The notes beneath the pieces were generated by a model. The model was not told the DNA's origin, searched no databases, and saw only the letters and a list, made by a program, of their open reading frames with translations. A stretch of 64,000 nt of DNA from Yuukianura sp. NJ FZ-2021 (Eukaryota). Of this stretch, positions 1 to 64,000 are shown piece after piece (positions within the stretch are counted from its first letter, which is position 1; each line of letters begins with the position of its first letter). The stretch is from contig CM102288.1 in assembly GCA_046563655.1 (NCBI GenBank), positions 1,178,001 through 1,242,000 on the forward strand, given 5' to 3'. A program made the position numbers and the translations under genes.

Positions 1-37
1 AAGAAACTTTAAGTTCTAGATATTTTTGACAAAAGTT

Positions 38-831
38 TCAGAATTCTTCATGCTTTTGCTTGCTTTTCGACGATCCTGGATGTGGACTAAGGATTGCGAG
101 GAGTCCACACTGACTTACACATTGCAGTTCACTGTCAAATCGGTTCTTGTTTCCGCCGCAGCCACCATACACCTTGAACAAAATTAAGAAATGGATGAAC
201 ATTTAAAAAATCTCAAAAGTTTTGTTTAGAACACCAAGATTTAGAAGCTTACAAATTTTTTGCACTCTCCCTCTGCGTAGTCAAAATACCACATGATGAA
301 GTACCCTCTACACATCCCCGTTTCGGCTGGAAGTTTGCAATTAGCTGAACAAAGTATGACAAAAGAAGCTTCAGAAAATGTCAAATAGAGTAAGGGTTAA
401 TTTGTGTTGCGCTACCGTATTGCTTGTCAATTTTGCGCAGCGACTTTGAACATCTAGAAGTCATTACATTTGCAGAGCAGCCTTTACAACGTTGCGCACA
501 ATTTTCGACAGTGCTAAATTTTTGCATCAAGTACTTCCCGCAAGTGTCATTCACACTCAAGCTTTCTTTCGATTCAAAAACAGCTCTGCAGTGTGGATTT
601 GATTCAGTAATTCTGCAAACATCTTTTTAAAAAAGTTGATTCCGTCAAAATTCCTTTACCTGAAGGAAATTTTTTTCAGAAATTTTGGAGAAACTGAAAT
701 TTTGTTTTACCTGGGCAGATATTGGGGCGGTGAACAGCTTTGGAAGGGAGTCGCTTGCTGAAACCTGGTGAAAAGACAACGAAAAACAGGAATGTAATAA
801 TTTTCAAAACTTTCATTACAGAACAACACAT
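38..831 (-). CDS. Secreted Kunitz/BPTI-type serine protease inhibitor (4 exons, ~184 aa)
   Basis: Manually spliced exons 831-711, 622-416, 344-253 and 172-38 have GT-AG introns with consistent phases. The product is a signal peptide (MCCSVMKVLKIITFLFFVVFSPG), a Cys-rich segment, then a six-Cys Kunitz domain CKLPAETGMCRGYFIMWYFDYAEGECKKFVYGGCGGNKNRFDSELQCVSQC. Confidence 0.9.
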
Positions 832-3800
832 TTCGAAATTTTGAAAATTGGCTACATATGCTCTATGCTACTTATACTTATTAGTTACAGAAAGGCTTCT
901 ACCAAAATTTTACAAGTTACTATATACATAAAACAAAAGGATAAATTAATATATTCCAGCAGATGTTGAACATTGCTTCATTTTACCGCTCGTTTTTGTA
1001 CGCCACGTCCAAATTTCATTTCATAAATTTATGCATCTAGCAACAAAGCAATTTTTGTTGTTTTCCTTATTTTCGAATTCAATACCTATGAATATCAGGG
1101 AAGAAATCTGAGAATTTTCTGATCTTGTTCATCTGCGAAATTGATCCTACTCAACATGAAGCGTCCGGAAATTTGTAAATTTAGAAAAGTCAACTTGAAA
1201 AACACAAAACAGAACAATTTTTTTGTAGTTAAAAGAGATCCGGTTGCTTTTGAAGTAACAGATGCTTCTATTTCCTGAAATAAAAAAATCCACCCTCCTA
1301 CTCCATTTCATGTCAGTCAATTCCAGAACCAACAGCAGCAGGTGAAATTGAAGTTTTTCAAGTGAAAGTCAACGGAAGAAAACAAACAGGAATAGAAAAT
1401 TATGGTTTCCACATGCTCATTTCCTCACAATTCAAAACTCCCCTTTCAAAAAAAAAAAGTTAGTTCAAAATTTTAAAAGAGAATTTGTCAACTTCTGGGG
1501 TTGAAAATGTCGCTAAAGAAGGAGAAATTCCATTTTTTTTCAATTTCCAAAAATCGGGGAATCAAAACCCACGCCAAAAATTAATTGGCAAGTTGCTGTG
1601 TCTTGTCTTGTTTTTTGAACAAATTCCAAATGCCACAACCTTGTTCTTGATCTCTGATCTTCCAAAAAGATCTTCCCTTCACGTACAATTTCCATTCCTC
1701 TTTGAAATGAAAATGAAAAGTTGAAGTGGTTAGGGCACCCGGCATTCCTAAAGAGATTTTCAACCGACCTTCACCACCAGACAAACAGCAGCTAGCCATC
1801 TTTCATCTTCTCAACTACCAAAAACGCATAACCTGAAAATGGTTACTAGCAAAGGTTACGGCGGGTAACCTTCTTAAGTCAAAGGGTTACCTTAGGGGCG
1901 AGTAACCTCATCTGGAAAAATCTTTGGACTTAAAAGGAATCCAAGCGACAAAATGTCTAAACTTAAATTTACTGTCACTTTTGCATCCCTCACCCTCCAG
2001 TGTCATTTTTTTTTCTGAAAAAGCCCTACTGTGCTTTCTAAATTTAATTTTGAATCTAGACAAATATCTTGGACGCACTATAGTCATGCCCTACTTTTTT
2101 TTGCCAAAATTTTTTTCACATTGGAAATTAGTATTCTTGAGATTTGGTGGAATTTAAAGCGTTTTAGGCGTTCGTAGGTGATTAACGTATGAAATTATGC
2201 TACGACAGATGCTACAGCAGGAGCAGGGTTGAAGGGAAGGATATTTTCCTATTGAATTCACTTCAGTTTAAGTTCCACTTCAGCACAACGAGGAGTGGAG
2301 GGATCGAACCCGTTCCCTTTAACACTGAACAACGGACTTTTGAACAACAATTGAAATTTCTGTGTGGACATGGAAGATGTGGTCAATAGACCGGCACGCA
2401 AGGAGCATTGGCCCACGTCCAGGAATTTATTCAAGCAACAATAGAATCACAACCAGTCAAACGACTCGCACAAACATCAACTAAGTCTAATTGACAAGCA
2501 AATTTAGTCCCAACCAGGTTTAACTTCAAGAAAAGTGAGTGAAAGTGAGTCAAAATTTAACATTTTTGGAACTGTGATACCTAGTGTGACTAAATTTTTC
2601 AAAATTGGAAATTTCTTAAGTTTCAAATTTTAAATTGAAGCAGATTAGTAACTTAATTAATGTAGTAAAGTGCGAATTGATTGTTGTGCGGTACTACTAT
2701 AAAGTGAAAAGAGGCTTGTGAGTTATGGCGCCACACCTTCCATTGATTAAAACACGGAATGATACTTGTGCTATCTACAAAAAGAAAACAGGATTCTCCA
2801 TTCAAAAATCTTGTTGACACTATGAAAAATTAAAGTGTGTTCAGATGCACAGGTAAAACACAATGACTTTAATTAACTAAAATCATAATTAACACTTTCT
2901 TAAACCAACTTCATGATACATAACTCAGATAACAATAGCTGTGAACCTCAAGTGAAAACTTTCTCTTGTCATTTTCACACACTCAAAAAAGAATTCGTTA
3001 GAATCTTAATAACTTCTTAACACCAAAAAACAACTTTAAGCCAAAGCGCATGTGCCGTTAATTACTTTTTTACCTCCTTTTTTAATACTGCGTAAACCAA
3101 GTAGTTAGTTTAGCCCCAAAATTGAATTTTTTGAAAGCCCTTAGTGTTGGTTGGGCGTTGAAAATGGAATGTTTTGGAGATGATTCACGTGGATTTAAAA
3201 GTTGAAAATTTCCCTGCTTTTGTTATTCATGTTCTTAGTAATGCAGAGGATGATTTACCCTGAAGGATGAAATTGGGATTGGGATGCTGTGGTCCATTTG
3301 AGAGAAGATTGTGTTTGATGAGTAATTTCATGTGTGTATGAACTTGGAGCAAAAGAAAGGATTAAGTGTCTTTATAAAAAGTAGGTGGGGTAGGTGGGGA
3401 AGATGATATTTGTTCGATCAGTAATTGGTTTCTGGAGGGCTTTTGTATTGTTTGGCTGCAGTCAATACATGAGAGACAAGTTGATTCAAAAGATTGATCA
3501 AAGTGTCAATTCAATTGTTTCCTGGTCTTTACATTTCAAAAAGTTTTTGAAAAGAAAAATTTCATTGAAAATTGCAAGGCAAGGGTATCAAATTGCGTGG
3601 AGATTGCGTTTCATTGTTGTAGCTAAACCAAAGTTTACATTGTTTAACCTCAACAAACACATCAGTCAATGATTGAAACTAGATTTTGATTTTGTTCTAC
3701 AGTCAAAAACCTCAAAATTAAATTCCTCAACAAATTTTTAGTATTCAAAAAATGTAAAAAAAAAAATTAATCTCAAAATCTATCTCAAAAATCATCTCAA

Positions 3801-4655
3801 ACTCTATATCAAAAATCATCTCAATATTGTTGAAGTATTATTGTTGAAGTAAAAATATTTTTGAAGTAAAACAAGCTGCTGAAAGTATTGTTGATGAAAA
3901 TCGTATTTAGAACACCGAAAATTCATCGAAAACAGTTTGGGATTTTGAAATTTTCAGGTTTTCCACAAAATTGATGTTTTTGCCTAAAAACAGGAAAATA
4001 TATCCGGCTTTTTTCTGTTGTTTTTGAATTTTTTCAATTAGAATTTCCTGTTCAGATTGTTTTAGTACAAGTAATAACTTCCAAATAAAGGTTTTGTGAG
4101 ATGATAAATTTTCTGGTTACGGTCTTTGGTGAGGGGGTGTGAAATTTGGGCCGTGGGGCGTTTATTTACAGATATTGGATTTTACACTTTCAATTTCTGT
4201 GTATTTACAAACTGCCTTTGTGTTTTGCCTACTTCATGCAAAATGATGAAGGCAGATTCAATTTCCACCTTCATTGTTCTCTTCACCAATCCATCATCGC
4301 ACTACCGTCTTTAAGAACAGAATTGCTAAGTGGCTTACCAAAAACCTAACTGTTTCTTTCAAATTGCCAAACACGTTCAGTCATTTCCCTCCACGTGCTT
4401 CTCTCCTTAATGTTTTCATGTATTCAGGTCTTGGAGAGACGCAGAGGGAGTAACTATCTGTTTATTGTTTTATGTGTTCATTGACCCAGAGAAATGCAAA
4501 AGAACTGAGAGATGCTGTAGAGCAAGACTTTTCCAATTAATGCCAATGAAACTTGTCTCAAGAAATTTCAAACCCTATTAATTTTAATGTCGTTTTGTTC
4601 CAAAACGGACGAGCATCTCATGTTTTAAAATTCTTGATTTAATTTTGTTTTAGAA

Positions 4656-6464
4656 ATGTTGAAGCATTCTATAAGTCAATATGGAAGTAACACCGGAGGA
4701 CTGCATCACCCGATCCAGCATCCACTTACAAGTTCGTCACACTCGGGCGATGGATCGGCATCGCTCCACCGGGACCACCGTGACCGATCCCACTCCCATA
4801 CCCACCTCATACAACCAGAACCACCGAGCCACCATCTCCACCACCCACAAGAACGACTCGTTGACCCCACCAGGTTTCTCGAAGGTCAAGGTCACACAAG
4901 TCCACAACAACCGCATGGACATAGTCATAGTCAAAGTAAGTTTTTAAAATCCTACCACGAAAAATAAACAAGAAAAAAGATTCCTTTTTTAAAATTAAAG
5001 TTTCAAAAATTTCTCAATTGTAATTGAATTTTGAGCTTTTCGAAAAATTGTTCTAAATTTCGGAGGAGTTGAGGAGCGTATCTGGGTTTCTCTACTTTTC
5101 TATTAATTGTATTCTACAATTTTTTTTTCTCAGGAATGTAAATCCTTTAAAATTTTGAAAAAGGGTCCAAAACATTTTTTGGACTAACACTGTGTAAGAA
5201 CTTTGTTATTCGTGCAAGTACAACAAGGTCCAAGATTAAGGGACCCACCCAAGGGCCCCTTTTTAAACAAATTCCAGGCCTTGACAAAAGAAGTGTCAGA
5301 AAACGTAGTTGACTTGTCTCTGCTCCCGTGAATTTATTACTTCTTATCCCTTGACTTATAGCGTGACAAATTGACTCTTAATGTTTCCAGGTTACTTGGA
5401 CCACTCCTACCCAAGTATACATACTTCAAGACCTTATTTGGACACTTCCAGAACTAGAGGTCAAGGTCAATTTATTCACCACCAAAGGTCATCCCAACCA
5501 CTACAAAGTAGCTACAACACTCCTACCTCACCGCAACCTTCCAAAGTCAATGGAAACGTGTTCTTGACTTCTGCGCATGTCCATCCTACATTGGATCACA
5601 CAGCAAGTCACTCTTGTTCGACGCATCTTCATCATTCTGCGCATGTCGCTGGAGCTGGAAGTGCCTTTAGACAGGGCGTCCTCAAGTCACTGGCGCTGTT
5701 GTCAGTCCTATCGCTTCTGCTGGCCCTCAACTCGCTCATTTTTCTACTCAAAATCGTTTGGCCACTGAACATGAGCGGTAAGGTTTTTCGAAATTTTGAA
5801 TTTTCGAAAAATTTTAAAATTTCATTTTTCATTAGGTGGTGGACATGACAGTGAGTTTAAGTTGATGTACGAAGTGACACTGTGCCTAGCTGCAATGTGC
5901 CTTTCAATTAGTCTCTGCGTTTTACTAGTTACGTCTGCGCAGTACTTTTTTGCCATTTCGGGTGAGTCCCAGAAAAAGTTCAAAACAAAAATTTTGAAAC
6001 TTTTACGAATTCGTTTTCAAAATTTTAGGATCTCCAGGTACGACGAGCTTTCTGCATAAAGCGAGGGTGATTCGTGCAGGAGCTACGGGTGGATTCTTCT
6101 TGTCAATTCCATTGTTTTTAGCTGCCATTGTTCTCTACACTTTTACACACCTAAGTTTTGCTGTTCCCGCTCTCGTGACGACAGGGATCGTGGGACTAGC
6201 TATCATCTTTGGTGGATGTGCCATGGTCTATCATGTCTTCACATGGCAGAAGGTAAGAACGCGAGGTAAAAAGGAATTTTCAAATTCAACTTGTCATTAA
6301 AACACAAAATTTGAATTTAAAACTAAGCCTGATGAACATTTTATCAAAGAAAGTTGAAGATTTTGAGTTTTTTGTCTCATTTTGTGCAGGAGAAGACAAA
6401 TAAAAAGATATTAGTTCAAGATGTATCTCCAAATCCAACGCTCGAGCTTTCAACTTTAGTATGA
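4656..6464 (+). CDS. TMEM221: TMEM221/Jiraiya-family four-transmembrane protein with His-rich N-terminus
   Basis: Exons 4656-4935, 5391-5777, 5836-5961, 6029-6252 and 6390-6464 join in frame. There are four hydrophobic helices. FLHKARVIRAGATGGFFLSIPLFLAAIVLY resembles the Jiraiya core, and the C-terminus ELSTLV* resembles the family's STLV end. An acceptor just before the ATG implies an upstream non-coding exon. Confidence 0.75.
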
Positions 6465-6938
6465 CCTTTGACCTCAACATTTCCTTTGTAACATGAACTC
6501 AGATGCTGCCTGGAAACAATCCGCCGAACATTTTAAACTGAAACATCCGTGACCTTCTTCTCTCATGTCAAATATCAACATTGTACAAACTAATTTTTTA
6601 AATACATTGTACCGATTCATCACTTCACAAAGTTTATAACTTTAGAACGATCGAATACTTTATTCCGTCTCATTCCGAACATGATTAAATTATAATAACT
6701 AATATATTATTAAATTATACATAAATAAAAACTAGAAACAAGTTAATGGTTGCCCTATGTTGTTTGTCAGCGTTTTTAGAAAAAGTACACTTTGACTTGC
6801 TAATCTGATGCCCTTTACCTCCGGGACGTTTTGCGTCATCCGCCTGTATGATTAGTTTATCTTGTTTTCTGCACTTTTTAAAGTCGAAAGTCGCTGCTCA
6901 TTGCATCTTTGACGTTGCTGCAACGAAGACGTTTCAAA

Positions 6939-9362
6939 ATGTGTGCCAAACCACATCCACTGGATCCACTTTCGGAAGACGAAATTAGAAAATGCTCAAA
7001 AATTGTTTCTGAAACGTATCCCAACGAATCATGGATCTTCAATTCCATTACGTTGGAGGAACCAGAAAAATCGCTGTTCAACTCAGTTTCAAGCGTTCCT
7101 AGAAAAGCGTTTGTGATTCTGATACACACAGGGTTAAGGTCGCGAGGTCAAGTTTCAGAAGTTGTGGTAAATTTGGACACTGAACGTGTGGAAACCTTTG
7201 TTAACGTTGAAGCTGGTAATCAACCGACTTTGACTCCCGAAGATTGTTTCGATGCTGAAAACATTGCAAAATGTGACCAAGGAGTTGTTAAGCGTTGTGG
7301 CGAGCTCGGATACACGAATATGAATTTGGTTTCTGCAGATCCTTGGTAAGAAGTTCAAAAAATCAAATGGTCCAATTTTGTAATTTTTGCAAAACCTCAT
7401 GCTAATTTCTTTAAAAAAATACAATTTTTTCACAGGTCCACTGGATACTTGGAAGATCGATCCGAATTTGATGGAATGAGACTTGTTCAGTTGTTTATGT
7501 ACGGCAGAGAGCATGAAGATGACAACCACTACGCTCATCCGTTTGATTTTGTCGTTTGTGAGTTGTCAAAATCAAAATTTTGTTCAAAAACATCGAAAGT
7601 TGTGCTTTTTTGTAGTGGTTGACCTAACCGGAAGAAATGTAGTGGCAATTGAAAATTTGCCAGGACATGGAACCGTTGCAGTTCCACGAGCAAAAAGAAA
7701 CTACCACGCAGAATTCCTTGGAGAAAATTTTTTGCGTACTGATTTGAAACCGCTTCAGTCACTTTCACCTGATGGACCAAGTTTTAAAGTGACTGGAAAC
7801 TTAATCCAGTGGCAAAAATTTGGCATTCGAATCAGGTAAAGTTCAAAAATGACAACCAATTTTGAAAATTTTGTTTTTGACAATTTCCCACATTTTTACG
7901 TTTAGCTTCAACTATCGTGAAGGACTTGTACTGCATAACGTCACATACAAAGATGGCAATCAAGTAAGACCGATACTCCACAGAGCATCGATTGCTGAAA
8001 TGGCTGTACCTTATGGAGATCCACAGCCACCGTACCATCGTAAATGTGTAAGAAAAGTTGTGGCTCATTTTGTTCGTTGACTATTTTGTTGTTGAGCAAA
8101 TTAGGAAGCAAACTTTCACAAAAGTTGGCCTTTTTGTGTATGTTTTTAGGCCTTTGATGTATCGGATTATGGATTGGGATTTTGTACAAATTCGTTGGAG
8201 TTGGGCTGCGACTGTTTTGGAACAATCAAGTACTTTGATGCTGTTCTGAACAAGCACAATGGTGAACCCTACACTATCAAAAATGCTATTTGTCTTCACG
8301 AGGAAGATGACGGTGAAAGCAATTTCTGAAAAGTTTGAAATTTTTAAGTAATGATATTTTGGAATTTGAACTTTTGAAATTTTGGAACAGGAATTTTGTT
8401 CAAACACACTGAGTACCGGAACGGAAAAGTTGGGCTTGCGCGGTCACGACGCTTAGTCTTAAGCTTCATCGTGACAGTCGTGAACTATGAGTACTGTCTG
8501 TACTGGTCATTCCACTTAGATGGCAGTATCAAGTTCAACGTCAAGGCCACTGGAATGCTAAGCACGAATCTTACCAACACAATTTCACCCAAACATGGAA
8601 CTCTCGTATCCAAAAATGTAGAAGCACAATTTCATCAACACATTTTTGTCGCCAGAATTGATACAATGATTGATGGAATTCACAATTCAGTTTCAACAAT
8701 AGATGTCGAACCGGTACAAGATCCAATCGGTTCGGAAAAGAACCGGTACGGTCAGGGTTTTCGTTTAGTCGAAAAGCTTCTGCGCAGTACTGCTCAAGCA
8801 CAAGTTCAAGCAGCTCCAGAAAAATTTCGATACTGGAAAATCTTCAATCAAAATTCAATTAATCCCGTGACTGGACAACCAGTTGCCTGGAAACTCATTC
8901 CGACCAATCCCTGCAAGTTATTGGCCGGTCCTGGAAGTTATGTTAGCAAAAAAGCTGAATTTGCAAAGAACGCTCTCTGGGTCACTCCGTATGCCAAAGG
9001 TCAAAGGTTTCCTTCTGGATTTTATGTACTCAACAAAGGAAAAGCAGAAGATGGCATTGGTCAATGGGTCAAAGAGGACAAAAATATTGACAATGAAGAG
9101 ATCGTTCTGTGGCATGTGTTTGGAATGACGCATTGTCCAAGAACGGAAGATTTTCCAATCATGAATGTGGAGTAAGTTTTAAAACAAAAGTAGACTGAAA
9201 ACTAAAAAAAGACAAATTTTTGAAGAAAAAGTTAGCTTTTTATAATCTTGTTGAGTGTTACTCTTTTTGACATTCAATTTTAGAGAAACTGGGTTCACGC
9301 TGAAACCAAACAACTTCTTCGCTGCGAATCCCGGTCTGGACGTTCCACCACCATCGAAATAA
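6939..9362 (+). CDS. Copper-containing (TPQ) primary amine oxidase, microbial-type, no signal peptide (7 exons, 637 aa)
   Basis: Exons 6939-7345, 7436-7557, 7616-7835, 7906-8047, 8150-8312, 8391-9171 and 9284-9362 join in frame. Motifs: HPLDPLS start, [12 protein letters not shown] (active-site base Asp), LELGCDC, VVNYEY (TPQ consensus, Tyr codon 8486-8488), HQH and [12 protein letters not shown] (copper ligands), [13 protein letters not shown]. Confidence 0.93.
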
Positions 9363-9475
9363 ATTCTAAGAATTCAAATTTCAGAATTGAAAAGCAAAAA
9401 TTAAAAAAAAACTAAAATAAATCATTTTCACACTTCATAATTGAATCCGAATATTCAGAGCCAAACTGTAAGTTT

Positions 9476-9760
9476 TTAGCTCTTTTTGTAAGAAATAGCA
9501 ATTTTTTCGTAAACGTCTGGAAAGGCATCCATGCAATTCAGGTTTGCTCGTAATTTATGGTACAGAGTTCCTTCAAACATTTTGTAAAAGTCTTCTTCGC
9601 TCAAATAGCATTCAGTATAGGTTCCTTGGAATTTATAAAACAAAAAATTCAAAATTCTGAACAAAATGTCAAAATTTTGAATTTCAAACGTTTTTGGTTT
9701 TACCCATTATTCTTCTGAATACAGTAACCAGACAATGCTTGGCTACAATAACTGGATGCT
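9476..9760 (-). pseudogene. DHCR24: 3' remnant of a delta(24)-sterol reductase (DHCR24/diminuto-like) gene
   Basis: NNG|FQGTYTECYLSEEDFYKMFEGTLYHKLRANLNCMDAFPDVYEKI* matches the DHCR24 C-terminus (HGFQxLYADxYxxxEEFxxMFDxxLYxKLRxxxxCxxAFPEVYDKI). The expected acceptor reads AA instead of AG at 9634-9633. The upstream exon meets a stop within about 20 codons, and there is no room for the FAD domain before the next gene. Confidence 0.75.
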
Positions 9761-9898
9761 TCTCATTCTTCGTTGTCTAGTTTCGGTTTATTTTTAAGTA
9801 ACGTCAAAGTAACTTTATTTGAGCACAAAATTTGTGTAAGTACGATCAAATTATATTTATATTACACTTATATATTATATTATTAATTATTATTTATG

Positions 9899-11736
9899 TT
9901 ATTCATTATCATATGATTCTGACGAAGTCGTTGGTTGATACTGTTGAGTAGCAGGAAGAGGAGGGATAATGTTGCCATATTTGATAATTTCGCTTACAGG
10001 TAAGGGGCACGTTGAGAAAATTTTTGAGCACATTTCGGCCGTTTTGTAGTGCATTCCCATATGAGCTGCTGTTCTGTACTTCCCGACATGTTCATCTTCT
10101 TCATTAGGCATAATGGCTTCCACAATTCTGAAAAATTTCAAAAAAGTCGTAAATTTTTTGAAATTCTCAAAATTTTCTGAAATTTTTTTAGTTTCAAAGT
10201 TAATACCTAAAAGCAGTTATGATATTCCCTTCATAACTGTTGGCCAGTTGACTACTGCTCATTTCCTTCTCGTGACAGTGAATTTCACAAATCATTTTTT
10301 CAATACATCCGCCAATGTCAAACATCGCAACAATTCTGAACAAATTTTTGATGTCTCCCTTCACTGACTCAGTCATGGCGTTCATGTCCACGGCTCCACG
10401 TTTACGCCGAAAGTGCGACTTTCCGAAGGTATCGCGCTTGTACCGTGACCTTTGACCTGACCTGTCCGAATCCTCATCTAACAACCAAGTTAAGAACCTT
10501 GTTGGCACGTAGTTGGCTGGGTTGAAACTTCTTAGTGATTCGACAATGGTGTTCATAATAGTTGAAGGTTCGTGTAACAAATCGATGCTACGCTGATTAC
10601 CAGCGTTTGTGCTTTCTGTAGAACCGATTTTGTTTTCAGCTTCGGGCGCCGATTTTTTCTTAGTTTTTTGGGGGAACGGCAAAGGCTTAAATTCTGGAAT
10701 TGTTCCTTTGTCAATTGCATCGAGAATGCCTTTGGCAAATTGTTCAGTCAAAATGGACTGCATTGTTTTCAGGGTTGCTTCCGATGGTGCTGTCACATTT
10801 TCACGAGTTGTGGTTCGTAACTTTTCGACTTCTGAACGAATAAACTCGGCAACTTCAGGAGATGCCGAAGTTCGATCCGATTTTGTATGGCGACTAAACG
10901 ACATTGGGAATTTTCTGTGTCCGGGAGAATCATAACGCCTGCTGTCAAATTCTACAAGAAAAATGAATTCCACGACAAATTTCAAAAATTTCACAAAATT
11001 TTCAAAAAGAAATTGATTATAGAGTTATACGTTGGTATCCTTTAGAGGTCACATATTCTGGCCCCACGTTAACTGTCACATGATTGTCGGATACCGGATC
11101 GACCGAACTTGGTTCGATACCGTATACCGGTCCGGGACCGGGTAGCCATTCGGACGATCCATGCGATGGTACCACTGGTCGCTTCCAGCCTTCCGACCAT
11201 CCATGCAATGGTACGACTGGTCTGTTCCAACCATCCGACCATCCATGCGATTGTACAACTGGTCGGCTCCAGCCTTCTGACCATCCGTACGGTTTTACTG
11301 GAACTTTAGGTGAATCAACAGCCTTGTACATAAAAAATTGTAAATGAGGTGGCGGCGGGAAAGAATTTTGAAATTGAAATCTTTTATAAGCTGGAAGTAG
11401 AAATGCCAGAGGATGTTGTTCGGACTCTGCTGGGGAGTCCCATGCTGAGCCGGTCGTTTCATAACTTGGTCCCCAGCCATGTACGTGACCTTGAGCTTCA
11501 TACTTCATCCTCCCGCTGTGCATGAGCATGCGCAGTCCCATTAGCTTTGCAATTAGAAGTCCTGACCCTTGACCCAGCACAAATGACCCCAGACCGATTG
11601 GGGGTCCGAGCATAAGTGGGGCAGAGGACAAGAGCACTTTGACTATCACACTCGGAATAATTCCGGCTACCCAAAATGGTGTTGCTAACAAATTCATGAG
11701 TGCAGATCCAAGCCATGAACTTGACAAGAGGAACAT
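9899..11736 (-). CDS. DM4/DM12-family protein with hydrophobic N-terminus, Trp/Pro-rich repeats and furin-type sites
   Basis: Three coding exons (~11736-11030, ~10950-10207, ~10127-9899). The C-terminal CIEKMICE...YRTAAHMGM...CSKIFSTCP pattern is typical of DM4/DM12. RYKR and RRKR sites are present. The start codon is uncertain. Confidence 0.7.
11145..11290 (-). repeat. Coding 42-bp tandem repeat (GWSEGWxRPVVxxH, ~3.5 copies)
   Basis: Direct repeats such as ccttccgaccatccatgcaatggtacgactggtc recur with a 42-nt period inside the DM4/DM12 ORF. Confidence 0.85.
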
Positions 11737-11848
11737 TTTTCAAAATTTCGAGAAAAACTTTTCAGAATTTGGAAATTTTTACCACTAAATTGGAAATTCC
11801 ATCTTGGCACTACAAATATATCACTTCCATTTTTCACAGAAATTAGAA

Positions 11849-11884
11849 AACTAAAGTTTACAATTTATTTGACCTGCCTTTATA
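11849..11884 (-). promoter_or_regulatory. TATA box plus initiator core promoter of the DM4/DM12 gene
   Basis: Minus-strand TATAAA (11884-11879) is followed about 30 nt downstream by the Inr-like TTAGTT (11854-11849). Confidence 0.5.
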
Positions 11885-12129
11885 AACTTTGGGTTAACTT
11901 TCACTACAAATGTTAACTTTCAGTTTAAATCATGTGCATCTGTTGGCTTCAATTACCACGCCCCAAACCGTAACAATTTGTACATTAACTAATTTAACTT
12001 CAATTGAAGCCAACATCTCATCTTATCTCATCAATACGTTTATTTTATTCTCCGCTGCAGAATGAACAGAAAACGAAACTACTTTTGATCAGAGAGATTA
12101 CAAAGTTGCAATCTCAAAAAGTTTTCTTT

Positions 12130-12574
12130 GTCCAAGGCCCGTAGGCCGGGGGGACTAGAGCTCCGGCTCTATCCTACTAACACCTTGGACGGGCGCGGGT
12201 TCGAGTCCCGGCGTCGCCGACACGAAAGTCGTTTTCCAGAAATGGTTTTTCCACTTTCCTAGCCCAGATGGGGTGTTCGGATGATAGGTCAGTTTGGGGG
12301 GTTATGGGTGCGTGTGAAGAGGTCAGTAGTTGCTGTTGTGGAGGGGGGTCGTGGGCCGGTATGCGTACGATGCTGTTCCTGTCACTTGCCTGGAGCTGTG
12401 ATATGTGGTAGGGCCCTAGCCCGTTCAGCTCTAGCAGAAAGCCTTTCGTCCTTCCCTCAGAACTTCTCGCCAACTATCTGACTGTACCACCGCCCCACCT
12501 CATAGGACCTCAACCCAACCCAGAAATTCCCTACCCCTGTTGATAAAGCTAAATGCTAATGTCAATTAACTCTC

Positions 12575-12606
<32 letters not shown>
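12130..12606 (+). mobile_element. tRNA-derived SINE with 31-nt poly(A) tail and ~14-bp target-site duplication
   Basis: GC-rich ~480-bp insert in AT-rich DNA. Pol III B box GGTTCGAGTCC at 12198-12208 within a T-arm-like stem, with an A-box-like sequence upstream. Poly(A) at 12576-12606. AAAAAGTTTTCTTT flanks both ends (12116-12129 and 12602-12615). Confidence 0.88.
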
Positions 12607-12610
<4 letters not shown>

Positions 12611-13308
12611 TCTTTCACGTTGAAGGATCTTCATAAGGTTAGCCAAGTGTGCAACAAAGTTTCATAAATATCAGATCTACTAATGCATCTCAATCACATT
12701 TCCTCTAAGTCTTTGAATTTCAAAAGAAATCTAAGATGCCCGTTTTTTCTTTGAATTGTATTTTTTCCTTTAAAGTTTTTGTGAAATTTTTCTTCTTTCG
12801 GTCGTTTTCTTTTAGAAAATTCTGAAAACGAATTATAAATCAAGTTCGGTCGAATTTGCAGAAATTTGTTCAGAATTCTGTATGATTTCTATTATTAAAA
12901 AGTTACAACTATTGCCAAAACTTTTTATAGAAACTACAATTAAAGTGAAAGTAAAGAAACAATTAAGATTGAAGTTGGTTTAGAACCGTTTTGTTAGAAA
13001 AGTGTTGTAGTTTTTCATTGTGATTGAATATTTGGGTCGAAAGATGAAGAAGTCAAATGTAATAAACAGTTACTTCGTGCAATCAAAGATCAGAGGCTGA
13101 GGTAAGGTCAACGTCAGAGATCAACACTTCATTGTTGAAAAGATGATGATGATCTTCATTCTTTGTGCCAAAAAGTTACAGAGGTTGCAAAAACAAATCC
13201 AAAAAACCAGTTTCCCCAGGCTATTGAACCGGGAAATTTTTTTTCCAAGCCCAAATCCCTTGATGTTCCGATTCAAACCAGTCACAGTAAAGATTCGTGT
13301 TCGTGAAG

Positions 13309-15595
13309 ATGAGGTCAGTTCATTTAATTTTGGTCCTCCTTCCTACGCTCGCATTTGCCCAATTCCCAGGGGTCAACGGTAAATTTTCCAAATTTCGATT
13401 TTTTTTTCAAAATTTTGATTTTGTTTCCATTTTATAAAGGTCCTTGGGGTCAAGGCGTTCCACCACGCCCACAAGCAGGCAAACCACCGAATAGACCTTC
13501 CCCCTTTAGTCGCCCAGTTCCGAATTATGGAAAACCGGGTATTCCGCCAGGTCAACAAATTGTCTCGGATGATCCAATTCCACCGAATCCCGCCTTGGAT
13601 ACTTCTTATGAACAGCAACAACTTCCTTCAAAACTTCCACTTCAAGCGCCCAACGGAGTCGTAGAAATTTACAACCGAGTTGTGGATGACCTCATCAAAA
13701 AATTGGAAATCAGTTTCAAAAAACGAGAAATCGATCCAATGAATGTCATCATCCGACCAACGCCGGCGTCTCCCGTACGTGTTCCTGGCCATCTTCAGAA
13801 GAGACCATTCAGACGCCCAGGAGCTCCTTTGTACAGGTCAAATCTGCCGTTTACCCCCGTTCGCATGAAAAATGCAAGGTCAAATCCACTTCCGGATGAG
13901 GGGACCCCGCTACGCTCGTCTTCTGATCAAGTCGAAGTAGAAAAACCATCGTTTCGCGGTGTTGGAAAAATCAGTAAAGGGCCCTTGGAAGACAAAGCTG
14001 ACGGATCTGTAAGCATCAAATTTCAAAATTTTGACTTTCACAAAAATTCAAAATTCAAATTTTTCCAAATTTTGACTTTTTAAACCAAAGGTGGACACAA
14101 CAACACCAGTAATGGTAGATGTCACTCCAGCGTCAGTGTCGGATGTCACTGTAGCATCGACTGCCAAAGCTCCAGTGTCGGTTGTAGTGACGCATGGCGA
14201 CAAATCACTCGAATCTTCTGAGGAACAACATCTTTTTAGAGCGCGAAGCGAAGAATATTTTCCTGAAGATGAAGAAGAAGAAGAGGAGGAAGTTGAACCG
14301 AAAGAATCCAAGTCAAGATCCAGCATTTCAGAAAAGAAGGTATGAATTTGTTTTCAAAAATATGAATTTATTTATAATAATATATTCAAAATAGACTAAG
14401 AAAGAGCAGAAAAAGGAGGAATCTGATGAAGATGAAGATGAGGCTAAGGCAATTGCAGAAGGCAAGAAAGACGTGGACACTTTGATGCAGAGGTATCAAA
14501 ATAAAAACGTGAATGAAGTAAAAGAGAAAGGGAAAACGAAGTACTCTGCTGCTGGAGCCAAGAAGAAAGAAGATTCAAGCAGCAAGAAGAAACCGGAAGT
14601 GTCCAAAAACAAGGCAGAAGAAGATGAGTTGCAGGAAGATGATGATGATGACGAAGAAATCCAAGATGATCTGGATGATATGGGACCACAAGGAGGAAAC
14701 AATTTTTACCAAGGCGGTGGTCCATTGTAAGCCACTTAAAAAATTATTACCTAAAAATGTGGCTAAGAAATCGTAATCAGTTATGAAATTTCCATTAAGT
14801 ACCTTTGTTGGATTTCTAAAATTTTCAAATTTTTTTAAATTTTAGACCACAAAAACCAAACGCACAGTTGACAGGGCTGAGCAAAATTAAGAGAGCGAGT
14901 GACGTCACGGTCAACGTCGACGCAAGAAGTGCAATTATCACGGCGAGGTTAACATTTCCAAACATTTTTAAAAATTTCAAAAAATTCAATTTTCATTTTT
15001 GAAAAATCGTGTTTTTGTTAAAAATTTATGAAATGATATGTTTGTAGACTTTTAGTTGGTCCGCTCAACGTAAATATCAACGACTCCGTTGAACCAATGG
15101 AAAAACATGTTCGAGCGACTGTACCTGAACTGGAGGCAGAGTTGATTTTGATGGTAATCAAAATTTTGGTGAATTTTTTTTGTTTTAACTTACTTTTTTT
15201 TGAAAATTGTTCAAAAATTTTAGGAGCGTCATGGTGTCGTGTTCCTTCAACGTTTCACGTTGGACCGAGCCTATGGCCAAGACGTAGAGATTTCCATGCC
15301 GAAATCCAAAGTGGATGCAAAGAAGAAGAAGACGCCAGTGCAGGGACTGCATGGAGGTCAAGGGCCCATGGGGGGCCCTCAAGGCATGGATCCAAACCAG
15401 GCTCAGCAGCGATTCCAAACCAAGATGGCTGCTCACATCTCCATGGAAGTTGTGAAGCTCCTGCGCAGTGGAAATCTTCGTGTCAATATGATGCGTACAG
15501 CGCAGTCGTCTATGAGCAAACTCAAACTTCCAATCAAACCAAACAAAAATGCAAAGAAAAAGAGCAGCAACAAGGCTGAGGGAAAGAAAAACTAA
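13309..15595 (+). CDS. Secreted Pro-rich/acidic protein with split group-7-allergen-like (TULIP-type) lipid-binding domain (7 exons)
   Basis: Exons 13309-13378, 13440-14008, 14091-14339, 14395-14726, 14846-14947, 15048-15153 and 15224-15595 join in frame. Signal peptide MRSVHLILVLLPTLAFAQ. Motifs YNRVVDDLIKKL...IDPM and LTGLSKIKRASDVTV...LVGPL resemble arthropod group-7 allergen domains. The gene structure is solid; the family call is tentative. Confidence 0.65.
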
Positions 15596-17195
15596 AAAAT
15601 AACTTGAAAAACTAGTTTAAAAAAAAGTTTGTATTAAATTTTGGGAAACTTGTTAGCTCATAGGAATTTAAACTTACTTTTCTTAAAAAAATAAAACTAG
15701 ATGTTCTTCTTGGTGATGTCATCGGTGTATTTAAAACGAAACAAAAAAATACGTTGATTCTGCATCAGTTTCAGTTTAGTGTTAGTCCGGCTAATTTTTC
15801 TTTTTGAAACTCGAGTTTACCGCAATTCGAATGCAAAAAAACAACAACAAAAACTGCAATTAAATTTGTTGTATCATACTTATAACTCAAGTTTTGTCAT
15901 CATCTCCATTACAATGCTATGACCATGCTAAGTGTATGTTCGTTTGCGGTTTTAATTAACTTTTCATTAAGTCCGTCTTAACATAAAAGAGACACCAGTA
16001 GAACTTCAAGTGCGGCGCATTTCACTCATTTAGAACTCGCTCTGTATTAATTAACTAGCTTCAGAATTTGCTGAAGTTCAAACTTTGAGCAAAAGCAAAG
16101 TAAAAGCCTCAACGACTCTGCATTTTCAGTTTGATTTGATTATTTCACAACTTTATGAAACTTTAACAGCAAAAGTTTAAAACTTTAGAGAAAAAAATGT
16201 CATTTTAAGGGCCCATACACTGGACGCTAGAAGTTTCACAAATGAATGAGGTAAAAGCAAAATTTTCAAACTTTCAAAACAACAATAGTTTGTGTCTGTT
16301 TTTTTAGTAACTTTGAAATTGATAGCTTTGAAACAAAAACTCTGTTTACGACTCTGTGTGGATTGCGTATGAACATAAAGCATAATAATCCATATCCATA
16401 GCTTAAAATGGAAGTAACCTTGTCCCTATTTTAAACGAAAGACTAGAGTTGCGCCTTTGGTGCTGGAAAGAGCCTTGCTAAATCAATAGTGAGACTTGCG
16501 CTGAATCCCCAGTTGAAGCTTATAGTTTGTAAGGAAAAGAAAGAGAAAGCGGTGTCGTAAGATCCTAAGGGAGGGAACCAAGGATCGATGGAGAAGAGCA
16601 ACTGGTTGTCATCCTGCTCAAAGGCTCTCCGACGTTCAACTGTCTTAAGGAACCAACAGTTCACCTTCTTCTTTTCAAAATACTTAGAGCTTTTGTAACT
16701 GCATGATGTCAATTTTCATAATTTAAAGTTACTTTAAACATGTCGCCATGAGCAGTTCAGTTGCTTCAGAATGGATCTCGGAGAGCTAGAAGTTTAGTAG
16801 GTCCGTAGTTTACTAAAGTACTTGTGGAGTGAAAGTTACTTGTAGAGAAAGATCAATGCAAAAAACTTTCACTTTTGAAAAAACTCAATAACTCTCTTCA
16901 ACTTCAGAAGTTGCTCAACCGTGAGGTACGAATTCAAATTCTGGTTTTTAAATTCTAAAATTAATATTAAACTTTCTAAATTCTCTGGTTCAAAATATTT
17001 TCTACTTTCTCCACTTTTACTCATTTCAAAAGTTGAATTGAAAAGTTCGGCGACATTGAAACTTGTTTTGACTGTTGACTAGTTCATATTTTGTTTACTC
17101 CAGTTACGGACTGCCCGTTTTCGAATAAGAAAGTATTAACCAGGGTCAAAGGTCAATCGAAGTAATTGTTGTATTGTAAGGTCATTACCGCCACG

Positions 17196-20100
17196 ATGCT
17201 GTCTCCAAAGATGCAGCGAGCAATACGTGTAAACGAGTCTCAATTACTAATGCTCTCAGAGAAAGCAAGATTTGACAATTCTATGACAGGGTATTTGTAC
17301 AAGAAGTCTCATGGAGCATCAAAATGGACTCGCAGATATTTCATTCTATTCCAAGTAAGCAACATTTTGAAAACAAAAAGAACAGATTTTGTTTAGATTT
17401 TGAAAATTTTGTGGACGAATTTTCCTGATTTACTAATTTTTTCTACTTTTTGAATACACAGAATCTTTTGTTCTATTTTGAAACGGAGGGAGGTGTGAGG
17501 CCTTCAGGAGTCATATTTCTTGAAGGTAAAGATTTCTTTGATTTCACTAATATTTTAATTACATTTAATTATAATTATTTTACATTCATAAATGTTATTT
17601 TACTGTAGGTTGTTACTGTGAAAGGTTAATTCTAAAGGAAAAGCACGTAAGTTCAAAACTTGTAGCCCAATTAAAAAGTACTTTACGTTTACGTGACTGT
17701 TTGAGTAATAGATGAATGTAGTAATTCTAAACTTATTACCATACGCAACATAATTTATTGAAATATAAAAAATAATAATTAAAATGTAATAATTAACACT
17801 TTTTTCAGTATTACTTTGGGATCACATATCGACGAGAGAACCTTCGACATTACGAACTTCGTGCAGAGTCTGAATCCGAATGCAAAGCTTGGATTGATGC
17901 TATCAGAGTAGCAAGGTAACAGAACATAGTTAGCCAAAGTCTTTGAATAAGGAATTTAGGAATTCAAAATTTTGATTTTTGAATACAAAATTATTTTATT
18001 GTTTTGAATTTTGATTTTTGGATTTTTTGCGATTCAGTTTTAATAAGCTTCTACTTCAAAAAGAGGAGCTGGAACAGAAGTACATACACTTGTTGCAGGT
18101 ACGTAGAATTTGTCTTTCTTGTAAAATTGGAAAAAATTACTGCTGCAAAAATCTATGTGAATTTCAGATAGTAGAGTCTGAGAAAACTGCAAAGTGGCAG
18201 TACACTGTTCAATGTGAGCAATTGGCTTCGGAAATTAAGAAGTTACGATCTGAGGTAACTGGAATACTTTAGTTTGATTAGCTAAGCTAAACTTTAACTT
18301 TTGATTTTTTGAAAAGCTTTGTGCACTGAAGAAAGAATGGCGGCTTGGTGGCGGATCCAATTCTGGACATTCACTGGAGTCTGAAGATTTGAAAAAAATT
18401 AAAAAAGTTCAAAGCTTTTTTCGTGGTTGGTTGTGTCGGAGAAGATGGAAACAAATTGTGGACGAGTACATCAAGTCCCCTCATGCAGAAGCCATGAGAA
18501 AACGAAACAGGTAACTTTTTAAAAATTTTGAAATTTTGAAATTTGTTTGTCAAAATTTTAAAACGTATGTTTCAGTTTGGTCTTCCGAATGGTGGAAGCA
18601 GAGGAGGAGTACGTGGAACAGCTAGAAGTTGTAGTTTCAGGGTTTCTGCGACCCATGCGCATGGCTGCCAGTTCCAAAACGTAAAACCAAAAACTTGACT
18701 AAAATTCAAAATTCTTACAGAACTTATAGTTCATCTTAAGTCAACCGGGGTAAAAGTAAACAAAAATAAAACTTTTGTGCGAATTTCAAACCCGCCTTCT
18801 TAAAATAGATGAACTATAATGCACTTTTTTTTTGAAATTGTGTCTAATCTGTTAAATTTTGAATCAACGTTTGCCTTAGTCCTCCAGTGACGCATGAGGA
18901 CGTGTCTTCGATCTTCCTGAACGTGGAGACTGTGTTATTTCTGCACCAGATCTTCCTCAAAGGACTCACTGCCAGAATAGAGAGCTGGCCCTCCCTGGTT
19001 CTAGGTATAGGTACAGTACACTTATGGGGGGCTTGATGAAGGAATAATCACAACCTACCCTATTTTTCACTTTTCAAGTGTCGTAAGTTTGCGCATGCAC
19101 TCAACTTTCTCTTCTAAAAACTATTCAAACGATAGTCAACTAACTGTTCGCTTAACAGTTCGCAGTGTTTTACAACAAGTTTGTCCAGCCAACAAGACTT
19201 TTAGCAGCACAAATCAAAAAATTCCATGTAGGGAAAGTTACTTTCCAAAAAATGTTCTCACAAAATTGAAAAAAAATTCAAATTTTGAATTTTGAGATAA
19301 AAATTCTAAATATAAATTTTCTCATCTTAGCAACACAAGTCTTGTTAACTGGCCAAATGCTTTTAGAGTGCTCAAAAAACTGCCGACTTTCTACTTGCTT
19401 CCTTGGCAGTTTTACTTCTTTTGCTAAGCACTGTGATGTGTATCGTTGAAATGTCAAATTTACTCACTCTAAGACAAAATGTTCAACACGTTTTTACTCA
19501 AAATGAAACTCCTCAACAATACCCTTGAACACCAACCTAACAAAACATCTTCCTAAACGACAAAGACAAAACAACAAACTCAATAAGCAAAAATCCAGTT
19601 TCTACATAACTTTCCCAAAAATTAACAAAAACCTTATAACCTTGAAATTTGTAAAACTCAAAATTTGAAAATTTGTTCCCTGTTCTTCCTTCTGTTGAAC
19701 TTTGACTTTTGACCTTCTTTTTTCTTCTGGCTTTGGTTGTTGTGTCAGACGCCTGAAGTGATTCACACCATTTCTGTGAAAAAACAATGGAAATTAAGAA
19801 CGTCTTGCACGATGTTTGATTGTTCAAATTTATTAATCATTGTTCTCATTTTGGCCGTCGACCTTGACACGGACAAACGGATATGGGGCGGTAAAACTTA
19901 AAATTACGAAAAATTCACAACCAAAAGAAAAGCTCAAGACAAGAGCTTATGCAGCCTCTTGTAACCTTTTTTCATGTTTTATTCGAAATTTTGAAAAAAG
20001 AAAGTTGAATTGATTGGAACGATGCAAATGATCGTGTTTTTCGTGAACTATTTTCCGGAAATGAGGAATGTTTTTTTTCTCTGTTTTTTAAAAAATCATT

Positions 20101-23100
20101 TTGGGCTCTCAACTCCTTCTCATTTGAAAGAGTTCGGATTACTTTTGAGTTTTCTCTTCCTTTTGATCTGTACCAGAGGGTGGGAATCAACAAAAATTTA
20201 AACAAACAACAGTTGTTAAAAATGTAACAAACAAACAAGGCAAGATTTGTTCAAAACGTGTAGAGTAGGCTGAGTAGGATTTTTCATGAGGAATTTGAAC
20301 AAACTTCTAATTCAAATTGTTTGTTTTAATTTTTCTGAAAAAATATCAGGAGATCTCTTTGATATGCTTCTGCCCATGCTCTCAATTTATCAAGAGTACG
20401 TCCGGAATCATCACTACTCCCTGCAGGTAAGAAAACTTCAAATTCATTTTTCAAAATTAAAAAAAAAGTTTCAAAATCAATTTAGCATTCATTTCATTTT
20501 TGTTTTGGTTGGTGATGCAAAATTTTAAAACATTTTTGACAAAAAGAAATGCCAATTGTCTTTTTTCTTCAAATTTTAAAAAAAAAGTGAAAGTTTTTGG
20601 TGAAAGTTTTGAATTGTTGTAATTTACGCTAACGGTTGCGAAGATAGACAAGCGAAGATAAATTTTTTCCAATTTTTTTTGTAAATTAATTGCATTAAAT
20701 ATGTATTACACTATGTAGTTCGTGTTTTATTTGCACCAATTACATGTTTCCTTACATGCTTTTAGTTGATTGATTTACTTTCTCCAGAGCCATTGATTGG
20801 ACTCGAGAGAGGAGAAAGTAGAAAATCATTAGTCTTCTCTATCCCTCTCTTTTAGCATCAGCAGAGCATTCTAGAAGTAAAAGCACTTTAGACTTACCTC
20901 CTCACGTTTACTCATTTCAGCATCAACGTCTATAGATTTTTGCATAGACGTTCCAGAATTTTTTGTCATAAAGTTTCCGGAGAGCGCTGTTCTGCTCTTC
21001 CATCACAAATTGATTTTTCGTGACATCCAAAACCTGCCTTCTGTTCCTAAATTCACGCCTTGAAAATTCTACAACGAAGAATTACCAATTTTAAGTTTTC
21101 GTAGTTTTCAAAATTTCCAAAAGTTGAAACAAAAATTTCAGGTTTTGACTGAATGCAAGCAACATGCTCAATTTGCTTCAATACTTACACGGCTGGAGAA
21201 CAAATGCGTGTGTCAAGGACGGTCACTCGAAACTTTCCTTACGTACCCCATGCATCAGGTACTACTTTCAAATTATCATAGTATTTTCAAAAATAAAATA
21301 AAATTTTCAAAAAAAATTTTGAACTTTTTTTTTTATTCCTTGCAGATTCCACGCTATATAATCACACTTCATGAGCTTTTGGCCCACACTCCATACGTAA
21401 GTATCATAAATACAAGATCAAAAGAAAACTATGAGAATTTACTCAAAATTTTGCAATCAATTCTACAAATTTTTTGGTTTGACTTTGAAATCTTTCAGGA
21501 TCACGTTGAACGGCGCAGTTTGGAAACCGCTAGAACTCAGCTAGAAGAACTTTCTAGACAGATGCACGATGAAGTCAGCGAAACAGAAAATTTGCGAAAA
21601 AATTTAGCAATTGAGCGCATGATCGTAGAAGGTTGCGACATTCTACTCGACGTCAATCAAGTTTTTGTTCGTCAAGGTTCACTTATTCACCTCGTCGACT
21701 CCGGCAAGAAAACGAGACCCCGAATTCTAAAGTTAGAAAAAGAAGCTGTTCGTCAAGCCTTTCTGTTCACGAATCACTTAATTCTGACCACTCGAGCAGC
21801 CAATGGGCGACTTCATCTAGTCCCTGCAGTTGGACGCATTACGCTTGCAGATTCTACGCTTATTGAAGATCCGTCGGAAGGAATTGAGGTAGAGGCGGGA
21901 GACACGTTGTCAATATCCTCACAGTCCAGTTACTCCGACTCTAGCAATTCACAACTAATCAAGAAATCCATTGAGCTGGCTCATGGTGGACTCGATTTCA
22001 AAATTATTCTGGACACTAAAAATGGTCCAGTGAATATCCATTTGTTGGCGCCCTCTTCACAGGAAAAACAGGCTTGGATTTCAGACATTTCACAGTGCAT
22101 GGATAACGTACATTTTAACGACCTTTTGCATGGATCCGACTCGGCTTCGGTTGCCGTTCCACATTCGGTACGAACCGATCCGAAACTTTTTAAAGATGAT
22201 GTCGACATCCGGTTTTCCAGAACACTCAACTCTTGCAAAGTTCCGCAAAGTGAGAATTTTTGGAAAAAAAAATGCCAAAATTTTTAAAAGTAAAAATTGA
22301 TTGTAAGTGATTCATGTCAACTTTTTTATGTTTAGTTCGATACGCGACGCCAAAAAGACTTTTGGAACGATTGACAGATTTGAGATTCTTGTCGATTGAT
22401 TTTCTAAATACGTTTCTGTTGACGTATCGCGTTTTTACGGACTCTATAACAGTTCTGGAAGCACTTAAAAAAGTGTACTACTGCGCAGAACCTTTGGACT
22501 CTACTGGAGAAGTGTAAGTTCATAAGCAAGTTTCCTGGTTTTTTGTGTAGCTTTTCAATGTGTACATAACTGTTGTTTATGTATTTAGTTTGGATGGAAT
22601 TGTAAAAGAAGATGACATACGTTTGGAAGGATATCGACGCATCTCCACTGCGTCAACAGTTTCTGGCTATGGAACGGAGAGTGAGCGTGATCCGGCTATG
22701 ATGTTTGAAGCTCGCGGCCCTCATTGGCGATGGAGTTTCAGAAAAAGTTAGTTTAATTTTAAAAAGTCAAAAAAAGAAGAAAAATTTTCAAAAAACTAAT
22801 GAAATTGTTAATTTTTTGTGCTTCTTCTAGTGGAAGAGGAAACGAAATGTCTTCATCTTCTTCCAAATCCAGCGAGTCCTCCAGCTCGGAAGAAGTCGGT
22901 AACGCTACGAGTGGAAGACATCGGAGGTCATTTGCTTGTGCCCCCGGGGGGAGGTGTGTCATCCAGTAGTGAAACACTTACAGATCAGGTTAGGTAGCAG
23001 ACCTAATGATTTTTCAGAAATTTACCTGGACTAGCGATTAGCGAAACAAAATAATCTAAGAAAAATAATTGAAAAAATCGTGTGCTAATTTTTCCTAATT

Positions 23101-25180
23101 TTGAAAATGGCAGCGAATCAACAAAAAAAGACATTCGAGCGTGACTTCTTTAACTTCAGAAGATTCTGATCAGGAAGATGAAGTACCAGCGCCTGTAACC
23201 AGCACAAGTGCGGCCAATTGTAAGTTAATACCACGAATAACTTAAACCTAACAAAAGCTAAGTTTTTCATTAAAGTTAGTTTTTTTTTTTCAAAAGCTCC
23301 CTCACAAATCCGAAAAGCGTCTTCTACTTCCATTTACGCCTCAATTTTGCAACGTCGCGCCTCAAAACAGCGACCGTCATGTGTAGAGTCAGAAGGCGGC
23401 GGATCCAGCAGCACTCCACGCTCATCTTTTCAAACGCACGGATCAGAGTCACCGCAAATGAGCAGTAAAGCTGGAGTTGTCGTCACGAGTTCACGCCAAT
23501 CACAACGACGTTCTTCATCTGCTTCAGCAGCCGCAGCATTTGCTATTGCCACTGCAGGGTCACAGAATTCCAGACATCCTGGACAAACCGAAATCGTTTT
23601 ACCGGAAAACGAAGAACTCAAATTTGTTAGACCCAGAAAAGAAAGCGTTTTGTCGAGTGCTGCAACGATGCGGGTTTTGTCAGTTTTGCGTCATTGGGTA
23701 GCTAAACATTCCCAGGATTTCCAGGATGATGAAACAGTTGACAGCAATTGTAAGTCAAAATTAAAAATTATGGGGGGAAAGTTGTGAAATTTCGATTTTT
23801 TTTTCTTTTTGTTTTTAGCAAAACCGGTCCAACAACAGCAACAACCAGATGCTCCGAAACTACGAGATTTGACAGTGTCTTTCTTGGAAGATATTTTGTG
23901 CTCTCCAGCACTCCTGCCGGCTGAAAACAAAGCAGCATCCCAATTGTTACGCTTACTTACAAGAGACCAACCTGAAAAAACTGATTTGAAGGCACTGTTT
24001 ATGCCAACACAGAGCAAGGAAAACATTGAGACACTTTCTGCACTGGAAATTGCAGAACAAATGACATATCTCGACCATCAAATATTTGTGTCAATTCGTT
24101 CAGAGTAAGATTATTCATTTAAAAAATGAATTAAAATAATATAATAATATTTTAATCGACATTTTTTTTATATAGAGAATTCTTGGGCCAAAATTGGACT
24201 AAAGAGAATAAGGACGTGAAGGCCCCCCATATTACTCTGATGACTCGCAGGTTTAACGAGGTGAGTCGGCTTGTAGTGTCAGAGATCATGCGCAGACCGA
24301 CGCAGCAGGCTCGACTTCAGGCCATGGAGAAATGGGCGGCCGTCGGTGATATTTGCAGGGTTCTACACAACTTCAATGGAGTGCTACAGGTTAATTTTTT
24401 GTAACTTTAAAATAACATATTTGATGATTAACTTTTACTTTTATGTAAAATTTCCTAGATATGTGCTGCTTTTACAAACTCCGCAGTTTTTCGTCTCAAG
24501 AAAACGCATGACAAACTCACCAAAACGGTAATAGTACACAACCTGCGAAATCACAAACTGATTATCGCCTTGATTAACTTTAGCTACAAGCTATTTTAAA
24601 ATTTAGCAATTAAATTTATTATAATATTTATAAGATAATAAGTTATTATTAAAAATTGTTTTATTAGACTCGTGGAACTCTGGACCGGCTCCACAGTTTG
24701 GTTGGAGGTGACGGACGATTTCGTGGACTGCGTGAGGCGCTGCATCGCGTCGATCCGCCTGGAATTCCTTACCTAGGTGAATCTGCAACTATATTTTATA
24801 TATTGTATAATAATAATAATATAATGTAATACAATAATATAACATTAAATTGAGATATTAATTTTATTTTGTTCCTCACGACCTTGATGTTTTTAGGAAT
24901 GTACTTGAGTGATCTCACGTTCATAGAAGAAGGAACGCCAAACTTTACGCAAGACGGTTTGCTAAATTTTGCCAAAATGAGAATGATTGCCCACGTGATT
25001 CGAGAAATTCGTCACTTCCAGCAAACGCCGTACAAAATCGAAATAGCTCCGAAAGCAAGCAACTACCTTCGTGACCCCTCACTTCTTCTGGACGATGACC
25101 AACTGTACAAACTGAGTTTACTCATAGAGCCAAAGCAGGGAAGACTCACTTCACAGTCATCAACTGACAGGAAAATATAA
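17196..25180 (+). CDS. RasGRF: Ras-specific guanine nucleotide-releasing factor (PH-coiled coil-IQ-DH-PH-REM-CDC25), >20 exons
   Basis: N-terminal PH domain ([18 protein letters not shown]), IQ motif ([14 protein letters not shown]), DH domain ([37 protein letters not shown]), second PH domain, REM ([26 protein letters not shown]) and CDC25 domain ([36 protein letters not shown]). Confidence 0.95.
18724..18819. mobile_element. Small MITE-like element in RasGRF intron
   Basis: 13-bp inverted repeats TTATAGTTCATCT (18724-18736) and AGATGAACTATAA (18807-18819); compatible with a TA target duplication. Confidence 0.5.
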
Positions 25181-26198
25181 TTTAACTAATGTAGTTAACT
25201 TAACTAAAGTTTGTAGAGTCACAAACCAAACTTCGTCAAACTCATCTTGAACCTTTGCCCTTTCAGACCATGCTCTTCAACTCGATACGTATCAAAAACC
25301 TCTTATTACATAAAATTTAAAAACTTAGTTTAGAAAAAATTAAAAGTGAAGACAAATTTTGTCCAAAATCTCAAGTTATTTAGAAAAATCGTTTTGCCCA
25401 AAAAATCTCTCGTCATTTGTATTATAATGTACATAACGTATCATCGTTCTTCAATATCACCTTTCTTCCTTCAATACTCTTATCCAGGAGATTGTTAAAT
25501 TTAGAAAAAAAACTTCACTTTTTAAACAAAAATGAAAACTAAACTTTAAAAATTAAAATCTAAAAGTTAAGATGGGTCGTACCAAATTTTAAAATGGAAA
25601 AACTTTTCACCTGTTGTGAAATTTTACCTGAAACTGAAGAAAAAGTGGATTGTTAAATATTCAGTATTTCAATTGTACATAAAAATAATGTTGACTTACA
25701 TTATTAGTTAAATTCTAATTGTCAATTATTTATTTAATGTTAAAGTTAATTTACGTCTTTGTCGTCTTTCCTTCTCCTTGTCTAAATATGAATAATTCGG
25801 AATTTTAATTGTAGTTAAGGAATTGTAGACAAGAAAATGAAACAAATGTGTAACTTGCAATATGACCTTTGATATTTTGGTTTTCATGGATCTCAAATTA
25901 AATTAGTCAGTTTGAACCTCAAAATTTCGAAAAAGAAACTTCTAATTTTTGGTGAAATTCTCAGAATCCAATCAAAATTTCTGCAAACTTTTATTTTTTG
26001 CCTGAATCGGATCTGGTAGGTATAGAACAATTTATAACCTTCTTTTCGGCCAACGAATTTTGGAAATTTATCAAAAAACGAATTCTAATTCAATGGATTC
26101 TTTATTTTTTTGTTCAAATAAAATTTCTGAAATATTAATTCACTAGAAACAAAACAAATTCTCAATTCTCCCAAAAAAATAAGTTTGAAATTGTTAAT

Positions 26199-29100
26199 TT
26201 ACAGTTTATGATAAAGAATAGTTGAGCAGAAATTGTTAGAATTGTCACTCTGGCGAGCCAGAATTGCCAAATTCTCTCCAACTACCATATTTTTAGCTGC
26301 TTTTGTGTTAACATTATACATGTACACTTCCGTATTGCCCAGTAGCTCGATCATGTTATCCTGACAATCCTCTGTGTTCAAACACGTTTGATCATAGTTG
26401 TTGAAAAAGTTGTACAGACCAGCTCCATAAATATACACATTTCGAGATTCGGAAATTCGCAAAGCATAGGATAAATTGCAAGTGTAGGAATCTGCTGGGC
26501 AGTGGGAATAATCCGAATCGGAGTAAACCGGATTAGCTGTAAACGGTAACGGCGCCTTTGGACCGGGTTGCCAGTACGGTGTTCTGCAAATTCAATTTAA
26601 GCAAAAATGTAAAAAATTTCAAATTTTCAATTTTTTAAAAACTTACTCCGACTGGATCATCGTCATAAAAATGTTGCTCGCTCTCGAAATTTGGTACTGT
26701 GAGAATACATTATGTTCCGATTGCGTTCCATAGAACCAAACCGGTCCTTCCGTAGATTCAACCAAAAGACCACGCCCAGTATAAATTGAAATTTGTCTTT
26801 GAGCTACACCATCGTCCAAGTCATGGTCAGCCGTCCATGCCCACACGTTTTCAAAATATCCAGAACCAGATTCCGTTACATGGAGCAACATAAATGCTGA
26901 TTCACAGTCAGGGTCAAACTGTTGACCTTTCGGACACTGTTCAAATTGGAATTGAGATCCCCGGAACCCGCCCACTCTGAAATGGGAATCCCAAATCCCG
27001 GCGCTACCCGCCTCGTTTCCTCGGATGTTCCATTCAACCAAAATGGCGCCCGGTTGTGCCCCGAGGGTTGAAAACATCACGTCCGTAATTTCAACCAATC
27101 CGGTTTCACCTGGAAGTCCAACTTGCAACATCGGTTGTGGATTGTTGGCGTCTTTAAAGTAAGAATTCCCGCCCGCCATAATAAGGGACCACAATTCTCC
27201 AATAATTCTCGTGTTTGGTGGAATTCTTACTGTTGAGTAAAGAACGTAGGCACCGTGCGGTAAGTAAATGACTTTTCCAACGTTTGCGTTGATCACTGCT
27301 TGTAAAGCCGCAGAGTCATCAGTGACCCCGTCTCCTCTTACCCCAAAATCTAAGAAAAAATCCAATTTTGACAATTTTTCACGTTTGAAAAAGAAACTTT
27401 GAAATTTTCAAATTTTTACAACTTTCATACCTCGGACGTTGATCATGGCTCCCGCTGAGATGTCGCCATACTGCTGTCGTGACTTTTCGAAAAATTGGCC
27501 TTGACTATTAAGAAGTGATGGAGATTTGGTTGGTGGTGGCAAATTTCCTTGGACGAACGTCCCAGTACCGGATTGGTCATCGTAAAAACTGCCTCTGCCC
27601 CAAGATGTAATGGCAAAAGTACCTCCGGGAAGAACTGAAATCATGTCGACATCAACGATAACCTCTCCGACGCGCTCAATTTGAACGTTGTCCAATAGGA
27701 GTGTTGCTGAAGTGTCGGGTGTGGCTGGAGCAGGGTTGGCGTGTGTTTTGATTCCAAACGTAGTGTCGATGATCTTGGAGTCCATAAGCAGAACACTGCC
27801 AATGGCTGATGCTTTATTTGGATCTGGTTGCGACATGTCAATTCCAACGTCACAGTTTCTAATTTCAAGGTTCTTGAACGACCATTGCCAATTCTAAAAA
27901 AGGAGAGATTTTTAATAGAATTTGGTTCAAATCCATCCAGTAGTTTTAACAAAAGTTTTTCAAAATTTAAGAGTTTAAACAGTTTAAATACAGGAAACAT
28001 AGAGTTTAAACGAGGTAGAAGTACGAACTCACCCTCTCTTTCAAACAATTTAGAACAGTTTTGAAAAATAAATCGTCTAAAACTTAAACCTTTCGTGTTG
28101 AAAAGTTTCTATAGGCTCACAATTTGCAATTCTTCTGTCAAAAAAGTACACAAAGATAAAAATTTTACCCAAGCCAAGAAAATGGCTGTCGTACATCCGT
28201 CGAATTTGAGATTTCTGGATAAAAACTGAAAAAACATAAAAAATTTAACGAATTAATGAATTTTTAACATAAATGTTGATTTTTTTTAACATCAAAATTA
28301 TTTCATTTGTCTATCAGAAGTGAAATTCACGTACCTGTTGATTTCCCACCCACATTCCAAATCTGCCTCCTTCAAAGGTCAGGTCAGACATGAATCCGCC
28401 AGATCCATTTTCCATCCAGATTCCTTGATGGTTAGATTGTGGAGTCATGATGAATCGGAGATTGACCAATGATGTAGCTTGAGCCACTTGCCAATGAACT
28501 CCAGTAGTTGTAGCCGTGGATGGAGTTCGGGTCAAGTCAAACACGAAGTTCCGAACTTGACGAAAGAAGTTGTTTTGATTGATGTACCAATTCTGACCGT
28601 TGCCTAAATTTCAATAGACAAAAATACTTTTCAGTTTCCAGAATTCGTATTTTAAAAATACGGACATTTTGTAAGCAGGAATTGCCGACAAATTCTTAAC
28701 AAACATGGTCAGTTTTCAGCGAAGAAATTGTTTTTTCTTTCTAAATTTTTGCGAAATTTTTTAGATAAGACGCGTCTTATACGCGAGAAATTAGGGTACT
28801 AGAATTTGAGTGACAATTTATGCTTACTGTTGTAAGGATTTGAGTCCACGACGGCCATTCCGGCAAAGTTCGGAGCAGCAAGTAATACTGGTGGATCATT
28901 GACATTTCCTACAAGTTGTGTGAAATAGTACATGATAATTGGAGAAGAAATTAAGTATGTTCCGGAAGGAACGTAGACTAATGCTGGAAGAATAGTGGAT
29001 GATCCGCAGTTGTCACCACATCGACCACCAGATGAAATTGCTATGTTGAAACACGCTGTGTCATCAGTTATGCCATCTCCAACACATCCGAAGTCCTTCA

Positions 29101-29342
29101 CGTTACGATAGACGCTGTAACCGGAAGGATTCGGATGGAACACGGATTCTCCGTGCTCAACCGTAGCAATCCACATTTCAGCATTGTCAATCTACAAATT
29201 AATTTTGAAGTTACTTTACTTTCAAGTTGAAGCAAAACTTAATTTAAGCTTTAACAAAATTATTTTCACTTACGGTTTTTGAATCTGTGGATTTATGAAG
29301 AACAGCTAAGCCCAGAAGAACAAACAGTACCTGTCGCAGCAT
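26199..29342 (-). CDS. Secreted glycoside hydrolase family 55 exo-beta-1,3-glucanase (laminarinase), fungal-type (7 exons, 769 aa)
   Basis: Exons 29342-29274, 29191-28828, 28603-28335, 28225-28169, 27893-27431, 27349-26647 and 26583-26199 sum to 2310 nt in frame. Signal peptide MLRQVLFVLLGLAVLH. Two beta-helix starts (RNVKDFGCVGDGITDDT; DFGVRGDGVTDDSAALQ). Motifs QNNFFRQVRNF, HWQVAQATSL, ENGSGGFMSDL, WAWTADHDLD, SEHN and IQSETPYWQP (catalytic Glu motif of GH55). Confidence 0.95.
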
Positions 29343-30218
29343 TTTAGCAGTTAACTAATGTTAAAAGTAGCTCAAATGCAATACAGTTTCAGCTTTTGAA
29401 ACTAATTTAAGTAGTCATTTTCAAAATTTTATCGTAAATTGGTTTAATCATTTTGTTTTGACAAAAATGATTGATTGGCAAATTTTGGCCAACGACATTA
29501 CAAGTAGACAATGCAACATCATCGTAGTTGCTATGCTAAATCCTACTTAAACCACTTGTCATGAGTGTTTTTGGAAATAATATTCATCAAGATTGAAAAG
29601 ACAAATGTAATCTCGTATACAAAGATTGGGTTTGCAGCATCTATTTTTGAGTTTCAGAGAAAATAGAATCATAATCACAAAAAACTGAATTCTTTCCTAA
29701 TCAAGTATCGGTTCAGAGGTCACAACTTAAGCACTTTCATTGTTGAAGTGTGAGTGATATGCACGTGGAGTAACAAAGCCGACTATAATTTTCATGATTT
29801 TCAGTTTTTTGAAAAAGTGTTAGACAGACTGACAAAGTCGTGTGAATAGTCTTCTTCAGCATTTTTTTTTCAAGATTTTATTTGTTTAGATTTTCTTTCA
29901 TAATTTTGGGTTTACAGGTACAAAGTGAAATAACATTTGATATTTTTAAATGAATAATTTACTCTCTTTAGATATACATTTAATTAGAACTATATTTATA
30001 TTTAATACATTTTAATTAGTTTTAGCTTACTTTAGTCACTGATGAGTAATTGATAGTTGTTGAGACATGGTCTTTAGAGATTTTTTTCTTGGTAAATATT
30101 TTTTCTTTTCCAAAATTGATGGAAATTTCTAAGCTTCCTTTTGTTCCTCTGCAGAGATATGCAATAGGCAATTGATTTTTAGTTTTAAGTTAACTTTTTA
30201 ATTAAATTAACATTGTTT

Positions 30219-33200
30219 TTAGGCTTTAGATTCTCCATTGTCTGGAGGAGAACTGACTCTTTTTGGTGTACTCCGTTTAGCCGTTGAGGTCAGGAGGCCA
30301 GTGACCTTTGGTGACTTTTTAAACACGAACGATGAGAATCTGGGGAGTATTAAGCGTTTCATTGGTGATTTCCCTTCTTCATTTGATATCATGCTTTCAA
30401 GGCTTCCAGCACATACAAGGTCACCTCTCCCCCCGCAAGTATTGTCACCCCCACCCACTGTTGCCGATGCTTCGGAACTGCGACGACGCCGTGAGCCTGT
30501 TGCTGGTTTAGGGGGCACAAGGGGTGGTGACCTTGGACTTCCGGTGATCAGCGGAACTTGACCTTTGTCAGGAGTTTGGCTTTTACGAAAATAGGAGAAC
30601 GCATGGGTAGACTTTAGTTTTGGAGAATGTGTTAGCGTGGAGTTACTTGGCAAAGATTCCGAAGAAGTCACCACCCCAGCGGCTTCATCTTTCTCGGATT
30701 TTGGCATTCCGAGTTTTTCAGTAAAAAGTTTGAAGCGTCGAAAAAAACTTTCTTTTGATTTCGGTTTGAGCGGAGTTTCTCCAGTTTTTGCCGCCAATTC
30801 TCCCGTAGTCAATGAATTCAGCTTGTTCGAACTCTCTTCCTGGACAATTTGAACTTGGATTCCAGAATGGTCTGAAGTATCATTCTCTCTGCTGCCCTTT
30901 CGACTCACTGCAGTCAGTTCCATTGAACTTTCGGTGGCAATTTTGAATTTGAGTGCTTTTTCACTGACACTGACCTCTGTCATGACCTCTCCTTCCAGGT
31001 CAGAGTCATGGTCAGATTGACATGAGTCTATTGAGGGGAAGGACGAGAGGTGCGGAATTGAGGGGCGGGGTGGTGGGAGAGAAGCGGAAGAGTCACGATG
31101 TGGATTTGGCAACGTCGATGAGGGGCGGCTGACTTCTGTGGAGGTGGAAAATGAATTGTCGCGTGTTCGTCTCCCACCCCCTCCGCCCCACCCAGCATCG
31201 GACGGCAAATGATCACAAAGACTGTTTGGGTGGGACGATGACACGGTGGAGACGCGGTGACCCTGCGCATCCGTACTTCTGCGTTTTAGCATCTGCGCAG
31301 CCTCGTTGAGTCGACGGTAGTAGTCTAGGGCGTAGCGTACTGGGGCGATTATGACGGGCTGAAAAATATCAAAGGTCAAAAGTCAATTTAACCTAAATTT
31401 TATTATTTTATTATTTTAACCTAAATGGTTACTTCTAGTTCAGTAAAAAGTGACGCAAGAGCTTCAAATAGTGGAAGTAAGACGAGTCCAATGAAGGAGC
31501 ATTGTGAGGATGGCTTAGTAATTTTGTCACGGTCCATAAATGGCGTCACTGGAAGCCCCTCCAGTTTTTCAGTATCACTTTGTTGAAAAAATTCCTGGGA
31601 AAAGAAATTCAAAATTTTTTTTAAAATTCAAAACCTTTGTGTACTCAAGAGGATACTACATCAACTTCACGCATCTTTAGACTCCGAAAACGTCATTAGA
31701 AAATAGTCAAGAAGAAATTTTAGACATTTCTGAGACAGCTAGATTTCATCAAACAGAAATTTTAGGCATTCCTCAGACTTAACTAGATTTCATCAAGCAG
31801 AAATTTTAGATATTCCTGAGACTTAGCTCATCTAATCCCATCCTAACCTAATCTAATCTAACGAATGGAATCCTAGCCTAAATTATGTAAGGATTCGAAT
31901 CCTATCCTAGCCTAACCTAATCTAAGGATTCCAATCCTATCCTAACCTAACCTAATCTAAGTATTCCAATCCTATCCTAACCTAATCTAATCTAAGGATT
32001 TGTATCCTATCCTAACCTAAAAATAAAAAATTTTACATTCAAGGGACTTAGCAAGGTCTGGTTTTCAGTAAAAAAAAATTTTTATATTCCAACATATTCT
32101 TCGAGTATTTTACTCGAGAAATTTGTTCCAGGATATTCCTCGAGCATTTTGCTCGAGAAATTTGTTCCAGGATATTCCTCGAGCATTTTGCTCGAGAAAT
32201 TTGTTCCAGGATATTCCTCGAGCATTTTGCTCGAGAAATTTGTTCCAGGATATTCCTCGAGCATTTTGCTCGAGAAATTTGTTCCAGGATATTCCTCGAG
32301 CATTTTGCTCGAGAAATTTGTTCCAGGATATTCCTCGAGCATTTTGCTCGAGAAATTTGTTCCAGGATATTCCTCGAGCATTTTGCTCGAGAAATTTGTT
32401 CCAGTATATTCCTGAGACTTAGCTACATAGATTGCATCAAGAAGAAATTTTAGGTATTCCTGAGACTTAGCTCATCTAATCCCATCCTAACCTAATCTAA
32501 TCTAACGAATGGAATCCTAGCCTAAATTATGTAAGGATTCGAATCCTATCCTAGCCTAACCTAATCTAAGGATCCCAATCCTATCCTAACCTAACCTAAT
32601 CTAAGCATTCCAATCCTATCCTAACCTAATCCAATGTAAGGATTTGTATCCTATCCTAACCTAAAAATATAGTCTGGTTTTCAGTAAAAAAAAAATTATA
32701 TTCCAACATATTCCTCGAGCATTTTGCTCGAAAAATTTATTCCAGATTAATCCTCGAGTATTCATCAGCTAGATTTCAGCTAGATTTCATCAACTAAATT
32801 GGTACTCAGGAGGTTAAAATTTTCAAAAATTTTTGATTATGTAATTGGTCCAATTTCCACTTACTGTGAGAAGACAGTCCAACCAAGGTTCTGCTACGTT
32901 CATTGGCCTCGCTTCATTTGAAATATCCGCCACTTTGATTAGAACCATGCACAACTAGAAAAGAAAGAAAAGAAACTAAAGGTCAAAGGTCACAGTCAAA
33001 AGAAAAATGTCAAAGGTAATGCGTTCCTATTGACATTTCCATTGACAACTCTTATTTAGCCTAAGTACTCACTAGATTCACATGGCTTTTGTTGGATGGT
33101 TCAAAGGAGTGAATAATTTCTCGGAAGGAAGAAAGGATTTCATTATGTCTTGCCATGTCCGTTGCTAGGATACACCGAATCATTCCTTCTCTCACTGTAC

Positions 33201-36200
33201 GCCATGTTTCAGGAGCAAGATTTTGAAAAATATTGGAAGCAGGATCCGCCAAAATTCGAAAAGCAGTTGAACAGTGATGATTCTCCAAAGGAGAAATGTC
33301 GTTATAACGAACAGCCAACTCCGTTTGGGCATTGATCTGAAAACAGAGTAAAGAAAGTTCAAAATTTGGCTAAAACTAATCAATCACAAATTCTGACACT
33401 AGTGGTTCGATTCTTTTCAAATTTCAGAAAGTTAAAGTTTCGAAAAGTTTTATCTCGTTTCTTAAAATTTGCAGAACAAGTTACCCTGCTGCTTGAAACT
33501 TAATCACTTTTCCTCTTGGGGCCAAATTTATATAAGATCTTAAGATGTTATCTTTCGTTTTTTCTGTTTTTCTGAAACTGTTTACTTTAGTGGATGTTTT
33601 AGTAAAGTGGATCGATAGGAGGAGGGCGTTTGTTCATTGGATTAATGGAGACACTTTTTGATGAAACGGAATTGACTTAATGTGTTCCTGTGGAGGGAGT
33701 AACTATACTTGACTTCCTGCTGATGTTGACATACTTGGTAAATGTTGTTGTAGCCTGGATGGTCCAAGTCATGGCACACACAAGAGGTCAGCAGTATCAG
33801 GATCTCCAGGTCACCAATCCGCTCGCCCAATTTCACTTTCGATACGATCCCAAACATCTACAAAAGTGAAAAAAACATCCAAAGTGAAAGCTTTCTCTCA
33901 AATTTTGGAAAGAAAAAATCCAAAGGGAAAGCTTTCTCTCAAATTTTTGAAAAAAAAATCCAAAGTGAAAGCTTTCTCTCAAATTTAGAAAAAATCCAAA
34001 GTGAAAGCTTTCTCTCAAATTTAGAAAAAATCCAAAGTGAAAGCTTTCTCTCAAATTTAAAAAAGAATCCAAAGGGAAAGCTTTCTCTCAAATTTTTGCA
34101 ACTCTTTAACATTACCATTTGCGTTACACAGAAGGAGTGTCGGAAGTTATGGAATGGAACGTCATTGTAATGTCTGTAAATACTCATAAGGAAGTTCTGG
34201 AGCACTCCAATCTCAATATGGAATTTATTTATTAGGTCCAGTTTGTTGTACATCGTTTGAATGAGGAGCAGCAATTCATCATCTTCCCACTGCCAGTTGT
34301 CAAAAGTAGACTCCTTAAGAAGACTTATTGTTTCCTCACTTAGAATCACATTACTAAAAGAATTACAAAGTAAAAGATTTAGTTGAGGTTATAAATTTCA
34401 ATGAGAGATTTGCTAATTTGAAGATGTTGGTGAAAGTGTAATCATTCTCTTAAAGATTCCTGACCTGACTTTGAGGAACTTGTTGCAGACGATATCCTTT
34501 ACTTCGGCACTACCCGCCCGGTAAATGGCTGTCTGCCTTGAACTCTCTTTTGGAAGCGGTAGAGGATGTAATCCTTTGTAAAACCCTACAAATTTCATTA
34601 AAATCACAACCATGACAAGATGAGCTTCTTCTTCGATTAAAATACCGTAAAACTTCAACAAAGAGTCCCGGGGATTTATGAGGAAGAAAAACCCAGGAAC
34701 TTTTAGACTAAGCAAGGTTTTCAAATCGGGTTCCATTTTCACCGGAAGTTGATTTTTAGAACTTGATTTAAAATTCGCTGAACTATTTTGTTTAAATTGT
34801 AGCATCATTGACGAATTCAGGTTAAAGATTACAGAGTCCAGTCCTGGATTTGAATTAAAACTGGCTAATGAAAGCAAGCTTTGAAATCAACTTCCGGTGA
34901 AAGTTGAACCCTATCTAAAAAGTTCTCTGTACTAAATTTGAATTTGAAATTCAGAAACTTGAGTTTCAGGAGCTTTCTCCTGAGAGAATTTCAAAAATTG
35001 TCATAAGCGCCAGGTAATTCACTTGAAGTTTTACGGTATTTGTTCCACTGGAATCAAAAATTGGTTTCGTTTTACCTAACCAGCTAAGATGTTCCAATTC
35101 TTCTAATTTGATCCTAAGCGCTCCTAGAGTCTCCTTAAGTTCTCTGATGCTTTCGGAAGAGGATTTTTGGCCTTTGAGTCTCCCTTCTAATGAATGCAAA
35201 CTGCAAATTTTGAAACAAAATGAAAAATTCTAAGCAAAATTTCGGATTTTCCAAATCTCAAGTGAAATTTCACATTTTCGAAATTTGAGTAATTCTCATA
35301 GTAAATTCTCCTCTATGCTTCAAAAATTGAATTTTTTGGTATTCTCCTCCCACTCTTCTTGTCTCTTTCTGAAATTTGGTTTTAAAAAGTTAGAATTTAA
35401 ATCCTTGGGAAAGTGTTAGACATGGACTAAGGGTTTTTGGTGGCTTTGGGTTTGTGGTGGTGAAAATCTGATTGTAAGAGGCGGCGAGACATCAGTGTAA
35501 CTAATCCCTTTTAACAACGCTTCCAGACTAGCCCAAAATCACAAAATGGAATAAGAAGGACGAAAAAAGAAAGCAAAATGGAGAAAGGCAAGGCCGTGCA
35601 TTCTGAAGACAAGATCAAAGCCTTTCTCTTCTTACTTTTTCTCCAGCAAGGAAACTCTTTTTTAAAAAGAAAAAGAGAAAGCTTGGTTCTCGTTGTGAAG
35701 TGGCGCTGATTCTGACGTGAGTCGAAAAGCCTTTTCGTCTGCGTTTGTACTCCGATGTATACTCATAGTTATAACATAGTCATACTATATACTAGTGTAT
35801 GCTTAGTGTAGTTAGTTACTCCCTCCAAAATTAATTATTGAAGAGAAGATGGTTTTACATTGGGGAAAGCTCGTATTTTGGGTGAAAATTTTCTGACTTT
35901 CGTCTGACGCGCGCAGCAAGCTCAGCAGTTTTATCCTTCCGCTGGGCTTGGCTCATGGCGAAATCTGTGTGTTGATGAACTGAAGGATTTAAAAAAAAAT
36001 ATTTTAATGAGGTCTGGAATTCCAAATTCAGAACTTTTCATTATACTATACCGAAAAAGCCGAATTTTCCAAAAACTTGAGTTGTAGTTAGTTACTACAT
36101 GTTAGTTGTAACTCTTACTTTAGGTTTAGGTTTCAGCCTAACTCGTTCTCTTTCTCTCTCTGCTGGAATTCTAACTTAGGAGGGAGTAACTAGGACAGCA

Positions 36201-39200
36201 AAGTCGAAATATCCTAATATTATATTCATTCCGCTTTCACTTTCCTTTTTGTTTTTCACAGAAGAGGAAACTTGTATGCCCTCACTGCCTTTTCTAGATT
36301 CTATCCAAGGATTCTAGAAAATATCCAAGTTGAAGTTGGAAAAGAGGTTAGTTGAGTCTAATAGAATGCCTCTAGGACTCACAGCAACCAAAACATACCT
36401 TATGCTCCAAAGAAAATAACAGTACAATAGACTATTTGGACTGTTTTGTGCTTTCACTCGTGAGAAGAAACTTTTGAAGCGAAAGGAGTTCTGTCTCTCC
36501 GGACGACGGGGAATGAAAAATAAGCACTGAAAATAATTACTCAAGGTGCCATGGGAAAGAACAAACAACCTATTTTTTAGTTCAAATGATCCATACAAGA
36601 TTCAACACTACATTATGGCTTTCCCCCAAGACACGCCTAGGAAAATACAAAAATGTAATGTGAAACTAATGCTAAGCTCGTGAAAACCAAGGTTGCTATA
36701 GCACACGTGTATGCAAGTGCGCTAACAGGTTATGTCATAACTCCGTTTTTCAAAAAATTGAGACACAAAATTTTGTAACAATTTTGTACCAATAATCCTT
36801 TTGTAAGTGGTCGACTTTTCCAGACAAAAAATCAAATCAAACAATTTTTTTAAAAACAGGAGTTATGGCATAACCTGCTAAGAAATAAAAAACAAAATTT
36901 CACTTTAAACAACCTTGGTGAGAACCGTGACCTCGAGGTCATTGACCCCTCTGACCTCTACTGCCTACATATGTCTGTAGGAACTATTTTTGTAATTAGA
37001 ATCAAATAAAAAAGTAGGTTGTTGTCAACTTTCAGTTTGAAAAAAGTCGATGTCAATTTTCAGCTTTTTGAGAAAGAAATATTGTCAATTTTCAACTTTT
37101 TAGAAATGTAGCCCAAACTTTTAAACAAAAAAAAAGCATTGTTAATTTGTTTTCCTTTTTGGAAAAGTGCGAAGAGTTGAAAAAAAAGTTGGGCAGAGAG
37201 GGCGAAGGAGCTTAAAAAACTTGAAAGCAGCGAAAGCAGACCGATGGAGAAAGTTTTTAGAGAAAAAATCAGGAAGTTTGGTACAATATTTTGGGTTATA
37301 AAAAGTTTCATTTTTTTTTTGTAAAAATGGTAGTCCCGGGTTTTTAATGGATTGGGCCCATCTCTAGTAGTTTTGATGATAAGTTATTTTGTGGAAGCCT
37401 AGTAGAGTAAAAGTTAGGTTAACCAAAGTGTAGTAACAGTGCGTCAGAGGTTTTAGGCTTTAGAGTAGGAGTAGGAATCAAGAGGAAGCCAAGGGAGAAA
37501 TCGGATTAAAACCATGGAAACCCACTTCCTACTCAATCAGACTCTTCCGCTCCTTTCCCCACTTTCTCCCTCTGTCCAATCAAACAATATTTGTCACTCA
37601 AAGTAATTTAAATAGAACAGTACTGCAACTAAAATCTGCCTACGCTTTCAAAAAATAGTTCAAACATTTTGGTTTAAAAAATTTCCATCCAAACTTTGTC
37701 AGATTTTATTAAAATTCAGCCAAACAGGATGAGTTATCCCCAAATCCCCGGGGATTTGGGGATTATTGGGGCTCTGGCGATGTTTTGTACAGCGCATGCG
37801 CAGCGTCTGCGCAAACCCAGAATTCAGTATAGCTCCACCCAGAACATTCCCACACTCCATCCCGTTTTGTTCTTTGTTGTTATCCATCGTTATTAAACTT
37901 TTTAAATTGATTCCGGCATTGACTATTTTATATGAAATATTATTTATAATAAATAATATAATTATTGTTATATTATTTATAGTATATTATAATACAATTA
38001 TTATTACTTTATAACTACGTAGAATATAAAAGGCAAAGTCTAACGATATTTATAATGTATGTAATATAATATGTACATATATTATTATATAAATGTAGTA
38101 TAATAAATATAATATATTTATACATAATATATAATATAAAATATCAACACTGAGGATGACAACGAATTCAAAAAAATACTTTCACTTTTTAAAACATGAA
38201 AAAGAGAGAAATTTGTTTCCAACCATATGAAATTTCAGACAACAACTGGCGGAATTTTAAAAATGTGAAATATGTTTTGTTAAACTTTAGGCAATTCAAC
38301 TGTAATTACTTTTACGATTGATTAACTATGTTAATTACTACAAAAATTTTCAGCTCTGGCCAAAAACACATCAAAAATTAAAATGGAAAACAGTCAACTA
38401 GCTACTGGAAATTTCAAAAATTAGTTGATCTAATTCTTAAAATTTCAGCTAGTTTTGAAATTGGGTAATTTGTTAATTACTAGTAATTACTTTCTAATAT
38501 TGAAAAAGAAGTTTTCAGCTAAACCCGTTAACAAATATTTGTTTACTTTAATTTTTTTCTGATATAGAAAGTAAAAAATTTCTTTTGCAAAATTTTTGTG
38601 TAACTTACCGTTTGTCAAGGCTGAGCAAATCCATTCCAACTTCCTCCATAACGAGACCTGGAAAAAACAGAATTTTTTTCGTAAAAGTAGGAAAAACATA
38701 GGTAAGCTTTGAAACACGGAAATTTCCATTTCCATTTCATCTTCAATCTTCTTTAAAAAGAAAAAAACCTTCCTACTTTCTTCCTTTTCCTAAAGTCTCT
38801 ACAACGTTTCTCAAAAAACCAAATACTAACTACGACATACTATTCTCCATTTTGAATTCAATCCAAAAATTTCATCCCCTTCCGCCCTTTTGCCACAAAA
38901 AAAAATTCATTTCATAAAAACAACTTCACTTTAAGTTTTCCTCCATCATCGATCCAAACCCCCGCCAAAATTCAAATTGGAATCAAACTAAGTAAGTTTT
39001 TTGACAAAAACTTGATTTGATTTTGGTGGTTTTCCTCAAGTCTTCAAAAAACTGAAAACTTGGTAAGTTTTCACATACGTTGAAAAAGTTGAAAGTAAAA
39101 GTAATGAGAAATAAGTTAGTAATTATAAAACTCAATTTGGGAAAGTGAAAGAGGGGAAACAAGAAGGAGAAGGAAGGTTAAAAGTGAAAGTGGAAAAATC

Positions 39201-41404
39201 AGACCAATGCACACTTGAAACAGCTTTTCCACGCTTTTTTTCGGCCTGAGATTGGAATCATGAGGTTTCTGTGGGAATTTTCGGTCTCATTTTCTGGGAA
39301 CATTCCCGCTTTCACTTTTGCTTTCACTTTCAAGAAAGCGAAGGAGTTGAATAACACTTCTGCTTTCGTCTCTCCGCCTGTTGCTTCTTTGTTTCACGTT
39401 TCCCGCAATTTGGTCCTTTACTTTCACTTTTTACTTTCACCAAAGCCTAAGCCTTCAAAAAAGTGGGACCGTCAAGGTTTTCTTTTTTAGTTTTTTTTCC
39501 TTTGTAAAAGACAGTGTTATTATCGAACTTTGGTGAGCAGCAGAGCCTAACAAATGCGGCTTATGAAAGCAGAAAACAAAAAAGAAGAAAAGAACAAATT
39601 CAATTACACTTTGGAAACACGAGCAGCTCCACTGACCTCCAAAGAGAAAATTAAGTCTGACATCCACCTACACAACGTTCATACTTTGACAAAATGTACT
39701 TTGTACTTTGACAAAAAGACTTTTAGCTAACCAAAAAAGTTAGCCTTCAAATGTTAGGCTAACCTTTACAAGTTAGGTTATGCTGCAGGGACAAAGAAAA
39801 GAGAAAGTAATTTTTTTTTCAGTTGAATGTGTATGATTGGTGTCTGGGATCGCCCTTTGCTCTTTGTAAGGAGTCAAAATGGACTCAATCAGCTTCATGG
39901 TTCGGAACAAATTTCAATTCCAATTTTCCTTAGCTGTCGCTTTGACTTCCATGTCCATCCAACAAAAAAAGTAAAAGAAGATTTTGTCTTCTGCTCGATC
40001 GTGTCCAGGGTTAGCTCAAACTGGAACTTTTTTGAAGTTCTGGAACTCCTGGAACCTATGTGTAGCTAACAGCTATGTTTTGTATCCAGGTAAAAGTGCT
40101 CATGCGACATTGCATGGACGCATGACGTCCTCCAGAGTGAAAGTGAAAGCAAAGCCCTACTTTCTCTGCCTAACCTAAGGACATAACGTCTCCATAGAAA
40201 TGAGAAAAGACTAGGCTAGTCTTTCTCCCTAACTCTTAAACCTTTCAAAACACTTGAACAAAACCACGGTTGAAAGTGGGCTACAAGTACATACACATAA
40301 GGTATCCAGACACAGGAGACAGATTTAGGTTCTCAAGATCACTTGAACTCCTTCTATCCTACACAAGAGACAACCGAATGAACAGAAACGGACATGTTCA
40401 AAACTTAGCCAAAACCCTAAGACAAACAAGCGTCCAACTACGCTTCGACCGAAGTCTGAAATCTCTTAGTCTCTGAATCTCTGGAATCTTTAACTTTTTA
40501 TCTAAACTTGAGTTCTTATCGTAAGCCTGAATTAAGTAATCGCTTTCTTGGATAAGTTTTATCCAGAAGAAACAAGAAATTGATCTTTTTTTTTGGGTTC
40601 GGTTCGTGCGTCTTAATGTGACACACTCCAAGTCGGTTGCTTAGAGATGATAAATCGTTAGAGATCTTTTACCATCACAGTGGATTCCAACGACAACGAG
40701 GCGGTAAGGAGCCGTGGGATCATTAGGCGGTATCCTTGGAGAAACGTTCAGAAGATGCCCATTCCCAGTATACAGTTTCACGATGTCACAAGGACCCGCT
40801 TCTCCAGCATTTCGAAACAGATCTGCATTTTAAAATTTCAAATGAACGTGATTAGTTATGCAAAAAGGAAGGAGAAAGTCTCTTATAAGCAGAAATGCCA
40901 AAAATACTTACTAAAAACCAGCGAATTATTTAAATAAATACAATATATTTTCTGAAAAAGCTCGAAATATTTACAAATTTAACATTAAGGGCATGGGTAA
41001 ATAAATAAATATTTAGTAACAAAAAAGTTCCGAAATATTATATTACAGGCATTTCATTGACATTAAAGGCAAATGAGCTAAATATTTTTGGCATGTCTGC
41101 TTATGAGGTAACAAGATTTTGATGTTGAGTAGCAATAACTATGAAGTGGTTTCTGGAGAGCAACAAGTTAGTTTACATTAAGGATTTTGTTACATTATGA
41201 TACTTTAATAGTCCCGTTACATCATAAATAATTGGCTCTGGAGGAAGAACTTATGTTTTATTTAAAGTTAGATTTTTACTATTTACCTTTAACTTCATCT
41301 GATGAAGCTGATCTGGACAACAGAGCCGTTTCTGTTTTGTGTCCAAGCGTAAAGTAGATGATAGTAATCTCATCGTAGTTTAAACGAGACAACGGCAGGG
41401 CCAT
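30219..41404 (-). CDS. PDE9: High-affinity cGMP-specific 3',5'-cyclic phosphodiesterase 9 with long Ser-rich C-terminal tail
   Basis: Catalytic motifs [52 protein letters not shown] and [24 protein letters not shown] lie in exons between ~34350 and ~31430. N-terminal exons lie at ~41404-41287 ([14 protein letters not shown]), ~40822-40673 ([18 protein letters not shown]), ~38657-38609, ~35200-35078 and ~34585-34465. The start could lie further upstream. Confidence 0.9.
31712..32795. repeat. Composite intronic repeat: ~44-bp units, (CCTAA)-rich block duplicated twice, and a 39-bp minisatellite of ~8.5 copies
   Basis: The 39-bp unit CTCGAGAAATTTGTTCCAGGATATTCCTCGAGCATTTTG repeats near-perfectly at ~32085-32420. 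The block at ~31785-32025 is duplicated at ~32430-32668. Confidence 0.92.
33878..34096. repeat. Intronic minisatellite, 6 copies of TCCAAAG(T/G)GAAAGCTTTCTCTCAAATTT with A-rich linkers
   Basis: Cores start at about 33878, 33918, 33959, 33995, 34031 and 34068. The array fills most of a PDE9 intron. Confidence 0.9.
34728..34911. mobile_element. MITE, 184 bp, 28-bp terminal inverted repeats
   Basis: GGGTTCCATTTTCACCGGAAGTTGATTT (34728-34755) and AAATCAACTTCCGGTGAAAGTTGAACCC (34884-34911) are inverted complements at 26 of 28 positions. Confidence 0.8.
36726..36877. mobile_element. MITE, 152 bp, ~35-bp TIRs starting CAGG, flanked by CTAA direct repeat
   Basis: CAGGTTATGTCATAACTCCGTTTTTCAAAAAATTG pairs with CAATTTTTTTAAAAACAGGAGTTATGGCATAACCTG. 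CTAA occurs at 36722-36725 and 36878-36881. Confidence 0.8.
36929..36957. promoter_or_regulatory. Cluster of nuclear-receptor half-sites including an IR-1 ecdysone-response-element consensus
   Basis: TGACCTCG-AGGTCA-T-TGACCC-CTC-TGACCT. AGGTCAtTGACCC at 36936-36948 matches RGGTCAnTGACCY. Function is unproven. Confidence 0.4.
37721..37870. repeat. GC-rich island with perfect 28-bp palindrome (possible MITE remnant)
   Basis: ATCCCCAAATCCCCGGGGATTTGGGGAT (37736-37763) is its own reverse complement. Imperfect outer inverted repeats CAAACAGGATGAG / CTCCATCCCGTTTTG enclose it. Confidence 0.6.
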
Positions 41405-42713
41405 GGCACGCCTAATCCCCTACGTAAGGTCAAGTTTTTAAAAAATTAGTTTTTCGAATTTTTGAATTTCTCAAAGCTATTTAAACTTCAATCCCATGTA
41501 TTACTTTCCCGTCCAAAGAGCAAGTACTAATTTTGAACAAGCAGTTTTGGTGCTGTTTTCATTTTTCTTGTACTTTGAAGGGGGTTTTAATAGTTTCAAA
41601 AAAAAATTGAATTTTTAAATCATTTTATTTTTAAAAATTGAAAGAGTATTCGTTCTTACGTGTTTTACAGCCTCGTTATGTTCCCATGTTTTCAATCCGA
41701 ACACATTCCATAACTTTTGTAGTAAAGCTTTTGTTTGGAGTAAACCTATTTCAAGTCCATTTTGTTCCCGGAGAAAGTTTGCTTAAAATTTGACTTGAGA
41801 ACTCGCGGCAAACTTTGAATTTCCTTTCTCTTTCACCACTGTCTTTTCAGGAGTTGAAAAGTGAAAGTAAAAGTGAAAAACAAAGTTTTGTGTTGGAAGT
41901 TGCTTTAGCGATGATCCAAAACGGTGGTGGTGAAGGCGGGAGTTTTTGAAGGAAGAAGTTGGAGGAAGCTCCGTCTTCCTTACCTGTGAAAGGTGAAAGA
42001 CTAATATTAATTCCTTATTGATTTTCCCCATAGACGTTTTGATGGAAAGTGGCATGGGATGGGCTGAAGGTAAAAAGAAGCGACTCACGACAGAGTCAGT
42101 CCACAAGACGTCAAAAGCCCCCTCTAACTCAATTCTGCTGGCGGTCGTCGTCCCTCTTCCATTTCCAAACGTCAACATACACAAAAGAAACCAACTTTCA
42201 CCATAGACACAAACCTCAAAACTTTCCCACCAAAAATAAAGAAAACTGCTCCGTCGGAACAACACTGCCATCAGCTCCTTCCAAATTAACGCTACAACAC
42301 AGGACGATACCCTCCAAGGTAAAAGTGAAAGGATGGAGCTTGGAGCCAAGGAATGAAATTCAAATTTTAAAATAGGCAGAATTTGCATTCAAAAAGAAAG
42401 GAAACAAGGGAGAAGGAGTGGTGAAAGCTTCCATTTGTGATTTAACAGGATACAAAACACACAACCTTTCACCTTAACATTTTACACTCTCTGCACATTC
42501 CATATTAGACAAACATTCAACTCCAAAATGGCTTTAGTAAGCGAAAAAAAAAATCAGAGCCTAAATGCTTCAGTAAGCCTACGTTTCATCAAAATTTAAA
42601 ATTCCAAAAAATTAAAAAAAATAGAAGTTTACACTCATTGAAGTTTAAAAAATTTGTAAAAGTAAAAAAAAATCAATTTTGATCGTTGAAATTTTTAGAG
42701 AACAACAGGCAAC

Positions 42714-42794
42714 TAGAGCTTCAAGTCATTTTAAAGCTCGAACAATTGTTCGAAGCTCGAACATCTCGATTATAGTTCGAACATTGAAGCTCTA
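42714..42794. mobile_element. 81-bp hAT-type MITE with 11-bp TIR and perfect 8-bp TSD
   Basis: TIRs TAGAGCTTCAA / TTGAAGCTCTA. CAGGCAAC is duplicated at 42706-42713 and 42795-42802. Internal TCGAAC/GTTCGA motifs are repeated. Confidence 0.85.
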
Positions 42795-45055
42795 CAGGCA
42801 ACTGACTACTAAAGTTTAAAACTTTGATTAAAATGTAATTTTGTTTTCGCATGACGAGAAACTACAAATTGGGTTCAATTTAAAACAACATTTGAAAACG
42901 TAATTACATTAGAAACGTTTTACATGCAATACTTTTTTTCCGAACTTTTACATTTCGAATTTTGGTTTTTAGAATTCGGCAATTTTCAGGAGAAAGTTAT
43001 TTCAAGTTTCTCATAATTCAATACAATACTTTGAAAATTCTTATTGATTTGTTGGAATTAAAAATTCGTTTTTACCTTGGAAGTTCCGAGTCAGAATCCA
43101 AATGTATCTTAGCTCCTTTCCAGTTTACTAAATTTTGAAATATTCCGAACTTTGAAAGCAGTTGAGAGATATGTTTAGTTTAAACTTTCACTTTTGGAAT
43201 TGTTGCGTAATGTGACATGTTCCGATTTCGTTGGAAGTTGTTGTTACGCAATTGGGTAGAGAAAGTATTGTGATGACTACTGTAGGTATTTTGGGTTGCA
43301 TTCTGTCGAAAGGCGGCAGGGCGACTGGGGCTGGTGGAGGGGAAAGCAGGGGAAGAAAGCTGGAGAAAATCAATTTGAGTCCATCAACTCAACTGTACAG
43401 CAAGAAGGTGGAAATGGAAGCACTTCAAGAGGCAAGGCCACCAGCCCAGCCATTCTAAATGTGACACGACCAATGACCCCAACACATCCTCAGCACAATA
43501 TACTAAAGTAGCCGATTTTCATAAGCAAGACACAAGAAAACGTCTAGAATACACTATAGACACTGAAAAAAATTGAAGAACTAATTCAGACACTAGAAAC
43601 TGTCTAAAATTGACCAAAATGCAAAGTGAAAGTAACATCTTAAAAAGGGATTTTGATTAAAATTGTTTGTTTTATTGATTCAAACACAAGTTCTAAATAA
43701 CGTAAGACGCACTGAGGAAATAAACTTTTGAAGTTTTTAGAAACTGGTCTAAGCCGAAAACTAAACCCCTTTTCAAAATTTTCTAAAAAGTAAATATCCA
43801 ATTAATTTAAAATTTTGAAAGCACCATCCTCCTCCTTTCTTGTTTAGTACTAAGGGATTGGTAACTTTTCCAATTCCTTGTGTGATTTTGGAGACATTTT
43901 CGAAAAGATGACAACATTGCTCAACTTTTCCAAAGTTTCTAAAATGTTTATAAGAAGCTTAAAAGGAGACTCTAGAATGTTAAATTATATGAGGATTGTA
44001 ATTTAAAAGAATATGGAGACACTAGTTTTAGTTGTTTTTAGTCTAAAACGACAATTCTTTTTCCTATTCTGTACAATTATAATTCTAAGAAGGCTCTATC
44101 ATTCTAAAATAGTTTGCAGAAGGAAATTAATTACAGTTAAATTTAACTTCTAAGTTTAAGTAAAGCTAGTGACCTTAATCTCAGTCTCGCTTTCATCTTT
44201 TAAAACACAAAAATTAGAACAAAGCACTTATTTTGTGGTCCAAAAAGCAATTAATGTAACACAAAACTACAATTTTAAAAACAAAAACACAGTTTTAGTA
44301 TTACAATCATTCCCACTTAATTTTATGAGCAGCAGTTTTCATCTCCAGCAGTACAAAAGTAAAACACGGAAAAGACTAAAAAAAAAGACTAAACATTTTT
44401 ACAATTTTTTGCACACAAAGTTATTCTATTTGTGCTAATTTTTATGAAAGCGTTGACAAACATTTTACAACGTCCTTCGATGTCCATTTCTAAAATGTAA
44501 CTAAAAAGTTAATTAAGAGTTAACTAAAAGTTAAACTTATGATATTATTTTATATTATTGCTGTAATAGAAACAATTTCAAAAACATTTAGAACACAAAA
44601 CGTACATTTCAGGAACACAAAAACACAAATTTAAATTTTTTTTGGAATCTTCTTTGCAAAGCAGCATTACAAATGGACTCAAGGCACCAAAGCAAGAAAA
44701 CACTAAAGGTCAGAGGTCACCGAATGAAAATTGTTAGGTTTTTAAAATGTTTTTGATATTATCACCGCTTCAAAAATAAATTGCTACATATGAAACCGTT
44801 TCAAGTCCCAAATAGGGCGTAACTCTCCCATCTTAAAACTAACTTTTGACATGGTTTAATATTAATCTAGTTAATCTACTGAATAAACATTAATGAACTA
44901 ATTAATATTGCATAGTTTAAGACCTGTACATTAAGCATAAGTTTGTAATTTAGAAAGCAAAAGCTGATATAGTAAGTTACTCGACGAGTTACGTGCTCCG
45001 TTCATCAATAGTTGTGTGCTCTTTCCTAAAAATAAAGTTAAGAACAGTGGTGTCT

Positions 45056-46360
45056 TTAGTTCTTGAGTAGTTTTCCGGCTCGTTCGTTTGCAATTTTTAT
45101 TCGGTCAACGTTGGAATCCGCCTGTCAAAAACAAAAATTAAGTTAGCAAACTCATTTTTGTTTATCTAAACAAGTGTAAAACGTGGAGAAAGTCACGGAG
45201 AAAGCAATGAATCGAACTCTAATTTTAAGCACGCATACTCTAATCAACAGAATATTAAATTTTGAAAACGTGCTGACCTTGATATTTATACGGTCGAGTT
45301 GCCTGTTCTGACTTTCAATTTCCGATCCCATGTCAATGGCCATGTTTCGCAGATTCCCAACCATCGTGGATACTTGGCCCATGTTGTTCTCCATTTCATC
45401 CTCACGAGCATCATTTGTTATCCTGAAAGTTAGTGATTCCAGTTAAGTTTAAAAAGTGAAAGTTAGTTGATTAGATCTTACTTTCCTATGTATCCACCAT
45501 AAGCTGGTACTTGTCCGTCCACAACTCTCTGTGGTTGGTTGTTCACAACTTTCCCATCGTCAGTTCCCTTCCATGTTGCAGCATCTTCCTTAAAACCGCC
45601 ACTCCTGAAAAAGAAAGCAAATTAAAAGTGAAATTTTAAAGTTCTTCTGTAAATTATACTAAAAAGTGTCGATTATGTTGAAATTGTACTTTTTCCAAGG
45701 AAGTACACAAAGACCACAACATTTCTCCATTCCTTCCAAGTTCTTCTCTGCCTGACGCATGTCTTCGTTGATCTGAGTCATCCCAGATTCAATATGATCC
45801 AGTTGCTCTGAAAGTTACAACACAAATTAATATTTCAAAAGTAATTTAATAAAGATCAATTTTCTCCTGTATCGTGTAAATATTTTACCTCCTTGATCAT
45901 CTAGAGCCACCTAGAGTTAAATTGAAACAAAAAATAAATGTTACGTAATGGGAAATCAATTTAAATCAAAGTTTAGCTGTGAATTTCCTTACGAGAGTCC
46001 GAATGCCAGCTTCTTTACTCTAAAAATTCCAGAGAAAGTACTTTTTAGTTCACATCGCATCTTCAGAAACATCAACGGTAAAAGAATTTTGACTTGAGTA
46101 AATTATTTTACCTCCTCACAAAGTGCCAACATACGCCTTGTGCTATCCAATGACTGAAACAAAAATACGTTCGTTTTAGTCAGAGGTAATAATTTCCAAA
46201 GTATTTTGGATTTTGGGAGATTTTGGAAATTTTGATTTGTTATTTGGGATTTGGATTGGCTGACCTCATCAGTGGCCTGGTTGGCTTTAATCTGTAGCTC
46301 TTCCAGTTCTGTCTTGGGAGCTCCATTTTGAGCAGGGTCCAATGGTGGTGGCGGTGGCAT
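45056..46360 (-). CDS. Snap25: Synaptosomal-associated protein 25 (t-SNARE), 8 coding exons incl. 27-nt and 22-nt microexons
   Basis: Spliced product: MPPPPP...[48 protein letters not shown]...[12 protein letters not shown]|...|[69 protein letters not shown]. The palmitoylation Cys cluster is present. Confidence 0.97.
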
Positions 46361-47796
46361 TTTCTAAACAAAATTAATAATTTCAACAATTTAGTTAGAA
46401 AGTTAAAGAATTGCACTACACAAACCGCGGTTAGATTTTTCCAGGATTAAAATCATGCAAAAAACTGTGGATTCAGATATGAACAATTCTCGAAAAATAC
46501 GTTAGAGCATTGCTCACCTTGATTTTTTCGGGCTTTTCCTAAGCTTACTTCTCAAATGCTAAGAGAAGCAGGGGAAAACCACTTCCAGAATTCCGAGTAA
46601 TCACTTTCAATCAACTGGAACTTGGAATGTGTTGAGTAGATGTATCGTGCGAGACTAGGTTAGGTGAACCTTGGTTAGGTACAACACAGAAGAGGTTGTT
46701 ACTATGGAAATAAGTAATGCTTTCCCTTGCTTTCACTCTGACCTCGACCGACAAACGGAGAAAGAAAGAGGGAGGTTTCCTTTGGAACGGCCTTAACTCC
46801 CTCAGACTCACTGCGTCTGTGGGGCACGACTCCAACAAAAATCCAATTCCATTCCGCATGCTTTCTACCTCCCTACAACCTCCACTTTCATCATGGTTAA
46901 GTTATTATAGTCTCCCTTTCTCCAGTCAAAACGGAACGCAACCAGCATTTCTCCACATGAAACCAAAAAAAAAAAAAACAAGGTGGGGCGGGATTCACAA
47001 CGCAGAAATAAATAAGGCTTAGCTTAAACCCGGCTAGATTAACCCCAGCGGAATCTGTCTCAGCTTCATAAAACTAAAACCTCAAATCGTTCACTCAAAA
47101 TTTTCAATGCATTTTTATAATTCAACTGAAAATGTTGTCTATGTAGAACATGATATCAAAACTGCAATGAATATTAGAACCAAAGCATAGCCGTTTCCAC
47201 AAGGAGTAATGAAACGTGGGAAAGTTATTATGCATGCCCAGTAGGGAATTTCTACGTCAAAATTAATGTCATATTTGTTTATAATTTTTAAATATTGAGT
47301 AAGTACTTTGTTGATATAAAGTTGGTCTAACCGGAATTTGTTGGGTTAGTCTCAAAACCCGTTTTAGTCATATCTATTGAATCTCCTCCCGCTGAACTTG
47401 GAGAAAAAAGGTGGAGAAAGGCAGACCCGACTTTCCTGACTTTCTAGAGCGACGTTTTAGGCAATGCGGCATTTTCATCACACCCGAAGAAAATCAATAG
47501 AAGAGGCTCCAAATTGCACTCTTTTCTTCCCTCTGTGAAACTATAACCGATGTTAGCGGTTGCACGCGTTCTAGGTTTTCACCCATAGTAATAGGATAGG
47601 TTAGGAGTGTAGCCTCTCCAGGATTAAGTAGTTCTGGAAACAAGTTTCCGGAGTTGGAACAGCGATAAAGACCAAGAAGTCATTCCAAACCAAAACAATA
47701 ATAGAAGGAATGAGTGACCTACATCGAAAAACAAGATTTAATAGAGATTGCTTCAGTAAAAATTTTCAAATAAAAACTTTCTCGGCCAAATCAAGG

Positions 47797-49278
47797 TCAT
47801 CTAGAAGCTTTCTTTTGTCTCTCCGGTCGTTCAATGGATTTTAAAATGTTTGAAATTGCATTTGTCAGGGTTAGCGTCCTGTCAGTTCCATCAGTCCCAG
47901 TATCTAATTCAATAAAGTTCAGAGGTTACTAGAAATAATTTATGAGAAATATTTAGCAGTAAAGTGTATGACATAATGACCTACTCCTGTCATCAGTCCA
48001 TTTGGCGTAACTTTTGACATCTTCTTCCGACTGTGTCAATTCCAACCACGTTTGGTATAAGATGGGGAGACACAATTCCACAAACTTAGGCCAAAATTCC
48101 TTATCTTCTCTGACACCCGAACTGAAGTCATGCGTTGTTCCAGCTGAAGTGAAATAGTCCAATGTTGAGCTGCCATTTAGAGCTGTCTGAGGTGATTGGA
48201 TCCGTGTCTCTTGATAGCCATAAGTATAACTTAGCCCCACAAATGTCTTGGAGTCCTCCCATGACAATGAAATACAACTCCCATTGTGATTGGCCTCAGC
48301 TTCCTTTCGGGCACTAAAGAATTCATGTGAAAATTAATAAAATGGAAGTATCTCATGCTAACTTGTGAAAGAAAATACCGTTCTTGCGCAGTGTGAAGTT
48401 CTATGCATGACTCCAGAAACTTCAAAACCTTAATTCGGAGAGCAGAACCGCTTTGCTTAGATGTAATGTCCAATTTCAGTTGAGGTTGTCCCTGAGATCC
48501 AGTGTTGGACCACTTGGACGTCCGTGGTTTCCCAGCACCAGATGAAATTAGTCCAAGAACAATTGGAAGCAAAATGTGGAATGAACTGTACATCAAGTTT
48601 GGGAAGAAAGACAGAAGCAAAGTAACAATGTGAATGGAACTACGTCGCACGTCTGAATTCAAGTGCGTGAGGGAGCACTTGACGTAACTGATTACAAGAT
48701 TCCAAAATGGTTTCATTTGTTCCTCAGTAAGCTACAACAAATGAAAAACTTGATCATTCAACATGTTCCAGGCAGTTCAATCAATGTTAAACATAAGCAT
48801 AATAGTACCCTTCCGAATATGGCTTCAGCCATTCGAATATTTTCCTTCCGTATGGAATCTTCTTCATTTAAAGCCAAAGCTCCGATCTTCTCCAAAATTT
48901 TATCCAGATTCGACGTAAGAGCATCCGGCTGAGACGTAATTATCTCCAGTAGACCCAAAATTGCGTCTTTCTTGATATTCGTATTATGATGGCTCAGAGA
49001 GTGCAGCACGTCCTGCAACAATTGAACTAAATTCAGAAAGTTGTAAGTAGTATTGACATTAAAATGTACCGTGAACTTACCGCAAGACTTCTGTTTCTGC
49101 TAATTTGGACAGAATCGCCTTCTGACGGTCCTTGTAGTTGTTCTCGTAGTAAAATTTTCTTTGCCTTGAACGTTGGTTCGATGACATTTTGAGAACGGCC
49201 TAATTTCTTGACACCCGTCAGCTGAGTCTTGTTCTTCTCCTTCCGACGTAATTTCTTATGACGATCGCTTTTAGTCAT
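47797..49278 (-). CDS. TEX10: TEX10/Ipi1 (Rix1 complex, pre-rRNA processing) homologue; 3' end uncertain
   Basis: Basic N-terminus with TFKAKKILLREQL, then SHHNTNIKKDAILGLLE, the Ipi1_N-like PFWNLVISYVKCSLTHLNSDVRRSS, and LPILYQTWLE. The best last exon ends ERQKKASR* at 47797. Confidence 0.8.
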
Positions 49279-50971
49279 GTTTTAGACGTATGACCTTACG
49301 CTTGTTCTGCAACAAAAACGTGTAAACGATTAGCAATCAATCAGAGATCTAAAAACTTCGATACAAAGCTAAAGTTGTACTAGTAATAAAAAGCTAATGT
49401 TTACCCCACACCGCTCACTCTCACCCTGTCGCCTGCAAAAATGTGAAAATCCGTTTACGTAATAATATAACTTTCGAATTAATCGATTACTTTACCTTTG
49501 TACATTACAAAAAGCCAAAAGAAATCAAACCACATGCTAATTCTTTGACTTTGGTTGAAAGCAATTAACGCTCCAGGTATTGTACCCATCAATGGTAACG
49601 GCCCCGTAAGTTATAATGCCATACCATCAAAACGTTATGTTTTTAACTTTGTAATCATGTAACTGTAAAAAGTTACAGTAAGCACTGTATGGTTACAAGA
49701 ATGGCTTCAGTGGTTACATTACGTTGTACATTACATAGTTACCTTATGCGGTAACAGCTGGTCAACCCTATGCTTACGTCAGCTTTCAATCTTTCAAGTT
49801 CCCGCATTTTAAGTTCAAAATGTGCATGGGAAAATTGCATGTCTCGCCTGTGATCTGTGATTTAGCGAAGAATTACACTTTGAAAATTCCCGCCGCCATT
49901 AAAAGGTAACAAAGAGTGATTCACTTGTGAGAGATTGGGCACATTGAAAATCCGCGCTAAAATTCAAACCAAGTGCCAAAAAAGTAAATCTACGGTGCAC
50001 GCACAGAGACTGAAGTTAGAAGTTAGAAGCTTTAGAATTTTCCCAACTTTTGCATCGGCCAATTTTCTCTACAATTCTACGGAATAGTTTGATTATTTTT
50101 CAGTCCGTAGGTTGCCACAAAATATGAAATGAATCGTAAAATATATAAAATTTAATTTAAACATTACTCAAAGGTTGACCATAATTAAAAAGCTTAGCCG
50201 CTTGGCTTGTTTACTTTGCCAAATTAAAAACAGAGAACTTTGAAATATGGGATTCGAATGCTGTCATTGAGGATATTACCGTGTCAAGGTGCTCCTGCTT
50301 CACTTAAAAAAATGCTTTTGTGCAAATTTCGTGTTTGTCATGAATAAGATAGCAGGATTTTTGCAACTCTAACGTATAGTAAAGGCTGATTAGGTTTTGT
50401 TTGGATGCATGTTTGGTTGTTGTCTTAAATGAAGCATAATGGTTTGCAAAATATTAAGTTAGGAGGAGATGACTAAACTTGTTTTAAGTGAGAGTTACTC
50501 AAATCAAAACAAGTTTTTGGAAGGCAAAATGCTATTCGAAAGTTGATCTCAGACGACCTCATTTAATTTTTAGTATAACATTCATGTATATTTTTTCTTA
50601 GTTTACTGAAGGAACTGATCTTTGGTTTACCATTTGGATTGTCATCATCATCTTTCAAGAACACATCTCCAAAGTAACATTTGGAAGATTGGGAAAGATG
50701 CAATATCTTTTTAAGGATATTTCAAAGGAAAGTGAAGTCGATGTACTTGTTTCATCAAGGAGTGACCACTAAACTTCCAAAACTTGACTTACAACTCTCA
50801 GTCTCGTTCAAAACAAGATTCACTTTTTAAGAACGATCCTAACTGTTTCAGTATTACAGACACTGCAGACCTAAACACAATTTCTTGTCGTCTCCTTTCA
50901 CTTTCAAAATTTCAGAATTTCAGACAAAATTTCAGAATTTCACACAACTTTGATTCAGCTTAGGTTAGGTT

Positions 50972-51919
50972 ATGGAACTTCTTCCACTGTCCTTGACCCG
51001 GTCAGACATTCATAAACTTTCGAGGTCAGGATCTGGATCCATCAGTGACAAAAGTAGCACGGAGAGACGGAAACCGAATTGGACTGAATGCGAAAACGTT
51101 TTTCTCTTGGACCAATTCAGTATTCATCGAGAGATTCTCACTTGCAAAGCTACAGATGCTTCGACGAATTTGCGAAAACAAGAAGTTTGGCGCGTCATTT
51201 GCCAAAATTTGAATCTCCAAAATTCACTCGTTCGTCGCACTCCGGCCGAAGTTCGACGGAAGTGGAAAAATTTAGTTACGGCAGCCAAAAAAGAACTTTG
51301 GGAACTTCGGCATCAGGCTCACACGACCGGAGCGGCTCGGAAAATATCCGAACTGAGCCAGAGAGTGATTCAATTGCATTCGTCTTCAGCGTCAACCAAT
51401 AACGCCTCGGCTCTCTCAGCGCTGTTTCTGCATCATCAAAATTTGACTTCAAATAGTAGTGAAGACTTGAAATTTTGTGGAACGAATAACAACGACTACG
51501 ATAAAGTGTCCGAGTACTACTCAAATGGCAGCAGTTCCCACTTTACTCCGATTGTTCAGTTGAGTGAAAACGTTTCAAGTCCAACTGGCAGCATCATGTC
51601 GAGTAACGATTCGAGAAATGAATTTGATTCAGGCATTTACGAGGAAGCGACTGACCTGAGAGTGAACGTTAACAAACCGATGTTACTTGAACGCAAATTA
51701 AGCGAAGCTACAACGGCTGAAGACATTCAACAGAGTAGGATCAAGAGCAGCTCTAAAAACGTTTCGAGCTCGGAACTTCATCGGGTCAAACTGGAACTGC
51801 AAGTTGATGTTTTAAAATTACGAAAACGGAAATTGGAAATGGAGGTGCGCAGACTCCGAAGAATTCCAAATTTTTTCTGGAGACGGAATCTGTCACAGAA
51901 AAATTACAACAATCCATGA
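50972..51919 (+). CDS. Myb/SANT-like DNA-binding protein (NAIF1/MSANTD-type) with C-terminal coiled coil, intronless
   Basis: RRKPNWTECENVFLLD...NLRKQEVWRVICQNLN...RRTPAEVRRKWKNL is a Myb_DNA-bind_5-like signature. C-terminal LELQVDVLKLRKRKLEMEVRRL. Uninterrupted 315-aa ORF. Confidence 0.85.
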   Translation: MELLPLSLTRSDIHKLSRSGSGSISDKSSTERRKPNWTECENVFLLDQFSIHREILTCKATDASTNLRKQEVWRVICQNLNLQNSLVRRTPAEVRRKWKNLVTAAKKELWELRHQAHTTGAARKISELSQRVIQLHSSSASTNNASALSALFLHHQNLTSNSSEDLKFCGTNNNDYDKVSEYYSNGSSSHFTPIVQLSENVSSPTGSIMSSNDSRNEFDSGIYEEATDLRVNVNKPMLLERKLSEATTAEDIQQSRIKSSSKNVSSSELHRVKLELQVDVLKLRKRKLEMEVRRLRRIPNFFWRRNLSQKNYNNP

Positions 51920-53172
51920 AAATTTTAAAGAATTTTGTAGCATTTACGAAATGAAAATTTGAATTATAATGAGTTTCGGATTATCGAAAAAAAATTACAC
52001 CACTGATTTCATAATACAGACATCTCCGTTCTATGGAACTTTTGGCTGAGATGAGCGGAACAATTCCTAAACTTTTCAACTTTTACATTTAGTAGCATCG
52101 TATTTTGGAAAAAGTTTGAAAAATGGCAATTTTAAAAAATTGAACTTTTAGTCTGAAATATATCTTAATAACTGTATTAATTTTATAATAATTTCAATTA
52201 ATTATAATTCTTCAATTAAGTCTGTTAGGAATTAGAATGTAAGCGTTTTCATTGGGTTGAATTTTTTGGAAATGTTTTTGAAAGTTAGTTTTTCCTTCGT
52301 TTTTTTGTACTTTTGTAATAAATAAATTTCAAAAAAGTGAAATCCCTTACCTATGTCAAGAAAAAGTTGGTTGTTCTTCATTCATTTTCCTTTTTGAAAA
52401 AAAAATGGACCAAACAAACCTGTTTCAGCATAAAACAAAGAAGAAATCAACATGAGGAAATTGAAATAAAAAACAAAGATTTTACTTTCGTTGTAAGCAT
52501 TTCACGTGCTCAATTTCAAATTCACTTTCACATTAATAATGGTCCTACTACTCAACTAACAGCTTTCACTTTCATTCCAAACTCATCTCACTTTTCAATT
52601 ACACTCTCCTAAGCCAAACCAGGTTCAAATTGTTTTAGTCTATTATAATTTCTTCTAATTCTTACTAATTATTCCTTTGTACCAAAATTTAATTGTTACA
52701 ACTTTTTAAAATAAGTTTCAAAAATTAACTTCCACCCCATTTACAAAAACATGTTTTGACTTTATCGTACAATTTGACGTTAATGTTAAGTTGTGAGTCT
52801 CAGGAAAAGTTTATTTTTGAAATACATCAGGCGATACTTGTGTGATTTAAAATTTAACTCATTCGCATTCTTAAGAAATCAAATCGTATTTTATAGAATC
52901 ACATTTGATTCTGTAGAGGGTGCACAGCACAAGATTTGAACGAATATTATGGAAAGGGAGGGGGTTGAAAATCGATTGAGTGACTCACCCCACAGTTCAA
53001 AACTCAAAACTCACATGTTCTAAAAAGTAGTTGTTCAGAACAGAACAAAAATCTTAAAATATAAATTTTTACTAACTTGTAAACATTCTCCCTTTGCTAA
53101 AGTTACAAGTTTCTGTTCTCCGCAGAATTTGCTCTTGGCGTGATAACGAGCAGTGTACGAACCGGGTTTACC

Positions 53173-53907
53173 ATGAAGTACTTTATAGATTTTTGGATCA
53201 TCTTCACTGTACTTTATTTCGAGCCAATCCAAACTCAAGGTCAAAAGGTCACCGACACAGACACTTTTGTGCGTAACGGACTTCAAAAGTCCTTGAAAAA
53301 ATACGTGCACTACAATCGGTTGGAGTACGGCGCCCAGTGCTCATGGGAACACGAGAAGGGGGTGGGTCAACTCTGGCATCACTACGTCTCCTACCTTGTA
53401 GCCAGTGACCTCAAGGTCACTCGTTCCGAAGGCATCTCTTTGTTAAAATCTTTAACAGACATCATCAACTCTAAAACGCTCCTTTGCAACTACTACAGTC
53501 AGTTGACCTGTGACCCCAACAGTCTAAAATGTCAGTGCCTCTCAGGAACTTACATGGGGGTGAACATAACGTCATCAAGGGAAGGTCAAACATGTGTTTT
53601 GAAACATGGGAGTTTCTGCACTCCTGCGAACTTTCTTGGTCTCAACATCCAGAAGTCTATGACATGTGAAGTGGGAACGACCTGCGTCATTGCGACGACG
53701 AATTCCAACGGTTGCGGAAATACGCAGACTCAGCAGAATTCGACTGCTGGCGACACTGAGGCAGTTTTGGCACAAACAAACACCATTGATCCCAATTTCG
53801 TCAATAAATTGAGCAACGGATTCTGTATTTGCAACAAATGCAAAACAAATCTTCCATCTCGTTTCAGTGTTCTAACTGTTTTTGTTGTTGCAATTTTTTC
53901 GGTTTAG
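53173..53907 (+). CDS. Intronless Cys-rich secreted/membrane-anchored protein of unknown function
   Basis: ATG at 53173 starts a hydrophobic leader (MKYFIDFWIIFTVLYF). About 13 Cys follow (AQC, LLC, LTC, CQC, TC, FC, TC, TC, FCICNKC), then a hydrophobic C-terminus (VLTVFVVAIFSV*). Confidence 0.7.
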   Translation: MKYFIDFWIIFTVLYFEPIQTQGQKVTDTDTFVRNGLQKSLKKYVHYNRLEYGAQCSWEHEKGVGQLWHHYVSYLVASDLKVTRSEGISLLKSLTDIINSKTLLCNYYSQLTCDPNSLKCQCLSGTYMGVNITSSREGQTCVLKHGSFCTPANFLGLNIQKSMTCEVGTTCVIATTNSNGCGNTQTQQNSTAGDTEAVLAQTNTIDPNFVNKLSNGFCICNKCKTNLPSRFSVLTVFVVAIFSV

Positions 53908-56900
53908 TAAACAAAATTAACCCGTATTTTGTTTCTCACACTTTTGGTTCACTTCAACTGGTACATGAATTGATTCCCAATGCAAATGTGGAGACTTTTT
54001 ATAAACAACTTTGGAATTATGTGTTAAGCTTACATTTCTAGCACTAAACTTAATTAATTAACACTAATCTATGTTATGAATTCGCCAAGTTTGATTCAAG
54101 TAACTATACGCGAATATTAGTTGAATAAACATATGCTAACTTGCAAAAATTGAATTGGATTTGCTAAACTTTTTTTTCGTTGAGTTTTTTTTAAATTGCT
54201 CTTTACTGAATTTTTGCAGAATTTTAGATATGTTGTAGAATAAGTTCTTAAACTACTATAAACAAATTTTGAAATAAATTTCACAATTTTTAATTTTATT
54301 GTCCTTTTGTGATTTTGTTGAATGAAATCGGAGTGTGAACTTTTAGTCGTTGGCAATTTTGTCTACTCAGGAATAGAATGAATGGGAAGAATGAATGAAG
54401 CGTAATTTAACGGCGTAACAATAACTTTTTTCCAAATCAAAATTTGATTCTGAAAAAGTTTTTGTCCCACAGTTCTTTATGGATTGTAAGGATGATCATA
54501 GGGGAGATGGGGATGACCTCTGTGATCAGTTGAGAGATGAAGTAACTGATACTTCTGCCTGTCATTTGCAATGTTCCATTGAAACCGTTACTTCACAGTG
54601 CAAATTTTATGTAACTCCAATCCATGAAATAAAGCGTGAGAAGATGACACCAACTGCCACTTTTCACATAAATCTTAACTAGAAAGAAACGCTTAAAAAC
54701 TAAAGTGTTTAAGTGAACACTGAAAACAATTAAATTTTTAAGGTCAGAGGTCAAAAGTTTCTTCACGTGTATAGAAACAAAGTTAGAGTGCGAACACTGG
54801 GAAGCGTCTGAGAACAAAAGAGAGTCTTGACTTCTATTGTCTAGACAGCTCATGTTTCATTAGGAACAAAAACAGGCTGAAATTTAGAAAAACTGAACAA
54901 AATGGAGTGGCAAATTTAGGAAAATTGAGTTTGAATAGAGGCTGTAGAATTAAGTAAGGGAAAAAGTGCATCAGTTCCAGTTCATAAGAAGCAAATTGCA
55001 CAAAATCTGATGCAAAAGACGCTTTTTAACAAGTTGTTTTTGTAAGGAAAGTGAAAGAACAGAATCTTTGAGCTCGTTTGGAGATTAGGATTGACGTTAG
55101 CAGGGAAATGACGACAGATTTTTCGAAATGTTCAAAAATAATAAAAAAAAAGTGAAGGAAAATTGATTCACCCAAAAATTGTTGTGACGTAGATTTTTCA
55201 AAAGAGTAGTTTTGAATAGGAAACACAAATTTTTGAATTCACCTTCAAATTTTTGAATTCATCAGCTCGACTGAATGAATTGGGCCAAAGAAACCTTGAC
55301 ATTGACACGAGGAACGGAAACTGAATAAAAATTGAGTCATTTTGATTCATTCATTTCCAACCACAGAAAAGTGAAAGTTGTACAAGTACCTATAAGAATT
55401 TGCAAAATTGGCCAATTTTGAAAAAAAAATCAAAAGTCACCAAGTTGAAGTTCAATTTTAAAAATCGAATTCACCCAAGTTACACACGTTAAAACAAAAA
55501 TCAACGTTTCAAATCTACTTGTGTCAAATCAGAAACAGTTTTTCAAAATTTTGATCATAGTTTTACTGCTAGGGGTTGTTGGTAAAAATTTGCAACAAAG
55601 TGAAAAGTTGCACAGGAAGTTATTACCAAAAACATGGAAAATTTTTTTGAATTTCCTGTTGATGTAGTTTTTACTATATTTTTGGCAATAAATTATGAAA
55701 ATTTGAACCAAAGGTCGTTCCAAAAGGGCGCCATCCGCCATATTAAATCTGCACAAAATTCATAATTCAACCCAAAAATTTTGGCACAACAAAATATAAA
55801 TGCAGCATGTCGGCCTGACCTACGTCAATGTATAGATTTGTTGAATTTATTTTAAGTTTGACCTTACAATTCATTCATTCTTCATTCAACTTTAATATTA
55901 AAAACAAAGTTTTTGTAAAAATTTAAATTTCATGAACCCAGATCATCGTGAAATTTGATTTAAGATTTTTGAATCAGTTTCAGTTCAGTTCGGCTCCTTC
56001 CTTCCTCTCTTAAGCTTAGTGTCGGTTCCTGTGACAAGAAAATTTGCAATTTTGATTTTCAAAATTTTAAAATTTTGACTTTGTGATGTGAATAATTCAT
56101 AAAAAGTTGGAAATGAATTTCCAAACGACCTTTCTCATTCATTCTTTCAAAAAATTGAAAAAACAAAATGAAATGCACCCCCTGCTTTGAAATTGGAAAA
56201 GTTTACAACAAAGCCTATAAATTCTATTGTTCTGTTATAAATGCAGGAGTTAAGGGAGGGAAAAAAGCCTATAGAAATCTTTAGGCTTCAAGATGCCAGA
56301 AAATCAGCGTCTAACAGAAGCGTTGCAGTTGACACTTTTTAGATTTCCGTGCAGCAACCCACGCAACCCACAACTTCTCAAGCGCATTCAAAAATCCACC
56401 GAAGGTTCGTTCTTTCTTTTGATTCAAAGAAAAAAAACTTTGTGCAAAAATTCTTTATAAAGCGCGTAAGAAGTGGTTTTCCATCAACAGTCGTCAAGTC
56501 CCCTCCAATTTGGTAGTATCTTCCAGTAAAGTCTAAAATTTTGAAAAACTAAAAAATTTCAAAATCAAAATCACAAAATTTTGCTGAAATCATACCCTAT
56601 TGACTCAAAATTTTGCAAATCGGTGTCTTTTTTGGACTCGCACTAGAGGCAGAACTGGTGTTTGTGGAACTACTGCTAGAAAGTGCTCTGAACGTGATCT
56701 ACTTTGACTTGGGTCCAAATTTTTAGTCTTTTGAAGAGTTTAGTCTATCAGTAGTTAGCAGTTCAGTTGTCCTTCTGAAAAGAAACAGTTTCAGTTTGTT
56801 TATCCCTAGCACTTGGAAACTAAAAAAGTAGTTTAACTAACTTGGACTTTAGTTGGAGACAAGAATCAAAAAGAAACAGAACCAAAAAGTTCTTCTGAAA

Positions 56901-57146
56901 AAAGTCCATCTTCAGACTCTCCAACTCAAAACCTAACTTCAAATATTACTAAAAAGTTCCTATCTCTGCTTTTTTGGACTAACCAAAACCATCGTCATCC
57001 TTCATTTAGAAACTGGAACTCAATTTGTTCAATTGAATTTCAAGTTAGCAGACAGACTAAACTTTGTCTTTCAAACTTTTGTCTTTCAATTTTTTGAACT
57101 CTGTTTCTCAACTTTTTGGAGTCTTTCAAGCCCAAAATCTTTCAAA

Positions 57147-60100
57147 ATGGAACTGCTCGGTCCGAAGTATTTAGTTTTTACTTTCTCCGTGACAATTTGT
57201 CTCCTCCTGTCTTTCTCCAGTTCTTCACCAAATCCAGGCAGATCCAATCCCTACACAAGTTCAAATAGTCAACAACTTCCTGCATCTTCCATCACAAGTA
57301 ATCACATCAGACACAATGAGGTCATTCCTGAGGTCAACACTTTTCATAGCAGCGTGTCACCGGTTCTGCAGAATGAGTCATTGTCTGGAAATGGAAGTGC
57401 CGGTTTGTCGATGTGTTCGGACGAAAGTGTTGTTGCTGGGAAATGTCCAAATCTGGGTTTGAACATGAGGAATTTCAGTCTGGAACGAATTAAACATGAC
57501 ATTCTGAGAAAATTGAGACTGGATGAACATAAATTGCCAAATGCATCGGCAATTCCCAGACACTACTTGGAAGGTCTCCTCCATGGAATTGACATGCAAA
57601 ATGACTCGCCGCAGAACCAGTACGATGATGACCATGCCACAACAGAAAAAATCATTGCTTTCTCTAGAACACGTAAGAAAAGTCAAAAAATGGAGAAAAA
57701 AAAATAAAGTTTTACATTTTACAGAAAATAGGATGCTCAATTTTCCAAATTAAAAACCTACAAAACTTAGAAAATCCGAGCTTGAAAACACAAAAAAATT
57801 TTTAGCGGTTGTGATTTTGCAAATAGAAGTTTACTACTTTTAAAGTTAATTTATCGAGAAGGTGAGCATAAGTTTTCAAATTTTAAAAAAGGAAGAGGGG
57901 TTTAAAAATTTTTAATTTTTTTAGAATTGTATTATAACAGCTTCGTTAGTCTGATTAACTTTTCAAAAACTCGTGGTGTAACAAGTCCTCATTGTATTTT
58001 AAATTGTAATTCTTTTTAACAAAAGAGACCGAGAGACATTGACATTGGACAGAAGAGTCTAAAATTTGAATTTAACTTTTAAATTTGTTTAGTTAAATAT
58101 GCTAACCTTTCCGGAGGACAAGGGAAGTAAAGCTTTAACTAAAACTTTGAACTTTGTATTTCTGATGCTTAAAATTGAAATTGACCTTGGTAATACAATT
58201 TTTGGGCTTTTTCCTTTCCTCCATGTGCATGTCACGCTAAGGTGACTGACATTTGGCGACATTTACACTTTAAACTTAACTTTTTACATAGTTACAAGAA
58301 TAAATTTGGGTTTAAAGTTGGAAAGTTGAGGCATTTTAAGCACGTTTTACAGTTACTAAAAAGCGATTAGTTTTTGTGGCACAATTTTGACGTAAGTTTT
58401 AAGTTTAAGGTTAAAAGTGGTTCAAGTGCTGACTCAATGCATCCGGATTTGTAGGAAATTGTTTAAAATGAGTAATTTGTGCACTTTAAGCAACTTTGGA
58501 CACACGGTCAAGGGTGCTTGATAAAATTTCCAAATGCAGTTCCAAAAACGTGCTACTCAGATGCAGTTTTGCATAATTTGAAAAGCCAAGCCCATATAAC
58601 TCTTGCAAATTTTGAATCAAACCAACAGCAATTTCATTTTTTGGCAAAAAAAAAATCGAAATGTTGAATAGAACTTTTGTTGTCTTTCTTTCTAAAGTAG
58701 AAAAATTTAAAACGCAAAAAATTAAAGTTGAGTCGTTGAGATTTGAGAAGAACTTAAATGCTAAAAAATTAAGTTAGAGTAGAGCTATCAATTTTTTTAA
58801 ATCCAGCAATATTCCTGATAAATTTGAAACGAAAGAATGAAAATACTAGTAAAGTTTTTGAGGCTATAAACTTCGTATCTGAGTTTTAAGCAGATGACAT
58901 TTGCCATAATATCTTATCCTATTCGACATTGTCATTTGAACTTTTTTGCACTCTCAAACTCTTAAAAAAGTCCTTCTAATATTAATCTTTATACTCTTAA
59001 TTTGAGCACATGCGTTTGAAATTGTGAAACAGTTGAGAGAAATCCTTGTTAATTTCTTCCTTAATTTTTAATACTCAAAACGTGTTAATTTCCTAATTTT
59101 TAAAACTTTGTTACAAATTCTTGTAAGTTGAAGTACAAAGTGTGTCTTTGTTGTTAAAAGACACGCCCTCAAGAATTTACACCACTTCAAAGATGACAAT
59201 GGGCACTACAAAGTAACTAACAAGGGTGTTAAAGCACTTGGAAGAGCTTAGATAAACAGTAATCGAATCCAGAAATAGCTTTTCTTTGGTATTGAAAACA
59301 TGACACGAGTGAGTGTCAATTTACAACATTTTTTTAAAACGTGGCGTGACAGGACACTAACACTTTTTCACACGGCAGAAACACATTTTTGGTTCTGGAA
59401 TTTTTCTGAACTAAAGTTAATGCCCAAATTAAACTCTTCTGTTAATTAAACCTGATCAATAAAGCTTTAAACCTAGTCATATTTGGCCATTGTGCGACAA
59501 GGTTTTGAAAAGCAAAAACAAATTTTTTCATGATTTCAAAAGTTCATGATTTTTTGAAGTTCAGGAAAGTTGGGGAAATGTTATGTTTTTTGTTTCAATT
59601 CAGCAGAGTTTGACGTTGAAATTTAGTAAACAAAATAGTTGAGTAATGTTAGGTATGAAAATATATAAATTTAGAGTGAAGAAGTGATGAAGTTGCGTAA
59701 TGGAGGAAACGTGGATGTCACCAACAAGGCAAGTGCAAAGTGCACTTATTACGTCAATTTACTCTAACTTTGATCTTGTTAATATTTTAGCATCTTATGT
59801 ATACCTAAAGAAAAGCATGAACATTTTTGACAAGATGATAGTTTAGGAAGTGTCAGATGTGAAATTGCACACTTAGTAGTTGGGATATTCAGAATATGCG
59901 ATGTTAAGTAAAGTTGTAAGCCTAACCTTGATAACTTTTCCAAACATTTGAACCTAATCGGTCCCAGATTCTGAAAAAACTGGGTCAAACCACTTAACCA
60001 AATGCTGCTACAAAACGATAGAACCAAATTTGATTAAATTCAAATTATGAAAACAATTAGGCAATTTCAGCGCGATTTGAAATTTCACATTAAAATGAAA

Positions 60101-61504
60101 ATGAAATTTTTGAAGTAAAATTTCGGAAACTGCTTCAGTTTTGATACTGAAGTTGAAGAGAAATTTTGACAAGCCTTCATTTTCTGAAGTTTTCAATTTG
60201 TCATTTTTGAAAAATTATTTTCAAAACCTTTTTTTTTTTGAAATTTCAGAACCAATCAAACTCAACGGAAAAAGTCTGAGTTCTCACCACTTTACTTTCA
60301 CCGACAAACTACTCAACATGCGCATTGACAACGCAATGTTGCACATCCTAGTCAAGTTCCAAGATGGCGCAAGTCCACTTCTGCGCAAAGGAGAATTTTA
60401 CATTAGGGTTATGCAGCTCGTGTCGGAAAAGAGAGGAGAGTCGCCTGTATTTAATAACTATGGGTGAGTTTTCAAAATAAAACAGTAAAAATAAAATTCA
60501 AAAAACACTTTTTTTCATGACTTCTTGTTTGTTTTTAGCCCCGTGAAAGCCATCGCGCATCCTCCACAACCCGGCCAAAATCATTTCCGACACGAGAATT
60601 CTCGGTGGATTCAAATTGACGTGCGTCAAGTTTTTAGTAAATGGATAGGCAATTCTCCTGGAACGGCGTCACGCAAAATTGCACTAGTTTTTGATGTAAC
60701 GGATGCTTTTCAGAAGCACATTTCAGATGTGACCATAGCCAGTGGAACTAACATCAGCGTCAATGAAGTAACATTCTAAAACCTAACATTTCGTTATGCT
60801 CGATTGTGGGCACCTCGGTTGACGTAAACAAAAACTAACAAGATTGTAACCACGAAAGTAAAGTTATAAAGACCTTAAAAAATGTTCTGAATTACGTCAA
60901 CTGCTGTGACTTAACCTTAAAATATTAAATATTTTGTTACGTTCGATTATGGGGTGTACATTGGTTGACGTAAACAAAAAATTCCAGATTTGTAACCATG
61001 AAATCACAGAGTTGTTAAAGTTTTGAACTTAAGTCAGCTGATGTAGCCTATTCTATTAACATAAAAATAATCTAAATGTTGTTGTCAATGTTAATTTGAC
61101 TTTATTTTTGTTTGTGTTTTCAGAATCCGTTTCTCGAGGTTGAAGTGAGTGAAGAAGGAAGGTCGCGTGTGACCCGTGACCTTGGATTAGACTGTCTGGA
61201 GAGTTCAAAGGAGACAAGATGCTGTCGATATCCGCTAACAGTGGACTTTGATGCATTTGGATGGGACTGGGTCATTGCTCCGAAGCAATACGAAGCCAAC
61301 TACTGTTCAGGGGAATGTCCATTTGCATTTCTTCAGAAATATCCACACAATCATATTGTTCAACAAGTCAATCGTGGAATTGGTGGACCATGCTGTACAG
61401 CTCGCAAGTTGTCGCCAATCACAATGCTCCATTTTGATCAAGATGGCAACATTGTCTTTAGTGTTTTACCGGGAATGCTCGTGGATCAGTGTGGCTGTTC
61501 CTAA
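57147..61504 (+). CDS. myo: Myoglianin / myostatin-GDF11-type TGF-beta ligand precursor (4 exons)
   Basis: Exons 57147-57672, 60250-60463, 60539-60767 and 61124-61504. Signal peptide; prodomain [16 protein letters not shown] and [11 protein letters not shown]; furin site RVTR; mature domain DLGLDC...[34 protein letters not shown]...GPCC...VDQCGCS*. Confidence 0.93.
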
Positions 61505-64000
61505 GAAAAGACGGATTTTCATAACTATTCTTCAAATTTGTTAGGTTTAGAACAAATTTTATCTAAACACAATTTGTTCTAAATCAGTTACCAATATTTG
61601 TATACTCAAACATCACCACTCTTTTTTGAATTTCTTCAAAAGTACAACTTAGCTTGTAAACAAATTTTGTTTGAATCAAGTGTCGGACGGAAAGTTTTCG
61701 TGATAACTTTGTTTTGAACAAAGTTTAGAACAAATGGAGGCGGAAGTGGAGCGTTTGAGCGGGAGTGATACAAGTTCAATACTACGTAAACTAACCACCT
61801 CAATCAATATGTTATGCACTGTCTTCGCGTTTCAAAGTCTTTTTTTAAATGTTAACTTTTACTAGATGTATTCTAATATATTAACATTTTATATTTTGTA
61901 TTTTAAGAAAATTAAGAAAAATTATGTCCAAAAACTAACCGTAGGTTACTAGTGTTAAATTAGTAGCATAACCAGTGTAAATTATTTTACCTTTGGCTGA
62001 GTAGCTGCCAGTTAGTTTAATTCTTTAGCTATTTGGTTTAAATTTTTAGAAATTTTGAACTGTTTCGACAAACCTGCAGAAACTTTAGGTGTTGACCTTA
62101 ACAGGAAAGTTTTACGAAAACATAGAAAAAGATGGTGGTTTAGTCCATCCATTTGTTTCCAATTTCAAGTGATATTTTAGTAGGAAGAAAAAAACGCAAC
62201 ACTCGTTGTTTTGATGTTAAGATGGTGTTTGCGTTATAATGAATTGTAAAATGTAACTTTATGAACTAGGAAATTGTTGGCTATCAGTTGCAAACTTTAG
62301 TTACTTGATTATAGCCAACTTGGTTTGAAAGTCTAGTAAGCAAAGATGTTTTACTTAAGGACAAAGCAGGAGATATTATGGACAAGAATAAAGTGATGTG
62401 AAACTATAAATGTGAGTTACAAAGTCCAAATTCTTACCAAAAGAAAATCTTTTTCTGAAAATTTCAAAATTTGGAAAATTTTAAAGCTTTAATTATCCAT
62501 ATTACAGCCTCTAAGGGGCAAATCTCAACTGTTAAATTCCACCCCATGAACTTTAAAATTACTTTCCAAAAATGTTGTAATTGCTGTTAAACTTTTTAAG
62601 AATTTCGACATCCTAAATATCTGAAGCGATTTTTAGTACTTTGTTTTAAATAATTCCCGTTTTTAACCTTCCAAATTCCAAATTTTACGAAAAGTATTCC
62701 AGTTTGACTTTGTTTCAACTTTCAAATGAAAATCAGAGGTCAGTCGGTCCGTTTTTGTTCAATTTTTGTTGGTGTTTTGCAAATTAGAGAAAGGAGTTTG
62801 GATTGGTTGAAAAGCAAGAAGTATTTAGCATTATTTTTCGGAGTCTTTTTGAATTGTACGATTTTGAGGAGCATAGTTTAAAGTGTAAGAGGGCGAAGTG
62901 GTTGGTTGAAGATGATGAAGCGACGGCATCTGTATCCTCAAAGCACATACAATTGTCGGCAAATTCCCTTTGATCTTTACTTCCTTTTTTTCTTTACTTT
63001 TGGAACACAAGGAGACACCGCACCAGCAGCTCCTACTTCCAACTTCATCAACAAATCCAACCAGCATCACAGTTCTCACAATAACAAACCATCTTTAACA
63101 TTTCAAAATTTTAAAAGTAAATACATTTCCAAAATCCAAAGTTTAACGGAACTTCGGAACCACAAAAACTCCGAACTCCGATTGTTTTTTCGGTGTCGGG
63201 TCACGTTCGTTTTTGTTAGTCATCTCACCACGACCAGCTTCTGTATGTTTTACTATGTAATGTAAATACAACACGATGTGTATACATGTATACACTTCAG
63301 CTTGGCCCTCTCGAAATCAAAAATTTGAAATTTTTTAGCACCGGAAATTTGAAATTTTTTTGGCAATAAATAAATCAAAATTATTAAAAAAAATCGTTGC
63401 AATTTTGTAAAACCTGAACTTCTGACCGAAGTAACTATCAAAACGACACAAAATCAATCAACTTCAAAATAGAAATTGTATTTGGGTTGCATCGTTTACA
63501 AAAAAAATGCTGAACCAAAATTTTCTTTTCGGAGTAATTTTTTTTCGTTATGAAATATTAAAAACTATCGTTAGCATAAGGCAGCCATATAGTTTTTAGA
63601 GATTGAGATTTCCAAATTTTAAGTAATTTAGGAAAAAAAGAAGTTCGAAAAGGTTTTTTTTTTTGAAAAACTCTTTCTCTTTCCTAAAACCAAATGTGTT
63701 TGGCCTAAACCGCATTAGTTTTCTCTGTGTCACAGAGTTGGACGCTGTCCTTATACTCTTACTACTACTCAAAGAGGTGCACAAGAAAACTTCGACTCAG
63801 TTGACATTCAAAGTGACTCAGGTCAACAAGCCCCTCAACAGCTCTCCATATTTTCAAAAAAGAAAGTTCAAAATTTTGAACAATTATTTGTCTTCTATAA
63901 AAATGGCAAAATTTACCAACTTTGTTCCAATTCTTATAATTTTGACATCCATCACAGCTCTGCCCACAAGCACCAACAGAGTACTAGATTTTCAAACATT

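What the first reader, a model, noticed from the sequence alone, without database searches (positions are those of the whole stretch)
26199..29342. Fungal-type GH55 beta-1,3-glucanase domesticated in an animal genome
Seen: a complete 769-aa secreted GH55 with 6 spliceosomal introns of the same short AT-rich style as the host genes, wedged tail-to-tail with RasGRF and just downstream of PDE9. One intron splits the codon of the putative catalytic Glu (QSE|TPY). Established: GH55 is a fungal/bacterial family, generally absent from animals, and it degrades beta-1,3-glucan, the main fungal cell-wall polymer. Inference: a horizontally acquired digestive or antifungal enzyme in a fungivore. Flanking metazoan genes argue against contamination. 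Fungal-derived CAZymes have been reported in soil arthropods, so this may be a new locus rather than a new phenomenon.
Basis: partly seen in the sequence, partly recalled or inferred. Interest (0 to 1): 0.75.

Follow-up and report, generated by a model that had tools for sequence, protein, structure and literature searches.

The report
Mould glucanase gene in a springtail
A springtail genome carries an intact gene for a fungal cell-wall-digesting enzyme that springtails apparently took from a pin mould long ago and probably passed on to fungus gnats; a springtail gene of this family was already listed as foreign, so the new part is the donor, an inherited fungal intron and the likely relay.

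Summary
Confirmed: a single-copy, intact 769-aa GH55 gene (7 exons, 6 GT-AG introns, minus strand) lies between RasGRF and PDE9; intron 6 splits the codon of Glu642, the catalytic acid. The host is a springtail. All 16 checked active-site positions are kept, including two exo-type markers. The protein belongs to a springtail + Sciaridae clade (100/100), sister to Mucorales (100/100) and nested in Mucoromycota (AU p=0.002); the oribatid mite GH55 is a separate acquisition (p=2e-5). Intron 5 also breaks Cunninghamella and Umbelopsis ORF fragments at the same site, so it probably came with the gene. Fungus-gnat copies nest inside springtail copies (p=0.017), which suggests a mould > springtail > gnat relay. 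Not a new phenomenon: an Orchesella GH55 is in a 2016 table of transferred genes (PMC4987106 Table S7), and springtail-to-Bradysia P450 transfers are reported (cited in PMC12051294). The scan listed no earlier GH55 note but shows the same pattern for other genes of this genome. Expression and activity are untested.

The parts
29274..29342 (-). GH55 exon 1: start codon and hydrophobic signal-peptide-like leader (aa 1-23)
29192..29273 (-). intron 1, 82 nt, phase 0
   Evidence: L002 and L005 also have an intron after the leader, exact site not comparable
28828..29191 (-). GH55 exon 2: start of N-terminal beta-helix (PF12708)
28604..28827 (-). intron 2, 224 nt, phase 1; same site and phase in L009
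   Evidence: L009 acceptor read by eye
28335..28603 (-). GH55 exon 3: Q154, N155 (exo marker, PcLam55A Asn147), F157, Q186, S212
28226..28334 (-). intron 3, 109 nt, phase 0; same site in L009 and, by a 20-aa read-through insert, probably in Pseudolycoriella P0010
28169..28225 (-). GH55 exon 4 (57 nt)
27894..28168 (-). intron 4, 275 nt, phase 0; same site in L002, L005, L009
27431..27893 (-). GH55 exon 5: end of N-domain and linker
27350..27430 (-). intron 5, 81 nt, phase 1 in codon 408; same site in L002, L005, L009 and inferred in Cunninghamella and Umbelopsis: probably inherited from the fungal donor
26647..27349 (-). GH55 exon 6: C-terminal beta-helix with W577, W579, D582, H583, Q593 (exo marker), E619, H620
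26584..26646 (-). intron 6, 63 nt, phase 2, splits the codon of catalytic Glu642; shared with L009 only among the genes compared
26199..26583 (-). GH55 exon 7: last base of the Glu642 codon, Y645, F701, F702, stop
17184..25180 (+). neighbouring host gene RasGRF (approximate start), tail to tail; best hit Folsomia candida 85%
30219..34388 (-). neighbouring host gene, PDE9-like phosphodiesterase (3' part seen; extends further upstream)

Best explanation
The gene is a fungal-type GH55 exo-beta-1,3-glucosidase. An early springtail acquired it as genomic DNA, with at least one intron, from a Mucorales-related mould. It was kept by vertical descent in several springtail orders and gained further introns. 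Mechanism (inferred from solved relatives): the secreted two-beta-helix enzyme binds the non-reducing end of beta-1,3/1,6-glucan in the cleft between its domains. Glu642 protonates the glycosidic oxygen, a Gln154/Gln186/Ser212/Glu619 network activates water, and glucose is released with inversion. The likely use is digestion of fungal cell wall in the gut. Shown: gene model, residues, tree position, intron sites. Inferred: secretion, activity, exo mode, gut role.
For: Intact ORF with canonical introns. Host neighbours are arthropod; RasGRF is 85% identical to Folsomia and at most 66% to the other 119 listed hits. GC3 is 0.43 against 0.40-0.46 in 7 in-frame host exons (one further exon was out of frame and is ignored). 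Ranks 1-12 of 120 listed hits to exon 6 are 64-71% identical, and the six named ones are springtails and sciarids; the other 108 are at most 59%. IQ-TREE LG+G4, 51 rows: hexapod clade 100/100, plus Mucorales 100/100; same under LG+C20 PMSF, 30 rows. Mucoromycota monophyly without the hexapods is rejected, p=0.0018. All 16 checked active-site positions are kept, mapped to MnLam55A/PcLam55A numbering from PMC10637969. The Folsomia orthologue P0008 (64% identical) folds at pLDDT 95 and matches CtLam55 at TM 0.93 and PcLam55A at 0.91. Against L009, pN is 0.19 and pS 0.76 (saturated) over 617 codons. Four ORF fragments from Cunninghamella and Umbelopsis clusters stop matching at window aa 407/408 and continue with residues that fit a phase-1 GT donor; a fifth starts there.
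Against: No reads, RNA or enzyme data for this genome. The fungal intron is inferred from protein fragments, not from fungal DNA. The donor depends on sampling: trees used only the top hits of two searches, and no bacterial GH55 was included. The structure was predicted for the Folsomia orthologue, not for the window protein. Exo versus endo mode cannot be read with certainty, because endo enzymes share most catalytic residues (PMC10637969).
Confidence: 0.88

Rival explanations
1. Add-on to the best explanation: the fungus-gnat (Sciaridae) copies came from a springtail, giving a two-step relay mould > springtail > fly.
For: The 7-row clade holding the 4 named sciarid proteins (99/97) lies inside Folsomia (100/99), inside +Orchesella (100/98), inside the other springtail-side rows; same nesting under the mixture model. 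Holding the 11 springtail-side rows together without the sciarid clade is rejected, p-AU 0.0165. No other insect is named among the 120 listed hits of either search, though the same database holds RasGRF from many insect orders. Sciarid copies lie on 15-Mb and 193-Mb sequences. Precedent: 17 P450s from springtails into Bradysia, as cited in PMC12051294 (passage); terpene synthases from mites, PMC11665903 (passages).
Against: The AU group was named after a first tree had been seen, and p is modest. Six of the 11 'springtail-side' rows and 3 of the 7 'sciarid' rows are unnamed. Springtail paralogues (two in Folsomia) leave room for hidden paralogy. No sciarid genomic DNA was seen. L002 and L005 lack intron 3, which P0010 seems to share with the window gene.
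Confidence: 0.65
2. One transfer into the hexapod ancestor, followed by duplication and loss in every insect lineage except Sciaridae.
For: Springtail and sciarid copies form one clade; gene loss is common (general knowledge).
Against: It needs many independent losses and still has to explain the nesting of sciarids beside Folsomia; no other insect was listed.
Confidence: 0.12
3. Springtails and sciarids took the gene separately from closely related, unsampled moulds.
For: Both live on soil fungi (general knowledge); Mucorales sampling is thin (5 rows).
Against: The unsampled fungi would have to branch inside the springtail clade. No fungal sequence does so among 199 rows, and of 149 cluster representatives only two fragments exceed 52% identity, both unnamed.
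Confidence: 0.12
4. The enzyme is used mainly for defence against fungi, or in another non-digestive role, rather than for feeding.
For: Fungal GH55s act on fungal walls in mycoparasitism (PMC10637969, introduction). The Orchesella GH55 row carries a cadmium-library EST tag, so it may respond to stress.
Against: An exo enzyme that releases glucose suits nutrition better than wall lysis (inference); the carriers are fungus or litter feeders (general knowledge).
Confidence: 0.2
5. Fungal contamination or a chimeric assembly join.
Against: Orthologues in three named springtail genera and in independent metagenome contigs with the same intron sites; host-like GC3 and introns; no N and about 1-kb spacers to animal genes on both sides.
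Confidence: 0.02

Closest known systems
Fungal GH55 exo-beta-1,3-glucosidases CtLam55 (PDB 5M5Z) and PcLam55A (PDB 3EQN)
   Same: Two beta-helix domains, catalytic Glu and Tyr, proton-relay residues, aromatic block, and the exo markers Asn147/Gln585 (window N155/Q593); exon 6 E 1e-84 and 2e-65
   Different: Encoded in an animal genome; nearer to Mucorales GH55s (57% to Chlamydoabsidia) than to these Dikarya enzymes; activity untested
Endo-type GH55 MnLam55A (PDB 8JHH)
   Same: Fold and catalytic residues (Glu614 = Glu642)
   Different: Much weaker match (26-27% to the Folsomia model); endo enzymes lack the Asn/Gln pocket residues that the window protein has
Orchesella cincta Ocin01_11048, GH55/EXG1-like, in the table of horizontally transferred genes (PMC4987106, Table S7)
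   Same: GH55 of fungal type in a springtail, called horizontally transferred in 2016; an O. cincta GH55 (P0129) is in the same clade as the window gene
   Different: Listed only as a table row with an ascomycete best hit (Saitoella); the passages seen give no donor tree, intron analysis or link to flies. That P0129 is Ocin01_11048 was not verified
GH55 of Folsomia candida (XP_021944673, XP_021952735), Allacma fusca, Bradysia (XP_037024340) and Pseudolycoriella
   Same: Same clade, 59-64% identity over nearly the full length for the complete ones
   Different: The window gene with L009 forms its own early branch; one copy here against two in Folsomia and Pseudolycoriella
Arthropod-to-Sciaridae transfers: P450s from springtails and mites (Feyereisen 2023, seen only as cited in PMC12051294) and terpene synthases from mites (PMC11665903)
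   Same: Gene shared by soil microarthropods and Sciaridae, nested in a non-insect clade
   Different: Here the family is a carbohydrate-active enzyme, and the first step, from a Mucorales-related fungus, is resolved as well
Oribatid mite GH55 (Medioppia subpectinata, P0161)
   Same: Fungal-type GH55 annotated in a soil arthropod with the same 16 residues
   Different: Separate branch; one clade with the hexapods is rejected (p=2e-5); its contig is only 3.3 kb, so integration was not checked

Membership tests
GH55 | Sequence homology to characterised GH55 enzymes along both domains | tested here: met
   Exons 3, 6 and 7 hit only 5M5Z, 3EQN and 8JHH at E<0.001; PF12708 in both halves
GH55 | Two right-handed beta-helix domains joined by a linker | tested here: met
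   Shown on the Folsomia orthologue P0008 (64% identical, no large indels): pLDDT 95, TM 0.93 to 5M5Z; the window protein itself was not folded
GH55 | General acid Glu with adjacent Tyr | tested here: met
   E642 aligns to MnLam55A Glu614 (PMC10637969); Y645 lies three residues on, as Tyr617 does
GH55 | Proton-relay and subsite -1 residues, aromatic block | tested here: met
   Q154, Q186, S212, E619, H620, D582, F157, W577, W579
GH55, fungal exo type | Closed subsite -2 pocket residues Asn147 and Gln585 (PcLam55A), His576 | tested here: met
   N155, Q593, H583
GH55 | Inverting hydrolysis of laminarin / beta-1,3-glucan | not testable with these tools
   Needs recombinant enzyme
Secreted enzyme | Cleavable signal peptide | tested here: inconclusive
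   Hydrophobic leader only; no predictor available
Horizontally acquired gene | Nested among donor-lineage sequences with support | tested here: met
Horizontally acquired gene | Physical linkage to host genes in reads | not testable with these tools
   Assembly linkage only; no run id was available to lay
Horizontally acquired gene | Absent from the host's outgroups | tested here: inconclusive
   Only springtails, sciarids and one mite are named animals among the listed top 120 of two searches; lower-ranked and unnamed hits were not classified, and Diplura/Protura coverage is unknown

The most novel reading that the evidence does not exclude
A whole fungal gene, intron included, moved from a Mucorales-related mould into early springtails and later from an entomobryomorph springtail into the ancestor of fungus gnats. 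That is a two-step relay of a fungus-digesting enzyme between unrelated fungus feeders, with intron positions recording the route. With similar patterns noted for other genes of this genome, it would point to springtails as a recurring gene donor to Sciaridae.
Probability: 0.6. Interest if true: 0.62.

Novelty: new member of a known kind. Interest (0 to 1): 0.42.

Why it matters
Beta-1,3-glucan is a main fungal wall polymer, and an own exo-glucanase would let springtails and fungus gnats turn it into glucose without gut microbes. The gene is a clean marker for eukaryote-to-eukaryote transfer: it is large, well conserved and absent from most animals, and it has a resolvable donor and an apparently inherited intron. 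That makes the rarely documented animal-to-animal step (springtail to Sciaridae) testable with existing genomes. As a locus in one more springtail it is ordinary, because fungal CAZymes in springtails are well documented.

Tried and rejected
Search for RNA runs: no RNA holder was listed, which is no evidence either way; no reads were laid. Folding P0008 without an alignment failed (pLDDT 39) and was discarded; the second job with 119 rows worked. The profile search of 1.84 billion representatives gave unnamed hits only; of the 149 new ones two fragments were 63-69% identical and the rest at most 52%, and none went into the trees. dS against L009 is saturated, so no dN/dS ratio is given. One PDE exon in the GC3 comparison was out of frame and is ignored. 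No Mucorales or sciarid genomic locus was recognised among the 14 metagenome loci; 11 of the 14 were aligned and 3 spliced. A single origin with the mite GH55 was rejected. A functional meaning of the intron in the catalytic codon was rejected, because it is missing from most relatives compared. The Folsomia genome paper PMC5490193 has no 'GH55' in text, and its three supplements gave no hit for GH55, glucan, glucanase or pectate; they may list genes by id only. PMC9721047 was a false match (GH5_5). PMC12198962 has no 'GH55' in its main text. Trinca et al. 2023 on Pseudolycoriella CAZymes is not held and may already list the sciarid GH55.

Full report
Observation. The gene is as described. Seven exons on the minus strand (29342 to 26199) splice to 769 codons plus stop with no internal stop; the six introns are GT-AG, 63-275 nt, GC 0.17-0.30, phases 0,1,0,0,1,2. 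Intron 6 lies inside codon 642 (Glu). Neighbours are RasGRF on + (ends 25180) and a PDE9-like gene on -, with spacers of 1018 and 876 nt. Ten of 11 roughly delimited RasGRF introns are 66-197 nt and GC 0.10-0.28. GC3 is 0.43 against 0.40-0.46 in seven in-frame host exons. Two exon queries found one match each in the 98.7-Mb genome. The host is a springtail: a RasGRF exon is 85% identical to Folsomia candida and at most 66% to the other 119 listed proteins.

Family and mechanism. Exons 3, 6 and 7 match the three fungal GH55 structures 5M5Z, 3EQN and 8JHH. I read parts 1-3 of 6 of PMC10637969, which names the catalytic set. Window E642 aligns to MnLam55A Glu614, the general acid; Y645, Q154, Q186, S212, E619, H620, D582, F157, W577, W579, H583, F701 and F702 fill the other named positions. 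N155 and Q593 correspond to PcLam55A Asn147 and Gln585, which the paper calls conserved in exo-type and absent from endo-type enzymes (the PcLam55A numbering assumes a six-residue offset that fits His576, Ser583 and Gln585). All 16 positions checked are kept in the window protein. The Folsomia orthologue P0008, 64% identical, folds with a 119-row alignment at pLDDT 95 and matches 5M5Z at TM 0.93, 3EQN at 0.91 and 8JHH at 0.84. [quoted passage not shown] Secretion rests on a hydrophobic leader only; activity and gut role are inferred.

Relatives. With exon 6 as query, 897 proteins passed E 1e-20 and 120 were listed. Ranks 1-12 are 64-71% identical; six are named, all springtails (Folsomia x2, Allacma) or sciarid flies (Bradysia, Pseudolycoriella x2). 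The other 108 are at most 59%. A profile search (2447 hits, 120 listed) added Orchesella cincta and the oribatid mite Medioppia; Bradysia odoriphaga is a cluster member. No other animal is named in either list, but many rows are unnamed and lower ranks were not seen. Two nearby unnamed-clade rows are amoebozoans, so the family is also present in protists.

Trees. FastTree on 199 rows (all proteins of at least 400 aa then held, plus the window protein; one 140-aa fragment left out) put the window protein in an 18-row hexapod clade, sister to six Mucorales, inside Umbelopsis and Bifiguratus. IQ-TREE LG+G4 on 51 chosen rows gave hexapods 100/100 and hexapods + Mucorales 100/100; LG+C20 PMSF on 30 rows gave 100/100 and 100/99. 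Mucoromycota monophyly without the hexapods is rejected (p-AU 0.0018), and so is one clade of hexapods and the mite group (2e-5). That the Mucorales genera here all belong to Cunninghamellaceae is recalled, not from a call. Bacterial GH55s were not in the trees; the Streptomyces enzyme is only 13-15% identical to the model. Presence in Allacma as well as Folsomia and Orchesella puts the gain before the split of those springtail orders (inference).

Introns. Three of 14 metagenome loci were genomic hexapod-clade genes that I spliced. L009 (72% identical, sister to the window gene) shares introns 3, 4, 5 and 6 by script and intron 2 by eye. L002 and L005 share 4 and 5 only, and L005 has one more. 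pN against L009 is 0.19 with pS saturated at 0.76. No Mucorales DNA was on hand, but ORF fragments in the fungal protein clusters act as exon markers. One Cunninghamella and three Umbelopsis fragments stop matching their full-length proteins at window aa 407/408 and run on with residues that fit a phase-1 GT donor; a fourth Umbelopsis fragment begins at 408. The three Umbelopsis N-terminal fragments read through the sites of introns 1-4, and the Umbelopsis and Cunninghamella C-terminal fragments read through site 6. So intron 5 probably came with the gene, which implies transfer of genomic DNA. Intron 6 was probably gained in springtails; introns 1-4 are absent from Umbelopsis, and their state in Mucorales is open. 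The intron in the catalytic codon therefore looks incidental.

Fungus gnats. The four named sciarid proteins and three unnamed ones form a clade (99/97) inside Folsomia (100/99), inside +Orchesella (100/98) (same). Forcing the 11 springtail-side rows together costs 59 log-likelihood units, p-AU 0.0165. The group was named after a first tree was seen, and 6 of the 11 rows are unnamed, so this is moderate support. The Pseudolycoriella model P0010 has a 20-residue insert, Val to Gln, exactly at intron site 3, which looks like an unspliced intron shared with the window gene and L009. L002 and L005 lack it, so parallel gain or loss is needed either way. Sciarid copies lie on 15-Mb and 193-Mb sequences. 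I put the springtail-to-gnat step at about 0.65.

Prior knowledge. The Orchesella genome paper (PMC4987106; passages and rows of supplement file 2 seen, file 1 not searchable) lists Ocin01_11048, described as GH55/EXG1-like with a Saitoella best hit and a cadmium-library EST, in Table S7, the GO table of its 253 transferred genes. So GH55 as a foreign gene in a springtail is on record, though only as a table row; I did not verify that it is P0129. Folsomia has 229 CAZyme-bearing genes among 809 transferred ones (PMC5490193, passages); GH55 is not named in its text or in three supplements. Transfer into Sciaridae from other arthropods is reported for terpene synthases (PMC11665903, passages) and for 17 springtail P450s (seen only as cited in PMC12051294). 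A search for GH55 + horizontal gene transfer + Collembola found 0 papers. None of the papers listed contains 'GH55', and only an oomycete paper does; one search listed fungal papers and one false match. These searches cover open-access text only, and Trinca et al. 2023 on Pseudolycoriella CAZymes could not be read. bioRxiv supplements are closed. The scan's own notes list no GH55 finding but describe several other microbial-type genes of this genome shared by springtails and fungus gnats; these are unchecked AI notes.

Verdict. A real, intact, old fungal acquisition, and a new member of a known kind. Interest 0.42; the relay, if confirmed, about 0.6.

Noticed in passing
window ~6941-9175 (+): Copper amine oxidase (PF02727, PF01179). 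Its last exon matches yeast peroxisomal (E 2e-56) and bacterial phenylethylamine oxidases (4e-53) far better than human diamine oxidase (2e-14) or membrane amine oxidase (4e-9): a second microbial-type gene 17 kb from the GH55, probably also transferred. No tree was built.
   Followed up: partly
P0010 (Pseudolycoriella, KAJ6648844.1), residues ~210-229: 20-residue insert at the site of window intron 3, probably an unspliced 60-nt intron in the public gene model.
   Followed up: partly
P0129 (Orchesella, ODM95629.1): The model lacks two conserved stretches, including part of the aromatic block; either a faulty model or assembly, or a decaying copy.
   Followed up: no
P0161 (Medioppia) with P0147, P0136, P0138, P0139, P0141, P0148: A separate 7-row GH55 clade holding the one named mite protein: probably a second, independent animal acquisition; donor unresolved.
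   Followed up: partly
P0025, P0140: Fungal-type GH55 in two amoebozoan transcriptomes (Protostelium, Soliformovum), branching apart from the hexapod clade.
   Followed up: no
L010:5001-7283: Intronless fungal-type GH55 (54% to the window protein) in a 20.8-kb AT-rich metagenome contig; host unknown.
   Followed up: no
window ~32050-32420: Tandem array of about 36-bp units inside the PDE9-like gene region, seen as repeating ORF translations.
   Followed up: no
P0122 (Bradysia cluster fragment): Fragment stops matching at window aa 134, which suggests an intron site not present in the window gene.
   Followed up: no
window 4638-6300, 45152-45442, 47953-49099, 50969-51919, 56937-61504: Ordinary-looking host genes: Jiraiya-family membrane protein, a SNAP-25-like exon (label recalled, no Pfam hit), Ipi1/TEX10-like, Myb/SANT-like and a TGF-beta family ligand.
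   Followed up: no
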